From Nitrospirota bacterium (GTDB lineage Bacteria > Nitrospirota > Thermodesulfovibrionia > Thermodesulfovibrionales > Dissulfurispiraceae), in NCBI GenBank assembly GCA_963710375.1, contig CAVPZX010000001.1:64001-128000 (forward strand): a DNA stretch of 64,000 bases, read 5' to 3'. Position numbers and translations under genes: made by a program. The notes beneath the pieces are model-generated. The model was not told the DNA's origin, did not search any database, and was given only the letters and a program-made list of their open reading frames with translations. Shown here piece after piece: positions 1-64,000 of the stretch (positions are counted from its first letter, which is position 1; every line of letters begins with the position of its first letter).

Positions 1-828
1 TTTGACCCCTTCTATGTTGCCGCCAAATTCTTCGCAGAGCCTCACCGTATCGTGACTTTCAGGGAAGCTTATGGACGGGGCAATTTCCCGTGTGAGGGCA
101 TATTGTTCCATTAACCATGGGTTGTGGAAATCCCACCATTTTGAGCTGTTAAAAATATAATCAAAACCGGCGCTGGCGGTTTTTCTGGTCTGATCCGGAG
201 GGCAGCCGAGCGTCTCAGCAAAAAAAAGCACATCAGGATATTTTTTCTTTATTTCGCTGATGAGTCTTTGCCATAAACTGCCCGGCACCTGATAGGCCGC
301 GTCGCAGCGGAATCCCTTAAAGCCCAGCTTAGCCATGAATGTCACTACACTGAGAAAGAATTGAAACAGACCTTCTTTGTCTCTTGTACCCCGGTGGTCA
401 AACCTTGCGAGGTCATTCCAGATCACCTTTTGCCCGTCTTCATACGCGAATGGATGAGCAATGGTGCCGTCGGATTCATGGAGAAACCATTCCGGGTGTA
501 ATTCTGTCAGGTCTGAATCCGAGGAGCAATGATTGATCACCAGGTCCACCATTACCTTCAGACCAAGTTTCTCCGCGGTCCTGATCGCGTCCATTAACTG
601 TTCATGAGGTTTTTTTTCGATTTCCTCGTCAACTAATAATGGATTGAAATCAAAATAATCCGCTATCGAGTAAAGACTGCCCGATCTGCCGGTACGCTGA
701 ACAGGGTTGACAAAAATCCAGTTGAAGCCCATTTCCGAGGCTCGCAATAAATGACTTTCCCAACCGGCAAACTTTCCTGCCAGCAGAGGAAACAGGTTAT
801 AGATGATCATCTTTTCCGGTTTTCTCAT
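1..828 (-). CDS. GH13 alpha-amylase family glycoside hydrolase (partial, runs off the window start)
   Basis: Not in the ORF track because it has no stop in the window. ATG at 828 with GGAGGA at 835-840. Translates MRKPEKMIIYNLFPLLAG...MVDLVINHC...GFKGFRCDAAYQVP...FFAETLG...SFPESHDTVRL, i.e. GH13 regions I-IV with catalytic D/E/D. Confidence 0.9.
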   Translation of the reverse strand, partial: MRKPEKMIIYNLFPLLAGKFAGWESHLLRASEMGFNWIFVNPVQRTGRSGSLYSIADYFDFNPLLVDEEIEKKPHEQLMDAIRTAEKLGLKVMVDLVINHCSSDSDLTELHPEWFLHESDGTIAHPFAYEDGQKVIWNDLARFDHRGTRDKEGLFQFFLSVVTFMAKLGFKGFRCDAAYQVPGSLWQRLISEIKKKYPDVLFFAETLGCPPDQTRKTASAGFDYIFNSSKWWDFHNPWLMEQYALTREIAPSISFPESHDTVRLCEEFGGNIEGVK

Positions 829-847
829 AATTTTTCCTCCTAATTAA

Positions 848-1879
848 TCACTTTCTTATGGCATCCGTTACGAGCCGATAGTTCTTACACAGTACAGAAA
901 GCCAGAAATTCATCCGTTCAGCATTTCCCTTATCCCGCCAGTGATGAAAAAGATAAGAGTCATCTACAAGCGGAAGCATTCCTTCAACCGGATGAATTTC
1001 GAGAGCGAAGGAAACCTGTTCAGGACCCGGCAACTCCAGTGCTCCGGCAACAATCCTCGAAAGCCCTAAAGGCCCGAACATCAAATCCAGAGATTTTTTC
1101 CCCATGTATGGGAATGGTAGCATAATTTTGTCTAAAAAACTCAAGTGGTCCGCCACTCCGAAAGGGCTGAAGGTCGAGAGCGGGTGTGCGTCGTGCAGAT
1201 GATAATGCAGCGGTTTCCCCAGGCTGCCGATTTCCCGCATCACGCGGAGAACTTCAGCTGGGGCCGCAGCGACCGCTTCCTCGATATCGCCTATTACATC
1301 CTGAAGACCGGCATCGTGAGGCTTGAGAGCACAAATATCTTTTCCCGGGTATTTGCCTGAATAGATACGCCTTGCCTGCCAAAGGCCCAAATGTCCTATA
1401 TCGATGCAGCTGCTCACGCGCTCAAGGTCACGTGATGCCCTGAAAAGAGCAATGAATAGATCAGGCTCAAGACCCGAAGCGTATTCGATAAAGAGATAAG
1501 GACTTCCCCCGATGTTTCTTAATCTCGATTCCAGGTCATGCAGGACAGTTAAATAACTGTCAAAGCAAAAGGCGATCTCGCTCTGATCATGAATTATTAA
1601 TCCGAAGATGCGGTTTTTAAATTTTTTGGCGAAATCGAGGATCAGTGCAAGGCTGTATTCGTCAAAGAGATTTATCCATCTGGGCAAATGCACGGTTGCC
1701 GGTACTTCAGGAGTCGGTTTGAACCTCCAAAGCCTCTCCAATTCGTCCGGACTTTCAGCGTAGAACTCGGGTCCGAGGCCGGCCTCTTTAAATCGCAGGG
1801 AGGCGAGCTGCAAAAGGGCGTCATCGCCGTCAATTCTTTTTTGGAAAAGCGCCAGAATTGGAGGTTTTGGGCTAGACAT
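848..1879 (-). CDS. Xylose-isomerase-like/AP-endonuclease-2 TIM-barrel metalloprotein, function unknown
   Basis: Likely start MSSPKPP at 1879, overlapping the PWD stop. Motifs VHLP, IEYA, CIDIGH, HYHLHD, DHLSF, LEIH. Confidence 0.7.
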   Translation of the reverse strand: MSSPKPPILALFQKRIDGDDALLQLASLRFKEAGLGPEFYAESPDELERLWRFKPTPEVPATVHLPRWINLFDEYSLALILDFAKKFKNRIFGLIIHDQSEIAFCFDSYLTVLHDLESRLRNIGGSPYLFIEYASGLEPDLFIALFRASRDLERVSSCIDIGHLGLWQARRIYSGKYPGKDICALKPHDAGLQDVIGDIEEAVAAAPAEVLRVMREIGSLGKPLHYHLHDAHPLSTFSPFGVADHLSFLDKIMLPFPYMGKKSLDLMFGPLGLSRIVAGALELPGPEQVSFALEIHPVEGMLPLVDDSYLFHHWRDKGNAERMNFWLSVLCKNYRLVTDAIRK

Positions 1880-4535
1880 TTCCCTGTTGGGCCCTAGATT
1901 GAACAAGGTATATCTCATCTCCAGAAACTACCCCCTCAATGTCCTGTGGATGCCCCAGGGCCTTCTCCACAAATTGTCCTATCGACCCTAAACGTCGGGC
2001 TATCAGGTTCCTGTATGTTCTGTTTTCAGAGAGGCTAATGTCTGAGTAATCTATGGTTTTCATTATGATTCCCCCCGAGTGACCAGGCCACAAAGCATGA
2101 CTGAAACTCGCAAAGGCCAGCATCCGGACCTTTTTCGTTTGTTTATTGCAGACTATCCGGTAAGGAACACCGGATTCTCCTGCTGCAGCTAATGTTTCAC
2201 CCAGACCAATCGCCAGCTCTATATAGATTTCTTCTTTATTATAAGTTACCGGATTGATCGTATGCATTATAAATGAGAATTCCGGAACTATCATTTTCTG
2301 AATGAGCACGGCCATATATGCCCTGTCGTGCCGTATACAATTGCTCCTTCTGTTCATTACTGCACGTTTGTTCCATAACGATGCCCATACTCTGCGTATT
2401 GCTATGGCAACATCGGAAGGAGGCGTGTTTGCGACAGAATCGTAGAGTCCAGCCCCGGCAAATCTTTCCATATCTTCACAGTTTGAGCTTGAGCGTACTA
2501 TCAACCGTTCATTAGGCAGGAATTTTTTAGTGACGCCTGAGACGATTTCATCCGGCACCTCTATATGATTTACGATCTCCTGTAGTCTTCTTCCGGTAAC
2601 GGCAAAATCCTTATGCCGGTGGCTGTTAAGGCCGCTGACTAATAGCCCGTACTCCTTTTCGAGCCCGGGTTGGGCAGACAAAGATGCTTCCATCACTCCA
2701 AGTGGAATTACAAGTCCTGGCGCGGTCTTGAATCCGGCATGCGCAAGCCCGGATAATTCCTCAAGCTGCCGTGCCGCAAAGGCTTTGCCGCCGGCTATTT
2801 CCGCAGTGACCCTGTTGAGAGACAATATTGGGGGCAATTTATCTGCAGAGAATAAAACTGCTTCCCGGGCCTCTACAGCCGGCAACTGAATTCTATCCGG
2901 ATCATTATTTTGTTTGTTCATTTTACGATCATAAGAAAATTCCGGAAAAATTATTACACTGACTCTTTCGGCAAAGACATCCAGGTTAACCAACTTCCCG
3001 GCAAGACTTTTTAACTCTTCAAACCGTTCCCTTTCTTCACACGCTGTGAATGCGATATGACCTTGACGGGCGCGGACAGCCAAGTGTGACAGGTGAGGGA
3101 TTTCATGCGCAACTATGATGCCGGCAACCATCGCCGGTATATCCTCTTCCCCCTCGGCCTCTTCCAGAAGTGCTATAAGCGGACCGTTGCCTGCATCCGG
3201 TAAATGACTGATACCTTGCGCTGCAACCAGGCGGCCGGATGCTCTTCCGGGTACTATTACATCCCAGGCAGGGATATCCGCGAGTGTTCGAATTTGTTTT
3301 AGAAGCAGGGCAACGAGTTTAGATACCTGGAATACAGGGTGATTCCGGATTTCCGACTCGCTGAAAACTTTTATTGCATGCGCAGCCACGCCCAGGGCAT
3401 GACCTAAACTTTTTGCCTTTGAAGGGAATGTCGACAGAATTTTGTTACAGTAATCATCTGCCAATCGCGAACATCTTTCGAGAGTGGCTTTAATGCGGAG
3501 CAACTGTTCGACATCCTCAGGGGTAAACTTGCGGGACCAGTTTATCAGTTCGGACTCTATTGCCCGGCATTCCTCAGCATCGAATCCTCCTAATCCAAGG
3601 TTGCCGGTTGCCTGCAATAGTGACGATAAAGCCAATTCCCACGGTATCACATCCCTCATAGTTTCGAGGTGATTGTTTAAACGGCTGAGGAGAACAAAGG
3701 TGAAATCTTCCAGGCCAATGTCTGCCATCTGAAGCTGCTGTGCATTCGGTCCGTTTTCGAGTTCGAGCATTTCCTGAAATTGAATGCGAAGTTCCGTTAA
3801 ATGTTCCAACGCAGTTAACATCTGATTCGGAGTATTTATTTTTCTCTTGATTTCAAGAAATTTAGTTATAGACGATGCTTTGCGCGCGTCAACCTCATTT
3901 ATCATTTCCGCAAGGGCTTCGAGGCGTTCATCCAAAGATAACGCATTAAAAAATTCTTTAAGTTCCTCATGGAAACGCTCGAACTCCTCTATAAAAGGCG
4001 GGGGATACGCCGCGCCGGGTGCAGTAATCTTTTTCAGCAGGCTTTCAGAAGTGACGAGGTCTTCTGGTCCGGCAGAACGGTGGAGTTTGTTCTGAAGCGT
4101 GTGCTTGATTTCACGTTTAAGTTCTTCCGGGATATCATTTCTGTGCGCGATGTCCCTTATGCGTGTGAGGGGTTCCGCCCTTGTAAATGAGGCGTCGAAA
4201 GAGGGCAGGCAGGGGTAAATTTTTCTAATTATAAAAACATTTTCAGGGGTTGCTATTTCAGAGAGCCTCTTATATATTTGCTGTGCCATCTTTGCATGAT
4301 GGGATGGACGATAATGGCCGCCTTCCTCGCTGCATGGGACTTCGCCGGTACCGATAAAGCGGAGATAGACAGCTATATAAGCTAGATGATCTGTGTTCAG
4401 ATTGCAGGTGCTGTCGGCGAAGAGGTCTAGCAGCCAACCCAGCCTGTTCCTCCAGCTCAGGAACCTGCGGTTTGCATCAGCTATTTCATTTACAAAGTCT
4501 TCGCCCGATGTCAAATAGGCCTCCATAACCAGCAT
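1872..4535 (-). CDS. Phosphoglucan, water dikinase (PWD/GWD3)-like protein
   Basis: PWD-type blocks YLRFIGTGEVPCSEEGGHYRPSHHA and PLTRIRDIAHRNDIPEELKREIKHTLQNKLHRSAGPEDL; phospho-His motif LSHLAVRARQ; nucleotide-binding domain VRSSSNCEDMERFAGAGLYDS...PQDIEG. Alternative start at 4526. No N-terminal CBM20. Confidence 0.9.
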   Translation of the reverse strand: MLVMEAYLTSGEDFVNEIADANRRFLSWRNRLGWLLDLFADSTCNLNTDHLAYIAVYLRFIGTGEVPCSEEGGHYRPSHHAKMAQQIYKRLSEIATPENVFIIRKIYPCLPSFDASFTRAEPLTRIRDIAHRNDIPEELKREIKHTLQNKLHRSAGPEDLVTSESLLKKITAPGAAYPPPFIEEFERFHEELKEFFNALSLDERLEALAEMINEVDARKASSITKFLEIKRKINTPNQMLTALEHLTELRIQFQEMLELENGPNAQQLQMADIGLEDFTFVLLSRLNNHLETMRDVIPWELALSSLLQATGNLGLGGFDAEECRAIESELINWSRKFTPEDVEQLLRIKATLERCSRLADDYCNKILSTFPSKAKSLGHALGVAAHAIKVFSESEIRNHPVFQVSKLVALLLKQIRTLADIPAWDVIVPGRASGRLVAAQGISHLPDAGNGPLIALLEEAEGEEDIPAMVAGIIVAHEIPHLSHLAVRARQGHIAFTACEERERFEELKSLAGKLVNLDVFAERVSVIIFPEFSYDRKMNKQNNDPDRIQLPAVEAREAVLFSADKLPPILSLNRVTAEIAGGKAFAARQLEELSGLAHAGFKTAPGLVIPLGVMEASLSAQPGLEKEYGLLVSGLNSHRHKDFAVTGRRLQEIVNHIEVPDEIVSGVTKKFLPNERLIVRSSSNCEDMERFAGAGLYDSVANTPPSDVAIAIRRVWASLWNKRAVMNRRSNCIRHDRAYMAVLIQKMIVPEFSFIMHTINPVTYNKEEIYIELAIGLGETLAAAGESGVPYRIVCNKQTKKVRMLAFASFSHALWPGHSGGIIMKTIDYSDISLSENRTYRNLIARRLGSIGQFVEKALGHPQDIEGVVSGDEIYLVQSRAQQGNV

Positions 4536-4755
4536 TATTTATAAATTTATACAAGGAGCAGTCAGGCCACAGTGCTTCGTCTCAACTGCCACCCCAAAGA
4601 TCTTCGATCTTTCGGGGACCCCGTCTTCTCGCAAGGCATCCAGCCTTGCTCCGAGGCTATGACAGCCTGTGTCACCATCCTTGGTGTCACTTAGGCTGTC
4701 AAAGTCCGCTCAGCACCATGCCCCGCCCGCTCCTTGCATAAATTTATGAATAATG
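4533..4755. mobile_element. MITE-like palindromic element (223 bp)
   Basis: 27-bp terminal inverted repeat CATTATTTATAAATTTATACAAGGAGC / GCTCCTTGCATAAATTTATGAATAATG with 2 mismatches; three internal hairpins; no ORF. Confidence 0.7.
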
Positions 4756-4759
4756 TTTA

Positions 4760-5566
4760 CTAACCGATTATTTTCAGCAGCCTGGTGCGTATCTCTACGA
4801 GAAGGCTCTCCGGGTGCGGCCATTGCTCAAGGATAATGCATCCCGAAAAATTACGGTTTTTCATTCGCTCTATAAGGCCCCTTATACCTGTCGGGTCTTT
4901 TCCAGCCGGTCCTGTGAAAAGGGGCAGGTGGCTGTCATTGTCACCGTAATTTTCGTGCATATGTATATGGATTACCGGCACCTGAGGATCGAGCATGTCT
5001 ATAAACTTTAGGTAATCGTTACGTGTTGCTTTACACAGGTTCGCATGACCAATGTCCAGACACATTCCTACAAGCGGGGGATTGTCAGTAAGGCGCAGGA
5101 GACTGAATAGCTTATTGAAATCTTCAGGCCCTGTATTCGGAGTGTTTTCAATGGCGAGCTTAATTCCGTCATGTGCAAGGCGTTTCTTGAGAGGGACAAT
5201 AGCATCCACAAAGGCAGCAATCCCTTCATCGGCATAAAGATGAACGTTGACAAGAGATGCGCCAGTATCCTGTGCGAACCTGATAGTTTTGGATAAGTGT
5301 TCGAGTGTCTCAGATCTCAAAGGGTTAAGCTGCCACGGGGCGTGGACCGAGAGGCGGATATCATGCGCTGTAGCGGTATCCCTTATTAATAACCGTGCTT
5401 CTTTCGAAATGTCGTTTTCGTCCCAGCCGGCGCCTGACTCATTTTTATCCGGAAACCATTCAAATGCGTCAAAGCCGTTAGCTACGGCATATTCGAAAGG
5501 CTGCATCACGGAATATGCGGAAAGGGCAGTCTGATTGCCGATGCGTACACGCGCTGTTTCAATCAT
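4760..5566 (-). CDS. Sugar-phosphate isomerase/AP-endonuclease-2 family TIM-barrel metalloprotein
   Basis: Start MIETARVRIG at 5566 overlaps the GWD stop (ATGATTGA). Motifs SVHAPW, IENT, CLDIGHAN, HIHMHEN, DSHLP, ILEQW. Confidence 0.8.
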   Translation of the reverse strand: MIETARVRIGNQTALSAYSVMQPFEYAVANGFDAFEWFPDKNESGAGWDENDISKEARLLIRDTATAHDIRLSVHAPWQLNPLRSETLEHLSKTIRFAQDTGASLVNVHLYADEGIAAFVDAIVPLKKRLAHDGIKLAIENTPNTGPEDFNKLFSLLRLTDNPPLVGMCLDIGHANLCKATRNDYLKFIDMLDPQVPVIHIHMHENYGDNDSHLPLFTGPAGKDPTGIRGLIERMKNRNFSGCIILEQWPHPESLLVEIRTRLLKIIG

Positions 5567-8500
5567 GTTCAAGACCTGCCTGAGGGCGCGATTGAACGAC
5601 ATAATATTGTCCGTTGGTGTATGCGCCCTCAATATCCTGGGGACCACCCAGGACCTTTTCAACAGATGCGCCGATAGCGGCAATGTTTATCAAAAACTTG
5701 TTTCGAAAATTCTCGTCCCATACAAGCGCCTCTTCCGTGTAATTCAGGTTAACCTTAACGGGTTGCGGCAGCATGAAGCTGTCGTAAAGGCCTGCGCCCG
5801 CAAAGCCGGCAAGGTCTTCTCCATTTGAATCGGAACGGAAGACAAGTCCGCTGCCGAAAAGACCAATGCTTTTCCCCGGAAATGATAAGAGGTGAGGTTC
5901 CCGTCCGCCTTTCACACATGAGAAACTGAGCGCCCTGCCGGGGTAGTTTGCGACCAATGCCTCGCCGAGTCCTAGAACAACTTCGGCATAAATCTCATCG
6001 TTATTGTTAGTAAACGGGTTGACAGTATGGATCACAAAACTATAATCCGCTTCAACAACCCTCTGAACCAGAACAGCCATTATGAGGTATTCATCAGGGA
6101 TGCCGTTTGCCTTACGGCTTAAATACGCCCGTTCATTCCACTTGGAGCCCCAAACGAGTTTAATGCATGTCCATGCGTCTTCCCATTTTTCGGGCCAGTC
6201 TTGAGGCCGCCCGACTCCGGAATTTTCCATCACCGTACAGAGCGAGGAGAACAATTCGTCAGGCGACTCAAGGGCAAGGATGGTTTTTTTTATGTCTTCA
6301 AGCAAACCGTAGCGCGAACTTTCCGTTTCTTCCTTCAGCCTGCCGGAGCAGTTCGTTATGACGCTCTGCAAGTTCTTTGTTGGAAGGCCAGGCGAGGACC
6401 TTTTCAAAAACCCCGAAAGGCAGTGCTGCCGAGGCAGGGAGGTTTATCCAATCCGGCAGTTTGCCCTGCATACGTCTCAGGTTGTTGGATTTGCCTCCAG
6501 TGTTGTCTTTGTTGAACTCGTTCATCGGCACTGCGTAGACGCGCAAAAAAGGTTTTGGAATGGCTGATGTTTGTGTGAGAGGATGCCGGCCATGAGGTGA
6601 TGGGGCCTTCACATCTTCCCTGCTTTCTTCAAATGTAACCTCACCGCCTGCGCTGACGTCCAGTTTGATCAGTAAGCCGCCCAGAGACTTTAACGTTGCG
6701 ATCTCGTCGGAGTCGTAACAAACGGCGAAGAGTATATGCGCATTTCTGGCCCGTACCGCCAGATGGGACAGCACATCGACCGACTCTGGTGTTATGAGTG
6801 CGATGACCCCTTCAGGTATTTCTTCATTCCCCTCCACATCGTCTGCAATTACTACTGCCGGTTTGGTGAAACTCCTGCCCTGTATGGATTTCAAATGTGA
6901 TACCGTTTCGACAACTCCGGTTCCACTACTCAGGCTGATCAGCTGCCAGTTCCCGAGGTCGGCACTTTTCCGCAACAGGGCATCAAGTTTGCGCAAAAGC
7001 ACCGAAAGGACAAATGCAGGCCTCCCGCGCACCACCTCTTCGGTAAAAAGACTGACACTCCAGGAAGCAGCATGAAAGGCCTTTCCGAGAGATTCGGCCT
7101 TGGGCTGAAGGAGTTGGTGATATCGGTCGATGAAATTGCCCAGACCCCGCTGAAGGCGGTCGACCACTGCCTTCACCTGAAGCGGCCGCAGTTTCGCGTA
7201 TCGCGGCATCTTCTCCAGACGTTTCCAGTAAGCAAGACAGCTTTCAAATTCCTCGTCGGCGGCTGAGATACACAGGTTCTCAAGGGACATTAGTGTCAAT
7301 TCCTCCAGCTGACCTAAGTTCAGTTTCGGATGAAGGTTTTTTTCGACAACAGCCCTGAAGAAGTCTTCCATTGCCAGATCGAGAAAAAGCAGGTCACGCA
7401 CCTTGCTTTGATGCTCGCCGAGCCTGCCCGCGACCCAATGTCGTATTTCAGTGATTTTTTCAAGTAGTGTAAATGCACGGTCTCCACTATCTTCCCGATG
7501 TGACAATACATAATCCACAAGTCTTTGCATATCTGCATCGAACATATATCGTGTGGAATTGACGGCTGTGCCGAGATCTGTGCCGGAATGTATTTCCTTG
7601 AGTATTTCGAGGAAGTGCTCGAAATCATGCATCAGGGCCTCTTTCAGATGAGGGATAAAGCTCGGCGGCGACTTGATCGGGCGCTCATAGCTTTCCAGCC
7701 TTTTCCGGGTGACGCCGCCTGCTTCAAGTCTCTTATAGAAAAGATCAATGTTTCCGTTGCTTGCCAGGAATTCCAGATAGGCCTCACATATGACTATATC
7801 GTCGGGTGTGGCATTATTATGGAGCTTCTGATGCCATTCTTCCATAAAATGTCCTGCAGCCTCTTTGATATGATGGCGATGCATTATATTCAATATCTCG
7901 TCACGGACCCTCTGTGCATCCCTCCCTGTGCCGAGAGTTGTCATTATCAGGCGTATGAGCTCCCGCTCTGCCGGCTCGTCAATGTAGCGGCTTGCGAGTT
8001 TGTCCGTAAGGCGGCTTATGGCATGGCCTAATTCCCGCGGCTTGGTATTATAGTTCCGCTGCCAGTCCAGTTGTCTGATATACGAAAAACGGAGCCAGAC
8101 ATAGATCAGCGCAACCCCTTCGACATTATTGCTTCCGAGTCTGTCCAGCAGGTCATAGCAGAGATTGAACCTGTGCATCAATGTCCATGAATTGCGGCCC
8201 ATTTCATTTTCGATGATTTTATCAGCAATAGAAGCAAGGTCGAGACTTTCTGAAAAAGCTTCCTGCCCGGAAGGAACAGCAACAGGGATGAAGAAATTTT
8301 GTCCCTTCTCTTTTATCCAGCGCCCTGTGTCGCTCTGCTTGAGGACAAGCAGAATGCCCGCAGGCGCTTCTTTTTCGTCTATCTCCAGGGTTAACCGTCT
8401 GATATCGACATTGTCGGCAAATGGTGTCTGAGCTGCTGCATTTTGGAATACTGCTGTTCCGGCAGGATGCATCGAAAATGGAGGCACAACCCATTCGTGA

Positions 8501-8718
8501 TGGGAATCATATGTTACTCCCCAATGAAGAATCAGGGGACCCTGTATATCGGTAAGCAGAGTTATAATATAGCGTTCCCGGTCCCTGGCAACTACAACTG
8601 CCAATTGTCCTTCTGCAAGCCTATAATGGTGTTCATAAGCTATTATTTTATCAACTGCTTCTCTTTTGAGCTGTTCGATGAAAGATAGGGCAGATCCGCT
8701 ATTTTCAGAATGTTCTAT
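5559..8718 (-). CDS. Alpha-glucan, water dikinase (GWD1/R1)-like protein, about 1050 aa, with one frameshift near 6345
   Basis: Joins ORFs 6298..8604 and 5559..6407. CBM45-like LHWGV..EWVVPP..AAQTPF; GWD blocks LMHRFNL, VWLRFSYIRQLDWQRNYNTKPRE, MEEWHQKLHNNATPDDIVIC; phospho-His DVLSHLAVRARN; C-terminal VWGSKWNERAY and FRSDSNGEDLAGFAGAGLYDS. The frame stays open upstream to an ATA at 8718 behind GAGGGG. Confidence 0.9.
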
Positions 8719-8736
8719 GCTAATCCCCTCTTAGAG

Positions 8737-9024
8737 TTATATTTCTTTAACTTGAAAGACAGATAAGAGCTGAAGTACCTTAAGATGCCTCAGGAGTTTC
8801 TCGTTTTTTACCAAAAGCGAGAGGGCTACATTCCTTTCACGGACAAGCACCAGAAGGAATCCCAGCATGGCTGAACCCAGAAACGTAGAATCCGGAATTA
8901 TCAAGGTGAGGGATTCCAGAGTTCCCAGTCCTGTGACGGCTTTCTTAATCTGCACATAGTCTTCTAGTGTTTGAATCTGACCGCTTATAACGAGTTCCGA
9001 AGGCCCTTTTACTCTGATCTCCAT
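8737..9024 (-). CDS. STAS domain / anti-sigma-factor antagonist-like protein
   Basis: 95 aa; FLGSAMLGFL resembles the phospho-Ser motif; strong RBS AAGGAGG. Confidence 0.65.
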   Translation of the reverse strand: MEIRVKGPSELVISGQIQTLEDYVQIKKAVTGLGTLESLTLIIPDSTFLGSAMLGFLLVLVRERNVALSLLVKNEKLLRHLKVLQLLSVFQVKEI

Positions 9025-9099
9025 TAAAATACCTCCTTAAAATGACTCGATGATACTGCGTAAGACGCTTCGATACCGAATCTCAACGTCAATTCTTCT

Positions 9100-10776
9100 T
9101 CATACGACCTTGAGCAGAATCGCTTCGTTTCCAGCACTATTATAATATATTTCATCCACGAGGGAACGCGCCATCTTCAGTCCTCTACCGTCCACGAATT
9201 CAGGATTGCGAATAGTGTCCCTTAAAATGGTTGTATCGAATCCGGCGCCTTCATCACACACCCGTAACACGGCAAATTCATTGTTGTTATCGACGAGAGC
9301 AGATAAAGTGATGGTTATCCGGGCATGCACATCCCTTTCCTTCGTCATAAGGTATTCTTCGTACTCACCTGCCTTGGCAAGCTTGTTTTTCAGGAGAGAA
9401 CTTATGTTCAGGCTGCCGTGCTCATAGGCGTTCATGATGATCTCTGTATATGCATTGACGAATTCCATGACAAATTCAAAATCGTATCCTGCCGAAGTCA
9501 GAATGCTTTCTACGTCCAGTATTGACCGATTCACTTCCTCAAATAAGGCATTTATACTAAACGATTTCTCCCAGAGAGTATCTCCCTCGAGCTTCCTGAG
9601 AAAAAACATAGTAAGATCATCCTGCATATCACTCATTCTCTCCGAGAACCGGTCGTAGAACATATGGATGAACGAGGAGGAAACAAAATCTCCATCGAGA
9701 TATTCGTCATAAAGCGGGTCAATCAACCCGTCGCTGCATATAAGTATTTTCCTGGTCCGGTGCAATGAGAATTGTTGAACCTCCAGTTCATTAGTACATT
9801 TCATAATCGGCATATTATTACCATGCAGTTTTAGCACGGTGTCGTTGTTCTCCTGGAGATAAAGGGGGGGCATGGAAAAGAGTGCAAAATCCATTATTTC
9901 GTTCTTGAGATCCAGGAGAACAAAAGATGCCGATAAAGATTCATGCTCGTGAAGGTCATTTCGGATAAATTGCTGGAAGCCGCTGACAAACAGAGGAAAG
10001 TCGAACTTGCCCATCATTTTTTCTTTATCAATAAGATAGTTGGCAAAGGTACTGGCATGGTGAGTTGTAAACGATGCGGACAAGCCCTTGCCCATTGCAT
10101 CAATAATGAAAAGAAGAACCTTATCGTCATTCACGGTCCGAACAGAATAACAATCGCCGGAGAGGACATCCTTTGGTACGTAACGGACGTTGAGGAGCCA
10201 CTCTGTTTTCTCCCCATTTTGAGCGGCTACCTCGATTTTTTTGTAATAAAAGTCATTCTTGATAATGCTCAATTGTCTTTCAAATGACAATCTCTCCTCT
10301 AGTGACCGATGGCGATCTTTTTGCTTCATGATGGTCAGCCCATTTTCGAGCAGTTTCTGACGTTCCACGATAATGCGTTGAAGTGCTATCTCAAACGCAT
10401 CAAATAATTTGTCCGTCTTTAATGGTTTAACGATAAACTGTGTGACCCCGATATTTATTGCATCGAAAATTATCGGGTCATCGGCAGGAGAGACAATAAA
10501 AATGACCGGAATCTTCTTGTTTGTTTTTCTGATTTCTTTTAGCATATCCAATCCGCTCAGGGTGGGTAGTTCATTATCTATGATAACTATATCGACAGGG
10601 CCTTGGTGGAACTTTTCGAGTGCCGCTTCGGCCCGTTCCTCGATGACCATTCTCTTGAATAGACTGGAAACGATACTGTTGAAGACGCCTTTTATTGTCG
10701 CATCGTTCGAAACCCCGATGATGGAGAGGAGCTTGGTGATTTTTCTTACGTCGTCAAAACCATTCATTGTTCTCAA
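9100..10776 (-). CDS. Receiver + SpoIIE-type PP2C phosphatase + HATPase_c (anti-sigma kinase-like) fusion
   Basis: Receiver IVIIDNELPTLSGLD...KP; PP2C SGDCY, IDAMGKG, CSDGL, QDDLT; ATPase EIIMNAYEHG, DEGAGFD, GRGL. Confidence 0.85.
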   Translation of the reverse strand: MRTMNGFDDVRKITKLLSIIGVSNDATIKGVFNSIVSSLFKRMVIEERAEAALEKFHQGPVDIVIIDNELPTLSGLDMLKEIRKTNKKIPVIFIVSPADDPIIFDAINIGVTQFIVKPLKTDKLFDAFEIALQRIIVERQKLLENGLTIMKQKDRHRSLEERLSFERQLSIIKNDFYYKKIEVAAQNGEKTEWLLNVRYVPKDVLSGDCYSVRTVNDDKVLLFIIDAMGKGLSASFTTHHASTFANYLIDKEKMMGKFDFPLFVSGFQQFIRNDLHEHESLSASFVLLDLKNEIMDFALFSMPPLYLQENNDTVLKLHGNNMPIMKCTNELEVQQFSLHRTRKILICSDGLIDPLYDEYLDGDFVSSSFIHMFYDRFSERMSDMQDDLTMFFLRKLEGDTLWEKSFSINALFEEVNRSILDVESILTSAGYDFEFVMEFVNAYTEIIMNAYEHGSLNISSLLKNKLAKAGEYEEYLMTKERDVHARITITLSALVDNNNEFAVLRVCDEGAGFDTTILRDTIRNPEFVDGRGLKMARSLVDEIYYNSAGNEAILLKVV

Positions 10777-11656
10777 TTATTTCGAGGGCTTCCTCTTCTA
10801 AAATCCCGATGTCCACGGGGTTCAAATGGAGTTCCTCAAGGGTTATTTTATGATGATAGGGCCATTCTGCTTCATCCTGGTGGAACTTATAGTTTTCGGG
10901 ATCGCAGGCCTGACAGATGAATTCCGAGAGGAAAAGAATGGCGGTCAAATGTTTTTGGTTGGTATCTTTCAGTGCATACATGGATGTATCGTGGTGGTTC
11001 AGGATAACTGTAAGTATCGTATCCGATAGCCCCCATGACTTAGCCATCAGATAACTCATAATGCAATGGTTGGTATGGTAACGGCTCGTTTCAAAGCCGA
11101 TGACCGATTCGAAATTGTCGGGGATTGCTTCCAAGGGCGTTGACGGCATAGCATAATCCGCCATTTTTGCATAACTCGTGTATTTTTTCATTAAAAGGGG
11201 AATACCGCAATCATGAAAAAGGCCGATTACATATGCTTCTTCTTCGAAAGCTAGTTTGAGTTTATGGGCAAAATGAATGCAGATGGCAGCCACGGTAGAT
11301 GAATGCCGCCTGAATTTGTCCAGGATTTGGTTGGCGCCGCCTCCGATGGCATTAAACAGAGATGATGTCAGCACGAGCGAATAGAAGTTGCGGAGACCCA
11401 GGATGTCGAGAGCGTGATGTATAGAGTCTGTTTTCATACCGCCAAAAAAAGGAGAGTTTGCAATTTTCAGGATCGCTGCCGAAAGTGCCACATCTTTACT
11501 AACTGAATCTGCAACCCTGCTGAAATCAGGGCCTGATTTTGACAACTCGTTTCGTATATCGATGAGGGCGTTAGGCAGAGGAGGGATACCGACCTGTCGT
11601 ACGATCTCCTCCGCCTTCCTGATAGTGTCATGAATATTGAAGTTACCCTGCGCCAT
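10754..11656 (-). CDS. HDOD domain protein
   Basis: IPPLP, DVALSAAILKIANSPFFG, GLFHDCG, WGLSDTILTVILNHH. Confidence 0.88.
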   Translation of the reverse strand: MAQGNFNIHDTIRKAEEIVRQVGIPPLPNALIDIRNELSKSGPDFSRVADSVSKDVALSAAILKIANSPFFGGMKTDSIHHALDILGLRNFYSLVLTSSLFNAIGGGANQILDKFRRHSSTVAAICIHFAHKLKLAFEEEAYVIGLFHDCGIPLLMKKYTSYAKMADYAMPSTPLEAIPDNFESVIGFETSRYHTNHCIMSYLMAKSWGLSDTILTVILNHHDTSMYALKDTNQKHLTAILFLSEFICQACDPENYKFHQDEAEWPYHHKITLEELHLNPVDIGILEEEALEIIENNEWF

Positions 11657-11724
11657 AACAGCTGTTAACGATACTCCTTCTTCACTAAGTACTGGTCGGT
11701 TTTTACGATGTCGGGAACCATTGT

Positions 11725-13361
11725 TCAGCTCAACGTGAACGCAGAAGTTTTGTCTCTCAGTTTTTCCAGCAGCATGACCAGATTATCCGTTTCATTGCCT
11801 ATCGCCTTCACCATATCCTCTACATTCTTCGACACTGACAACGTTTTGTCGATATTGATAGATACGTCAAGAGACCCGATGGTATGCTCGTTCACAGACT
11901 GCGGTTATCTTGTTTATCTGAGCATGCGCCTCGTTTATCGCAGCGACTATCAATCCCAGGTTGTCACCTACTTCGCTGATTTGCTGTGTCGCGCTCGTTA
12001 CTTCCTCTGATGCCTTCTCCATGGATACAGTTGTTGTTTTCGTTTCGGCCTGAACAGCGTTTATCTTCTCGGTTATCTCGGCCGTAGCTTTAATTGTGCG
12101 CTCTGCAAGCTTGCGCACTTCATCGGCAACAACGGCAAAACCCCTCCCTTGCTCACCTGCGCGGGCAGCCTCGATTGCAGCGTTGAGGGCCAGAAGGTTT
12201 GTCTGGTCGGCGATATCCTTAATGACCGTTGCGATATCCCCTATTTCCACTACTTTATTGCTGAGGCTTCCCACGGCCCCGGAAAGTTCGAGGTTCGTAT
12301 CATGGACCTTCTTAATTGTCTGGATCGCACTATCGGACACCTCAGCTCCCCTTTCTAGCGATTTTCATTGCAGACTGGGAGCCGGCGTTTGCAGTAGTAG
12401 AGTTTTCGCTGACATTGATAATAGTTTTCATCATTTTGTCAGCCGAAGTGGATATCGTGCCTACCTGTTGAAACTGGACAATTGTTTCAGCCTTTGAACT
12501 TTCAATTTTGACCTTCATGATATCAATAGCAGCCATAACATCATGCATCACTTCGAAAATAGATTGAATGATGGCGTTCAATGACCCCACAACTTTATTT
12601 ATACTTTTTGAGAGTTGTCCAATTTCATCATTGTTTGCATAATCGATTGATACCCTCAAATCGCCATTAGCGAGGGTTTCCACTTCTGAAACCATGCGTG
12701 ACAACGGTTTAGTTATGCTGCGGGAGAACAACCAGCCTGCAGTGGCCATTAGTGCCATGACCAGACTCGTAAATATTGCAACTTTCCAGGCAATTCCCCT
12801 GAACTCCGTGGACACATCATCCAGGTAAACGCCGGTCCCTATTATCCATCCCCATGGTTCAAATCCCATGACATAAGATATTTTCTGGACAGGATCTTTG
12901 AAATCGGGTTTTGGCCATAAGTAATCGACAAAACCGGCTTTATTTTTTTCCACCGTCTCAACAAATTCGACGAAAAGCTTTTTGCCTTCCGGATCCTTGA
13001 AATCGGAGAGATCTTTGCCGTCAAGTTCAGGCTTATAAGGATGCATCACCATTCTGGGCTGCATATCGGTTATAAAGAAATATTCCTTTGAATCATATCT
13101 CAACGATTTGAGAACTGTAATAGCAGTTGTCTTGGCATCTTGCTCCGAAATATTTCCTGTTTTTGAAAGGTTATAGAAATGTTCAAGGACGCTATAGCCC
13201 GTTTCGACGATCTGTCGTGTTTTTACGCGTTTTTCATTAAGCATCGTGCTATGAATAACGTTAAGCAGTCCCCCTATTATGATTCCCATACCTAACAACG
13301 CAATAACGACTATAATCCACAGTTTGAGTTTCAGTGTCAGGCTTTGTGTTAATTTCCCCAT
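11725..13361 (-). CDS. Methyl-accepting chemotaxis protein (Cache + HAMP + MA domain), two frameshifts near 12350 and 11898
   Basis: Cache-like [28 protein letters not shown]; signalling motif [38 protein letters not shown]; the C-terminus continues in a shifted frame to TGA at 11725. Confidence 0.85.
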
Positions 13362-13519
13362 AAGTCTCCCTCCGTTTTCCGTCACATTGCTACAAAAAGA
13401 AAAAAGTTTTGGCTGATATCAAATATACTCTCAGCATATTCATATTGAGACTGCAGTGCCCGAATTGATACAATTTTTTCCGTAGTTGCATGTCTGAATT
13501 CTTTATTGACTTACAGTTA

Positions 13520-13640
13520 AGCAAGGACTATGCCAGACGAGGTAATACATAATCTTCTTGATTTATTGGGATTTCTGAGTAATGTTATACAGGATGGACA
13601 TGAATTAATTCCAATGCCCATGGAAAAAATACATATAAGA
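13520..13640 (-). promoter_or_regulatory. Sigma54 promoter with conserved upstream module (copy 1)
   Basis: CTGGCATAGTCCTTGCT (-24/-12) on the minus strand at 13520-13536; upstream CTCAGAAATCCCAATAAATCAA and TGGAATTAATTCA shared with the copies near 28.9 kb and 41.7 kb. Confidence 0.8.
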
Positions 13641-13673
13641 TATATCCATACACTCCGGCACCGGGCGTGTTTT

Positions 13674-15182
13674 TTATGTAACGCTTTTACTCTCGTTAAT
13701 ACGGAAGTGATCTTCGAATACCTTCCTGAAATGGAATCCGTATATTGAAAACGTTATGGCCAGGGGGAAGAGTTTAGGACGCCTGAAGAGGGACCAGAAG
13801 AAGATCCTCCAGTAGTAGAAACGCTCTTTCCCGATTATCCCCAGTACGAAAGCAGACTTGAATCCCGCCTTCAAGTAGCTGTACCGCATGTGGATTACGT
13901 TTTTCTGAACCGGCCTGTACTCACGCAGAAACTTCTTGACCCTGGCATGGTAATGTTTCGGGGAATAAATGGTATCGATGATTTTTTTATAACCGATGAG
14001 GAGATTATCATAGTTCATTCTAGGAATGAAGTTCATGGAAAGGTCTGTGTTGTCTCCGGTCACTGTCTTTAATAACCTGTTTTCTCTGACAAGCCGGTCA
14101 TAGAGCTTTGTCCCCTTTGGCGCGTTAAGGAGTCCCACCATCGCTGTTACAATACCGCTGTCCTGGATGAACCTTATCATTCTCTCGAATATCGATGCAG
14201 GGTCTTTGTCAAAGCCGACGATAAACCCTGCCTGGACTTCAAGCCCGAAGCTTTGAAGCTTCCTGACACTTGCTATAAGGTCCCGGTTCTTATTTGGTAT
14301 CTTGGTGCATTCCAGCAGGCTTTCTTCGTGAGGAGACTCGATGCCCACAAATACAGTGCTGAACTCAGCGCGGGCCATCATTCTCATGAGGTCCTCGTCG
14401 TCAGCAAGATTGATGGAAGCCTCAGTCGAGAGGTTAAACGGATGTTTTTTAGTGTCCATCCACTGGATAATCGAAGGCAGTATCTCCTCCTTCAGCTTCT
14501 TCTTATTGCCTATGAAGTTGTCGTCCACGAAGAATACTCCGCCTCTCCAGCCAAGCGTGTAGAGTTTCTCCAATTCCCCTATTACCTGCTGACTGCTTTT
14601 TGTCCTGGGGACCCTGCCGTAGAGTGATGTGATGTTACAGAATTCGCACTCGAAAGGACAGCCCCTTGAATACTGGATATTCATGGAGGCGTAGTGCTTC
14701 GGGTTTATCAGCTCCCAGAGGGGGATAGGGGTGGTTGTAATGTCAGCCCATTCATCGGATGCGTATATATGCCGGGGTTGTCCGGCTTTTATATCGTTTA
14801 AAAATAGCGGAAGCGTTATCTCAGCCTCGTTCAGCACCAGATGATCGACATCGGCAAAATCTTCGTATTCATTTGTAAAAAGCGGACCTCCGGCTACTAC
14901 TTCAACACCGATGGACCTGCATCGCTGGATTAAGTTTTTTACCGATTCCTTCTGCACAGACATTGCGCTCAAAAAAACATAATCCGCCCACATAAGATCT
15001 TTGTCTTCCAGTTTTCGCACATTCATATCCACGAGCCGCTTCTCCCATTCAGGAGGAAGCATTGCAGCGATTGTCAGTAACCCCAGGGGAGGATGGACAG
15101 CCTTTTTTGAGATGAATTTAAGGGCATAGGAAAAACTCCAGAACGTATCAGGGTATTCCGGATATACCAGGAGCACTTTCAA
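13674..15182 (-). CDS. B12-binding radical SAM protein (DUF4070-type)
   Basis: PPLGLLTIAAMLP; SRGCPFECEFC (CxxxCxxC); likely TTG start at 15182 behind AAGGAG. Confidence 0.88.
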   Translation of the reverse strand: MKVLLVYPEYPDTFWSFSYALKFISKKAVHPPLGLLTIAAMLPPEWEKRLVDMNVRKLEDKDLMWADYVFLSAMSVQKESVKNLIQRCRSIGVEVVAGGPLFTNEYEDFADVDHLVLNEAEITLPLFLNDIKAGQPRHIYASDEWADITTTPIPLWELINPKHYASMNIQYSRGCPFECEFCNITSLYGRVPRTKSSQQVIGELEKLYTLGWRGGVFFVDDNFIGNKKKLKEEILPSIIQWMDTKKHPFNLSTEASINLADDEDLMRMMARAEFSTVFVGIESPHEESLLECTKIPNKNRDLIASVRKLQSFGLEVQAGFIVGFDKDPASIFERMIRFIQDSGIVTAMVGLLNAPKGTKLYDRLVRENRLLKTVTGDNTDLSMNFIPRMNYDNLLIGYKKIIDTIYSPKHYHARVKKFLREYRPVQKNVIHMRYSYLKAGFKSAFVLGIIGKERFYYWRIFFWSLFRRPKLFPLAITFSIYGFHFRKVFEDHFRINESKSVT

Positions 15183-15292
15183 GTGGAACTCCTTATGTGC
15201 ACGAGAAAAGGTTATTAAAGGCTGAGAAAATGCCAAATTGCATTACTTTTGTATACTAGCATAATTAGGATAGGTTTATAAACTATCGGAAG

Positions 15293-15468
15293 GCAGGAGG
15301 AGTGGAGCACTTGTTTTTCGTCGCGCTGAAACTACCTTTGTCGGCAAATCCCAATGTTTCCATAGCAGCGATCCCCTAATCGGTTCTCAGGTGGGGCTCG
15401 GCGTTACTCGCCCCTTCTACAGTAGACCCGTGCATCGCGTCGAAAAACAAGTGCTGCACTCCTCCTGC
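15293..15468. mobile_element. MITE-like palindromic element (176 bp)
   Basis: 33-bp terminal inverted repeat GCAGGAGGAGTGGAGCACTTGTTTTTCGTCGCG / CGCGTCGAAAAACAAGTGCTGCACTCCTCCTGC with 2 mismatches. Confidence 0.7.
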
Positions 15469-15480
15469 TATTTAATTATA

Positions 15481-17809
15481 TCAGTCCACATTCGCTTCTG
15501 GTGGAGGGGCTTTTTCCACTTTCGCAGGAGCTTCGCTGTATGTAGTCGGCTGCGTGCCTTCTTTGAAAAACTCATATATCTTCGGAGTCTCAGTGTGCTG
15601 CAGCAACCCTAGTATTGTAGTAGGCTCATCGTGTACCAGAAGGCCGGTGGCAGGGTTAACGGGAAGCCTCACGATGCCTTCAGGAACGGTGAAATCCTCA
15701 ACAGGGTCGCCTGCAAGAGCGTCCCTCATGAAGTTTGCCCATATCGGAGCGGCTGCCCTTCCGCCGACCTCACCCCTGCCAAGAGATTTTCTCATATCGT
15801 CAAAACCGACCCATACACATCCCACCAACTGCGGCGTGTACCCGGCAAACCATGCGTCCTTGTAATCGTTACTGGTACCAGTCTTGCCGGCAGTCTGACC
15901 GTCCGATATTTGCCCTCATGCCAGTGCCGTAGCTTATAACGTCCTCCATCATTGAGGTAATTAGAAACGCTGTCTGGGGAGAGATGCTCTCGACACCTTC
16001 AGGCTCATTGCTCTCAAGTACGTTTCCCTGCGCATCCGTGACGTATTTAATTGCGATCGGCTTCATTTTTTCCCCACCATTGGCGAACGTGGCATAAGTA
16101 TATGCCAGTTCCATAGGAGTGACGCTTATTGAACCGAGCGCTATCGTGAGTTCACGGGGCATGTTAGTGTCTATGCCCACGTCTCGTGCAACGGCCATTA
16201 CCTTATCAATGCCTACCGCCTCTACAAGCTTCACGGTTACAACGTTTCTCGAATAGGCGAGAGCCTCCCGCAGTCTGGTAGGACCGTTAAATTTACGGTC
16301 ATAGTTCTCCGGCCGCCACTCTCCGGCAGGTCCTCCGGGATATGAGACCGGCGCGTCGTTGATAATGCTTGCCGGTGTGAAATTGTTCTCCAGCGCAGCG
16401 GCATATATTATAGGTTTAAAGGCAGAACCGGGCTGCCTCTCTGCATTCAGCGCGCGGTTGTACTCGCTTCTGGTGAAACTATAGCCACCCACGATTGCTC
16501 TCACATATCCTGTTTCAGGTTCAACCGCCACTAACGCGCCTTCAATGTCGGGCTCCTGCTCAAGGCTGAATGTGACATTTTTATTTGCAATGCTCCTGAA
16601 TTTCACCCATATTATATCGCCGCGATGGAGGATATCCGTAAGTCTGAAAGCCTTTGCCGATTCAGGCTTCTTCAGGCCTTTGCCGGCGCTATTAAGGGCC
16701 CATAATGCATCACCGAGCAGCAGTTTGCCGGTAAGCCCACGTGCCTTAACAACCGCTTCCCTCGGGCCGACCGACATCACGACCCCTGTCGATATATCTC
16801 CCGCCGATGCGGTAAAAGAGACCTTGTGTTCTTTCGTATCCTCTTTTACCAGATCTTTGTGGCCGATTGGACCCCTCCAGCCGCGCCGTTTATCAACCTC
16901 ACGCAAACCCTCCTGAAGCGCCCGCTGTGCATACATCTGATCGCTTTTGCTGAGCGTTGTATACGCCTTCAGGCCGCCTTTGTATACCATTTCAACTCCA
17001 TATTTCTGTTCCAACTGCTGTCTGACATATTCAAGGAAATAATTGTAGGTGTCGGTGTTTGACCTTAATGACGAAAGAGAGGGTAACGCAGCCTTTGCAG
17101 CGGCCCTTTGAGAGGCGGTTATATATCCTGCCTCTTCCATTCTAGCAAGAACGATTTCCTGCCGTTCCTTTGCTTTTACGAGGTCATTGTAAGGAGAGTA
17201 GGTGGAGGGCGCCTTGATAAGACCTGCCAACATAGCTGCCTCGGGTAGCGTCAGTTGCCCTACTGATTTGCCGAAATATACCCGAGATGCCATCTCTATG
17301 CCATAGGCCCCGTGCCCGAAATATACCTTGTTAAGATATATCTCCAGTATCTCCTTTTTTGAAAGCTCCTTTTCGAGTTTCATTGCAAGCTGGGCCTCGC
17401 GGATCTTTCTTGAGATCGTCTTTTCCGGGGAAAGAAACATTATTTTGGCAAGCTGCTGTGTAATAGTGCTGCCGCCTTCTTTCAGACTCGCATGAATAAT
17501 ATCCTGAACCAGGGCGCGGGCAATTCCTATATAGTCAATGCCTTTATGATGCCAGAAGCGGGAGTCCTCGACGGCAACTACAGCATTTTTTACATTGTCG
17601 GGGATTTTTTCAAAAGGTACAAAGATGCCCCTTTCGACTTTCAACTCTCCGATCAGCGAGTCATCATCGGCATATACTTTTGTCCCGTTGGTGGCACGGT
17701 ATTTTTTGAGTTCAGCTATTGAGGGGGTGCCCTGTGCAATGGCGAGATAACCGCCGGCCGCCGAACCGATGACTATAACCAGAATAAACAAGACCAGCTT
17801 GAAGCGCAT
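15481..17809 (-). CDS. mrcA: Penicillin-binding protein 1A (class A PBP), frameshift near 15898
   Basis: Transglycosylase EDSRF, GGSTITQQLAK; transpeptidase SAFK and SRN. The KTG motif (AGKTGTSNDYKDAWFAG) lies in the shifted frame that joins 15481..15828. Confidence 0.88.
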
Positions 17810-17854
17810 TTATTAATTATAAAAGGATGTGATACAATTTTACAACAACGCGTA

Positions 17855-18325
17855 ATGGCAATGCATTTTTTTAAATATATCAGCCCTGTTGGCAACATAT
17901 ATTGTGTTTTCGCGGGCCCTTTTCTGGTCGAGATGGCTATTCGGGAGCGGCCTGTTCACGCCGCCGGTTTGTCTGAGAGTCCCATGCCGCTCAACAACAG
18001 TTTCAAAGCCGAACTGGATGCCTATTTTGCCGGCAGGCAGAAGATATTCAGGCAAAAAATTAAATTTATTGAAGGGACGGCATTCGAGCGTAAGGTGTGG
18101 AGGGCTTTAAGCGGCATACCTTATGGTGAGACCCGTTCATACCGGTGGATTGCCGAATGCGCAGGCAGTCCGAAAGCGGTGAGAGCGGCAGGGCAGGCTC
18201 TTAAGAAGAATCCATTGCCTATAATACTACCCTGCCATAGGGTCATTGCATCTGACGGGTCTCTTGGCGGTTATTCCGGCGGTGTTGAAGTAAAACAATG
18301 GCTGCTCAGGCACGAAAAAAAATAG
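17855..18325 (+). CDS. ogt: Methylated-DNA-[protein]-cysteine S-methyltransferase
   Basis: IPYGETRSY, RAAG, PCHRV active site. Confidence 0.92.
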   Translation: MAMHFFKYISPVGNIYCVFAGPFLVEMAIRERPVHAAGLSESPMPLNNSFKAELDAYFAGRQKIFRQKIKFIEGTAFERKVWRALSGIPYGETRSYRWIAECAGSPKAVRAAGQALKKNPLPIILPCHRVIASDGSLGGYSGGVEVKQWLLRHEKK

Positions 18326-18338
18326 CGTCGGTATCCAT

Positions 18339-18887
18339 TTAATTGCTATCAGAAGCTGTCAGATAGTTTTCTATTATGTCAGACCATGCTGCATAGCCTT
18401 TCTCGCTCAGGTGCACCCCGTCATTGAGCAGATACTCTTTTTTGGGTTCCGAATCCGGCCCCAAGAATAGACTGTGCAGATCAAGGTAATCCGACTTAAA
18501 TTCTTTCGCTATTCCCCTCAGCGAATCATTAAGCCCCCGTAAGGCTGAATTATCTACCCAGGAGAGTACCACGGGCAGAATGCTTTGGATGACTAATTTT
18601 GAATTGCTGAAAGAAGCGGCAAGAATATTGATAATCCTCTTGTAGCTTGAGATGATTTCGTAATCTTCCATTGCCAGGTTGTTAATGCCGGTCATAATAA
18701 AAATAAGATCCGGTTTTCGGCCTATGTTTTGGATGCTCAGGAGTATTCTGTCCATGCGACCCAAAAGCCCCTCGACCGTTTCCCCGGACACGCCGAGATT
18801 TAAGACAAGAAAGTCAGGGAATCGCTCCTGCCAATCAAAAAACTCCGTCAACGAATCACCAATGAAGACTAAGCACTTATTGTTCAT
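18339..18887 (-). CDS. SGNH/GDSL hydrolase
   Basis: GDSLT, GVSG, GINN, DGVHL; likely start MNNK. Confidence 0.88.
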   Translation of the reverse strand: MNNKCLVFIGDSLTEFFDWQERFPDFLVLNLGVSGETVEGLLGRMDRILLSIQNIGRKPDLIFIMTGINNLAMEDYEIISSYKRIINILAASFSNSKLVIQSILPVVLSWVDNSALRGLNDSLRGIAKEFKSDYLDLHSLFLGPDSEPKKEYLLNDGVHLSEKGYAAWSDIIENYLTASDSN

Positions 18888-18995
18888 TGAAAAGTGGTTA
18901 AACCTCCCTCTGGACCAGCTTTCTATAGTTATTGATATATAAGAATATACTCGGCAAGCTGAATTCTGCAATTGATTTGCTGTATAATTCTCTTA

Positions 18996-19032
18996 AGGGT
19001 CTGCGAATAAGTAACTTGTGCATTCAGACCCT
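18996..19032. repeat. Short remnant related to the end of the 43756-43939 element
   Basis: AGGGTCTGCGAATAAGTAACTTGTGCATTCAGACCCT resembles AGGGCTCGCAAATAAATAACTTGTGCATTCAG; it has its own 8-bp terminal inverted repeat. Confidence 0.55.
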
Positions 19033-19064
19033 AAACGGTTTTATCGAAGGAGTACGGCATTAAT

Positions 19065-19610
19065 ATGGAAGAGATACAGAGATTTCTGAGCGGGAAAGGT
19101 GAAGAAATTATTCTCAGGCCAGCTGGGCCGGACGATGCTGAAAGTATTATCAAAGCTTTGAAATCTTTCGCGCCCGAACGCAGTTATGTTCTGATGGAGC
19201 AGTTCGGCAAGGGCGTAGATGCGGAAAGGGAATATATAAGCAAGTTGAGCAGGGACAACAACCTGCTCCTTGTCGGCGTTGCCGGTGACAATCAGGTCAT
19301 AGGCATTCTCGAGGCCATTCAGTCCGATGGCGGGCAGAGACCGGAAACTGCACATGTGCTTAACATAGGACTACATCTCATAGAGGCGTTTCGCGGATTG
19401 GGCATCGGCTCCCGCATGCTGCAGTACACTGAAGAGTGGGCAAAGGAACATAAATTCAGGGAGCTGGAGACAAGTGTTTTTACAACAAACAAACGTTCTC
19501 TCAATCTGTTCAGAAAAGCCGGTTTTCTGAATGAGTGCACTAAAGCTAAGAGAATAAGAATGGGAAACGAATTTGTCGATGAAGTTATCATCTGCAAGTT
19601 GCTTGACTAA
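19065..19610 (+). CDS. GNAT family N-acetyltransferase
   Basis: FRGLGIGSRML acetyl-CoA motif; NKRSLNLFRKAGF. Confidence 0.85.
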   Translation: MEEIQRFLSGKGEEIILRPAGPDDAESIIKALKSFAPERSYVLMEQFGKGVDAEREYISKLSRDNNLLLVGVAGDNQVIGILEAIQSDGGQRPETAHVLNIGLHLIEAFRGLGIGSRMLQYTEEWAKEHKFRELETSVFTTNKRSLNLFRKAGFLNECTKAKRIRMGNEFVDEVIICKLLD

Positions 19611-19643
19611 GAACGTATACCCATTCTCTGATTGGCCGCAACC

Positions 19644-21346
19644 TTATCTAATATAAGCCTCTGTTACGTATCTTCTCATCATCCTATGGGAATTGAAGTA
19701 ATAGGCATTTTTGCCGATGGCGTTCTGCATGACCCTTATCCAAAGAGGCTTTTCATTATAAAACATCGGCATGATAATGCTCTCAAGCTTGTAATACAGG
19801 TCATCTGCGTCACGGGCCGGATCGGCAGGGACATTGGGCGACGGCCCTATGGCCCATCCGGTAAACCCTTCGATATGTCCTTCGATCCACCATCCGTCGA
19901 GCACACTGAAATTCGGGACTCCGTTATGCGTTGCCTTCATTCCGCTGGTTCCTGAGGCCTCGAGCGGCCTGAGCGGTGTATTGAGCCAAACATCGACACC
20001 TGATGTGATTTTAAGTGCGATATCCATACTATAATTCTTCAGAAATACTATGCGTATCTTGTGCTTGAGCCGCTCTTTAATTTCAAAGATGTGCTGTATC
20101 AGCTTTTTACCCGATTCATCATGCGGATGGGCCTTTCCCGCATATACAATTTGAAGTCTTCCTTCAGCCATGCGCGCCAACCGGTCCATATCGGTAAAAA
20201 GCAGGTCTGCTCTTTTATAAGCAGTTGCCCTCCTGGCGAATCCGATGGTAAAAGTATCATAATTCATACCCGCCTGCGTCTCGCGGTTTACATAGTCGAT
20301 AAGTTGCCGTTTCGCTTCCATATGCGCTTCCCATAGCTCATTGTCCGGGATGCGACCGACCCTTACGAAGATCTCGGGCTCATTGGCCCAGCCAGGCAGG
20401 TATTTATCATAGAGTCTTTTAAAACTGTCGCACGTCCAGGTAAAGGAATGTACCCCGTTTGTTATGGCATGGATGGCGTATCCGGGAAACATACTCTGAG
20501 AAACCTCGCCGTGTTTTTTTGCCACTCCGTTTATATAGTTGCAGAGATTCAGGGCGAGCAGCGTTAAATTAAGGTAGTCCTGTCCGGCAAATTCTTTTAC
20601 AGCGCTTAGAGGAATGATCTCTTCCATTATGCGCTGCACCGTTTCATACGTAAACTTGTCATGCCCTGCAGCCACAGGGGTGTGAGTGGTAAAAACGCAT
20701 AAACTCCTAACCTTCTCGACATCCCATACGAGATTCTCGTCCCACACTTCTTCAATATCTTTTTTGTACCTTTTGAGTAATTCAAGTATCAGGAGGCTCG
20801 AATGCCCCTCGTTCATGTGATATTTCTTGATTTGGAATCCCACTCTTCAAGCATTCGTGTGCCGCCTATACCGAGCACAATTTCCTGTTTGAGCCGGTAG
20901 TCGTTATCACCTCCGTAGAGACAATGGGTAATGCCCCTGTCCTGAGGCGCATTTTCTCCAAGGTCTGCATCGAGGAAGATAATGGGAACTTTCCCGCCTG
21001 TGGCACTTTCAATGATATATGTCCATGCCCCTATGACAACCTCTCTCCCCTCAATATGAACTATTACCTGTTCTGCGAGCGGATACATAAACTGCTGTGG
21101 ATCGAACTCATCAGGAAGTTCGGTCTGCCTCCCGTATATATCGAGCTCTTGCCTGAAATATCCTTTTTTTGTCAGTAAGGTTACTGCAACCATGGGGAGT
21201 TTCAGGTCGGCGGCTGATTTGATAGTATCTCCTGCCAGCACGCCGAGCCCGCCGCTATAGGTAGGCATATCGCTCCGAACCCCAATTTCCATAGAGAAAT
21301 ATGCTATTTTCGGCTCTTTTATAAAGGCATCCATACTATATTTCAT
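19644..21346 (-). CDS. glgP: Alpha-glucan phosphorylase (short type), frameshift near 20842
   Basis: IAYFSMEIG..YSGGLGVLAGD, RLKQEIVLGIGG, YHMNEGH, ARRATAYKR, PLP motif EASGTSGMK; joins ORFs 20813..21346 and 19644..20843. Confidence 0.9.
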
Positions 21347-21400
21347 ACATGGTCCTCCTTGATTATAAATTCATGTTTGCTCGAAAATATTCAGACGTAC

Positions 21401-22216
21401 CTAAGGTATGCTATTTGCCCTTTTTAGCAGTTCATCAAGTGCTGCCCGCCCGTTTTCTCCCAGGTCCAATGTGTAGTCGTTAACATATAGTCCGATATGC
21501 TTCAGCATTACTTCTTCATCCATTTCACGGGCGTATTTTCTAATATAAGGAATTGCCTCGCTTTTATGTGCCAGCGAATAGTTTATACTTGTCCTAATAA
21601 GGTTTTCAATCGTTTTTATCACCTGCATTCCAAGAGTTTTTCTTGCAATAATGCCGCCAAGAGGAATGGGCAATCCCGTCTCTTTCTCCCACCATTCCCC
21701 CAGATCAATGATCTCGACAAGGCCAAAATCCTGATAAGTGAAACGGCTCTCGTGTATAATCAGCCCGGCGTCTACCAGTCCTTCATTAATTGAGTCCATA
21801 ATCATGTGGAAAGGCATGCTGATCAACCCGACAGGTTGAGCATTGAAGGCGGAAGCAAAATACAGCTCCATCAGAAGCGCTGCTGTAGTAAGTTTGCCTG
21901 GAATAGCTATTTTCAGGTCTTTGAATGGTTTTGCAGAAGAAAAAACGTTCCGGTCTTTTGCTATTACTAGGGGGCCGCATCCCCTGCCCAGGGCGCCGCC
22001 GGCACTCATAAAATGATAGTCGTCCTGAAGATAACGAAACGCGTGACATGACACCTTTGTCACATCAAGCGCCTTGCCGACAGCGAGCCGGTTCAGCGTT
22101 TCCACATCTTCTATATTAAGAGTGAAGTCGAGCCCCTGTGTATCTATCAGCTTGTTGGCAATAGCGAAAAAGATAAAGGTATCATTCGGACACGGAGAAA
22201 AACCCAAACGTATCAT
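21401..22216 (-). CDS. mqnD: 1,4-dihydroxy-6-naphthoate synthase (futalosine pathway)
   Basis: LGFSPCPNDTFIF, IIHESRFTY, LPIPLG, HIGLYVN. Confidence 0.9.
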   Translation of the reverse strand: MIRLGFSPCPNDTFIFFAIANKLIDTQGLDFTLNIEDVETLNRLAVGKALDVTKVSCHAFRYLQDDYHFMSAGGALGRGCGPLVIAKDRNVFSSAKPFKDLKIAIPGKLTTAALLMELYFASAFNAQPVGLISMPFHMIMDSINEGLVDAGLIIHESRFTYQDFGLVEIIDLGEWWEKETGLPIPLGGIIARKTLGMQVIKTIENLIRTSINYSLAHKSEAIPYIRKYAREMDEEVMLKHIGLYVNDYTLDLGENGRAALDELLKRANSIP

Positions 22217-22343
22217 GATTTGAAATTTTACCACTAATACGAAACATTTACCACCAAACCTCCCAGTTATTGGAACTGCAACGAAAGGGAATGTTGATTT
22301 CGAAAATCAACAAAGACTGGCTCTTGGACCGGCATAAAATTGT

Positions 22344-22925
22344 TTATCGGAACATGGTAAGAGCGAAAATTACGATGCCGGTGCCGCCAACTAACATCGA
22401 GCCAAACCAGATAAGCCTGAAGCGCGTCAGAGCCGCCACGGCACCCAAAGCAATAGAGACCTGCAAAAGGGCAACTGAACTCGCAAAGCTATGGTGTTTG
22501 TGGAGGAGGTGGTCGGATTCCTTCAACCGCTCGTCCCTCTCATGTTCTTTATCCAGTGCTTTGTTTTTAATTGCAGTCTGTTCGTCGCTGTAACGCTTAA
22601 TAGTTTCCTTGTACCGGGTGGGCGGGGTCCTTCTGATAGCAAGCCACGGGGTGCGGGAGGCCTCCTGAATAGCCGACTTTATCCCTTTTGCCTGGTAATA
22701 GGCCCACTGGTCCGATGCCTCAGACTGCAGACGCACAGCTTCCGTTTTTAGGGCGAGAGCTGTATTTACGGTGCTTCCGGCCTGCAGTGAAGCAATAGCC
22801 GCCAGGACGGCAAGAATTGCAGTAGTAATGGCAATCTGCTTTAGGAATGCTCCGCCTTCACGTTCGAGCTCCTCTTTAATCGTCTCTTCAAGTTTTTCGG
22901 TCTCAACCTCAGGGCCTTCCGGCAT
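22344..22925 (-). CDS. DUF4337 family membrane protein
   Basis: TAILAVLAAIASL, ASDQWAYYQAKGIK, LLQVSIALGAVAALT. Confidence 0.75.
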   Translation of the reverse strand: MPEGPEVETEKLEETIKEELEREGGAFLKQIAITTAILAVLAAIASLQAGSTVNTALALKTEAVRLQSEASDQWAYYQAKGIKSAIQEASRTPWLAIRRTPPTRYKETIKRYSDEQTAIKNKALDKEHERDERLKESDHLLHKHHSFASSVALLQVSIALGAVAALTRFRLIWFGSMLVGGTGIVIFALTMFR

Positions 22926-22991
22926 GGGCAGCCTCCTGCCTTTCAAATTCTAAGTATTCAGCTTACGGTTTATATGCCCGTACACCTCTCT

Positions 22992-23552
22992 TTATTTAAC
23001 ATAGTTAACAGTGTTTTCCCTCCTGGCTGGTGCTTTGGCGTGTTCTATTTTCTTATAGCCTAAAGCGACTGCATGGGAAGGTTTATATCCTTCCGGTATA
23101 CCTAATCGCTTCAAATAATCTTTTCCCTTTTCTCCCCCAAAAGCAAAGCCAACAAAAGCTACCCAACAGGAGCCTACACCAATGGATTCTGCCGCTATCA
23201 ACATGTTTTCAGTCGCGGCAGCACAGCTGACTTCAGGCATCATAGCCTTTTCTTCACCCGAGACGATGATTGCTGTCGGAGCATTATAGAAGGCATGAAA
23301 CTTTTCATTGTTAGCCAACTGCTGAATTAACTTGTCATCAAAGTGTTTAGCGGCAACCTTTGCATCATCGCTTAATTGGTCCAGTAACTGCTTGTCCTGC
23401 ACAACTGTGAAATGCCATGATTGCTGATTGTGGGCGCTAGGCGCGTAAATACCCGCTTCGATAATGGTTTTCAATTCTTCTTCCTTAATTTGTTCCGCTA
23501 AAAATGCCCTGTTACTTCTTCTGTTAAGAATACTTCTTAGTGTTTCGTTCAT
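22992..23552 (-). CDS. Nitroreductase family protein
   Basis: RRSNRAF, APSAHNQQSWHF, ENMLIAAESIGVGSCW. Confidence 0.9.
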   Translation of the reverse strand: MNETLRSILNRRSNRAFLAEQIKEEELKTIIEAGIYAPSAHNQQSWHFTVVQDKQLLDQLSDDAKVAAKHFDDKLIQQLANNEKFHAFYNAPTAIIVSGEEKAMMPEVSCAAATENMLIAAESIGVGSCWVAFVGFAFGGEKGKDYLKRLGIPEGYKPSHAVALGYKKIEHAKAPARRENTVNYVK

Positions 23553-23850
23553 TTGTAACCTCCCCTTTTGCTTACGGTTATGGAAACGCACCGTTCCAAT
23601 ATACGTTATTACCTGCCTGAAGATTCATAATTAAGTGGTGAACTTATGTCAAGTATATCATAGAAGTCCTCTTTATTCATTATAGGCAATAAGGGTTTGA
23701 AGAGTACGAGGTGAAAGTCGTCATCTGCGTAGGATTAATAAATGTTAAAAGGATTTGATAGAATAAAGGAATATAGATAGCAGGGGGGCGATGGGGTGGA
23801 ACAGATACCTTGAAAAATAACCGGTCTTTATGCTACATTTCATATTCAAA

Positions 23851-23945
23851 AACACACGCCGGTAAAGATTCTCAAATGGTCTCAAAGGTCCAAATTATTT
23901 TTTTGGTCCAATGAGTTAATGAGGTCAGGCGGAGGAAAAACCTTA
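23851..23945 (+). promoter_or_regulatory. rpsB leader (putative S2 autoregulatory RNA)
   Basis: 5' ACACACGCC and 3' GGCGGAGG..AACC directly upstream of rpsB, resembling known rpsB leader ends. Confidence 0.5.
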
Positions 23946-23955
23946 AGGAGGAACA

Positions 23956-24722
23956 ATGGGTATTGTCACTATGAAGGAACTGCTGGAAGCCGGTGTACAC
24001 TTTGGACACCAGGTGAAGCGCTGGAACCCGAAGATGAAGAAGTTTATTTTCGGGGAAAGAAACGGGATCCATATTGTGGATCTTCAAAAGACGCTTAAAG
24101 GGCTTATAGAAGCGTACAACTTTGTCAAAAGCGTTGCTGCCACGGGGTCGCCGGTGCTTTTTGTCGGCACCAAGAAACAGGCCCAGGATTCAATTTCGGA
24201 CGAGGCCAGAAGGGCCGGTTCGTTTTACGTTAACAACCGATGGCTGGGGGGCATGTTGACCAATTTCTCAACGGTCAAAAAGAGCATCGAGAGGTTAAAA
24301 AAGATCGACACTATGAAAGAAGACGGCACCTTCAATGTTCTGAAGAAAAAAGAGATTGCAATGCTTGAGAAGGAGAGGGCCAACCTGGAAAAGAACTTGA
24401 GCGGAATAAAAGAGATGTCCTCGCTGCCAGGGGCGCTTTTTATTATAGACCCAAGAAAAGAGAGAATTGCCGTGGCTGAAGCTAAAAGGCTTTCCATCCC
24501 TATAGTAGCTGTTGTTGATACGAATTGCGACCCTGACGAAATAGATTATGTCATTCCCGGCAATGACGATGCGATACGCGCCATAAAACTTATCTCTTCC
24601 AAGGTAGCCAATGCCATTCTGGAAAGCAAGAACGAACTTGAAAAGGCAAAAGGGGACCAGGCTGCTAAAGAGGAGATAAACGCAAAGATTGCCGCAACCG
24701 AGGCGATGGAGGTAGCTGCAGA

Positions 24723-24726
<4 letters not shown>
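23956..24726 (+). CDS. rpsB: 30S ribosomal protein S2
   Basis: [41 protein letters not shown]. Confidence 0.99.
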
Positions 24727-26115
<1,389 letters not shown>

Positions 26116-26163
26116 TATCGTTGCAGCCGGAGGCTGTGTCTTTGATAACTAACGAGGTGGAGC

Positions 26164-26718
26164 ATGCAGGACATTAAAAGAAAGACCACTGATAAGATGA
26201 ATGGAGCGCTGGAGGTGCTGAAAAAGGAACTTGTTTCCATAAGGACCGGAAGGGCATCCCTTTCTTTGCTTGACGGCATATTTGTCGATTATTACGGTAC
26301 TCAAACCCCCATTGCCCAGGTCGCAACCCTTGGGATGCCTGATACCAGACAGATAACGATCCAGCCCTGGGAGCAAAAGCTTATACCCGAAATAGAAAAG
26401 TCGATACTCAAGTCGGATCTCGGGATTACGCCGGGGAATGACGGTAAAGTCATTCGGCTTAATATCCCTGTGCTTACAGAGGAAAGAAGGAAGCAGCTGG
26501 TTAAAGTGGTGCGGAAAAGGGCTGAAGAGGGGAAAATTGCTGTGCGGAATATACGAAGAGACATAATCGATGAGGTGAAGAAGTCCGAGAAAGAACAGCA
26601 CCTGAGCGAGGATGACATAAAGAAGCTCCAGGAAGAGATACAGAAGATCACCGATTCGTTTATAAATAAAGTGGATGAAGTCCTTCAACATAAAGAAAAA
26701 GAGATAATGGAGGTCTGA
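26164..26718 (+). CDS. frr: Ribosome recycling factor
   Basis: IRTGRAS, LTEERRK, VRNIRRD, KEKEIMEV. Confidence 0.98.
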   Translation: MQDIKRKTTDKMNGALEVLKKELVSIRTGRASLSLLDGIFVDYYGTQTPIAQVATLGMPDTRQITIQPWEQKLIPEIEKSILKSDLGITPGNDGKVIRLNIPVLTEERRKQLVKVVRKRAEEGKIAVRNIRRDIIDEVKKSEKEQHLSEDDIKKLQEEIQKITDSFINKVDEVLQHKEKEIMEV

Positions 26719-26719
26719 A

Positions 26720-26857
26720 ATGGCTGTAAACAGCAACTTTATTGTGAAAGTAACGGATGCTAAGCTGCCTGATGTTCAGAAGGCCCTCGAACAGGCAGGC
26801 ATCAAGGTCAGAAGCATCGTTGAAGTATTTAAAGAAGAAACTCCCTCTGAGAATTAA
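26720..26857 (+). CDS. Small hypothetical protein (45 aa)
   Basis: MAVNSNFIVKVTDAKLPDVQKALEQAGIKVRSIVEVFKEETPSEN; starts 1 nt after the frr stop with GGAGG inside the frr end. Confidence 0.6.
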   Translation: MAVNSNFIVKVTDAKLPDVQKALEQAGIKVRSIVEVFKEETPSEN

Positions 26858-26931
26858 TAAAGCATTTTCTGTTCGTTAGTATGTACTGCGATATTCGGCT
26901 ATATGCAGATGCAGGCGGGGAAGGAGGAATT

Positions 26932-27396
26932 ATGCCATCTAAGGAAAAAGGTAAACCGAAAGAAACGTCGAAAGGAAAGCTTGAAAAGCTCTCCAGGGAG
27001 AGTACCGCTGAAAATGAGAGCCATCGCAAAGAACGTTTAAGGAAACAATTGATTCAGAGAAGAGAGGAAATAATCAGGGAGGCAAAAAACGAGATAAAGA
27101 AGTTCAAGTCCGGCGAAAACAAACAGCTTGTAGAGACTGTAATGGATGATGGCGACTTGTCTGTTGTCGATATGGCGGAAGATATCAGTCTCAAGCAGCT
27201 AAGCACACATAGAGAGACGCTGATAAAAATAGATACCGCTCTCCGCAAACTGGAGGAGGGCACTTATGGAATATGTGAAGAGTGCGGCGAAGATATCAGC
27301 GAGGAACGGCTGAAAATAATGCCTTTTGCAATTTACTGCCGGGATGACCAGGAAAAAAAAGAGATAATGGAAAGGATCGAGCGGGAAGGGCAATAG
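26932..27396 (+). CDS. DksA/TraR family zinc-finger protein
   Basis: ALRKLEEGTYGICEECGEDISEERLKIMPFAIYC; RBS AGGAGG before MPSK. Confidence 0.88.
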   Translation: MPSKEKGKPKETSKGKLEKLSRESTAENESHRKERLRKQLIQRREEIIREAKNEIKKFKSGENKQLVETVMDDGDLSVVDMAEDISLKQLSTHRETLIKIDTALRKLEEGTYGICEECGEDISEERLKIMPFAIYCRDDQEKKEIMERIEREGQ

Positions 27397-27402
27397 CTTT
27401 TT

Positions 27403-28170
27403 TTAGTAGTTGACCCGCTCAAGGAAGAGACCTCTTGCCGGCGCCGTGGGTCCGGCAAGCCTTCTGTCCCTGGCGTCCAGAAGCTCCAAAATTGCCTCGG
27501 ACCTGAGCCTGCCTTTTCCGACTTCGATGATAGTCCCGGCTATATTTCTCACCATATGTCTCAAGAAACCGTCTCCTTCAATACGCAACTTCATAAAATT
27601 CCCCCGTACTCCTGCAGTCATGAAATCGATCACATCGATTTTCTCCATAGAGCATTGAAAGATGGTCCTTGCAGGGTTTTTTGCCGCGCAACCGCTTCCT
27701 CTGAATGATGTGAAGTCATGGGTACCCTGCAAGAGAATTGAGGCGGTGCGCATCCCGTCGAAATCAAGGCCCTGGGGAACCCTGCACGCATAATTATAGA
27801 GAAAGGGAGACATGACACGCGTGTTGGCAATTATATAAAAATATATCTTGGTTTTGGCGTCATATCTAGGATGAAAGGCCGCATCTGCTTCGCAGGCTTC
27901 CATGATCCTTATGTCCCAGGGAAGCAGTGCGTTGAGCGCGTCCCTGATAGTGTCGCATTGAAGCGCCGATGTGGTTTTAAAGGAAGCCACCTGAGCAAGA
28001 GCGTGCACCCCTGCATCGGTCCTGCCGGCCGCAATAACCGGTACCTGTACTCCGGTTATTTTTGAGATGCGCTCCTCCAGCACCTGCTGTATGGAGATGC
28101 ATCCAGGTTGTGTCTGCCAGCCATGATAACGCGTTCCGTCATACTGGATAACCAATTTGATATTTCTCAT
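27403..28170 (-). CDS. truA: tRNA pseudouridine(38-40) synthase
   Basis: YDGTRYHGWQ, AGRTDAGVHA, GFLRHMVRNI, TAPARGL. Confidence 0.97.
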   Translation of the reverse strand: MRNIKLVIQYDGTRYHGWQTQPGCISIQQVLEERISKITGVQVPVIAAGRTDAGVHALAQVASFKTTSALQCDTIRDALNALLPWDIRIMEACEADAAFHPRYDAKTKIYFYIIANTRVMSPFLYNYACRVPQGLDFDGMRTASILLQGTHDFTSFRGSGCAAKNPARTIFQCSMEKIDVIDFMTAGVRGNFMKLRIEGDGFLRHMVRNIAGTIIEVGKGRLRSEAILELLDARDRRLAGPTAPARGLFLERVNY

Positions 28171-28215
28171 AAACAGTAGTGTACCCAAAATATGCACCTG
28201 ATGTCATGCGCGGGA

Positions 28216-28400
28216 CTGCAATTCTGACAGTAGATGAATCTCTTTCGCTACGCTCCGTTTTGACAGTCCTAACGACTCGTTTCGCTACAGTCGCAAAATT
28301 CCCTTCGGTCAGTTTCGCTCCTGTTTCACGCTCACTCGCCGAGAACTGTTTCCAAAACTCCGCTAATGCTTCAGAGATTTATCTACTGTCAGAATTGCAG
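28216..28400. mobile_element. MITE-like palindromic element (185 bp)
   Basis: 28-bp terminal inverted repeat CTGCAATTCTGACAGTAGATGAATCTCT / AGAGATTTATCTACTGTCAGAATTGCAG with 1 mismatch. Confidence 0.72.
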
Positions 28401-28433
28401 ATGCACCGGAATTGGGATTTTGGGATATAATAG

Positions 28434-28886
28434 GTGAACATGCAAAAAAAGATCATTGCTGTCATAGGCGCAGGAAGCGCGGATAAAGAGTTGCTCATAA
28501 TAGCCGAAGAAGTTGGAAGGCTTATCGCTCTCAATGAAGCCGTATTGGTTTGCGGCGGACTCGGCGGCGTGATGGAGGCCGCTGCCAGAGGGGCGAATAC
28601 TGAGGGAGGTATCACAGTCGGAATACTGCCGGGGCTTGAAAAGAGTGCTGCAAATCCTTATATCAATGTGCCCGTTGCTACCGGACTTGGAGAAATAAGA
28701 AATGCTATAATTGTTCGTTCCGCCGATGTCCTGATAGCAATCGGAGGAGAATACGGCACACTTTCCGAAATAGCGTTCGGGCTCAAGACCGGAAAAACCG
28801 TCATTGGCATCAGAACCTGGGACATCAAGGGTATAATCAAAGCACATGGCGCTGAAGATGCAGTAAACAGAGCGCTTGGATTGTAA
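28434..28886 (+). CDS. TIGR00725/LOG-like (SLOG) Rossmann-fold protein
   Basis: CGGLGGVMEAAARGA, VGILPG, IAIGGEYGTLSEIAF. Confidence 0.88.
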   Translation: MNMQKKIIAVIGAGSADKELLIIAEEVGRLIALNEAVLVCGGLGGVMEAAARGANTEGGITVGILPGLEKSAANPYINVPVATGLGEIRNAIIVRSADVLIAIGGEYGTLSEIAFGLKTGKTVIGIRTWDIKGIIKAHGAEDAVNRALGL

Positions 28887-28914
28887 AAAATTAACCATTC
28901 AGCAACAGAGTCTT

Positions 28915-29034
28915 GGAATTATGTAATTATTCCATAAAAATGGAATTAATCCATATCCATGATTTTTAACATTCCTCAGGAATCCCAATAAATCAAGAAG
29001 ATAATACATTGTCTTGCCTGGCATATTCCTTGCT
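28915..29034 (+). promoter_or_regulatory. Sigma54 promoter with conserved upstream module (copy 2)
   Basis: TGGCATATTCCTTGCT at 29019-29034; upstream TGGAATTAATCCA and CTCAGGAATCCCAATAAATCAA. Confidence 0.8.
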
Positions 29035-29116
29035 TCATCACTAAATCAAATGACTTCTTACGAAGATGTACGGTTACATTTTGTAACAAACATATGAACT
29101 AAACCAGGGAGGCAGT

Positions 29117-29857
29117 ATGAAAAAAATTTTGTTTTATGCGATGTTGTTGGTTTTTGCGGTAAGCACAATGGCATATGCCGAGGACCTTCGCGTTAATGGC
29201 TCAACAACGACTATGGGGAAAATCATTTCAAAGATTAAGGCCCCGTTCGAAAAAGCAACAGGCATCCACCTTGCAGTTAACGCCAACGGATCTGGAGCAG
29301 GGGCAAAGGATCTGATAGCCGGGAAATGTGATGCGAGTGTTGCTTCTGAAAGTCTCGAAGATTTGAAAAAAGCTGTCCCGGAATTAAACAGCATTGCGGA
29401 CATCAAAACTTCAGTACTTGGCAACGATAACCTTGCGATCATTGTAAATAAAGTAAATCCTGTAACCAAACTGAACAAGGAGCAGCTTAAAGGGCTAAAC
29501 ACAGGCAAGATCAAGAACTGGAAAGAGGTAGGAGGCATGGATGCAGATGTCATAGTTGTTACTTCCGAAAAGGGATCCGGGACAAGGGCGATGGTTACTA
29601 AACAGATTCTGGACGGCGAACCCTTTTCGGCTGACGTAGTTGAGGCATCAACAACAATGGCAGAGGTTAAGGAAGTGTCATCAATGAAAGAAGCAATAGG
29701 CGCAGTAAGCGAGTCCTTTGTAAACGAAACCGTGAAGCGAGTGGATGGACCTGTCATAGGAAGGCCTTTGCTCATACTTACTAAGGGTGAGCCAAGTGTA
29801 TCCGTCAAGAAACTCATTGACTTCATATTGGGCGAAGGGCAACAATATCTCAAATAA
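29117..29857 (+). CDS. PstS-like periplasmic substrate-binding protein
   Basis: Signal peptide; GSTT, GSGAG, IIVNKVNPV, IKNWKEVGG, GSGTR. Confidence 0.8.
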   Translation: MKKILFYAMLLVFAVSTMAYAEDLRVNGSTTTMGKIISKIKAPFEKATGIHLAVNANGSGAGAKDLIAGKCDASVASESLEDLKKAVPELNSIADIKTSVLGNDNLAIIVNKVNPVTKLNKEQLKGLNTGKIKNWKEVGGMDADVIVVTSEKGSGTRAMVTKQILDGEPFSADVVEASTTMAEVKEVSSMKEAIGAVSESFVNETVKRVDGPVIGRPLLILTKGEPSVSVKKLIDFILGEGQQYLK

Positions 29858-29887
29858 CAACATGATAACCGCCCTAGGGATAACTAA

Positions 29888-32345
29888 ATGACGATACGGC
29901 AGAAACTCACCATTAATGCTGTTGTCATAGGGAGCGTGATCCTTCTTTTGGCCGCGGTAGGCGTTTCAAGTCTGATTTTTATAAAGTCTAAGTTGTCGTA
30001 CCTCTTGAGCACCAGCACGCCGTTCCAGGTGAGGACAATCGACCTGCAAAGGACCCTTCAAGTTGCTGTTTCCGACCTGCTGAAGGCAAGCGTTTCGGGC
30101 AGCGCGGACGAACTCGCCCGACAGAAGGCGAACTTCGGGAAATCGTTTTCTGAAATGAAAGAGGCCGAGGATGCGCTTGAAAAACTTTCGGGCCAGCACA
30201 GTGGACTATATGAGGACATAGGGAAATTATCCGGAGAAATATTCGATTCAGCCGGTCAACGGCTGCAGTCGGAGTCCGAAACGAGGCAGGCAGGGGCCTC
30301 TATTTCGGAAAAGATGAAGGACATGACTGCCAGGCTAAAGAATCTGGACTCAAGGGTTTCCGCCATGCAGTCAGGGTATTCAAAGGGCCTGAAGGATGAC
30401 TTTGAAAGCTCGAAAACCTCTTCCGTGAAGCTGCGGGACATGGAGGCCCTGAAGTCTTCGCTTGATGAATTGAACAATATGATCATAACCCTGCCTCATA
30501 CAAAAGAGAGGAAGCAGGCGCTGGTGCTGAAAAGCAAGTCCAACAGCATCCTCGATAACCTTTTGGAAAGCAGACCGGCGAAGGCTTCCAGGGAAATGTC
30601 CTCAACAGTGACATCCCTTAAGCAGAAAGTTTCCGAATTCTTCGAGCTTAACGCAGCAAACGCAAAGCAGCCCAGCGACGAAACAATGCGTAAGATCGAG
30701 GCGGCTTCGGCCGAAATCCGCGAAAACCTTATATTGTCTCTCGAAACGACGCTGAATCAAAGCGTTCAACTTTCTGACAATGGAAGCCTCAAGCCGGAAC
30801 AAGCACCAGGACATTTCTTTTGCTCAGTCGGGACTTGCCACGAACGTGCTTGCGGACAACGCGGCCTTGATGACGGCAGGGCTATCTGTAGAATCATTCG
30901 TGGCAAAGCTCCTGAATGCCTACACATCAGGGGAGGTCGATTACCTGGCGGAGCAAATCAGGAAGTCCTTTGACAGGGCAAATACTTACCAGAAAACTTT
31001 GGAGCAAAACCTGACGAAACTTGGCGCAAAAGATGAGCTTGTCCTGCTCAGAAACGCCTCTTCCGCACTGCATTCGATACGGGATCTGATTTACGCCGGC
31101 AACGGCGTAATAGCTAAAATACGCCAGCAAGCGGAAATGAAGGAAAGGGCGGCAGACGCCGGCAACAGGCTCCGACAAACCGTAAATAAATATACCGAGG
31201 CAGGCAGGCAGGATGTACTGGTTGCGCATAAAGCTCAGGAAGACTCCACCGCTTCAGTTAACCGTGTTGTCGGCTTAAGCATATCTTCCAGCATTATCAT
31301 AGGCGTCGTTGCAATATTGGTTTCCATTATTGCCAGTATTGCCCTATTCAGGACTGTTGTTATTCCAATAAAACGGACAGAGGAAATTTTTGAATACGCC
31401 GAGAGGGACAACGACCTTACAAAGCGTCCGAAAGTCGAAACGCATGATGAAATCGGTGATTTGTGCAGCAGCTACAACAAATTTATGGATAAACTCCATA
31501 GTACGATAAATGATGTAGCCGGATTTACATCTAACCTTGCATCGTCGTCAAGTGAGTTATCTGCGACTTCGCAACAAATGACCGGCAGGGCCAGGACGCA
31601 GGTTGAGGAAACTGAGAGCATTGCCACTGCTTCCGAGGAAATGTCGGCAACGGTACTCGACGTCTCCAGAAACGCGCAGGACGCGTCTGAATTCGCCATG
31701 CGCTTGAAAAATACTTCTCTTGAAGGCGGGGAAGTGGTCAGACAAAGTATTCATGGCATAAAGGCTGTATCCGTTTCCTTTGAAGACATCTCAAGCATTA
31801 TCGACAAACTTGCGAGCAGTTCGGAGCAGATAGGGAAAATTGTCTCTGTCATCAAGGATATTTCCGATCAGACCAATCTTCTCGCCCTGAATGCTGCCAT
31901 AGAGGCAGCCCGCGCTGGGGAACAAGGACGCGGCTTTGCCGTGGTCGCAGATGAAGTCAGGAAACTGGCAGAGAGAACCAATACCTCAGCATCTGAAATT
32001 TCCTCAATGATTTTGTCCATACAAGGAGAGGTCACAACGGCAAAAACATCTATGGAAAAAGGGAGAACGGATATCAGCACCGGCGTATCGCTGTCGAACA
32101 AGGCGGAAGAAGCTTTAAAAGAAATATCCAATGGCGTTGATACAGTGACTGACATGATATCCCATATAGCTGCTGCATCCCATCAGCAATCAACCACGGT
32201 TGAAACGATATCAGGCAATGTGCTTCACATATCCCAGGTAACAAATGAGTTTGCTGCTGCGATGTCCCAGCTTACACAGACAGCGGAGGGTCTTGATAGA
32301 ATATCATCAAAGATCCGTGAGATGGTTGGGCAATTCAAAATTTAA
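29888..32345 (+). CDS. Methyl-accepting chemotaxis protein with a large helical periplasmic domain, frameshift near 30775
   Basis: Joins ORFs 29888..30973 and 30780..32345: TM1, long helical region, TM2, HAMP (DEIGDL), MA motif [38 protein letters not shown]. Confidence 0.85.
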
Positions 32346-32434
32346 GGGCGAGCCCTATCAGATATTGTCATTTAGTATTTTTTGTAATATAATTTTTATC
32401 GGGAAGCAAGATAATATCATGGGGGCCTGAAAAA

Positions 32435-32779
32435 ATGCCTTACATCGAATACGGAGGGCTAAAAATTGCTGTCGATGACGAGGGATATCTTGCCGACGGC
32501 GAGGAATGGAATGACAAGGTAGCGTGCGCATTGGCCGAGAGTGCCGGGGTGGATGAGCTCACAAAAGACAGGCTTGACATAATACGGTTTATGCGAGAGT
32601 ACTATAAGAAATATAACTTCTTTCCAATCCTGCGCGCTGTTTGCAAAAATGTCCATCTATCAAAGGATTGCTTTAGTGAGAAGTTTCTCGATCCCCTTAC
32701 TGCATGGAAAATAGCTGGACTCCCCAAGCCTGATGAGCATGTAATCGCCGACTTACGCGGAGAAGGCGGGGTTGTCTAA
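32435..32779 (+). CDS. TusE/DsrC/DsvC family protein lacking the C-terminal cysteines
   Basis: VDDEGYL..EEWN, IIRFMREYY, AWKIAGLPKP. Confidence 0.85.
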   Translation: MPYIEYGGLKIAVDDEGYLADGEEWNDKVACALAESAGVDELTKDRLDIIRFMREYYKKYNFFPILRAVCKNVHLSKDCFSEKFLDPLTAWKIAGLPKPDEHVIADLRGEGGVV

Positions 32780-32782
32780 GGG

Positions 32783-33529
32783 CTAAGTTTCTCTTGCTGA
32801 TAAGTATTGCGCAGCCCCGGTATCAGCTAGGTATAATAAGCTCCCCTTCTCGGTGACCACCAGTGACGCGGGAAGATTGGGGTCTCTCCTCTCCACAACA
32901 TCACGGAACACCGATGCCTTTGTCTTCCCGGTCACAAGAAATACCACCATGCGTGCATTGTTAATTACTGAAAGCGTCAGCGTGATCCGGTCATGCCGGT
33001 TTTTATCAAGGGCCACTGCACTGGCAAGATGACGATTATCACGGAGCGCAGCATCCCCTGGGAAAAGCGATGCGGTATGCCCGTCCGCGCCTATTCCAAG
33101 CATAACAAGATCGAATTCGGGAATGCCTTTGGCAGGGAGCTTGAAAAATCCTTTTATTTCCTCTTCATACTTTTTCGCCGACAACAGCGGATCTGTTTCA
33201 CCGGTAGCTACGGCATGGATATTACCGGCCGGGATTGATATATTTTTTAAGAGTGTCTCGCTGAGCAAACGGTAATTGCTGTCAGCGCTGCCCCATGGGA
33301 CAAAGCGCTCATCAGCGAAAAACAGGTGCGTTCTGTCCCACCTAAGCCGCGCTCCCTGAACAGCGAGTCTCCGGTAAAACGGCACCGGTGTTTCTCCTCC
33401 TGAAAGGGCTGCTGTGAAAAAGCCCCGGCTCTCTACAGCGTGTCCGGAGAGTTCGGTCCAGCGCTCCACCATAAAATTTGCCAACTGATCGCCTGTCTCA
33501 AAAATCAGGATTTTACGCGAATTTTTCAT
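32783..33529 (-). CDS. pgl: 6-phosphogluconolactonase
   Basis: ALSGGETP, DERFVP..DSNY, LGIGADGHTASLFP, RITLT. Confidence 0.95.
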   Translation of the reverse strand: MKNSRKILIFETGDQLANFMVERWTELSGHAVESRGFFTAALSGGETPVPFYRRLAVQGARLRWDRTHLFFADERFVPWGSADSNYRLLSETLLKNISIPAGNIHAVATGETDPLLSAKKYEEEIKGFFKLPAKGIPEFDLVMLGIGADGHTASLFPGDAALRDNRHLASAVALDKNRHDRITLTLSVINNARMVVFLVTGKTKASVFRDVVERRDPNLPASLVVTEKGSLLYLADTGAAQYLSARET

Positions 33530-33540
33530 GACCCTGACTT

Positions 33541-35085
33541 TTACCTTGTTATCCAGCGACGCCCGTCCTGCTCAAGCAGCCGGTTCGCCGCTTCCGGACC
33601 CCAGGTGCCGGCAGCGTAATTAGGGAAATCCAAAGGGGGAGTACTTTCCCACAGGCTGATGATCGGGTCAACGATCTCCCACATCTCCTCGACAGTATCT
33701 TGCCTCACAAAAAGCGTCATATCCCCTTTCAGCATATCGACAAGCAACCGCTCATAAGCAGGGTGCACGGGCAGCTTAAATGTTTCGTTATAGTTGAAAA
33801 CCATATCCACCGGATATACCTGGTTCTCGGAATAGGGGTATTTCACACTAAACCGTAGGGAAATCTTTTCATGAGGCTGGATGGTCAGAACAAGTATATT
33901 AGGCTCCAGGATATCGCATGTCCTCCCGAAGAGCTTGACAGGAAAATGTTTAAGCTGTAAGCATATCTCGGTGACCCGCCTGGGCATGCGCTTGCCTGTG
34001 CGGAAATAAAAAGGCACACCTGCCCACCGGAGATTGTCTATATAGAATTTTCCGGCAAAAAAAGTGGGGACGTTTGAATCAGAGGCTACCCGGTCCTCCG
34101 CTCGGTAGCCCGGGACCTCGCTGCCGTTTAATTCCCCTCGGCCATACTGCCCCCTTACCAAATAGTTTGCATCTATTGAATGGACCGACCTGAATATTTT
34201 TAATTTCTCCTCGCGTATAAAATCGTCTTTAAACCCAACAGGAGGCTCCATTGCGATAAGGCCGAAAAGTTGCATCATGTGATTCTGCACGATGTCCCTC
34301 ACCACCCCGGCCTGTTCATAGAATGCGCCCCGGTGCTCGATGCCGACATCTTCAGCGACAGTAATCTGCACATTGTCCACGTAATGCCGGTTCCATATTT
34401 CAGCAAAAAGAGTATTGATAAAACGCAGGAATATAATGTTCTGGACCGGGTCTTTGGCAAGGTAATGATCTATCCGGTATATTTGACGTTCATCAAACGT
34501 GTCGGTCAATACCTTATTAAATTCGACTGCAGACTTACGGTCATTCCCGAACGGTTTTTCAATAATTATTTTGGTATTGAATATCCCCTGACAGAGGTTG
34601 TGCTTCTTTAATTGATGAACGGCCATCGGAACAACTTGCGGTGGGACCGCCATGTAGTAAACAACCTCCTTGCTTCCTTTAGCATCAGGGATGGTAATCC
34701 GGGAAATCTTCACGCTCAGGTCTTCATAGCTCTCATCTTGCCCGAAATCTCCAGAAAGAAAGTAAAGATGCCGGCTGAACTGGTCCCATTTCTCCTCGTC
34801 AAATTCTCCTTCACCGAACTGTTTGACTGCATCCTTCATCATGGCCCTGTAATCCTCATCACTCATTTTATTGCGGCCGAAACCGAGTATCGAGAATTTC
34901 TGATCAGGCACCACTTTGTCGCAAAATAGACTAAAGATTGCCGGCAGAAGCTTTCGCTTGCTCAGATCACCGGCCCCGCCGAAGATCACCATGGTAAATG
35001 GCTCGATAACGGTTTTCTCTGCCGGTATATCGCAGGTTTGAAGGAACTTGCTGTAGAGAACCTCTTTATCTATTTCAGAAGTCAT
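33541..35085 (-). CDS. zwf: Glucose-6-phosphate 1-dehydrogenase
   Basis: GGAGDLSKRKL, EKPFG, RIDHYLAK, RDIVQNH, RWAGVPFYFRTGK. Confidence 0.97.
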   Translation of the reverse strand: MTSEIDKEVLYSKFLQTCDIPAEKTVIEPFTMVIFGGAGDLSKRKLLPAIFSLFCDKVVPDQKFSILGFGRNKMSDEDYRAMMKDAVKQFGEGEFDEEKWDQFSRHLYFLSGDFGQDESYEDLSVKISRITIPDAKGSKEVVYYMAVPPQVVPMAVHQLKKHNLCQGIFNTKIIIEKPFGNDRKSAVEFNKVLTDTFDERQIYRIDHYLAKDPVQNIIFLRFINTLFAEIWNRHYVDNVQITVAEDVGIEHRGAFYEQAGVVRDIVQNHMMQLFGLIAMEPPVGFKDDFIREEKLKIFRSVHSIDANYLVRGQYGRGELNGSEVPGYRAEDRVASDSNVPTFFAGKFYIDNLRWAGVPFYFRTGKRMPRRVTEICLQLKHFPVKLFGRTCDILEPNILVLTIQPHEKISLRFSVKYPYSENQVYPVDMVFNYNETFKLPVHPAYERLLVDMLKGDMTLFVRQDTVEEMWEIVDPIISLWESTPPLDFPNYAAGTWGPEAANRLLEQDGRRWITR

Positions 35086-35098
35086 GGCTCGACACTCC

Positions 35099-35962
35099 TT
35101 ACGCTATAAGATCATTCCAGTCTTTCGAAAACCTTTCCATACCCTTGACCGTCAGGTCATGGGCAATATCATAGTCCCGCCAATTCTTCGAAAGATCGAT
35201 ATCTTTATATGGGATGTCTTTCAGTGAGTCATGCTTGTAAATATAATTGGCGTCAGGAAAAGGCATGCCCCTCTGTCCCCATTGCCGTATTATTTCATAC
35301 GGGGAGGTGATTATGTCGGAGCCAAGTTTCAGAGCGTAGAGAAAGTGGTCCATGCTGCGAACGCTGGCAGTCAGCACTTCCACATGGCCGTCGCCCTGGC
35401 GGTACATCTTTAAAATACTCGCAATCAAATCCATCCCGTTTTCTCCCCTGTCGTCAAGCCTGCCAATAAAAGGAGAGACAAATACCTGCCCTTTCCGGGC
35501 GCCTCTCGTTGCGGCGTAAACAGCCGCCGCCTGCTCCTGCGTGAAGCAAAGAGTCATGTTGACGCGAAGTCCTTCTTTGATTGCCTGTTCCGCTGCTTTC
35601 AGTCCCTCCGTTGATGTCGGGAACTTTATGTGCGCATTGGGTATCCAGGAAAACATATCCCTGCCCATTGCCAGCATTTTTTCTGCCGGAGTCGATGAAT
35701 CAGCATAGACTTCAACAGAGACAGACCCCAGGGGTATCAAAGCAGAGATGGTCTTTACCACGTTGCGGTAAAAATCAAATATCTCATCCTGCGTGAATTT
35801 CGATCCGTGCGCAAGGCGATCTTTGGCCCTTGGGTTTTTCGAGATGAGAGTAGGATTTGTTGTCTGTCCGTCAAGAAAACCCAGAAGAGAGATGACTCCT
35901 ACGGCCTCATCAGGGTCGCCTCCGTCCAGAAATATTCTTGACCTTAGGTTCTGCGGTTTCAT
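35099..35962 (-). CDS. tal: Transaldolase
   Basis: IFLDG, GQTTNPTL, IKFPSTTEG, VNMTLCF, SPFIGRLDD. Confidence 0.92.
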   Translation of the reverse strand: MKPQNLRSRIFLDGGDPDEAVGVISLLGFLDGQTTNPTLISKNPRAKDRLAHGSKFTQDEIFDFYRNVVKTISALIPLGSVSVEVYADSSTPAEKMLAMGRDMFSWIPNAHIKFPTSTEGLKAAEQAIKEGLRVNMTLCFTQEQAAAVYAATRGARKGQVFVSPFIGRLDDRGENGMDLIASILKMYRQGDGHVEVLTASVRSMDHFLYALKLGSDIITSPYEIIRQWGQRGMPFPDANYIYKHDSLKDIPYKDIDLSKNWRDYDIAHDLTVKGMERFSKDWNDLIA

Positions 35963-37824
35963 AAAACCTCCCTTACCTTTTTTATAATAGCGTTCTTTGA
36001 AATCTCCTCGTAATCAAGCAACTCTTCCGGTTTTCCGCTTTTGGGCATCTTACGCACCGCCAGCGAGTATATCGGTGTGGGCTCACCGGCAAGGGCGCTC
36101 CTGACCGCCTCTCCGATGCCGCCTTCTTCGTGATGGTCCTCTACTGTTATGACTGCCCTGGTACCCATTATCGTCCATTTAAGGGCCTCACTGTCGATCG
36201 GCTTTATACAGTAAAGATCGACAACCCGGATATTAATGCCTTCTCTTGCAAGTTCCTCGCAGGCTGCGAGCGCTTCAAAAACCGTCACACCCGCAGCGAT
36301 GACCGTGACACTATCGTTGACGCTCTGCCTGAGGGTCTTGGATTTTCCGATGGGGAATGACTCATGCGCACCATAAAGGATTGGGGTATTTTCTCTTGTG
36401 GTGCGTATGTAGACCATCCCTTTGTGCAGCGCAGCCTCTTCTACCAGTTTTTCGGTTGAGATGGCATCGGAAGGATACAGCACGACACAGTTCAGCACCG
36501 ACCTGAACATTGCGATGTCCTCGAGGCCCATTTGGGAGGGACCATCCTGTCCTATGGATACCCCTGCATGGGACCCGCAGAATTTTATGTTCGACTCCGA
36601 ATACTGGGTCATTCTTATCTGGTCGAAGGCACGGGTAAAGAATGCCGCGAAAGTAGATACAAAAGGTATTTTCCCCCTGCAAACTAAACCCAATGCAGAG
36701 CCTACCATATTCTGCTCCGCAATATACATCTCGAAAAACAGGTCCGGGAAGGCATTCTTAAATTCATCGGAATAAGTTGAATTGCTCACCTCGCCATCAA
36801 GCACCACCATATCCGGGAATTCAGGGAATATCCGCTTCAGTGCATTGCCGTATGCCTTTCTCGTTGCAACAGGTTTTCCATTATCGTATCCGAGTGGACC
36901 GGCATTGCCGGGGGAGTTCTTCTCAGGGTAAAGGTCTTCAGGTTTGGCTATTTGTCCCCTCAATGAGGTATCGACAGTCCCCAGGTCCCTGAGTGCCTGA
37001 TCGAGTTGCTCCTTGTTCAACGCCTTGCCGTGCCAGCCGTTTTTATCCTCAACAAAAGATACTCCCTTGCCTTTGATAGTCCTGGCGATTATCATCACAG
37101 GCTTGTCCCTGCTCTCCACTGCTTTGTAATAAGCAGGCAGTATCTCATCAAAGTTGTGCCCGTCTATGACAATCGTCTCCCAGCCGAATGAAGCAATTCT
37201 TGATTCATATGCCCCGGTATCATGGCCATACATAGTTTCACCGCGCTGTCCCAGGCGATTAACGTCGAGAATGCCGATGAGGTTATTGAGCCTGTAATGA
37301 GCGGCCAACTGCATCGCCTCCCATTGCGAGCCTTCCGCCATCTCGCTGTCACCAAGCAGCACGTAAGTTCGATAGGGGAGCTTGTCAACATATTTGGCGT
37401 TCAGGGCCATTCCTGATCCGATGGAGAGCCCCTGTCCCAACGAGCCGGTTGCCGCCTCGGCATAACGGAAAGTTACCGTAGGATGACCCTCCAGCGTGCT
37501 TCCGAACTGCCTGTACGTCATCAATTCCTGCACGCTTATTTTTCCGGCTGCGGTCCATAAGGAATAAAGGAGCGGAGAAGCATGGCCTTTAGAAAAGATG
37601 AGGCGGTCATTGTTGGGATGTTTTGGGTTTTCTGCATTGTATTTGAATAATCCTGTAAACATAAGTCCGACGAGCAAATCGGCAGCTGACAAAGAAGACG
37701 TAGGATGGCCCGAGCCGGCCCCGGTAGTGCAAATAAGTATAAAATAGCGGACCAGCCTGGCAAGCTTTTCGAGATCAACCGTCCCTTCTTTATGGCCGGC
37801 CACATTCTTTATTTCATCTTTCAT
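35959..37824 (-). CDS. tkt: Transketolase
   Basis: SGHPTSSLS, SKGHA, TGSLGQG, GDSEMAEG, IAEQNMV, GQDGPSQM. Confidence 0.96.
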   Translation of the reverse strand: MKDEIKNVAGHKEGTVDLEKLARLVRYFILICTTGAGSGHPTSSLSAADLLVGLMFTGLFKYNAENPKHPNNDRLIFSKGHASPLLYSLWTAAGKISVQELMTYRQFGSTLEGHPTVTFRYAEAATGSLGQGLSIGSGMALNAKYVDKLPYRTYVLLGDSEMAEGSQWEAMQLAAHYRLNNLIGILDVNRLGQRGETMYGHDTGAYESRIASFGWETIVIDGHNFDEILPAYYKAVESRDKPVMIIARTIKGKGVSFVEDKNGWHGKALNKEQLDQALRDLGTVDTSLRGQIAKPEDLYPEKNSPGNAGPLGYDNGKPVATRKAYGNALKRIFPEFPDMVVLDGEVSNSTYSDEFKNAFPDLFFEMYIAEQNMVGSALGLVCRGKIPFVSTFAAFFTRAFDQIRMTQYSESNIKFCGSHAGVSIGQDGPSQMGLEDIAMFRSVLNCVVLYPSDAISTEKLVEEAALHKGMVYIRTTRENTPILYGAHESFPIGKSKTLRQSVNDSVTVIAAGVTVFEALAACEELAREGINIRVVDLYCIKPIDSEALKWTIMGTRAVITVEDHHEEGGIGEAVRSALAGEPTPIYSLAVRKMPKSGKPEELLDYEEISKNAIIKKVREVL

Positions 37825-38066
37825 TTGGCACCTCACTTTTAATGGCTTAAGAATCAAGCGTCCCGGTAGCTGAATACCATAAATTGTATCACATATTTTA
37901 ATGTTCCGTTACTTTGCGCCCGGCAGAAGATTTATGTCTGAATTGACATGTATTAACCTTTTTTTTTTGGATTGCGCTTTGTATTCCTCTCAGAATTGAA
38001 TTATAATTCTCTCACTATGTGTGATGCAGTAAATCGATGTCAGTTGTGCACGATAAGAGGTCAGAG

Positions 38067-39540
38067 ATGTACATAGTCATGATAACTCCGGAATGTGCCC
38101 CTGCCGCTAAAGTGGGCGGCCTCGCAGACGTTGTGTACGGTCTTTGCCACGAGACTCGATATCCGGGGAAACGATGTCGAAATCATACTGCCGAAATACG
38201 ACTGCATGCGGTATGATCAGATCTATGGGCTGCAAATGGCCTATAACGACCTATGGGTCCCTTTTTATGAGCGATGGGTGCATTGCTCAGTATTTTTCGG
38301 TTTCGTGCACGGAAGGAAATGTTATTTTATCGACCCCCATTCGGAGAAGAACTTCTTTAACAGGGGTATTTTTTACGGCCATAGCGACGATCCCGAGCGG
38401 TTTGCTTTTTTCTGCAGGGCTGCCCTTGAGTTTATGCTCAAGTCGAATAAGCATCCCGACATAATCCACTGCCACGACTGGCAGACCGGAATCGTGCCGG
38501 TACTTCTCTTTGATATGTTCAAGGGTTATGGCATGACACATCCCCGCGTCTGTTACACCCTGCACAACCTCATGCATCAGGGAGTGACCGGGGAGTTTAT
38601 ATTGCGTGCTGTTGGACTCCACAGGCCGGATTATTATCTTCACCCCGACCGGCTCAGGGATAACTTCAATCATTCCGCATTGAACCTCATGAAGGCCGGT
38701 ATTGTATATTCGAATTTTGTGACTACCGTGTCTCCCAGTTATGCATGGGAGATCAAGCATTCCGAACTGTCATACGGACTCGGTCACACCCTTCACGTCC
38801 ATGGGCAGAAGTTCGGTGGTATCCTTAACGGCATTGACTACGACGTATGGAACCCCGAGATCGACCGGTACATCCCATACCGGTATAAAATAGAAACGAT
38901 TCAGGACAAATACGGTAACAAAGAGGCACTTCGCAACAGGCTTCTCCTCCGGCATGTTTATAAGCCCATCGTATCGTACATAGGCAGACTGGACCAACAA
39001 AAAGGGGTAGGACTGATAAGGGATGCAATATTCTATTGCCTGTCAAACGGCTGCCAATTCGTCCTTCTTGGTTCTGGTCCGGACCACGGTATTCACAATC
39101 ATTTTCTCCATCTCAAGCACCAGCTGAATGACAACCCCGACTGCCATATCGAGATCGGATTTAACGAGGAACTCTCGCACCTCATATATGCCGGATCGGA
39201 TATGATAATTGTCCCCAGCCTGTTCGAGCCCTGCGGGCTGACCCAAATGATAGCCCTGAAATACGGGACAGTGCCTGTAGTGAGGGCGACCGGTGGTTTG
39301 CGGGACACGGTCTTTGATGCCGACTATAGCCATAGGCCCTATCACGAGCGGAACGGATATGTATTCAACGACTTCAATTTCGAGGGAATGCAGTCGGCGC
39401 TTACGCGCGCAATCGGCATGTGGTATTCTTATCCGCAACACTTCAGGGAACTGATGGTAAACGGCATGCGCTATGATTTTTCATGGAACCACCCCGCATA
39501 CCACTACCTGAATATCTATGCACATATCAGGGACAAGTGA
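38067..39540 (+). CDS. glgA: Glycogen/starch synthase (GT5, GlgA2-like), frameshift near 38153
   Basis: True start ATG 38067 gives MYIVMITPECAPAAKVGGLADVVYGL (KxGGL ADP-glucose motif), then shifts into ORF 38095..39540 with HCHDWQTG, RLDQQKG, PSLFEPCGLTQM. Confidence 0.92.
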
Positions 39541-39571
39541 GGGCTTTGTTTAGTACCTCAGTCGCGCCTCC

Positions 39572-41563
39572 TTATTTTTGTCCGCATTCACTCTTGAGAC
39601 CATCGATAAGACTTGCTATTTCGTCTGATACATTCTCCATCTCCGTGTAAATCCTGTCCGCTTTTGCCTTATCGCCCATATTGTGTGCCTGGACAGCTTC
39701 TTTTGCCATAGCATGTATTTTTTTATGCGGCTCGCTTAATGCCTTAAAGCCGCGGAATCTGCCGCACAGCTGCTCCCCTTCGCTAAAATACCATTTCCCG
39801 AATCTGCATGATCTGTCGTCCGGTAATTGTGACGGTTCAATGGTTGCTTCACCATGAAGGCATGAACTTATTTTGCCCATGAATATCCTGTGGTCTGTTT
39901 TGGCCAAATCAAGTATCATCAATCCCTGTCCTTTGACTTTGAACCCGGAAGTGAAATTCCTTAATTCCTCCGCAGTCTTTGAAAGACCGCTCACCTCATG
40001 TAAGACATCCCTTGATATGACCTCCATCTCCCTCGATATAGCCGATGTTTTTTCAATGCCGCCTGCCACCTGCTCCGCTGCTGCCGATTGTTGATCGACA
40101 GCAGTGGCAATTTGCGTTATCTGGTCTTTAACTCCCTGCACCTCGTTCACAATGCGGTGTAAAGAATCTCCAACATTTTTTATATATTCATTAGCCTTTG
40201 TTACTTCTTCGGATGCCTCATTCATTGACTTTGAAGTCTGTTCGGATTCAGACTGTATCGTCCCGATTTTGTCTGATATTTCGGCCGTTGCCTTTATTGT
40301 TCTTTCAGCAAGTTTGCGGACTTCGTCTGCAACAACCGCGAACCCCCTTCCTTGCTCCCCTGCCCTTGCAGCTTCTATTGCGGCATTTAAAGCAAGCAGG
40401 TTTGTCTGATCGGCTATGTCGGTAATTACTGTTACTATGTCTCCCACCTCCGCAGCGCGGCCATTAAGTTTTTCGACCATTGTTGCGAGTTCCATTGTGG
40501 AAGTGTGTACCTTTTTCACTATTCCGACCGCTCCATCGGCCACTTGCAAACCCTCCGAAGCAGTCTCCATCGCTCTGGAAGAAGTATCCGACGCCGCTGA
40601 GGCATTTTTTGCTATGTCCGTTATCGTATGGGTCATTTCCTCAGCGGCAGTCGAAATTTGAGCAGCCTGATCAGCCTGGCTGCTTGCCCCGTCTTCCGCT
40701 TTTTGCGCCCTCACCCTCAACATATCGACGGTTGATACCAAATCGTTTGCAGAGGTCACTATAGTACCTATTATTTTATTGAATGACTTGTTCATTCCAC
40801 TGAATGAAGATAGTAATTGTCCGGTCTCATCAGTGCTGGTGACTTCAATATCGGAAGTCAGGTCGCCTTCAGCCATCTTGTTGGATATGTTAATTGTTTC
40901 AATGAGAGGGCGGGTTATGCCGCGGGCAATTAAAAAACTGATGACAAATCCGATGGCAACCGACACCAAGCCTATTATCCCTAAAATGGTTTTGGCTTTC
41001 AGTGATATGCTCGCCACTGTATTCTTGGCGGAAGCAAATCTGCCGACACCCTCGTTAAAAAAGTTTTCGGCAGATGCCTCCGTATTGTTTATAGCGTCTT
41101 TGTACTGAGTGATCGCGGCATTGGCTTCCTGAGGGGTTTTTATCCTGCCTGCCCCTATGTCACTGTATACTTTATTAAACCCGGAGTAATAAAGCGATAA
41201 AGAATTATTCATAGTTTTTACAGAATCTTTTTCTTTGGAGGTTTGTAAAACTGTTTCCAGGCTCTTTAGCGCCTTAGTGGCGGCTTCATAGTGTGAGCTC
41301 CATTTTTTGAAAGATTCGCTTCTTTTATCCTGAGAATCGATATTCAAAAACAGGTCCTTCTCAAAACGGCGCATGCCGAGGACTTCGGTCATTAACCGTG
41401 AAGCGTGCTCCGCTATACGCCCGTCTACATCGGTTACTTCAGCAATAGTATCTGAAGACATGGAAATACAATAGTAACCCACTATCCCCATTGCTATAAT
41501 AAGAAAAGACATTAAGCCGGTTAATAAAAGCAACCTAGTACCGATTTTAGCGTTTTTTAACAT
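39572..41563 (-). CDS. Methyl-accepting chemotaxis protein with C-terminal CZB zinc-binding domain
   Basis: Two TM segments, HAMP, MA motif; DHRIF..CRFGKWY..HKKIH. Confidence 0.9.
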
Positions 41564-41702
41564 TGTTGCCCTCCATTATTTTTCAAATCTTGCCATTATT
41601 ATGATATAGATAGTAATTTTATCTGCGTTTTATAATTTGCAATTTTACTGCCGTACCAAATAGCTGATTTTCAATTGTTAGATTTGATTGACGCAATAAT
41701 GC

Positions 41703-41822
41703 AGCAAGTGCTATGCCAGGCTAGACGATGCATTATCCTTTTGATTTATTGGGATTTCTGAGAAATGTTACACAACGTGGATGTGGATTAATTCCAATGT
41801 TTTTGGAAAAATTCCATAATTG
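41703..41822 (-). promoter_or_regulatory. Sigma54 promoter with conserved upstream module (copy 3)
   Basis: CTGGCATAGCACTTGCT on the minus strand at 41703-41719; upstream TGGAATTTTTCCA, TGGAATTAATCCA and CTCAGAAATCCCAATAAATCAA. Confidence 0.8.
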
Positions 41823-41832
41823 CATATTGTCT

Positions 41833-42735
41833 TCAGGAATCTAAAGAAATTGAACCTGCCTGAGTCCTGCGCGAACCGTTGACACCTGCTAGTGGAAAAT
41901 CCCGGAGATGAGCATCCAGCAGAGCACTTACTGCATCTCCGGATGCAAGTTTTATTTTTATTGTGCGGTAGATCAGCGCTGACGGCAATGAAACAATAAA
42001 TATATCGACCCACCCCAGCATGTATTCGCGGATTGCGAAGGTTACAGAGATATTGAAAACCAGAATTCCGGCAAAAAGCATGGGACCCACAAGGTATCTC
42101 CATGGATAATGATATCCAGTATAGTCAGAGGTACCGGTCCGGTATAGGTAATAATCGATTTTCTGCAAGGCCCAGATCATAAGGAAACCTACCACGACCC
42201 AGCCGGCGAAATTTGAGATGGGAACGCCGAAATATACTCCCCTCTCAGGGTACCCATAAATCTGTCCCAGAAACCACTTGTTGCCTACAAGTGCAACAGG
42301 ATCGATAATGATATCGAGGTAAACAAAGAGGATCGCCCCGAGTATTCTGACAGCAGGTGAATTTCTGATTTCCCTTGTTTCAAGAATATATAGCGTTTTC
42401 TTCAGGCGCATGACCGGAGCACTGACAAGGAGGGCCACGGAGTAACTTGCATACGCAAGGAATACATAGCTCATCGAATCTATCAGGGGTACTCCGAGCA
42501 CCCAGATTTCGCTGCCTTTTGTCTGCTCAATATAGAAGTAATATCCGTATGGAATGCCGTTGTGAATTGAGGAGTATTCCGACAGCCAGGCAATTCCGTA
42601 TCCTGCAACTGAGAAAAGCAGCGCTCTTTTTAATCCCAGGTGAAGCGAACAGCCCAGCATATAGATCAACAGGAACACAAATACGTACGGTCTCAACGCA
42701 ATTGTGTGCAGGACAAGCAGAAGAAAGTCTGCCAT
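41833..42735 (-). CDS. CruF-like carotenoid biosynthesis (hydratase family) membrane protein
   Basis: E..SIHNGIPYGYYFY, LGVPL, LDIIIDPVAL, YFGVPISNFAGW. Confidence 0.75.
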   Translation of the reverse strand: MADFLLLVLHTIALRPYVFVFLLIYMLGCSLHLGLKRALLFSVAGYGIAWLSEYSSIHNGIPYGYYFYIEQTKGSEIWVLGVPLIDSMSYVFLAYASYSVALLVSAPVMRLKKTLYILETREIRNSPAVRILGAILFVYLDIIIDPVALVGNKWFLGQIYGYPERGVYFGVPISNFAGWVVVGFLMIWALQKIDYYLYRTGTSDYTGYHYPWRYLVGPMLFAGILVFNISVTFAIREYMLGWVDIFIVSLPSALIYRTIKIKLASGDAVSALLDAHLRDFPLAGVNGSRRTQAGSISLDS

Positions 42736-43739
42736 CAGCTGCGCTTAAAGTTCCAGATTAATAATCTCAGGAGGTCTTTTGGGTTTGCGAAGGAGGTCCT
42801 CATGACAGTTGCTTCGTACCCGCTGTGTACCAGACAGTTTGCACATCTTGGGTCCTTGCCTGTGCCATACTTGTCCCAGGGGGTTTTCTCCATCATTTCC
42901 CTGAAGGTGGCATAATAGGTGTCGGTAATCAAATAGCAGGGCGATTTCCAGCCGAGGGGATTGCGTGTCGGGTTGCCCCATGGAGTGCATTGCATCTCCC
43001 TGCCGCCCTTCAGCAAGTCTACGTAGAGCGGAGAATTCATAAATGGGAATTTCTGGAAGAAGGACGCCATTTGATTGAATTTATCATGTATCTCATCTCT
43101 GTTGAGAAAGATATTGTTTTCTACGCTCTCATAGCTGAAAGCCGGGGCCATAAGCGTGCCGTCAACTTTGATATTGGTGAGGATTTCGAACAGGCGTTCA
43201 AGTTCTTTTACGTCGGAGTTTTTATAAACTGAAGTGTTTGTGCTTACTCTGAACCCACGCTGCTTTGCCTTTTTTATGGTTTCAATGGCCTTTCTGTAAG
43301 TCCCGCTTTTGTTGGTAATAGCATCATGGGTTTCTTCAAGTCCGTCCAGATGAATATTGATGGTGAGTCTGGAGCTTGGCTCGAACTCCTCAATAAAGGA
43401 TTCCGTAAGGAGGCCATTAGAGCAAAGGTACACATGTTTTTTCATCCTTAGAATTTCTCTGACGAGCGGTATAAGTTCCTTGTAAAGGAGAGGTTCTCCC
43501 CCTGTTACAGTGACCACAGGGGCATCTGACTCGGTAACAGCCCCGATGCATTGCTCAAGAGAAAGGTCAGGGGACTGCCGATCATCGTGCAGGCGTATCC
43601 TGTCACATCCGGCACAGGCGAGATTGCACCTGTGAGTAGGCTCAAGCATCAGCACCAGCGGAAAGCGCTTTCTTCCCGACCTGGCGTTCCTGACAAAAGA
43701 TTTAGTAAGCGATATGTATAAACTGACCGGAAAACGCAT
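42735..43739 (-). CDS. hpnH: Adenosyl-hopene transferase (radical SAM)
   Basis: KRFPLVLMLEP..RCNLACAGC, CTPWGNPTRN, PCYLI, CANCLVHSGYE; hopanoid gene context. Confidence 0.9.
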   Translation of the reverse strand: MRFPVSLYISLTKSFVRNARSGRKRFPLVLMLEPTHRCNLACAGCDRIRLHDDRQSPDLSLEQCIGAVTESDAPVVTVTGGEPLLYKELIPLVREILRMKKHVYLCSNGLLTESFIEEFEPSSRLTINIHLDGLEETHDAITNKSGTYRKAIETIKKAKQRGFRVSTNTSVYKNSDVKELERLFEILTNIKVDGTLMAPAFSYESVENNIFLNRDEIHDKFNQMASFFQKFPFMNSPLYVDLLKGGREMQCTPWGNPTRNPLGWKSPCYLITDTYYATFREMMEKTPWDKYGTGKDPRCANCLVHSGYEATVMRTSFANPKDLLRLLIWNFKRS

Positions 43740-43755
43740 AAATGTTTAACCCCCC

Positions 43756-43939
43756 AGGGCTCGCGAATAAATAACTTGCACATTGATGCATCTCAGATTT
43801 ATAGGCCATCTTTGCCTGATTCTCAGTCGCAAAATCCTCAACGTAGCCATGCTACGCCTGCGGTTTTGCTCAGTCGGACCAGCCAAATCTGACCTAAATC
43901 TGAGCGCCTGAATGCACAAGTTATTTATTTGCGAGCCCT
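43756..43939. mobile_element. MITE-like palindromic element (184 bp) overlapping the hpnA 3' end
   Basis: 29-bp terminal inverted repeat AGGGCTCGCGAATAAATAACTTGCACATT / AATGCACAAGTTATTTATTTGCGAGCCCT with 3 mismatches; nested internal stems CTCAGATTTA/TAAATCTGAG, GCAAAA/TTTTGC, CGTAGC/GCTACG. Confidence 0.75.
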
Positions 43940-44922
43940 ACATAATTATTTTCTTTGAACCACTCTATCGCCTGTTCCATGGCATGCTCAACAGGACTTT
44001 GAGGCATGTGCAGTTCCTTGACAGCCCTGGAGGCATCGAAGTACATATATTTTCTGGCCATTCTCACCCCTGAGAGCGGAATTCTCGGATGCCTATGGGT
44101 AAAAAGTGTTGAGATGGTTTCGTCGATGCAGGCTGCAAACAGTACCGGCAGATATGGGAGCCTGATTTTAGGAGGTCGGCGTCCGGTAATGCGGGCAAGG
44201 GATTCGAAGAATTCCCTGAGAGTGATATTTCTGTTTCCCAATATGTAAGATTGTCCGGTCATTCCTCTTTCTGATGCGAGCCAGTGGCCCGCAGCTACAT
44301 CCCCGACATCGACGAAGTTTAGTCCTGTGTCCAGGAATGCCGGTATCCTGCCGTTGAGGAAGTCAACAATAGTCTGTCCGGTTGGGGTGGGTTTCCTGTC
44401 CTGGGGACCTATAGGGGTAGAAGGATACACAATGACTGCCGGAACTCCTTTACCGATGAATGAAAGCACCTCATTCTCGGCGATAAACTTGGACCGTTTG
44501 TAATGGCCGACCATTTCATTTATGGTCGCCCGGCTTTCCTCATTCGAAACCTTCCCGTTTGATGATGCAGCCAGTACTCCCACTGAGCTTGTATAGATTA
44601 CCTTCTCAACGCCGAGTTTAAGCGCAGCCTCCATGCAATTTCGCGTGCCGTCAACATTGATAGAGTACATAGTTGCGGGATCGGGGACCCAAAGCCGGTA
44701 ATCTGCAGCCAGGTGGTATAATTGCCGGCATCCACCGAGTGCCCGGCAGATAGATTCAAAGTCCCTGATATCTCCGGCGACCGGCTCAATGTCCAAGGCT
44801 TTCAGAGCGGTTGCATCGCTTTGTCCCCTTACCAGCGCCCTTACCTGAATTCCTTTTTCTGTTAAAAAACGGGCGACATGAAAACCGATAAAACCGGTAG
44901 CGCCGGTAACAAGAACCCTCAC
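43921..44922 (-). CDS. hpnA: Hopanoid-associated NAD-dependent epimerase/dehydratase
   Basis: TGATGFIG, HLAADYRLW, YKRSK, KPTPTG. Confidence 0.9.
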   Translation of the reverse strand: MRVLVTGATGFIGFHVARFLTEKGIQVRALVRGQSDATALKALDIEPVAGDIRDFESICRALGGCRQLYHLAADYRLWVPDPATMYSINVDGTRNCMEAALKLGVEKVIYTSSVGVLAASSNGKVSNEESRATINEMVGHYKRSKFIAENEVLSFIGKGVPAVIVYPSTPIGPQDRKPTPTGQTIVDFLNGRIPAFLDTGLNFVDVGDVAAGHWLASERGMTGQSYILGNRNITLREFFESLARITGRRPPKIRLPYLPVLFAACIDETISTLFTHRHPRIPLSGVRMARKYMYFDASRAVKELHMPQSPVEHAMEQAIEWFKENNYVGLANK

Positions 44923-46907
44923 TACTTTCCGGCTCCTTTGTCCTCGATCAGCTTGTTAAACTTGCCAAGCGCCATTAGAGGGAAACAGTTGCGGTAATTG
45001 TGATACCTGATCATGAAGTATTTCGGAAATCCGGTACCGGTGAAGAACTCCTCTTCCCAGGTGCCATCCGGCTGCTGTTTATTGAGGAGGTACCTTATGC
45101 CGTTATGCACTTCCTCGCTGGTACCTTCACCTGCTGCGATCAACGCCAGGATAGCCCACGCTGTCTGTGAAGGGGTGCTCCACCCCTCGCATTTCAAGTG
45201 CGCCTGATCATACGAATCACAACACTCTCCCCAGCCGCCGTCAATCTTCTGATGGCTTTTAAACCACCTTACTGCTTTTTGCACATAAGGTTTTGACATG
45301 TCTTCCCCGATTGAGCCCAGGCCGACAAGTACCGAACTGGATCCATAGATGTAATTTACTCCCCATCTGCCCCACCACGTCCCGTCCTCTTCCTGATTCT
45401 TTTTCAGGAACCGTATAGCCTTGCGCACAATATCGTGTGATGGCGCAAACCCGATTAATCCGAGGAGTTCAAGAACTCTTCCGGTTATATCCGGCGTGCT
45501 GGGATCGATCATAGCCTCGAGATCTCCGAACGGCAGTTGGTTTAATATCCTCAGGTCATTGTTCACATCAAAGGCGCCCCATCCACCATCCTTTCCGCGC
45601 ATTCCAAGTGTCCACCGGAGGCCGCATTGCAAGCTTTCAGGTGTAACAAATGAACGATCAGCATACCTGTTCAAAAGCATCAGCACAACGGCGGTATCAT
45701 CCACATCCGGGTACCAGTCATTGTCAAATTCAAATGCCCATCCACCAGGCTGAAGATCAGGCCTCTTGACACTCCAATCGCCCTTGCAGAATACCTGCTT
45801 CGAGACAAGCCACTTGCAGGCAGAGTTAATGGCAGGATGGTCCCTGTCCATACCCGAATACAGCAGTGCGAGCGCGCTCAATGCCGTGTCCCATACAGGA
45901 GATATGCATGACTGGAGGATCATCTCATCTTCCTTTTCCAATGTAAAGTTTTCGAGGGCCTCGAGTCCTTTTTTGATCGGTTCATATGCTAAGCCATAGC
46001 CAAGTGCCGAAAGCGCGAGTATCGAGTTGACCATTGCCGGCTGGATTCCTCCCCAGTCGCCGCTCGGCTCCTGATGTTCATGTACCCATTGTTCTGTTTT
46101 TTTCAGTGCCTTTTCCCTCAGCGGTCTTACCGGCAGGTCCTCACCCGCTTTTATCAGTTGGTCAAGGATGATAAAAAAACGTTTCCAGGATAAGGGTGAT
46201 AGTTTTTGCGTCGTAACCGGCGGTATCTTGCCGGGTTCTTTATAAAGTTCACGCACGCCTGCTTTGTTCGGCAAGGGGCGTGATGGCTTTCGGTCGAGCA
46301 CTGCAGAGAGCGGTACAAGTGTAGATCTCGCCCAGCTCGAAAAATTGTAAATATTTATGGGAAACCATGAAGGCAAAAGATTTATCTCCACCGGAATAGA
46401 TGGAATCGCCTTCCAGTCGAACTCTCCAAAAAGGGCGAGGAATATTTTCGTGAAAACTCTCGATGCCTCAATGCCCCCTGATTCAAGGATGAAAGCCCTG
46501 GCTTTTCTCAATGGAAGTTCATCAGCTGAAAAGCCGGCAAGTTTCAGCGCGAAGTAGGCCTCGACTGTTGTGCTGAGATCTCCACTCCCGCCCCAGTGTA
46601 TTGCCCAGGTGCCGTCGATCCTCTGGTTCTTTAATATGTGTTGTGCTATTTTTTTATCTCTGGCCGCATCTTTTAAGCCAAGGAAATGAAGTAGCATCAG
46701 ATATTCGGCGGTAATGGTAACATTCGATTCCAGTTCGTACAGCCAGTACCCGTCTTTATGCTGGTCCTCTATATAATATGCATGAGTTTTCCGTATGGCT
46801 TCGCGTATCCTTTCAGCCAGTCTTTTGGAAGTTAAAACCGGAAGTTTTTCCTTCTCTGGTTTCGCAGGCAGTGACCTGAATTGAAGCCGTGATAATGTAC
46901 CGCTCAT
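44922..46907 (-). CDS. shc: Squalene-hopene cyclase
   Basis: YPDVDDTA catalytic motif; QW repeats (QEEDGTWWGRWG, QKIDGGWGE); SPVWDT; TGTGFP. Confidence 0.97.
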   Translation of the reverse strand: MSGTLSRLQFRSLPAKPEKEKLPVLTSKRLAERIREAIRKTHAYYIEDQHKDGYWLYELESNVTITAEYLMLLHFLGLKDAARDKKIAQHILKNQRIDGTWAIHWGGSGDLSTTVEAYFALKLAGFSADELPLRKARAFILESGGIEASRVFTKIFLALFGEFDWKAIPSIPVEINLLPSWFPINIYNFSSWARSTLVPLSAVLDRKPSRPLPNKAGVRELYKEPGKIPPVTTQKLSPLSWKRFFIILDQLIKAGEDLPVRPLREKALKKTEQWVHEHQEPSGDWGGIQPAMVNSILALSALGYGLAYEPIKKGLEALENFTLEKEDEMILQSCISPVWDTALSALALLYSGMDRDHPAINSACKWLVSKQVFCKGDWSVKRPDLQPGGWAFEFDNDWYPDVDDTAVVLMLLNRYADRSFVTPESLQCGLRWTLGMRGKDGGWGAFDVNNDLRILNQLPFGDLEAMIDPSTPDITGRVLELLGLIGFAPSHDIVRKAIRFLKKNQEEDGTWWGRWGVNYIYGSSSVLVGLGSIGEDMSKPYVQKAVRWFKSHQKIDGGWGECCDSYDQAHLKCEGWSTPSQTAWAILALIAAGEGTSEEVHNGIRYLLNKQQPDGTWEEEFFTGTGFPKYFMIRYHNYRNCFPLMALGKFNKLIEDKGAGK

Positions 46908-47368
46908 AAGGAGTTCCTTCCCTTTGCGGAACAGTGTATTCCGCTTTCGTTTATGCCCTGGTGATACACGGTCATCCCGTTATCTTCAGATCGCTGCCGG
47001 CCATCTAGCGCCACGAGAATAATGCCCAGAGTGATTACAACAGTCCCGGCCCAGCGAAACCAGGACAGTTCCTCCCTCAGCACAAATTTGGCAAGCATTG
47101 CGGCAAAAATATATGACATAGCTGTTAAAGGCATTACAAAGCTGAGATCGGCCCACGAGAGGGCGGCGAGGTAGAGGAAGAAAAAACAGGCGAGGAAGAC
47201 CACCCCGGCTAACACATATGGGTTTCGGACCACAGACAGTATCAGTTGCCCCCACTGGGAAGGGATGGCAAGGTTTATCTGCCCATTCCTCTTCATTCCG
47301 TAGCTTAATAAGGTTTCACCTATTGCGGCACTCAAGGTCGCCAATAATATCACGATAAATGTTTTCAC
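46904..47368 (-). CDS. EamA/DMT family membrane transporter
   Basis: Four hydrophobic segments; ALSWADLSFVMPL; RWAG. Confidence 0.8.
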   Translation of the reverse strand: MKTFIVILLATLSAAIGETLLSYGMKRNGQINLAIPSQWGQLILSVVRNPYVLAGVVFLACFFFLYLAALSWADLSFVMPLTAMSYIFAAMLAKFVLREELSWFRWAGTVVITLGIILVALDGRQRSEDNGMTVYHQGINESGIHCSAKGRNSL

Positions 47369-48336
47369 TGCATCTCCTTTTTGATGTTAAAAATTTTTTT
47401 CGGTGCGGTGAAATCCTTGTACCCGACCGGCAATTTATGTAATTCTTTTATAAGATTACGCACACTGGGGGAGACTAACGCTGCAAGTTCACGTCAACCG
47501 GCAGGTGTTGCAGTATCCGGGTGAGTGAATATTTCACTTATCTCTGTACCGGCAAGCTCCAGAATATCAAGGAAAAACTGCTCATCAATGTTTCCGCTGC
47601 TTGAAAGACCGCAAACACGGTCCGCACTTAACATCCCGTATTTACGGGCTGTCCCGGAGTTGTATTTTCCGAGCATACCGAAGACCGCCCATTCGACAAA
47701 AGGCAGGGACCCGCGCGACGGAGAGCGGAATGTCTTAACCATTGAAAGCGGCTCATTGGGGAGCCTGACCCAGCAAATGTCTCTCCGGAATGCCTGACGG
47801 CAAAGCACTTCGAAAATAACCGGGTGCATATGAAGATGATGATGGCCGTCCACATGGTGAGGGCGGATACCGGCCCTCTCAAGGCGCTCGAACTGAGCCG
47901 CCACTTCAGCCTCGATCTGTGCGAGGAGGCCTGGTCTCGTATAGTGCAGCCCGGCACGAAAAGGATCTTTTATGAAGTTGCCGTCATGATCTGTAATATC
48001 CGGTATAGACGCATGGGGCAACACAGCTTTGCCGTCGCAAAGTGTTAAGTGCAGCCCTATTGAGAGCCGGCTGCGGTCAAGAGCGGTCTGCACCGCGTCA
48101 TCAAAAGCCTCTCCCCCTGCCATAATGCTTGCGGCAGTAAGTATCCCCTTATCATGGGCTTCGGCGATAGCCCGGTTGACTGACGCCGATTTGCCCATAT
48201 CGTCGGCAACAATAACCACACAGCCTTTACCCTTGAAATTCAAATCGGAACGTGTCTCCTGACGGGCCTGGTATCGGGAACCGGCTGCGCCGTCAAACCC
48301 GCCATAAGAAGGGGGGTTCAGTAATAGGGTACGCAT
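47365..48336 (-). pseudogene. hpnK: HpnK/YdjC-family deacetylase with an HpnJ-like N-terminal stub and an internal TGA
   Basis: ATG 48336 (RBS AGAGGAG) gives MRTLLLNPPSYGGFDGAAGSRY, then YdjC motifs ADDMG, GLHLTL, HVDGHHHLH, HP. The TGA at 47494-47496 is followed in frame by RELAALVSPSVR..GYKDF to a stop overlapping the next GTG start. Confidence 0.75.
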
Positions 48337-48468
48337 TTTTCTCCTCTTGTTTGAGAGCATCTTTACAAAAAAAGTTAGATGGAAATTTTTTAATAAGTGC
48401 AATATATCCTAATGACTTAAGACTAATAATTTATTATAGTATACTGTTTTTTTGCAAGTTTAAGAAGC

Positions 48469-51132
48469 CTACTTGTTAATTTGTTGGTCTGGAGCGGGTC
48501 GGCGCTTTGAAAGTTGAAGTAAAGCCGGCAGTAAGACAAGCGTTCCGGCTATGACAAAACATAGACATATGCTAAGCAATTTACCCATACTCGCAATCCC
48601 GCGGTGAAGTGAGAAAGAGAGACTGCCGGTACTGATGAGCAGCGTAAACGAACTGAACAGTATAGCACGGGCCGTGCTTGTTTTAAGCATATTGCCATGC
48701 AGCGGAGGTTCTGTTTGAGCACGGAGCATGAAAATAATGCCGCTGTGGACGCCGATGCCCAACAAGACCGGCACTACAATAACGTTGGCGAAATTCAGGG
48801 GGATGTGCAGCAAAACAGATGCCGCGGCAGTCATCAGCATTGCCAGCAAAAGTGGAGTAAGAATAAGTCCAGTAACAAAAATGTCCCTTAATTCAACCAT
48901 GAGGAATATGGTAATGACTATTATTGCCGAGACAGTGGCCTGCTGAAATGATGTAATAACAGCCCTGCCAGATTCTTGGATGGTGATCGGCGAATCGGTA
49001 GCGTCCGGTGTTACAGAGTACACGGCCTTAACGAAGCGTTTGAGCGGGCCCGGCTTCATAATATCTTCGCCCGGGAATACCTGGACGCGATAGCGCCCGT
49101 CCGGTGATACATACTGGTTTAACAGTTGGCTGGGCAGACTGGATTCCGTAACAGCTGTCGCTTTCATTGATTCCGCAAGCATATCGAATAACGCCGGAAG
49201 ACCGGACAGCATGCTGGTTTCCAGCTCTGAAAAAGCCATCGCGCCCTGCTCCCTGCCGGTATGGCGCTGCGTGAAACGCTGTATTGATTCATAGAGACGA
49301 CGGCTTGATGCAAGCGGTGATTTCTCCAGTGTTTTTTCAAGGCGTTTAAGGGCAGACATATTCTGATCATAACTGAGGTGTCTCACTTTTGCATTAGCCA
49401 GGTTTGGCGGCATGAAAAGGGAGGCGTCCGAAATGATGCTTAGCTTTTCGGTCTGGTGGTCAGGTATGAAGTCTGAGATGGAGATGACCATCTTTACTTC
49501 TTTAAGACGCCTCAATTTTTCGGCGAGGGCATGCGCTGACGCCTTTCCCCGTACGAGTATCGAAGCGGTCCATGGCTGTGTGTTGACATCATTGCAAAGC
49601 TCGCGGACAGTAATTACGCATTCAGAAGATTCCTGGTAAAGATCCAGGGGGTTATAGTCAAAAAAAACTTTAGGCGCTATCACGATCGAAAGTGCTCCAA
49701 GAACAACGGCTGCACCGGCTATGGGCGCCGGATAGCGGTAGGGGAGGGAGACAAGAGTTTCCATGAATGATGATAAGGGACGCTTTTCTTTTTTCCGCAC
49801 CGGGGCAATAGTCAGTAACGCGGGCAGCAGTGTAAGCGTTGCAAAAAGGCTGATAAACATCCCGGTCCCGGATATGAGGCCGAGCTCGGCGACGCCGGAA
49901 TAAGCAGTCGGCACAAATGAATAAAAGCCGACGGCAATGGTTATGCAGCTCAGCATAAGGCTTTTGCCCACACCCCTGGCAGCAGCTATAATGCCTTCCC
50001 GGTCCCCGTATCCGGAATCGACCAGCTCCTTGTACCTGAGGCAGAACTGGATGCAGTAATCTATTCCGAGGCCGATGAACAATACTGCAAAGGTAATGGA
50101 TATCAGGTTAAGACTGCCGATTGCGAGGATGGCAAAACCGGTTGTCCATATAAGCCCTGTCAGCAGAGTTGCAAGGCTTGACGCCACGAGGCGTCCGGAG
50201 CCCCCAAGGCCCACATATAAGATAATGCCTACCAAAATAAGCGAGACTATTGTTGCAGCGCCTGTGCTGTTTCTCACTTCATCCATGTTCTCCTGGGCCA
50301 GCGCAGTATCACCGGTAATGTGCACAGTGACGCCGTGGGCCTCATCGATTCCGAGCTGCCGGGCTATACCATGTACCGCTTTCAGGGCTTTCTCACCTGG
50401 AGAGAATTCCGATGCCTTAAAGACCGGCTGCGTTATGATAAACTGCCGGCGCTGGGCAGCGGTTTCCTTACTGCCGAGCATCATCTCCTCCCATGATATT
50501 TGGCGGGGCTTTCCGGCATTGATGCTGTCAAATGCGTCGGTCACCCGGTCAAGCAGTTTGTTCACAGTGCCGCCTTGAGCACCGCCTAACTCCTTTCGTG
50601 TCAAGGCCATTTCCAGTATAGAGAAAAGTCCGCGTGAACTGAGGTCCTGCGACAGGAATGCCAGAAACGGTTGCGCCCCGGCAAGCTTATCAGAAAGTTG
50701 TCCCAGTTCTGCGCTGCTCAGGTAGAGGAGACCGTTTCTTTCAAAAAACTCTCCCCCTCCAGGCTCATAAACGTTTATGAAGAGAGTATGTTCTTTCCTT
50801 AACTCTGAGGCAAGACGATTCCTCGCCCACATTGCATGTTCCGGTGTATCTGCATCGAGCACAATAACAATTGTATTGGAGAGTTGTGGGAAGGACTTGT
50901 CAAAATCCATTTGCAGTTTACGGAAGTGCAGTTTATTTGAAATCATACTATTGAAGTCGGTATTAATTCTAAAATTCCGCACGGAATAAAAGAGCACTCC
51001 GGCAGTGGCAGCTATAACAATGGCTATGACCGGAAATGCGTTGCGCTGCATGAGGGCGGCCCACCACACTATAATGCGCGTTGAACGTCGAGCGCCGGGT
51101 ACCGGGCGCTCAGCACATTTGTCCCTGCTCAT
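48469..51132 (-). CDS. hpnN: Hopanoid-associated RND/MMPL transporter
   Basis: FFERNGLLYL, FAVLFIGLGIDY, GVAELGLISGTGM, PLNFANVIVVP; hopanoid gene context. Confidence 0.88.
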   Translation of the reverse strand: MSRDKCAERPVPGARRSTRIIVWWAALMQRNAFPVIAIVIAATAGVLFYSVRNFRINTDFNSMISNKLHFRKLQMDFDKSFPQLSNTIVIVLDADTPEHAMWARNRLASELRKEHTLFINVYEPGGGEFFERNGLLYLSSAELGQLSDKLAGAQPFLAFLSQDLSSRGLFSILEMALTRKELGGAQGGTVNKLLDRVTDAFDSINAGKPRQISWEEMMLGSKETAAQRRQFIITQPVFKASEFSPGEKALKAVHGIARQLGIDEAHGVTVHITGDTALAQENMDEVRNSTGAATIVSLILVGIILYVGLGGSGRLVASSLATLLTGLIWTTGFAILAIGSLNLISITFAVLFIGLGIDYCIQFCLRYKELVDSGYGDREGIIAAARGVGKSLMLSCITIAVGFYSFVPTAYSGVAELGLISGTGMFISLFATLTLLPALLTIAPVRKKEKRPLSSFMETLVSLPYRYPAPIAGAAVVLGALSIVIAPKVFFDYNPLDLYQESSECVITVRELCNDVNTQPWTASILVRGKASAHALAEKLRRLKEVKMVISISDFIPDHQTEKLSIISDASLFMPPNLANAKVRHLSYDQNMSALKRLEKTLEKSPLASSRRLYESIQRFTQRHTGREQGAMAFSELETSMLSGLPALFDMLAESMKATAVTESSLPSQLLNQYVSPDGRYRVQVFPGEDIMKPGPLKRFVKAVYSVTPDATDSPITIQESGRAVITSFQQATVSAIIVITIFLMVELRDIFVTGLILTPLLLAMLMTAAASVLLHIPLNFANVIVVPVLLGIGVHSGIIFMLRAQTEPPLHGNMLKTSTARAILFSSFTLLISTGSLSFSLHRGIASMGKLLSICLCFVIAGTLVLLPALLQLSKRRPAPDQQINK

Positions 51133-51209
51133 TAACTCACCAGTATTTCAAAAAGAATTTTTTTAAAGTATAATTTATAATAATAACATAACGCTGAACT
51201 GGGGGGTCG

Positions 51210-51875
51210 ATGCCATACGCTGAACGTACAAAGCTGTGCACACAACGCTCACTTGCTGCGCGGTTTGCGGGGTTTATTCTTTTGGTAGCTTTTTCCTGCA
51301 CTGCAGTATGTTATTCTTTTGCAGCCGCAGAGCCTCCGGTACCGGCAGAGGTCATTAAGGGATTCAATGCTGTACTTCTGGAATCCATGAAGAGGGCTGG
51401 TGAACTCGGCTATGCCGGACGCTATAAGCTCATGGAGCCGGTCATTACAGAGGCTTTTGCCATTCCCTTTATGGGGAGAGCTACTGTAGGCAGCAACTGG
51501 AAGACCTTTAATGATAAACAGAAGCAAACTTTTCTGGAGACTTACACTGAATGGACAATTGCATCGTATGCGGGGCAATTTAATGGTTATTCGGGAGAGA
51601 GTTTTGAAATAGTTTCAGAATCAAAACCTGTCAGTGGCGTTGTGACTGTTGTCAGCAAGCTCATTCAGTCTAATGACGAGCACGTCGATTTCTACTACCA
51701 GCTGCGGAAGGTCGATGGCTTATGGCGCATTGTGGATATAAAAATTTTGGGCGTGAGCCAGCTTGCTCTGACACGGGTACAGTTTGTAAGTATAATTAAA
51801 ACCAAAGGGTTTGATGCCTTGATCGCTATGCTTAAAAATAAAACCGACAATTTCTCCAGGAGAGCGGAAAAATAG
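51210..51875 (+). CDS. MlaC/Ttg2D-family lipid-binding protein (HpnM-like)
   Basis: Signal peptide; YA.QFNGYSGESF; WRIVDIKILGVSQLALTR. Confidence 0.82.
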   Translation: MPYAERTKLCTQRSLAARFAGFILLVAFSCTAVCYSFAAAEPPVPAEVIKGFNAVLLESMKRAGELGYAGRYKLMEPVITEAFAIPFMGRATVGSNWKTFNDKQKQTFLETYTEWTIASYAGQFNGYSGESFEIVSESKPVSGVVTVVSKLIQSNDEHVDFYYQLRKVDGLWRIVDIKILGVSQLALTRVQFVSIIKTKGFDALIAMLKNKTDNFSRRAEK

Positions 51876-51942
51876 GGTTGCGGATTGCCTGACGTTGCCT
51901 ACGAGTAAAAATTAAAATTGTGGAATTAGGGGAGGAATAACT

Positions 51943-52707
51943 GTGAAGGGACTCCGCATCATGCTAATAATGATCATTTTGTTATCAATGGCAGCGTCTG
52001 CCTATTCGCAGACACCGTTTACCGGTCTTTTGGGGGATGGTGCGAAACCAAAGGGGGAGGCTGTCGAAAATGAGAACGAAACAGAACAACTTTCCGAAGG
52101 TGAAACTCTCCCTGATCCTCTTGAGCCATGGAACCGTTTTGCTTTTAATTTTAATGACAGAATGTACTTCTGGTTCATGAAACCTGCGGCCCGCGGCTAC
52201 AACGCTGTGGTGCCCGAGGTAGCAAGAACAGGGATTAACAATTTTTTCCGCAATCTTGAGATGCCGATAAGGTTTGTGAATGCCGTTCTTCAGGGACAGC
52301 CGAAGGCAGCCGGCATAGAACTGGTCCGCTTCACCCTGAACAGTTCTATGGGCATCGGCGGTCTGATTGATATAATGAAACGGAACCCCAACTTTCAGCC
52401 TCAGGAGAAGGATACGGGTCAGACGTTAGGAAAGTATGGCATAGGAAATGGTTTATATATTGTCTGGCCTTTTTTGGGCCCTTCAACTATCAGAGACACG
52501 GTTGGCCTTGTAGGCGACGGCTTCCTGACGCCAATAGATTATATAACGCCGGTCGAGGATATGCTGGGTGTCAACGCATCTGACTATTTCAATAAAACGT
52601 CATTGCATATCGGTGAGTATGAGGATTTTAAGGAAGCGGCCATCGACCCTTACATAGCGTTAAAAGATGCGTATCTCCAGCACCGGAAATATATGCTAGG
52701 CCGGTAG
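51943..52707 (+). CDS. mlaA: VacJ/MlaA family protein
   Basis: DPLEPWNR, RFTLNSSMGIGGLID, DTGQTLG, PFLGPSTIRD, DPY. Confidence 0.9.
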   Translation: MKGLRIMLIMIILLSMAASAYSQTPFTGLLGDGAKPKGEAVENENETEQLSEGETLPDPLEPWNRFAFNFNDRMYFWFMKPAARGYNAVVPEVARTGINNFFRNLEMPIRFVNAVLQGQPKAAGIELVRFTLNSSMGIGGLIDIMKRNPNFQPQEKDTGQTLGKYGIGNGLYIVWPFLGPSTIRDTVGLVGDGFLTPIDYITPVEDMLGVNASDYFNKTSLHIGEYEDFKEAAIDPYIALKDAYLQHRKYMLGR

Positions 52708-52785
52708 TATAAGGGCCAGCGGATAAATATTAACCTGTAAATACAATGAGTTGATGTGATTCTTGCCTGATCGGAACTTAACTGC

Positions 52786-52812
52786 TAAAGTTTATTCATA
52801 AGTGGCCGATAA
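52786..52812 (+). promoter_or_regulatory. Sigma28 (FliA) promoter
   Basis: TAAA-N15-GCCGATAA exact consensus; a second GCCGATAA at 52821-52828. Confidence 0.75.
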
Positions 52813-52878
52813 CTTAAGTAGCCGATAAAGCGTCTTAATTTAGTAGAATGATAAAGTCATAGCGAAAGGAGAAATACA

Positions 52879-53193
52879 ATGCAAATTCCCGCGAACACAC
52901 CGATAACGGCAGGGCATGGCATACTCGATATAAATTCACCAAAACAGACCACGCCGACCCCTGAAACAACAGGGGAGGACACTGTAAAGCTTTCGACTTA
53001 TGCCAGGGCCAAACAACTCAAGTCACAGGGAGCAAGCAATTCAGTGATTGCCGCCCAACTGGGCCTGAGTGCTAAAACTGTAGAAAGTTACTTCGGGACT
53101 CCGAATGCCGAAGCAGCGGCTACAACTCCTCAGCCTTTTACCCCTGCGCACGAAGCAGTACAAAACACTGCTGTGAAAAAAGAAATAAAATAA
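52879..53193 (+). CDS. Hypothetical protein (104 aa) with a possible HTH
   Basis: RBS AAAGGAG; DTVKLS..QGASNSVIAAQLGLSAKTVESY. Confidence 0.65.
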   Translation: MQIPANTPITAGHGILDINSPKQTTPTPETTGEDTVKLSTYARAKQLKSQGASNSVIAAQLGLSAKTVESYFGTPNAEAAATTPQPFTPAHEAVQNTAVKKEIK

Positions 53194-53215
53194 TTATAGG
53201 TTTCAACATTCGGGG

Positions 53216-53251
53216 AAATGGATATGTCTAAAAGGCCTATCCATTTTTTTT
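53216..53251 (+). terminator. Probable intrinsic terminator
   Basis: AAATGGATATGTCT-aaa-AGGCCTATCCATTT followed by a T run. Confidence 0.55.
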
Positions 53252-53356
53252 GTGCTGTATTTTCTGTCGAAAAAGGGGCATGTTACCGGACTTGCTATTC
53301 AACAACCATTCAGCCGAATTCTTATATTATAGCACTGCACATAAAATCTTAATAGC

Positions 53357-53385
53357 TTTACAAGTTACAAAAAATTAGGTAATCT
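53357..53385 (+). promoter_or_regulatory. Sigma70-type promoter of the putative 6S RNA
   Basis: TTTACA-N17-TAATCT. Confidence 0.5.
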
Positions 53386-53404
53386 TAAATCAGAAGAGGG
53401 GATT

Positions 53405-53566
53405 AAGAAATCCCTGAGACGGCAAGCCCGAAGAAACGAAAACAGTAAGGGAGCGGGTGAGGGATGTGGTGAGCAAGCCCCCAGAAGCGAGGGGGAGGCC
53501 TGAAACATCCACCGAAGCCCCCAAGTATTGAAAGAGCTTGGGTAAGCGTCTCAGGGAAACTTTCTT
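53405..53566 (+). ncRNA. ssrS: Probable 6S RNA
   Basis: Closing stem TCCCTGAGACG/CGTCTCAGGGA; A-rich central bubble; GGGAGC/GCCCCC, GGATGT/ACATCC and CCCCC/GGGGG stems; 6S-like motifs TGGTGAGCA and GCCTGAAAC. Confidence 0.68.
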
Positions 53567-53701
53567 GGAGCCATACTGATAGAAGGCGGCATGTAGGCGT
53601 TCTGGATGCGGTTAAGAATTGCCAAACGTTAAGACATCGGGCCTATCCAATGAAAATTGGGAAAAAGTATGGCTCTATTTATTTTCTATCGAGCCCTTAT
53701 G

Positions 53702-54910
53702 CTAAGCAGTAAATTCGTCAGCCCATTTACAGGCTTCCATGTAGATACCGGGGAGCGCATCCCCAGGGACGCAAGTCTGAGCTGCATACTCCTTAACGTT
53801 ATCCCAATCCCCTTTTTCGTATGATTGAGCAAGCCTTAGGTATTTTACCGAGTCCCCCTCTCCATATACCAACGCATCCGAAATATGTTTTGAGATCGAT
53901 ATTTTTTCGAGGATCTCATTCATAGGTTGATCAAGTATGGCATCCAAATGTGCAAATAGCCCTAACATGAACAGTTCGTCGTGTGTTGTTGCGCAAGTAC
54001 TTATGTGACCCAGCTTTTCACAGAATCTTGCCTTGATGCACGAGCTTCTTATTAATTCGTCCGGCTTGCCCACAGAGACCTTTGACAACAGGATCAGAGA
54101 GACCAAACGTTTTAACTCAACCAGGCCGACAATCATGAGAGCTTTTCTTATCGAATTGATTTCTGCCCTCCTCTTCATAAAAGCTGAATTGACGTATCGC
54201 AGAAGTTTATATGAGAGAGAAACGTCATGTTCTACGATTTTCTGTATTTCATCCATGTTGACCTCGGCCTTGTTTATTTCAACAACAAGGTTTAACAATT
54301 GCACAGTGGAACCGGTAAGTTCTTTCCCTTTAATGATTTCCGGCATGCTGAAGAAGTTTCCCTGAAAGTATTCAAAGCCCGTATTAAATGCGGCCTTAAA
54401 CTCTTCAGTTGTCTCAATCTTCTCCGCGAGAAGCTTCTTCCCTTTCAATTCCGGGTTGCTCACTATTCTTTTTATCTCGTCCATCGGCATTAAACGGAAA
54501 TCTATTTTAATAATGTCTGCAAGTTTTATGAGCGCTTGCATTCCGGGTTTAAATATGAAGTCATCAAGAGCCAGATAATATCCGGCCTTAGATAATTTGC
54601 TGCAGGATTCTATTACCGCTTGATCGGGTTTAACGTCCTCGAGAATTTCCACTACGGTTGATTGAGGTGGGAACATGGAAGGAATATCCGTTAATAATAA
54701 GTTCTGCGTAAAGTTAATGAATGCCCTCTTTCCTCCTGTGATACGTTCGATGCCGATTGTCAAGAAACTGCTCGACAGCACCTTTGATGTAGCCGTATCA
54801 CCGTCTACTTGAGGAAAGTAATTGGATAATCCATCCCGAAATAATAGTTCATATGCAAACAACGTTTTTTTTCTGTCTAAAATAGGTTGTCGAGCAACAT
54901 AAGCATCCAA
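53702..54910 (-). CDS. EAL-like + HDOD domain protein (YuxH-like)
   Basis: YVARQPI, YELLFR, EILE, LALDDF, LAEKIET, FQG; HDOD DVSLSYKLLRYVNS. Confidence 0.9.
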   Translation of the reverse strand: MDAYVARQPILDRKKTLFAYELLFRDGLSNYFPQVDGDTATSKVLSSSFLTIGIERITGGKRAFINFTQNLLLTDIPSMFPPQSTVVEILEDVKPDQAVIESCSKLSKAGYYLALDDFIFKPGMQALIKLADIIKIDFRLMPMDEIKRIVSNPELKGKKLLAEKIETTEEFKAAFNTGFEYFQGNFFSMPEIIKGKELTGSTVQLLNLVVEINKAEVNMDEIQKIVEHDVSLSYKLLRYVNSAFMKRRAEINSIRKALMIVGLVELKRLVSLILLSKVSVGKPDELIRSSCIKARFCEKLGHISTCATTHDELFMLGLFAHLDAILDQPMNEILEKISISKHISDALVYGEGDSVKYLRLAQSYEKGDWDNVKEYAAQTCVPGDALPGIYMEACKWADEFTA

Positions 54911-54975
54911 AGTCTGTTCACCTCAATCGCCGTAACAAACAGCTTAAATTTTCGTAATATTTATCAATTATACCA

Positions 54976-54993
54976 TATTTATTCGCGAGCCCT
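54976..54993 (-). repeat. Exact 18-bp copy of the end of the 43756 element
   Basis: AGGGCTCGCGAATAAATA on the minus strand, identical to 43756-43773; it contains the stop codon of the PHP gene. Confidence 0.65.
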
Positions 54994-55620
54994 TATGCGG
55001 CTCATAAGGGACCGTCGCCGTTTATCGAAACCGTGATATCGTCCCTGCCTCAGGAGATAGATGAAATTGTCGTCAGTCACTTCATCGTCAAATTCGGTGT
55101 AACACGATCCCACCTCTCCCGGAGAATGAGCGTCGGACCCTCCAGTGTAGGGAAGGTTGCGTTTTTTTGCGACTTCCACAGCCCGCGCATTGAATGAGGG
55201 CATGTTGCAGCCATTGTATCCCTCCAGTGCGCAAATGCCCTGCACTGTGATAATCAGGTCTAACAGGCTGGTTCCCTTTCTGTACGGATGGGAGGGTATA
55301 ACCACCCCCCCTGCTATATTCACAATTCGGCTCACCTCATCCACTGGCGTGTTTTTCGACAGCAGTCTGTCCGTGTCTGCCCCGAAGATCAGACAATGAC
55401 CTTCAGCGGTTGAGTACTCTACACCCCTGAAAATACGCAGCGTGCCTTTGTACTTTTCCTTTAGCGCCTCGCTATGCCCGGAAGCGGCGTAGGAGTAATG
55501 TTCCGTAAAAGCGAGGCCGTCGAGTTTCAGCTCGATGGCCCGGAGTACCATCTCTTCGGGATCGGCATCGCTGTCCTGACTGTACGACGTATGTACATGC
55601 AGATCCACCCTGAATTTCAT
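54979..55620 (-). CDS. PHP domain metal-dependent phosphoesterase
   Basis: DLHVHT, FTEH, GVEYST..GH, SHPY, GGSDAH. Confidence 0.9.
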   Translation of the reverse strand: MKFRVDLHVHTSYSQDSDADPEEMVLRAIELKLDGLAFTEHYSYAASGHSEALKEKYKGTLRIFRGVEYSTAEGHCLIFGADTDRLLSKNTPVDEVSRIVNIAGGVVIPSHPYRKGTSLLDLIITVQGICALEGYNGCNMPSFNARAVEVAKKRNLPYTGGSDAHSPGEVGSCYTEFDDEVTDDNFIYLLRQGRYHGFDKRRRSLMSRIRARE

Positions 55621-55812
55621 ATTAACACCTTTGAATCGTTTCTCCGTTCATTGACACAGGGCACCGCTTCTTAGCAATGCACGTCATTACCCCTGATGAG
55701 CATTGGCGAATAGTCAAACCCAGGGCAACAATCATAATTTTAACACAGCAGAAGGCAGTAAGGGGCAATGTCAAACTGCATCATATCGAAAAACGGAACG
55801 TAAAAATTATAT

Positions 55813-55841
55813 TTGACATGTACGTTAAGGTTAGTTATAAT
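55813..55841 (+). promoter_or_regulatory. Consensus sigma70 promoter
   Basis: TTGACA-N17-TATAAT exact consensus, about 75 bp upstream of the HMG-CoA reductase start. Confidence 0.8.
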
Positions 55842-55915
55842 TTTATCTGGAAGTTGATTTTCCTCTGATTCGGGTTTTTTTAAATGAAAACATAGACAAA
55901 GTTAAGGAGTATCAT

Positions 55916-57079
55916 ATGGAAGACAAGATCCCTCGCTCGAAAGATGACTACACCACGGAGGCTATACATGCCCGCCAGGACTTTATCAAGGAAAAAACTG
56001 GCGTTGCCGTGAATCATGTCGGCCGTCATTCGTTTGATCCGTCTATGCTCAAGGGCAACATTGAAAGTTTCATCGGCGTGGCCCAGGTGCCGATCGGAAT
56101 TGCCGGGCCTTTGCTGGTGAACGGTGAACATGCCAAGGGAGAATATTATGTGCCCATGGCAACCACCGAAGGCACCCTGGTGGCCAGCTATAACAGGGGC
56201 ATGAAGCTCGTTCATTCCTGTGGAGGAGTAATGACCACTATAGTGGATGAGGCCATGCAGCGCGCCCCGGTATTTGTTTTCGACAACGCCAGAGAGGCCA
56301 GAAATTTTTGCATATGGCAGCACGATCATTACGCCGAGATCAAGGAGGTGGCCGATAAAACCTCATCTGTCGGCAGGCTTAAGAATATCGAACATTATGC
56401 GGCGGGAAAGCTTTTATTCCTGCGCTTCAATTATACCACCGGCGACGCCGCGGGCCAAAACATGGTGGGCAAGGCCACCTTTGCCGCCTGCGAATGGTTG
56501 AAGGTCAATTACCCGGCCATCCGGCACTACAATCTCTCCGGCAATATAGATACGGACAAGAAGAGTTCCTTCATCAACAGCCTGCACACGCGCGGCAAGC
56601 GAGTCATCGCCGAGGCGGTCATTCCCGGCGATCTTGTTATGAATATCGCCAAAGTTCAGTCAGGCGATCTCCTAAGGCAGCGCAATATCAGCAATATCGG
56701 CACCATACTGGCCGGATCGAGCAATAACGGCATGCACTCTGCCAACGGGATCACGGCGATATTTATCGCCACCGGTCAGGATGCGGCTAATGTGGCCGAG
56801 TCATCGACGGCGCTGGTCTTTGCCGATCAGCTCCCCGACAACAGTTATTACTTTTCTATTACCATCCCATCCTTGATCGTGGGCACATATGGAGGGGGCA
56901 CAGCTCTGGCTACACAACGCGAATGTCTGGAAATCATGGACTGCTACGGCACCGGCAAAGTTGGCAAACTGGCCGAGATTGTGGCGGCCACGGTACTTTG
57001 CGGCGAGCTTTCATTAGCAAGCGCCATTATGGCGAAGGAGTGGGTATCAAGTCATGAGAAGATGGGCCGAAACCGCTAG
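55916..57079 (+). CDS. HMG-CoA reductase family protein (class I-like)
   Basis: ESFIG, PMATTEGTLVAS, TGDAAGQNM, GTYGGGT, GELSL, SHEKMGR. Confidence 0.9.
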   Translation: MEDKIPRSKDDYTTEAIHARQDFIKEKTGVAVNHVGRHSFDPSMLKGNIESFIGVAQVPIGIAGPLLVNGEHAKGEYYVPMATTEGTLVASYNRGMKLVHSCGGVMTTIVDEAMQRAPVFVFDNAREARNFCIWQHDHYAEIKEVADKTSSVGRLKNIEHYAAGKLLFLRFNYTTGDAAGQNMVGKATFAACEWLKVNYPAIRHYNLSGNIDTDKKSSFINSLHTRGKRVIAEAVIPGDLVMNIAKVQSGDLLRQRNISNIGTILAGSSNNGMHSANGITAIFIATGQDAANVAESSTALVFADQLPDNSYYFSITIPSLIVGTYGGGTALATQRECLEIMDCYGTGKVGKLAEIVAATVLCGELSLASAIMAKEWVSSHEKMGRNR

Positions 57080-57116
57080 TTCCAATTTGCGATCATAAAC
57101 AAAAGGGTATCGAAGA

Positions 57117-57887
57117 ATGGACATGCAATATCTTTTACTCGCAATACAAGACAAGGTCGCCACAGTCACCATTAACCGCCCCGATAAAGGCAATTCTCTC
57201 TCCCCAGAGGTGCTCGAGGAAATCGAGACCATGTTTACCGCGCTTTCCAGGCGTGAGGATATAAATGTCGTGGTCTTTACAGGAGGCGAAAAATACTTTT
57301 CAGCAGGATTCGATCTGAATCGCATTCGCCAGCTTCAAAAGGGCTCCAACGAGGCATATATCACAATGTTCCATCGAACCTTCCGCTCGATCATGTTCTG
57401 CGAACAGCCGGTCATCTGCGCGGTCGGCGGCCCGGCCATCGCCGGCGGGTTCGACCTTACAATGATGTGCGACATACGCTATGCCTCTGAAAGGGCCAAG
57501 TTCGGCCAGCGCGAGGTTGAGCTGTCGCTCACCCCAACCATGGACCCTTTATGGCGCATCATCGGTTTGGGCAACGCCAAGGAGGTGGCCCTGACCGGAA
57601 GGATCTACGACGCCCAGGAGGCCCTGCGCATGGGCTATGTTTCCAGGGTGTTCCCAGACGACAAACTCCTGGAAGAAGTAGGAGCCATAGCCCGCAAAAT
57701 GGCCACTTATGACCGGGGCTGCATGAAGGAAACCAAGCAACTTACCCATAACCTGCTGAACTCCGGCCTGGATCAATCCATGCGGCTGCAGGAATGGCTT
57801 TTCAGGAGCTATATCGGCTCTGATGACAATCATGAACGCATCGATGCCCTCCAGGCCAAACTGGCTCAGATGAGGAAGAACAAATAA
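57117..57887 (+). CDS. Enoyl-CoA hydratase/isomerase (crotonase) family protein
   Basis: VTINRPDKGN, FSAGFDL, GPAIAGG, CDIRYASERAKFGQRE. Confidence 0.9.
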   Translation: MDMQYLLLAIQDKVATVTINRPDKGNSLSPEVLEEIETMFTALSRREDINVVVFTGGEKYFSAGFDLNRIRQLQKGSNEAYITMFHRTFRSIMFCEQPVICAVGGPAIAGGFDLTMMCDIRYASERAKFGQREVELSLTPTMDPLWRIIGLGNAKEVALTGRIYDAQEALRMGYVSRVFPDDKLLEEVGAIARKMATYDRGCMKETKQLTHNLLNSGLDQSMRLQEWLFRSYIGSDDNHERIDALQAKLAQMRKNK

Positions 57888-57908
57888 CCCTAAGAAAAGG
57901 AGATTATC

Positions 57909-59363
57909 ATGGGTAAACTCATGAACGCCAAGGAATATGAGGAAAGTTTGCGTAAGCTCAACCTCAAGGTCTACCTGTTCGGCAAGCGTATTACAAATGT
58001 CGTGGATGATCCCATCATCCGACCGTCCATGAACGCAGTTGCAGCCACGTACGAATTCGCCCACAAACCGGAATACGAAGACATAATGACTGCGAAATCG
58101 CACCTTACCGGCAAGAAGATCAACCGTTTCACTCATATCCACCAGAGCGTGGATGACTTGGTGAAAAAGAGCAAGATGGGCCGTCTCTTGGGATCGCTTA
58201 CGGCCTGCTGTTTTCAGCGCTGCGTAGGCATGGACGCCATGAACGCGCTTTCCATTACCACGCATGCCATTGACGCCAAACACGGCACGGACTACAACCA
58301 GCGGTTCTTGAAATTCCTCGCTTACGTGCAGGAAAACGACCTGGTCTGCGATGGCGCCATGACCGACCCCAAAGGCGACCGCGGCCTGCCGCCCCACAAA
58401 CAGGCAGACCCCGACATGTTTCTGCATGTCGTGAAGGAGCGGGCCGACGGCATCGTGGTCAGGGGTTCCAAGGCTCACCAGACCGGTGCGGTCAACTCGC
58501 ATGAGATCATAGTCATGCCCACTATGAGCATGCGCGAGGAAGATAAGGATTACGCCGTCGCCTTTGCAGTGCCCAGTGACACCGAGGGCATTACCTATAT
58601 TCTGGGACGTCAATCCTGCGATACCCGCAAGCTCGAAGGCACGACCTTTGACCGCGGCAATATGTATTATGGCGGGCACGAGGCCCTGGTGGTTTTCGAT
58701 CATGTCTTCGTCCCCTGGGAGCGTGTCTTTATGTACAAGGAGTATGACTTCTCCACCCAGCTCGTGGAAAGCTTTGGCGCCTATCACCGCCAGAGCTATG
58801 CCTGCAAGGTTGGCGTGGGTGATGTGCTCATCGGCGCGGCCCAGACCGTGGCCGAATATAACGGGGCGGAAAAAGCATCTCATATCAAAGATAAGATCGT
58901 GGAGATGAACCACCTCAACGAGACCCTCTTCTGCGGCTGCATCGCCTGCGCGGCCGAAGGACACCGGGAAGCGAGCGGCACCTACCTCGTCGATGTGCTA
59001 TTAGCCAATGTGCACAAGCAGAACGTCACGCGCTTTCCCTATGAGATCGCCCGGCTGGCCCAGGATATCGCCGGAGGTTTGATGGTCACCCTGCCGTCCG
59101 AAGCGGATTTTAAGTCCCCCGAAATAGGCAAGTGGATCGAAAAATACTACAAGACCAAAGAGGGTGTCTGTACCGAGGACCGCATGCGTATCCTGAGGCT
59201 TATTGAAAACATCACCATGGGTACGGCGGCCGTGGGCTATCTGACCGAGAGCATGCATGGAGCAGGTTCACCTCAGGCTCAACGCATTATGATCGGCCGG
59301 TTGATCGACATGAAACAAAAACAAAAGGCCGCCAAATTTCTCTGCGGCATCGATAAGGAGTAA
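57909..59363 (+). CDS. abfD: 4-hydroxybutyryl-CoA dehydratase/vinylacetyl-CoA isomerase family protein
   Basis: CFQRCVGMDA and YHRQSYACK (Fe-S ligands), GAMTDPKGDR, ESMHGAGSPQAQR. Confidence 0.85.
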   Translation: MGKLMNAKEYEESLRKLNLKVYLFGKRITNVVDDPIIRPSMNAVAATYEFAHKPEYEDIMTAKSHLTGKKINRFTHIHQSVDDLVKKSKMGRLLGSLTACCFQRCVGMDAMNALSITTHAIDAKHGTDYNQRFLKFLAYVQENDLVCDGAMTDPKGDRGLPPHKQADPDMFLHVVKERADGIVVRGSKAHQTGAVNSHEIIVMPTMSMREEDKDYAVAFAVPSDTEGITYILGRQSCDTRKLEGTTFDRGNMYYGGHEALVVFDHVFVPWERVFMYKEYDFSTQLVESFGAYHRQSYACKVGVGDVLIGAAQTVAEYNGAEKASHIKDKIVEMNHLNETLFCGCIACAAEGHREASGTYLVDVLLANVHKQNVTRFPYEIARLAQDIAGGLMVTLPSEADFKSPEIGKWIEKYYKTKEGVCTEDRMRILRLIENITMGTAAVGYLTESMHGAGSPQAQRIMIGRLIDMKQKQKAAKFLCGIDKE

Positions 59364-59446
59364 TCTGTTTGCATTAACACAGACTAAGTAGTCATTGTCG
59401 GCGGGGCGCCAAATTTTGGTTGCGTGGACAAGAAATTAATTATCTG

Positions 59447-59707
59447 TCATTTCATTCTTAATGGGAATCTTTCCGGGTGCTCAATTATCTCAACGGTAAG
59501 ATCAATATCTAAATCCGGCCAGTAAAAATGCCCTTTATTCGGCTCTTCCACGTTTAAAATTTTCCCGACCGGGGCATCTTTGAACCACGGGAAATCTCCG
59601 TAGGACATAAACAACTCCTGGCCCCCAGCCAGAAGCCATACACCATTGGCGGAGATATTTGTAACTTCAACTGTCTCGATGTTCTTTCCAAGCGTTTTTG
59701 AACTCAT
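59447..59707 (-). CDS. DUF2442 family protein (putative antitoxin)
   Basis: FPWFKDA, FYWPDLDIDL, HPERFPL. Confidence 0.8.
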   Translation of the reverse strand: MSSKTLGKNIETVEVTNISANGVWLLAGGQELFMSYGDFPWFKDAPVGKILNVEEPNKGHFYWPDLDIDLTVEIIEHPERFPLRMK

Positions 59708-59906
59708 CGTAGTGCTCCTCAATAATATTTTCAACTTCCTTTAATTGGGCGCGTGATAGATTATAATTTCTTGCTATCTCTATCTCCGGCTCTAACCAAA
59801 ACTTTGTTTCGCCATCAGCACATATAACATGAACGTGCATTCTCGTTTCCTCGCGGGAGAAGAAAAAGAAACGGTATCCCTTTTCTTTCAGAATCGTCGG
59901 GCTCAT
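59667..59906 (-). CDS. DUF4160 family protein (putative toxin)
   Basis: MSPTI..GYRFFFFSRE..MHVHV..KFWLEP. Confidence 0.85.
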   Translation of the reverse strand: MSPTILKEKGYRFFFFSREETRMHVHVICADGETKFWLEPEIEIARNYNLSRAQLKEVENIIEEHYDEFKNAWKEHRDS

Positions 59907-60112
59907 ACAGTATTTGTTTATATTTTATAGCATAAAAAGTGTTTTGTGCATATTGTACACCTGTGAGCATTATAGCTCGATTTGGGTGAACATAGTCAAT
60001 TAGCCTACTTGTGCTTGTCAACACACAGTGAATTATATAGCAAAAGTCCCGTAGTTGCGATTACAACATGGAATCGGTAAACTAATAGCTATCCGATATG
60101 GAGGTGTAAATT

Positions 60113-60343
60113 ATGAATGCAGTAAAAGCTATTTACCATGACGGAATAATCGAACTGATTGAAAAGCCCTTAGTAGAAGGGACCGCAGAAGTTCTTGTCA
60201 TATTCCCGGAGAAACAAAAAAAGGTTGTGAAAATCGGAGGACTTTTTAAAGGCCAGTCTATTGATTATGAAGGCATTGAAAACGATCTGAAACAACTTAA
60301 CCATGCTTCGCAAAAACATTTATTGGACGAGGCCAACAATTAG
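60113..60343 (+). CDS. Putative antitoxin (DUF104/AF2212-like N-terminus)
   Basis: MNAVKAIYHDGIIEL; RBS GGAGG; directly precedes a PIN-like start. Confidence 0.55.
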   Translation: MNAVKAIYHDGIIELIEKPLVEGTAEVLVIFPEKQKKVVKIGGLFKGQSIDYEGIENDLKQLNHASQKHLLDEANN

Positions 60344-60345
60344 GC

Positions 60346-60405
60346 ATGAACAAATATGTGATTGACACCCACAATTTAGTCACAGTGATTTTCCCTCTCG
60401 AATAG
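60346..60405 (+). pseudogene. Truncated PIN/VapC-like toxin stub
   Basis: MNKYVIDTH resembles a PIN N-terminus, then breaks at the 17-bp repeat CACAATTTAGTCACAGT and stops after 19 codons. Confidence 0.5.
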
Positions 60406-60431
60406 ACCAGATTTCTGAAAAGCTTCCCGTA

Positions 60432-60812
60432 TCACTTATGTCCTAGGCGTTTAAAAACAATTTCCTGCTTTATGTAGTCCAGCACGGCTATGAAATTCAT
60501 TTCTTCGGAACTGGAAACGCCCCTTGATAGGTGTCTGTGGTGCGGGAAGTTTTCGAGGTTTTTATAATGCGGAGCAGTATCCCAGCGGACTATTAGTTTG
60601 TTCGAGGCATCCATCCGGTGGAATCTGTAATCGTGTTCGTATGTTGACAATAGCTCTCTGAAATCCAGCGCAGAACCGTCTATGAAGGCTATCCTGCCTC
60701 TCAGCATGCCCATGTCGGCGGAGACCATTTCAAAGGTTGAAGTGTCGGCTTGAATAAGGGGAGAAATTTCTTTGAGCTTGTTGCGGACCTTGTTGAAGTA
60801 AGACTGTATCAT
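60432..60812 (-). CDS. DUF6516/TumE-like toxin-antitoxin protein
   Basis: FIDGSAL, YRFH..IVRWDTAPHY..FPHHRH. Confidence 0.7.
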   Translation of the reverse strand: MIQSYFNKVRNKLKEISPLIQADTSTFEMVSADMGMLRGRIAFIDGSALDFRELLSTYEHDYRFHRMDASNKLIVRWDTAPHYKNLENFPHHRHLSRGVSSSEEMNFIAVLDYIKQEIVFKRLGHK

Positions 60813-61084
60813 CAGACTATTGCAGCTATTTTATGCAACCTGTCTTTGACATGCTCACAAGCTTTAGATGCAAAGAGCCAATCAAACCATTCTCCGTCGT
60901 CTCCCAATATGCCAGAGTTAAATTTCTTCAAGAACGCTTTGGTGGTCATCTTGTGTTTTTTTTCAAAGTCCTTCAGTTTCTTCCTGTATTCCAGAAGGCT
61001 GAGCTTCATGATATTCCTGTCAAGCTCAAGACCCTCCTTCACAATCAATGCGTCGTCTTTGTCCATCTTTAATGTTGTCGCCAT
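60812..61084 (-). CDS. TumA-like putative antitoxin
   Basis: LKDFEKKHKMTTKAFLKKFNSGILGDDGEWFDW; coupled to the downstream gene. Confidence 0.6.
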   Translation of the reverse strand: MATTLKMDKDDALIVKEGLELDRNIMKLSLLEYRKKLKDFEKKHKMTTKAFLKKFNSGILGDDGEWFDWLFASKACEHVKDRLHKIAAIV

Positions 61085-61244
61085 AGTGAAACCTCCTCAG
61101 CTATTTTAGCATAACGGTGCTGTTTAGGAATTAAATCTAAGTACAACTGACACTGTTATTAGGGTAGAGGTCTCTCACATAAATGCAGTCGAAGAAACAG
61201 AGAAATCAAACAAAAATGCAGTTGGCTGAAATTTAGGAAAAATC

Positions 61245-61289
61245 TGGTGCCCCCTAGAGGGATCGAACCTCTGGCCCCAGGTTTAGGAA
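61245..61289 (-). pseudogene. 3' fragment of tRNA-Arg(CCT), probable att site
   Basis: Minus strand TTCCTAA ACCTG GGGCC AGAGGTTCGATCCCTCT AGGGGGCA CCA: anticodon loop, T-arm and CCA present; the 5' half is absent. Confidence 0.8.
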
Positions 61290-61735
61290 GTCAAAACAAT
61301 AGAAAAGGCCTCTACCTTGAAAACAAAGGCTTTAATGCCAAGTCAATGATTTTAAAGGCATTAAAGCCTTTCTGTATTTTCTGTCCTTTCCCTTATTTTC
61401 GGGCTATTCAGCAGAATTCTGTCACAATTTAGTCACAGTAAAAATGTTTAAAGCACAGTTGCTAATACATAATGAAAACGGTAGACTAAAAACAAAGCGA
61501 TATTGAATGAGGATGTGCTGCGATTGACCCCTTTAAAACAGGGAGCGATTATGACTATCTCAAAATGACCGGACACTGCAAATATTAGTGATATAATGGA
61601 GCTTTATTTAGTTGATAAGGTGAAAAAAGGCGGGGAGGAGATAGACCGCAGTGAATCTGCCTCTGTTGACGACTTAAAAAGAGAAAGGCGGTCGTGGTAA
61701 AGTGGTCAAAATATTCCGGCATAGGGGATGAAGCG

Positions 61736-62686
61736 ATGGATGAAACTAGAACTTTAAAAGGTATATATCGCACTGGAACGCAACACACTTCCACAAACTG
61801 GGATCAATTATGTGCCGATCATGAGGCAGAGTTTCCTTTAATTTATAAATGTGCTTTGGGAACTTTTAACGTCCTTATGACAGATTTGCCTGAATATATA
61901 CCGCCCGGAGATGCAGAATGTCGCAAGAGAGCTATAAAACGAGGAGAATCCGTTAAGCGGTATGAACATGGAAATCACATTGCACCGCGCGCAAAAGTTA
62001 TAAAAATTAATGAAAAGTATGTGGAAGCATGGATTTACAGGGGCGGAAACCCTGTACCTAATACTTTGGAATTAATTTCATTCCATAAATTAGCGGAATA
62101 TCTAAATGTGCAAAACGACGATAAGCTTACAGTTGTTATTGAGGAAGTTGACGAAGGAACGATCGGTATGCCAGAGGCACCCCCGGACAAACCCGGAAAG
62201 ACAATAACAACAAACTTTGATATAAGCATAATTGATACGCATGAGCAGCTGGATATAAACTCATGCATTCCATCTGCAGTGGAGATGATTTTAAAACTCC
62301 TGAAAGAAGTCCCAGCAGATTATTATGACTTACAAAAGGCATGGGAACCTGCACCTGGCGATAATTTTTCTAAATACGATGGCATAGTAATAGAGAATGT
62401 GAAATTTGAACTTAAATTTAATCTAAGTAATCATCCCCGAGGCACTAGTTTCCCTTTGGATCGTCTTTTTAATACTATTGATGACGAGCTTCAGGCAGGC
62501 AGGTTTGTCGCCATTTCTTTAGAGGTAAAAGGAGGATGGCATAATTATATTATTTACAAGAAGAATGCTGATGGCGAATACTCAGCATGTACGAAATGCT
62601 ACAGAGATACTTGCTTCACTCACAATGTAAAGGCAAGGGTAGAAGCAATGGGCGGTACTGATATCTTGGTTTACACAGAATTATAA
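61736..62686 (+). CDS. Hypothetical two-domain protein (CTP-dependent riboflavin-kinase-like barrel + C39-like cysteine peptidase)
   Basis: GTFNV..LELISFHKLAEYLNVQNDDKLTVVI; then EQLDINSCIPSAVEMIL..GWHNYIIY. Domain calls are weak. Confidence 0.5.
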   Translation: MDETRTLKGIYRTGTQHTSTNWDQLCADHEAEFPLIYKCALGTFNVLMTDLPEYIPPGDAECRKRAIKRGESVKRYEHGNHIAPRAKVIKINEKYVEAWIYRGGNPVPNTLELISFHKLAEYLNVQNDDKLTVVIEEVDEGTIGMPEAPPDKPGKTITTNFDISIIDTHEQLDINSCIPSAVEMILKLLKEVPADYYDLQKAWEPAPGDNFSKYDGIVIENVKFELKFNLSNHPRGTSFPLDRLFNTIDDELQAGRFVAISLEVKGGWHNYIIYKKNADGEYSACTKCYRDTCFTHNVKARVEAMGGTDILVYTEL

Positions 62687-62930
62687 GCATAGGCTTAAGC
62701 GGACGGTTCTATTTATTTGCAAGTGCACATATTGTAGAAGGAAAATTAATAAAATTGAACCGTTGTCCCCTTTATGCAGTTTTTAACATGAGAAAAGTGT
62801 AAAATATTTTACCGGGGCAGCAGGAGGCATTGGTCACTTCTTAGCGGCCTTATTTGTTTGTATGCCCTTTAATGGGTGACCCCACCATACCGAGTAGATC
62901 GTGATAATACGTCGTTAAACGAGAGACACC

Positions 62931-64000
62931 ATGACAAATCGAAACGCACTCGAATGCAATGAATGTGGAACAAGAACTATTACAAGAACCGCCATTGGGC
63001 ACGGAGATTATCAGGAATTTGCCTTTCCTTGCCCAGGATGCGGCATTGAGATCAGATTTGGAATGAACCTGTATCCTCGTGAAGCCAATTGGGAATATGT
63101 CAAATTAATTAACGCGAAGTGGGTTGACTCCGAAGAGGGTATCACAAATGAAATCAAACTAGATGGGGAGAGTCTTATTCCCGTTCATGACAGGGATTTC
63201 ATAATGCCCTTCTTGAAGACAGTTTTTCTGGCTAAAGACGCAAATACATTTATGAGGCATCAGAGCCTCCGCCTCATGGCTACAAGCAACATTTGGCCGA
63301 CTATTGAGAAGATTCTTCATTACCATGAAGATAGTAACCATGACCTTCTTGTGAAGTCTTTGAAGGAAACTGGTTACGAAGCTAGCCTTGATACTGAACG
63401 GGATTTTGCAGCCGCACTAATATGGATTTTTGACAAATATGGGGTATTCTTCCGGATGAGACATAATAGCGATGAACAGACCGTAAGGCAACGAATCAAT
63501 CTTGCGGAATCTATCGCAAGTAAAGGCGTAATGGACTTCTACATGTTGCTGAAGTCTTCCGGCAGACTCGATCAGTTGTTCCGGGAAGCGAATGCCATCA
63601 GGAAGACCTGGGCAAAGCTCTATTCCTTCCTTTTCCCTATTTTCAATATCTACTATTGGGACAGCACAAACCATAACCTAACCGACTACACCATGTGCCA
63701 GAAACGATTCCACGAAATAAAACACTTTTATGTGGACTGTTTCGAGACGTTCTGCCGATTTTCCAATCTTGCCGCTACCTTAGAAGGATTTATCTTTCTT
63801 GGGAGAATGGCCGTACCAAAAAAGACCGGTTCGATGACATTTGAAGAGTACGAGGCATTACCTAACGGATCAAAGCCTGACATACTTAAGAATTTTCCGG
63901 CGATCTCCGGGATATTTATTCCCTACATGGATTCAAAGCTTCGTAACGGTGTTGGTCATCATTCAGCTCGGTATATCGTCAAGTCCGATACGATTAAATA
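62931..64000 (+). CDS. Hypothetical protein with an N-terminal zinc ribbon and an RxxxxH (HEPN-like) motif (partial)
   Basis: Open from ATG 62931 to the window end, so absent from the ORF track; CNEC..CPGC; LRNGVGH near 63940-63960. Confidence 0.65.
   Translation, partial: MTNRNALECNECGTRTITRTAIGHGDYQEFAFPCPGCGIEIRFGMNLYPREANWEYVKLINAKWVDSEEGITNEIKLDGESLIPVHDRDFIMPFLKTVFLAKDANTFMRHQSLRLMATSNIWPTIEKILHYHEDSNHDLLVKSLKETGYEASLDTERDFAAALIWIFDKYGVFFRMRHNSDEQTVRQRINLAESIASKGVMDFYMLLKSSGRLDQLFREANAIRKTWAKLYSFLFPIFNIYYWDSTNHNLTDYTMCQKRFHEIKHFYVDCFETFCRFSNLAATLEGFIFLGRMAVPKKTGSMTFEEYEALPNGSKPDILKNFPAISGIFIPYMDSKLRNGVGHHSARYIVKSDTIK

Follow-up and report, generated by a model that had tools for sequence, protein, structure and literature searches.

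What would a bacterium do with an operon that holds counterparts of both starch dikinases of plants and algae? In the window, a 64,000 nt stretch of Nitrospirota DNA, GWD- and PWD-like genes are accompanied by two TIM-barrel genes and a GH13 gene. According to one review, prokaryotes have no known machinery for glucan phosphorylation (PMC13666283). According to another, GWD marks starch-storing eukaryotes, and it correlates with semi-crystalline glucan among them. The original prediction for this locus stated that the two dikinases are regarded as eukaryotic enzymes, and this is mostly so in reviews. It is not entirely so, as a 2018 GWD tree already included bacterial sequences and JGI's automatic annotation gives the names of the two dikinases to many of these proteins. 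In the portions of the literature available to us, the figure legend of that tree was the only mention of bacterial GWD/PWD found. We consider it fairly likely that the operon reversibly phosphorylates α-glucan stored by the cell itself, in a cytoplasmic cycle in which the barrels are predicted phosphatases. The cluster suggests that bacteria may manage stored sugar in a starch-like manner.

The genes lie on the minus strand in one cluster (Table 1), co-oriented in the order that had been described: GWD, TIM1, PWD, TIM2, GH13. The description of the genes as mostly overlapping or closely spaced was borne out for GWD/TIM1 and PWD/TIM2, which overlap by 8 nt each, and for TIM2 and GH13, which are 19 nt apart. 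The exception lies between TIM1 and PWD, where a gap of ~245 nt is occupied by a repeat of roughly 215 nt. The repeat has imperfect inverted arms of 44 nt; a 10-nt A/T direct repeat at either end forms part of them. The GWD start is probably either ATA at 8718 (RBS GAGGGG; relatives have their Met at this point in the alignment) or TTG at 8604, and PWD starts with TTG (RBS GGAGG). No Rfam match was found in positions 1-12000 of the window, and promoter and terminator counts were no more than at chance level.

Table 1. Positions of the operon genes, the intergenic repeat and two further storage-related genes in the window.
Feature	Coordinates	Strand	Description
GWD orthologue	5559..8718	-	Single CBM45-like Ig domain (PF23166), helical central domain of GWD type, phospho-His domain, ATP-grasp
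TIM1	4760..5566	-	268 aa; AP-endonuclease-2 barrel; predicted glucan phosphatase, GWD partner
MITE-like repeat	4533..4755	.	Intergenic; inverted arms; ~26 genomic loci
PWD orthologue	1872..4514	-	880 aa; PWD central domain, phospho-His (H477), ATP-grasp
TIM2	848..1879	-	343 aa; AP-endonuclease-2/xylose-isomerase-type barrel in confident model; predicted phosphatase, PWD partner
GH13, 5' part	1..828	-	Cytoplasmic; runs past the window edge, ends at G000:C1:63524; 434 aa in the genome
SSIII/SSIV-like glycogen/starch synthase (NF001905)	38067..39540	+	Unlinked to the operon; carries an extra base at 38154 through an assembly error
Alpha-glucan phosphorylase	19644..21346	-	Near the operon; broken at 20842 by an assembly error

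As assembled, GWD consists of two ORFs (768 and 282 aa) broken by one extra base at 6339. This base is missing in the contigs from 4/4 sequencing runs examined, and an intact version (P0397, 1014 aa) is present in the protein database. Thus, the break is an assembly error, and a decaying GWD pseudogene is ruled out on the same grounds. A chimeric assembly, a concern raised with the original prediction, is likewise ruled out by the gene order, which recurs in many loci, and by the 10/10 genomes of the genus that have both dikinases, even if the repeat is not spanned by any short-read contig. The frameshift and the repeat had both been overlooked. DNA of the locus is present in soil metagenomes (five runs from two studies, one of which is possibly the source).

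P0397 carries PF23166, PF22973 and PF01326 in that order, each over its cut-off. Its central domain matches that of StGWD1 (9HA9; phmmer E 1.6e-85, residues 124-548), and it is 38-42% identical to named plant, green algal, red algal and glaucophyte proteins. The phospho-His motif LSHLAVRAR is found in both dikinases, as had been noted; the phospho-His of GWD is H614. The residues proposed for StGWD1 catalysis (E900, E901, R904, R923, W931, V989, L990, H992; PMC13553574) map by spacing onto E522, E523, R526, R545, W553, V611, L612 and H614. The position of StGWD1 E971 is an Asn (acidic in 81/120 bacterial GWDs, Asn in 24/120), so that 8/9 of the StGWD1 residues checked are kept. PWD is 40% identical to an annotated Cucurbita PWD over residues 14-883, and 32-39% identical to named plant, algal and alveolate (chromerid) proteins. 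In this genome it has no fused domain, and the barrel is a separate gene. CBM20 (PF00686) is absent from this PWD (P0001) and present in 4/4 CBM-type PWDs scanned. The GAGLYDS motif had been reported late in GWD and early in PWD. The same placement is seen in 107/120 long GWD matches (13 unscored) and 25/43 CBM20-PWDs (18 unscored), and the opposite order in none of those scored.

In two trees the GWD and PWD clades split with a support of 100, and each contains both bacterial and eukaryotic rows. The window dikinases group with eukaryotic GWD and PWD, respectively. PEPS and PPDK were excluded outside the trees, via domain content and HMM scores: models for PEPS, PPDK and rifampin phosphotransferase reach at best 67 and 128 bits where the cut-offs are 883 and 866, over the ATP domain only. 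By these measures the proteins are not PEP synthase/PPDK, an identity that would have spoken against the original prediction. Together, the clades, the central domains and the identity to eukaryotic proteins agree that the two genes are, at the level of sequence, orthologues of plant/algal GWD and PWD. A quick IQ-TREE tree nests bacterial PWD within eukaryotic PWD, and a tree in which the eukaryotic PWDs are constrained to stay together is 35 log units better. In an AU test 5/5 topologies pass. Since none is rejected, we make no claim on the direction of gene transfer.

The barrels are related to each other (profiles trimmed of fused PWD columns; probability 96, E 3e-9). In TIM1, nine EndoIV-type positions (H, H, E, D, H, H, D, H, E) align with E. 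coli Nfo and are invariant in 44/44 sequences. We take these Nfo residues to be the EndoIV metal ligands. Several of the nine, including the extra His of the three-metal EndoIV site, are missing from the epimerases UlaE and FrlC. The best NCBIfam match of TIM1 is the phosphodiesterase CbiR model (E 3e-12, under cut-off); in single-sequence profiles UlaE and FrlC score higher than Nfo, and the closest solved sequence is MJ1311, titled epimerase-like. TIM2 matched no Pfam or NCBIfam family, and a search of its profile against solved structures found no sequence relative. Its fold was modeled with a pLDDT of 34 from the single sequence and 95.7 from an alignment. The model superimposes on an AP endonuclease with Z 19.2 (rmsd 3.3, 249 aligned), tied with epimerases/isomerases at Z 19.1, and AP endonucleases and TTHB071 take the top Foldseek ranks. 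By motif, eight TIM2 ligands are kept and one is shifted (invariant in 59/59); the direct alignment to Nfo is below significance.

The neighborhood survey that had been proposed showed that relatives keep the operon order, with barrel-PWD and barrel-GH13 fusions. Among the best 120 PWD relatives, 89 have TIM1 in the same chain, 13 have TIM2 and 12 have both; TIM2-GH13 fusions occur in 3/80 loci. Metagenome loci with enough flank have TIM1 in 57/68, TIM2 in 47/48, GWD in 29/37 and GH13 in 16/28 cases. For both barrels the count is 0/120 among long GWD matches and 0/43 among CBM20-PWDs. No PWD relatives were found in viral contigs or in plasmids. Across 301 Nitrospirota genomes, GWD occurs in 14, five of these with PWD too; the counts are not independent, since 8/14 GWD-positive genomes come from one family. 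TIM1 is present in 5/5 genomes with PWD, 7/9 with GWD only (missing from two at a threshold of E 1e-15) and 0/287 without GWD. The corresponding counts for TIM2 are 3/5, 0/9 and 0/287. The SSIV-like synthase discussed below is found in 10/14 GWD-positive genomes versus 1/287 others, and GH13 also in 13/287 genomes without GWD.

From these data TIM1 and TIM2 are likely phosphatases, and TIM1 probably serves the GWD product and TIM2 the PWD product. No match to the DSP glucan phosphatase domain (PF00782/DSPc) was found in the barrels or in the 98.8% complete genome. The barrels could be no more than analogues of SEX4, LSF2 or laforin. EndoIV and CbiR cleave diesters and glucan phosphate is a monoester, which counts against a phosphatase role. 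Also against the proposed cycle are the tied fold matches and the DH motif of TIM2, the higher UlaE and FrlC scores of TIM1, the two GWD-only genomes without TIM1 and the 2/5 PWD genomes without TIM2, the Asn at the E971 position of GWD, the missing CBM20 of PWD, and the GH13 in genomes that have no GWD. It is possible, if rather unlikely, that the dikinases phosphorylate stored glucan and the barrels act later, as isomerases, epimerases or eliminases on released phosphosugars. Sugar isomerases and epimerases are numerous in the superfamily (PMC7733943), and the tied structural matches, the title of MJ1311 and the TIM2-GH13 fusions agree with such a role. The extra EndoIV His ligands of TIM1, missing in UlaE and FrlC, the Foldseek ranking of TIM2 and the failure to find any other glucan phosphatase candidate in the genome argue against it. 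This alternative is close to the original phosphorylate-then-hydrolyse model. That model is supported in part, by the orthology of GWD/PWD and the α-glucan gene context, but it gave the barrels no role. Their ligand set and co-occurrence suggest that they remove phosphate, which makes a reversible cycle the better fit.

The GH13 triad D176/E205/D260 is invariant in 19/19 sequences and PF00128 is over its cut-off, which supports the family named originally. The label of amylase is not established: amylase structures 3DHU and 4GKL score 90 and 85 bits, the maltosyltransferase GlgE follows at 78 bits, and every NCBIfam cut-off is missed. The genome also encodes two glgC, two synthases, GlgB, two GH57, GlgX and GlgP. 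The window synthase at 38067..39540 is 70% identical to the one found next to the operon at other loci. An SSIV-like synthase (Arabidopsis SSIV, 454 bits, versus E. coli GS, 242) accompanies the operon in 15/85 loci. Recurrent neighbors are synthesis genes, not transporters. By a hydropathy proxy, no signal-peptide-like or transmembrane stretch was found in the five proteins, which would make the cell's own store the substrate.

That store may instead be ordinary soluble glycogen, with phosphate tuning solubility or branching during synthesis rather than crystallite breakdown. We think this somewhat less probable again than later-acting barrels. The genome does encode branching enzymes of both the GlgB and GH57 types as well as a conventional GlgA, StGWD1 accepts glycogen too according to the literature, glucan phosphate lowers branching-enzyme affinity (PMC13011383), and the scores of the debranching enzyme against archaeal TreX and plant ISA1 are about the same. 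However, the operon travels with the SSIV-like synthase, and the eukaryotic correlation of GWD is with semi-crystalline glucan. Soluble glycogen is compatible with barrels as phosphatases. It is very improbable that the operon attacks external plant starch, as the soil origin of matching DNA and the GH13 gene might suggest, because the proteins lack export-like stretches, ATP is required and transporters are not among the recurrent neighbors. The last reading, in which the dikinases are PEPS/PPDK-like enzymes for a small molecule, decaying pseudogenes or a chimera, draws on the ATP-grasp matches to PEPS and rifampin phosphotransferase models, the frameshift, and the inserted repeat where short-read contigs stop, and is largely refuted already by the low scores, the four runs and the recurring gene order described above.

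A reversible cycle on the cell's own glucan would, by orthology, run as follows. The CBM45-like domain would bind glucan, and GWD, a predicted C6 kinase, would transfer the β-phosphate of ATP through H614 to C6. PWD is predicted to add phosphate at C3 of the primed chains. Phosphate would loosen packed chains and give GH13, phosphorylase and GlgX access. In the most tentative step, the multi-metal sites of TIM1 and TIM2 would hydrolyze the phosphate esters, in the role of SEX4, LSF2 or laforin. A bolder and doubtful extension is that the cell makes semi-crystalline, starch-like granules via the SSIV-like synthase and a two-kinase/two-phosphatase cycle, that the barrels are a new metal-barrel phosphatase class unrelated to SEX4/laforin, and that GWD and PWD originated in bacteria and reached eukaryotes from this operon, CBM20 replacing the PWD barrel. 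The operon makes bacterial phosphorylation of storage glucan, glucan phosphatases beyond the DSP family and the origin of GWD/PWD testable. The dikinases are smaller than those of plants and separate in this genome, and are thus suited to assays, structures and enzymatic starch modification.

Compared with potato StGWD1 (GWD1/R1/SEX1, EC 2.7.9.4; 9HA9/9QVI), the bacterial GWD shares the order of CBM45-like, helical central, phospho-His and ATP-grasp domains and the late GAGLYDS. It differs in that its CBM45-like domain is single (one or two are present in other bacterial members), the PF23229 region and a transit peptide are absent, and the E971 position holds Asn. It also sits in an operon, where it overlaps a barrel gene. 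With PWD/GWD3 (EC 2.7.9.5) the bacterial PWD shares the central domain (PLTRIRDIAH and QNKLHR blocks), the phospho-His and the early GAGLYDS. It has no CBM20; TIM1 takes that N-terminal place in most bacterial relatives and is a separate upstream gene here. The operon GH13 has the triad in common with small cytoplasmic GH13 enzymes (3DHU, 4GKL) and GlgE, but at 434 aa is without the N-terminal domains of GlgE. The barrels share the (β/α)8 fold and His/Asp/Glu ligands at strand ends with the AP endonuclease 2 superfamily (endonuclease IV, CbiR, TTHB071, MJ1311; PF01261), are 12-17% identical to it in structural alignments, and are without a DNA-repair or cobamide context. TIM1 fits the nine Nfo positions, whereas TIM2 has no Pfam family and has DH in loop 7 in place of the EndoIV D-x-H. 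Relative to reversible starch phosphorylation in plants and algae (GWD and PWD with SEX4, LSF2 or laforin), the genome has metal barrels in place of a dual-specificity phosphatase, to which it has no match, and has in common two paralogous dikinases, glucan-degrading enzymes and an SSIII/IV-type synthase.

The gene order claimed for this locus, GWD, TIM barrel, PWD, TIM barrel and GH13, was found with all five genes on the minus strand (table below), and in a gene-neighborhood survey the same order recurs among the 80 best-matching metagenome loci out of 211, some of them near-duplicates. The cluster is a real, intact, conserved bacterial operon carrying both starch-type dikinases. The source genome (3.19 Mb, 9 contigs) is 98.8% complete, and GC content is uniform across the cluster (0.47–0.50; genome ~0.47). 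Each dikinase gene overlaps its downstream barrel gene by 8 nt (GWD/TIM1 and PWD/TIM2).

Features of the operon and its surroundings (window positions)
Feature	Position	Strand	Remark
GWD	8718/8604-5559	-	first of five operon genes
TIM1	5566-4760	-	second of five operon genes
PWD	4514-1872	-	third of five operon genes
TIM2	1879-848	-	fourth of five operon genes
GH13	from 828, stop 476 nt beyond window	-	434 aa
MITE-like element	4533-4755		several length variants, ~26 loci genome-wide
Three co-oriented genes	8737-11656	-	last ends 19 nt before probable GWD start

Two features were missed in the original prediction. The first is an extra base at 6339 that breaks GWD. This break is an assembly error, because the base is missing in the contigs of all four sequencing runs compared (two studies; one run may be the assembly's source), the protein database holds an unbroken GWD of 1014 aa (P0397), and the frame is open over 1050–1116 aa in all nine other genomes of the genus. 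Assembly errors likewise break glgP (20842) and an SSIV-like synthase (38154), each corrected in 4/4 runs. Comparison with contigs confirmed single-base errors at 6339, 20842, 30766 and 38154, and there are probably others near 12340 and 15850, in the split MCP and PBP1A genes. The second feature is a ~215-nt repeat with inverted arms in the TIM1-PWD gap (the MITE-like element of the table). It disrupts neither flanking reading frame, nor the ribosome-binding site of PWD; no short-read contig spans it, and contigs from both flanks enter it. At ~28200–29050 lies another multi-copy repeat region, where depth is raised and contigs show joints.

Judged from sequence, GWD probably starts at an ATA at 8718, after GAGGGG, where relatives have Met. 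The three genes upstream encode an HDOD protein, a receiver/SpoIIE/HATPase protein and a 95-aa ORF, which by eye looks like an anti-sigma antagonist and gave no Pfam match. They may be a recent insertion, since the related loci L001–L005 lack them at the corresponding place, and may share a transcript with the operon.

Among those best 80 of 211 loci, where flanks were adequate, TIM1 was present in 57/68, TIM2 in 47/48, GWD in 29/37 and GH13 in 16/28. In the best 120 relatives, PWD is fused to TIM1 alone in 77, to TIM2 alone in one, to both in 12 and to neither in 30; TIM2-GH13 fusions occur at L031, L040 and L042. The split of TIM1 from PWD in the window looks recent, because both dikinases occur in 10/10 genomes of the genus and some frames there are ~1200 aa, fitting a TIM1-PWD fusion. 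Both were found in 0/23 sampled genomes from the family's other genera. The TIM1-PWD gaps of L001, L002 and L004 carry differing insertions. Opposite GH13, some relatives have a GT4 glycosyltransferase weakly matching Corynebacterium-type GlgA (L001:21138-21827, L004:19767-20927, L092:4048-5208), which is absent at the window's locus. Recurrent neighbors across 85 loci are glycogen/starch synthase (15), GlgX/isoamylase (8), GH57 (7), DUF4912 (6) and phosphorylase (4).

The claimed GWD and PWD identities are borne out by domain order, sequence identities and tree clades. An alternative assignment to PEP synthase fails, as its models cover the ATP domain only and score far below cut-off. GWD has PF23166, PF22973 and PF01326 ordered as in plants, and matches the solved central domain of the potato enzyme (E 1.6e-85). 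It is 42% identical to Brassica, 40% to Chlamydomonas, 38% to Cyanidiococcus and 42% to Cyanophora proteins, and 70–83% to the GWDs of five Nitrospirota genome loci (one Dissulfurispiraceae). PWD is 39% identical to Cucurbita PWD, 39% to Chlorokybus, 38% to a Porphyridium-cluster protein and 32% to Chromera; a domain scan found no CBM20 in it. The window's two dikinases share 26% identity across 643 residues. By spacing, the StGWD1 (potato GWD1) catalytic residues proposed in the available part of PMC13553574 correspond to E522, E523, R526, R545, W553, V611, L612 and the phospho-histidine H614. The position of StGWD1 E971 is N593 here; of 120 bacterial GWDs, 81 have D/E at this position and 24 have N, the remaining 15 being other or unscored. 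Searches of ~8000 scored candidates each gave 1288 proteins for PWD (E 1e-20) and 1739 for GWD (E 1e-30), totals that mix both paralogues and eukaryotes; the best 120 of each were inspected. JGI annotation gives many relatives the two dikinase names. The proteins are very probably glucan kinases, judging from these comparisons.

GWD and PWD separated with support of 100 in both a FastTree tree of 167 core regions and a quick IQ-TREE tree (LG+C20 PMSF) of 62 of them. Bacterial GWDs grouped together (98 and 95, respectively) in a sample of near relatives and of eukaryotic GWDs >1345 aa only, with the long row P0380 outside the 62-row tree. Unnamed rows were assigned as eukaryotic by CBM20 or length and as bacterial by TIM fusion or locus; of the 30 looked up, about half were themselves named or shared a cluster with a named protein. 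The free IQ-TREE tree placed bacterial PWD inside eukaryotic PWD. A tree constrained to keep eukaryotic PWDs together had a likelihood higher by 35 log units, and three long bacterial rows are deepest in it. Five topologies, spanning eukaryotes inside bacteria, sister groups and bacteria inside eukaryotes, were compared and none was rejected (p-AU 0.16–0.81, from 5000 resamples, below the program's advised number). A bacterial origin of the eukaryotic pair is a tentative reading.

We sampled 301 Nitrospirota genomes, applying the PF22973 cut-off and then reading loci. Fourteen passed (GWD and PWD in five, GWD only in nine, one with two GWDs); eight of these are one family, so the counts are not independent, and single-protein queries may miss distant copies. 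TIM1 (E 1e-15) occurred in 5/5 genomes with both dikinases, 7/9 with GWD only and 0/287 others, frequently unlinked to GWD; TIM2 (E 1e-5) occurred in 3/5, 0/9 and 0/287. TIM1 thus tracks GWD, though mostly fused to PWD, and TIM2 tracks PWD, in agreement with the 8-nt overlaps of GWD with TIM1 and of PWD with TIM2. Of the GWD-positive genomes, 10/14 have the NF001905 synthase (E 1e-150), against 1/287 others. GH13 (E 1e-60) is the loosest member, being present in 7/14 and also in 13/287 without GWD. Locus L100 is a minimal GWD-TIM1-GH13 unit. Family f6 (L098, L104–L108) has a stand-alone GWD with two CBM45-like domains and TIM1 elsewhere in the genome; several of its genomes have two SSIV-like synthases. 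Family f7 (L092, L093, L094) has GWD and GH13 with no TIM1 or TIM2 match, one genome having two GWDs, and is a natural test case for the barrel's replacement.

TIM1 belongs to PF01261, and its top NCBIfam match is CbiR (46.6 bits; cut-off 105), described as a phosphodiesterase in the available part of PMC7733943. A forced global alignment with E. coli endonuclease IV (Nfo) pairs H75-H69, H109-H109, E140-E145, D171-D179, H174-H182, D211-D229, H213-H231 and E247-E261, and the strand of TIM1 H202 adjoins Nfo H216. These nine positions are unchanged in 44/44 rows; the aligned Nfo residues are the ligands of a three-metal site. The epimerases UlaE and FrlC lack several of the nine, yet both outscore Nfo overall against TIM1. 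TIM2 has no Pfam or NCBIfam match and is homologous to TIM1 (profile comparison probability 96). In its predicted model (pLDDT 95.7), invariant H64, H97, E132, D160, H163, H227, D244, H245 and E294 lie at the ends of strands or close to them. Foldseek ranked AP endonucleases and TTHB071 top for this model, and VIA gave a tie (AP endonucleases Z 19.2, epimerases 19.1). The genome has no match to DSPc, the dual-specificity phosphatase domain. The barrels are rather likely to be glucan phosphatases, given their ligand set, their coupling to the kinases and the genome's lack of any DSPc hit. Hydrolases proceed only once phosphate is removed, according to the part of PMC12892837 available.

The genome encodes two glgC, GlgB, GlgX, two GH57 proteins, at least two phosphorylases and two synthases, and by a hydropathy proxy none of the five operon proteins has a signal-peptide-like or transmembrane stretch. 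Compared with Arabidopsis SSIV, the operon-linked synthase at L043 reaches 454 bits, and with E. coli GS 242; it shares 70% identity with the copy in the window. PMC6086201, in the portion available, describes a GlgA2/SSIII/IV group and gives SSIII/IV a part in granule initiation. This favors what may be a starch-like store. A semi-crystalline glucan is a possible, somewhat doubtful, substrate. At ~41800–52700, ORFs that by eye resemble a squalene-hopene cyclase, radical SAM proteins and an exporter make up a hopanoid-type gene cluster, beside the SSIV-like synthase and a block of transketolase, transaldolase, G6PDH and 6PGL genes.

The legend of the GWD tree in PMC6260743 allows that some bacteria may have gained GWD by lateral transfer. 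In the parts available, PMC13666283 states that no prokaryotic glucan phosphorylation machinery is known, a preprint (10.64898/2026.09.25.754361) regards GWD as a marker of eukaryotic starch, and the string "bacteri" is absent from PMC13553574 and its preprint. Our literature search, mostly without subscription journals, found no paper on a bacterial dikinase operon or on the barrels. Bacterial glucan kinases, perhaps with one from Nitrospirota among them, have reportedly been assayed by a Toulouse group; if so, the GWD step is already known, and what is new would be the PWD, both barrels and their joint operon.

Follow-up and report, generated by a model that had tools for sequence, protein, structure and literature searches.

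Do bacteria that carry plant-like glucan dikinases also carry enzymes that remove the phosphate these dikinases would add, and could such enzymes be built on a fold of their own? The question is raised by an operon in the 64,000-nt window G000:C1:64001-128000, the whole stretch of DNA that we analysed. The operon lies on the minus strand, with its genes in the order GWD-like dikinase, barrel A, PWD-like dikinase, barrel B, GH13 enzyme:

5559..8718, minus strand: GWD-like glucan dikinase (dikinase 1), ~1050 aa, with an Ig_N_CWD1 module, a central domain with FTEEVVR, a phospho-His domain and PPDK_N
4760..5566, minus strand: barrel A, 268 aa, a candidate phosphoesterase tracking GWD-type dikinases, with Pfam AP_endonuc_2 and nine endonuclease IV-type ligands
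4533..4755, no strand assigned: MITE-like repeat separating the genes of barrel A and the PWD-like dikinase, with 44-nt inverted arms and genomic copies
1872..4535, minus strand: PWD-like glucan dikinase (dikinase 2), 887 aa, with a central domain, a phospho-His domain (SHLAVRAR at 483) and ATP-binding PPDK_N
848..1879, minus strand: barrel B, 343 aa, a candidate phosphoesterase tracking PWD-type dikinases, a TIM barrel of the AP-endonuclease-2 fold with no Pfam family
1..828, minus strand, leaving the window (G000:C1:63524-64828): GH13 alpha-amylase-family gene, 434 aa, whose catalytic motifs look intact

The ATG of barrel A overlaps the stop of dikinase 1 by 8 nt, in ATGATTGA, and the ATG of barrel B overlaps the stop of dikinase 2, likewise by 8 nt, in ATGTCTAG. 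The arrangement given in the preliminary description, a barrel after each dikinase with overlapping start and stop, therefore holds at both junctions. A gap of 225 bp separates barrel A from the gene of the PWD-like dikinase.

The two dikinases differ in how closely they resemble their plant counterparts. Dikinase 1 comprises the Pfam domains PF23166 (Ig_N_CWD1), PF22973 and PF01326, and its intact orthologue in locus L003 matches the central domain of potato GWD (PDB 9ha9) with an E-value of 2e-87. The GWD-type dikinase keeps the E-E-x-x-R helix that is proposed, in the account of potato GWD1 in PMC13553574, to serve phosphate transfer. Dikinase 2 comprises PF22973 and PF01326 and, compared with the central domain of potato GWD, gave no match; its typing as PWD-like draws on automatic JGI PWD labels of its homologues. 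As in the plant pair GWD (EC 2.7.9.4) and PWD (EC 2.7.9.5), each of the two dikinases combines a central domain with phospho-His and ATP-binding domains, and an amylase-family partner is present here as in plant starch phosphorylation. The GH13 enzyme of the operon is 57-92% identical across loci, and its solved relatives are distant (best E 2e-22). The genome also encodes glycogen synthases and further GH13 enzymes. Unlike the plant system, this one is a bacterial operon, its PWD-like protein has no CBM20 detectable by a Pfam scan, and the genome has no dual-specificity phosphatase (DSP). The preliminary description had recognised no such phosphatase in the window; a search with PF00782, which was positive in 9 of 14 control genomes, extends this absence to the whole genome. 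A regular expression for the CX5R loop returned two matches, neither of them a DSP.

In the assembly, one extra base at position 6339 shifts the frame and splits the gene of dikinase 1. This base is missing from the contigs of all four sequencing runs inspected (from two studies; one run, X1, may be the source of the assembly), which identifies the frameshift as an assembly error. Six relatives are in frame at the same site, and together with the run contigs they led us to reject the possibility that dikinase 1 is a pseudogene. At position 3891 the contigs of all four runs have G in place of A. The GWD-like gene has no in-frame ATG at its expected start (8716-8730): ATA stands where locus L002 has ATG, and L001 and L004 likewise have ATA. 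A non-canonical start is therefore possible, and judging from this alignment the gene likely starts with the ATA near 8718.

The MITE-like repeat, with its inverted arms and an apparent 10-bp duplication (ATAAATTTAT), has 25 other copies of at least 100 bp in the genome and occupies the place of the fusion linker in relatives. In relatives, the A-PWD gap is filled by inserts that differ from locus to locus (~0.8, 2.2 and 6 kb in L002-L004), and for this reason it may be an insertion hotspot. The repeat is unlikely to have caused the separation of A from PWD, since A ends alike in L001, L002 and L004 and the gaps differ in L002-L004.

Barrels and dikinases are also linked by their distribution. 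We sampled 622 genomes of two phyla, with both centre genomes picked for carrying barrel A and with kin among the sampled genomes (one family gives 9/9). Among 301 genomes of the window's own phylum, a dikinase domain occurs in 17, barrel A in 15 and barrel B in 4; among 321 genomes of the second phylum, centred on G318, the corresponding counts are 8, 7 and 3. In both phyla every barrel-carrying genome falls within the dikinase set, and the 597 genomes without a dikinase yielded neither A nor B. Barrel A is present in 22 of 24 GWD genomes, including 14 of the 16 with GWD only, where the GWD typing of G112, G190, G213 and one G245 locus is by frame length and score. Nine genomes have PWD or a remnant of it, and seven of these carry barrel B; none of the 16 GWD-only genomes does.

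There are exceptions. The complete genomes G157 and G215 have GWD beside GH13 but carry neither barrel. We considered a displacing phosphatase in these genomes and found no DSP over the cut-off in either. G215 has two GWD-type genes (L043, L044), with a calcineurin-like phosphoesterase two genes from one of them. Adjacency of GH13 to GWD is seen in barrel-less genomes too (L042, L044). G225 and G261 carry PWD without barrel B, and each has a DSP elsewhere in the genome. G318 retains barrel B without an intact PWD, the sole His domain there being that of GWD.

Gene order shows the same pairing. Of 37 genome loci of barrel A, 34 have room for a gene directly upstream, which is GWD in 21; downstream, 35 loci have a fused PWD (10), a distant PWD (3), GH13 (13) or none of these (9). 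For barrel B we collected 80 metagenome loci, 57 of which have at least 400 bp of upstream sequence: the gene directly upstream is PWD in 47 of these and GWD in two, and eight have no dikinase there. GH13 follows barrel B in 23 of 40 metagenome loci. In loci L082 and L083, which lack both A and PWD, barrel B comes directly after GWD and is followed by GH13. The dikinase-barrel genes of L128, L135 and L173 have glycogen-synthase-like, phosphorylase-like and GH57/GT4 genes as immediate neighbours, the names in L128 and L135 being taken from sequence and not from a family scan.

In many relatives the barrels are parts of fusion proteins. Among the best 120 of 452 longer homologues of barrel A, 103 combine A with PWD or part of it, 11 have the architecture A+PWD+B and six are A+GH13, in a search that favours fusions by selecting long proteins. 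Of the 14 representatives of barrel B with at least 400 aa, 11 are PWD+B, one is B+GH13 and two could be assigned to neither type. Seen from the PWD-like dikinase, relatives often have A at the N-terminus and sometimes B at the C-terminus. We ruled out that A is an accessory of PWD only, because it is a free protein in 14 of the 16 GWD-only genomes and the fusion search had selected long proteins.

A group of 15 shorter A fusions stops at the boundary of the PWD central domain, ahead of the His domain. The stops were checked in three loci:

L007:9731-12106, L008:3509-5593 and L012:9989-12058: kinase-less fusions of barrel A with the PWD central domain (proteins including P0121, P0129 and P0142)

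Thirteen of the 15 form one clade, together with two partial proteins (FastTree support 0.87). By its sequences, this clade has kept A and the presumed acceptor domain and lost the kinase parts. How glucan binds the central domain of GWD is still unknown according to the JBC paper (PMC13553574). That the short fusion has kept the PWD central domain suggests a polymeric substrate, and the protein would resemble the layout of a phosphatase with a binding module.

Co-occurrence or fusion with bacterial GWD and PWD, which had been proposed as a check on the phosphatase idea, was thus strongly borne out, with barrels nested within the dikinase genomes and fusions abundant. The notion of one barrel per dikinase stands in part: across genomes A goes with GWD and B with PWD, but the dikinase to which A is fused is PWD and not GWD, and B follows GWD in two loci.

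Barrel A belongs to a recognised family. It matches Pfam AP_endonuc_2 (PF01261) with an E-value of 3e-29 and 102.9 bits (cut-off 31.1), its nearest relatives are found in Nitrospirota assemblies at 81-84% identity, and an Atlas search returned PF01261 clusters. Its motifs are E140, D171xGH174, HxH202xH204E205, D211xH213 and E247. In an hhalign alignment with a profile of 19 Nfo sequences from relatives (probability 91.7, E 8e-7), barrel A matches all nine ligand columns, with H75, H109, E140, D171, H174, H202, D211, H213 and E247. The predicted nine-residue trinuclear metal site of endonuclease IV type is thus complete in barrel A by alignment, and none of the nine ligands varies among 121 A domains. 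The structure model is a TIM barrel (pLDDT 89). Its top fold match is MJ1311 (PDB 3wqo; Z 23.0, rmsd 2.9, 233 aligned residues), followed by AP endonuclease (Z 21.8) and then sugar epimerases. Within NCBIfam, the best match of barrel A is CbiR (NF041277; E 3e-12), at 46.6 bits below the cut-off of 105 bits, and the sugar families IolE (16 bits, cut-off 290) and UlaE (13 bits, cut-off 317) are also below theirs.

Barrel B is more isolated. It has no match in Pfam, in NCBIfam (NF041277 included) or among PDB sequences, and an Atlas search returned only unnamed clusters; clustered at 50% identity, its family (E up to 0.001) comprises 326 clusters. Its AlphaFold2 model (pLDDT 94) nevertheless matches AP-endonuclease-2/xylose-isomerase barrels at Z ~19, and a profile alignment joins it to barrel A with a probability of 96.3. 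On the strength of the model and this alignment, we assign barrel B to the AP endonuclease 2/xylose isomerase-like superfamily by fold only. Aligned directly with the Nfo profile, it gave no alignment (probability 0.4). The motifs are E132, D160xGH163, HxH227xH229D230, D244H245 and E294, with D and H adjacent where barrel A has D-x-H. The equivalents of the nine ligands (H64, H97, E132, D160, H163, H227, D244, H245 and E294) are kept in 53-54 of 54 sequences of 31-53% identity, and E38, H225, H229, D230, H232 and H296 are invariant or nearly so. The trinuclear site predicted for barrel B therefore rests on equivalences drawn through A, with the change in D-H spacing. The ligand set listed in the preliminary description (E, DxGH, HxH(D/E), D..H, E) is intact in both proteins, and each has two further conserved histidines (A H75/H109, B H64/H97). 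A generic barrel elsewhere in the genome has C-terminal ligand motifs in common with the two.

These features place the barrels near endonuclease IV without making them members. In that enzyme the nine ligands include H69, H109, E145 and D179, and Glu261 activates water, as described in PMC5636811 (a further ligand list is given in PMC7076025). Barrel A has the fold and the nine-ligand trinuclear pattern in common with it and barrel B differs by one spacing change, but both are only 16-20% identical to Nfo and lie in a context of glucan metabolism, not DNA repair. Neither matches the nfo family model TIGR00587 at E 0.1, and the genome carries its own separate nfo, on C2. The endonuclease IV-type metal site, as predicted from sequence, suits phosphate-ester hydrolysis. 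An endonuclease IV family member with 3'-phosphatase activity is described in PMC2958311, and CbiR is presented as a non-DNA phosphodiesterase of the AP endonuclease 2 superfamily (bioRxiv 2020.09.02.280537). CbiR thus acts on a non-DNA phosphate ester like the one envisaged here but is a diesterase, and we identified no cobamide genes beside the barrels. MJ1311 is the solved structure nearest to barrel A by sequence (E 4e-8, ~22% identity) as well as by fold, and is listed in the PDB as uncharacterised. TTHB071 (PDB 3ayt), a further fold match of A at Z 20.1, reportedly binds phosphorylated cofactors through zinc. The same layout of ligands recurs in uncharacterised barrels and in MbnB, an O2-dependent oxidase with a TIM barrel, three metals and the ligands His-His-Glu-Asp-Asn-His-Asp-His-Glu (according to PMC9060507), and the ligand set is for this reason not diagnostic of a phosphoesterase. 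MbnB modifies peptides with O2, is 12-13% identical to the barrels and has a lower Z-score than other members of the fold.

The reading that we consider probable, if by no means secure, is that barrels A and B are metal-dependent phosphomonoesterases acting on glucan phosphate or malto-oligosaccharide phosphate, a prediction in which operon order, fusions, co-occurrence, fold and conserved ligands agree. The GWD-like and PWD-like dikinases would, like their plant homologues, phosphorylate a storage alpha-glucan. At the C-terminal face of each barrel, three divalent metals would bind the phosphate, and the glutamate of strand 8 (E247 in A, E294 in B, corresponding to Glu261 of endonuclease IV) would activate water. 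The substrate may be the polymeric glucan itself or phospho-malto-oligosaccharides that remain after GH13 action. After phosphate removal by the barrels, GH13 would finish the degradation of the glucan; in plants, phosphate removal is described as needed for full glucan breakdown (PMC13666283). The whole would form a writer/eraser cycle in which the dikinases write and the barrels erase, by monoester hydrolysis at a trinuclear site.

Still more conjecturally, A might act on the mark of GWD (C6) and B on that of PWD (C3). A strict C6/C3 division between the two barrels is speculative, and we doubt that it holds. We are similarly hesitant about the most far-reaching version, which we put forward as a possibility rather than an expectation: that several bacterial phyla have a full cycle, with A clearing C6 and B clearing C3, as the first glucan phosphatases unrelated to laforin and SEX4, and including a kinase-less form that uses the PWD central domain as a glucan-binding module. 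Plant SEX4 and LSF2 and animal laforin are cysteine phosphatases of the DSP fold with CX5R; the barrels, as predicted TIM-barrel metalloenzymes, are not members of this group and would be a functional analogue of SEX4/LSF2 on an unrelated fold.

Several observations count against the phosphomonoesterase reading. They include the barrel-less G157 and G215, the lack of B in G225 and G261, the position of B after GWD in L082 and L083, the eight B loci with no dikinase upstream, the lack of an intact PWD in G318, and, for B itself, the changed D-H spacing and the missing direct alignment with Nfo. An eraser fused to a writer also risks a futile cycle. The original proposal of candidate glucan phosphatases is therefore upheld by co-occurrence, fusions and the endonuclease IV-type site, and weakened by the non-diagnostic ligand set and the two GWD genomes without barrels. 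The structure comparison proposed with it was equally divided: both barrels model as AP-endonuclease-2-type TIM barrels, but phosphoesterases and sugar epimerases, isomerases and lyases score alike. Fold searches tie them in Z-score; for barrel B the top rows are shared by IolE, epimerase-like proteins and AP endonuclease, and a Foldseek search is led by endonuclease IV-type proteins with modest TM-scores.

This tie gives the best-surviving alternative its basis. The barrels could carry out other chemistry typical of this fold on phosphorylated sugars, acting as isomerases, epimerases, dehydratases or lyases; they might, for instance, feed glucose-3-phosphate or phosphomaltose that GH13 leaves behind into metabolism. 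Most of the fold matches are sugar epimerases, isomerases, IolE and glycoside lyases, and both barrels fuse to GH13. Yet both keep the histidines of strands 3 and 4 and the D..H pair that make up the extra metal sites of endonuclease IV, residues that single-metal epimerases are not known to have. The PWD central domain retained in the short fusion, with the polymeric substrate it suggests, also speaks against small-sugar chemistry, which we judge unlikely.

Somewhat harder to sustain is the idea that the barrels are readers of phosphoglucan, metal-based phosphate-binding modules that target PWD or GH13, with A at the position of the CBM in plant PWD. Such modules would entail no futile cycle, A is N-terminal in 114 of the best 120 longer homologues (those with PWD sequence), and plant PWD is described as requiring pre-phosphorylated glucan (PMC13666283, PMC13011383). 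However, the GWD-only genomes in which A is a free protein (14 of 16) offer no PWD to target, both barrels invariably keep the glutamate presumed to activate water, and the kinase-less short fusion has nothing to deliver in cis. Taken together, this makes a reader role distinctly improbable.

Tight coupling and fusion to the dikinases would also be expected of proteins that regulate them or clear their by-products, for instance by hydrolysing the phosphohistidine intermediate or nucleotide products, and potato GWD is stated to spend most of its ATP on hydrolysis in vitro (PMC13553574). Here, too, the fusions tell against the idea: the barrels are fused to GH13 as well, A adjoins GH13 in 13 of 35 loci, and the short fusion keeps the central domain and loses the His domain. 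We regard such a role as improbable to a still greater degree. Least credible of all is that the barrels work oxidatively as MbnB-like multinuclear iron enzymes, or have a function unrelated to glucan: the ligand spacing of MbnB is identical and it occurs among the fold matches (Z 16.4-16.6), but it ranks far below other fold members, the barrels have no match to Pfam DUF692 at E 0.1, and neither occurs in the 597 dikinase-negative genomes.

If the phosphomonoesterase reading is right, the barrels are likely an undescribed kind of phosphate-removing enzyme, for which they are at present candidates. A literature search with subscription journals and supplements outside its scope found no paper on them. 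The 2026 GWD structure paper (PMC13553574) contains no occurrence of 'bacteri', and bacterial GWD sequences are in print as leaves of a tree, possibly gained by transfer (PMC6260743). According to a 2026 review (PMC13666283), laforin is apparently absent from prokaryotes, and prokaryotic glycogen phosphorylation, with no known machinery, is an open question. The operon supplies candidate writers and erasers and thereby makes this question directly testable. Barrels that proved to be phosphatases would constitute a second, non-homologous class of glucan phosphatase, bear on the origin of plant starch phosphorylation and possibly provide site-specific tools for work on starch.

Elsewhere in the window, two ORFs at 61694-63998 (330 aa and at least 356 aa) have no Pfam match at 1e-5, and a hopanoid-type cluster at 41833-52707 comprises squalene-hopene cyclase, radical SAM, MMPL and MlaA/MlaC genes. 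A carbohydrate phosphorylase at 19644-21346 apparently lies in two ORFs, and a GT5 synthase at 38073-39540, beside a pentose-phosphate cluster, has its N-terminus in another frame. These split phosphorylase and GT5 ORFs possibly reflect further assembly indels.
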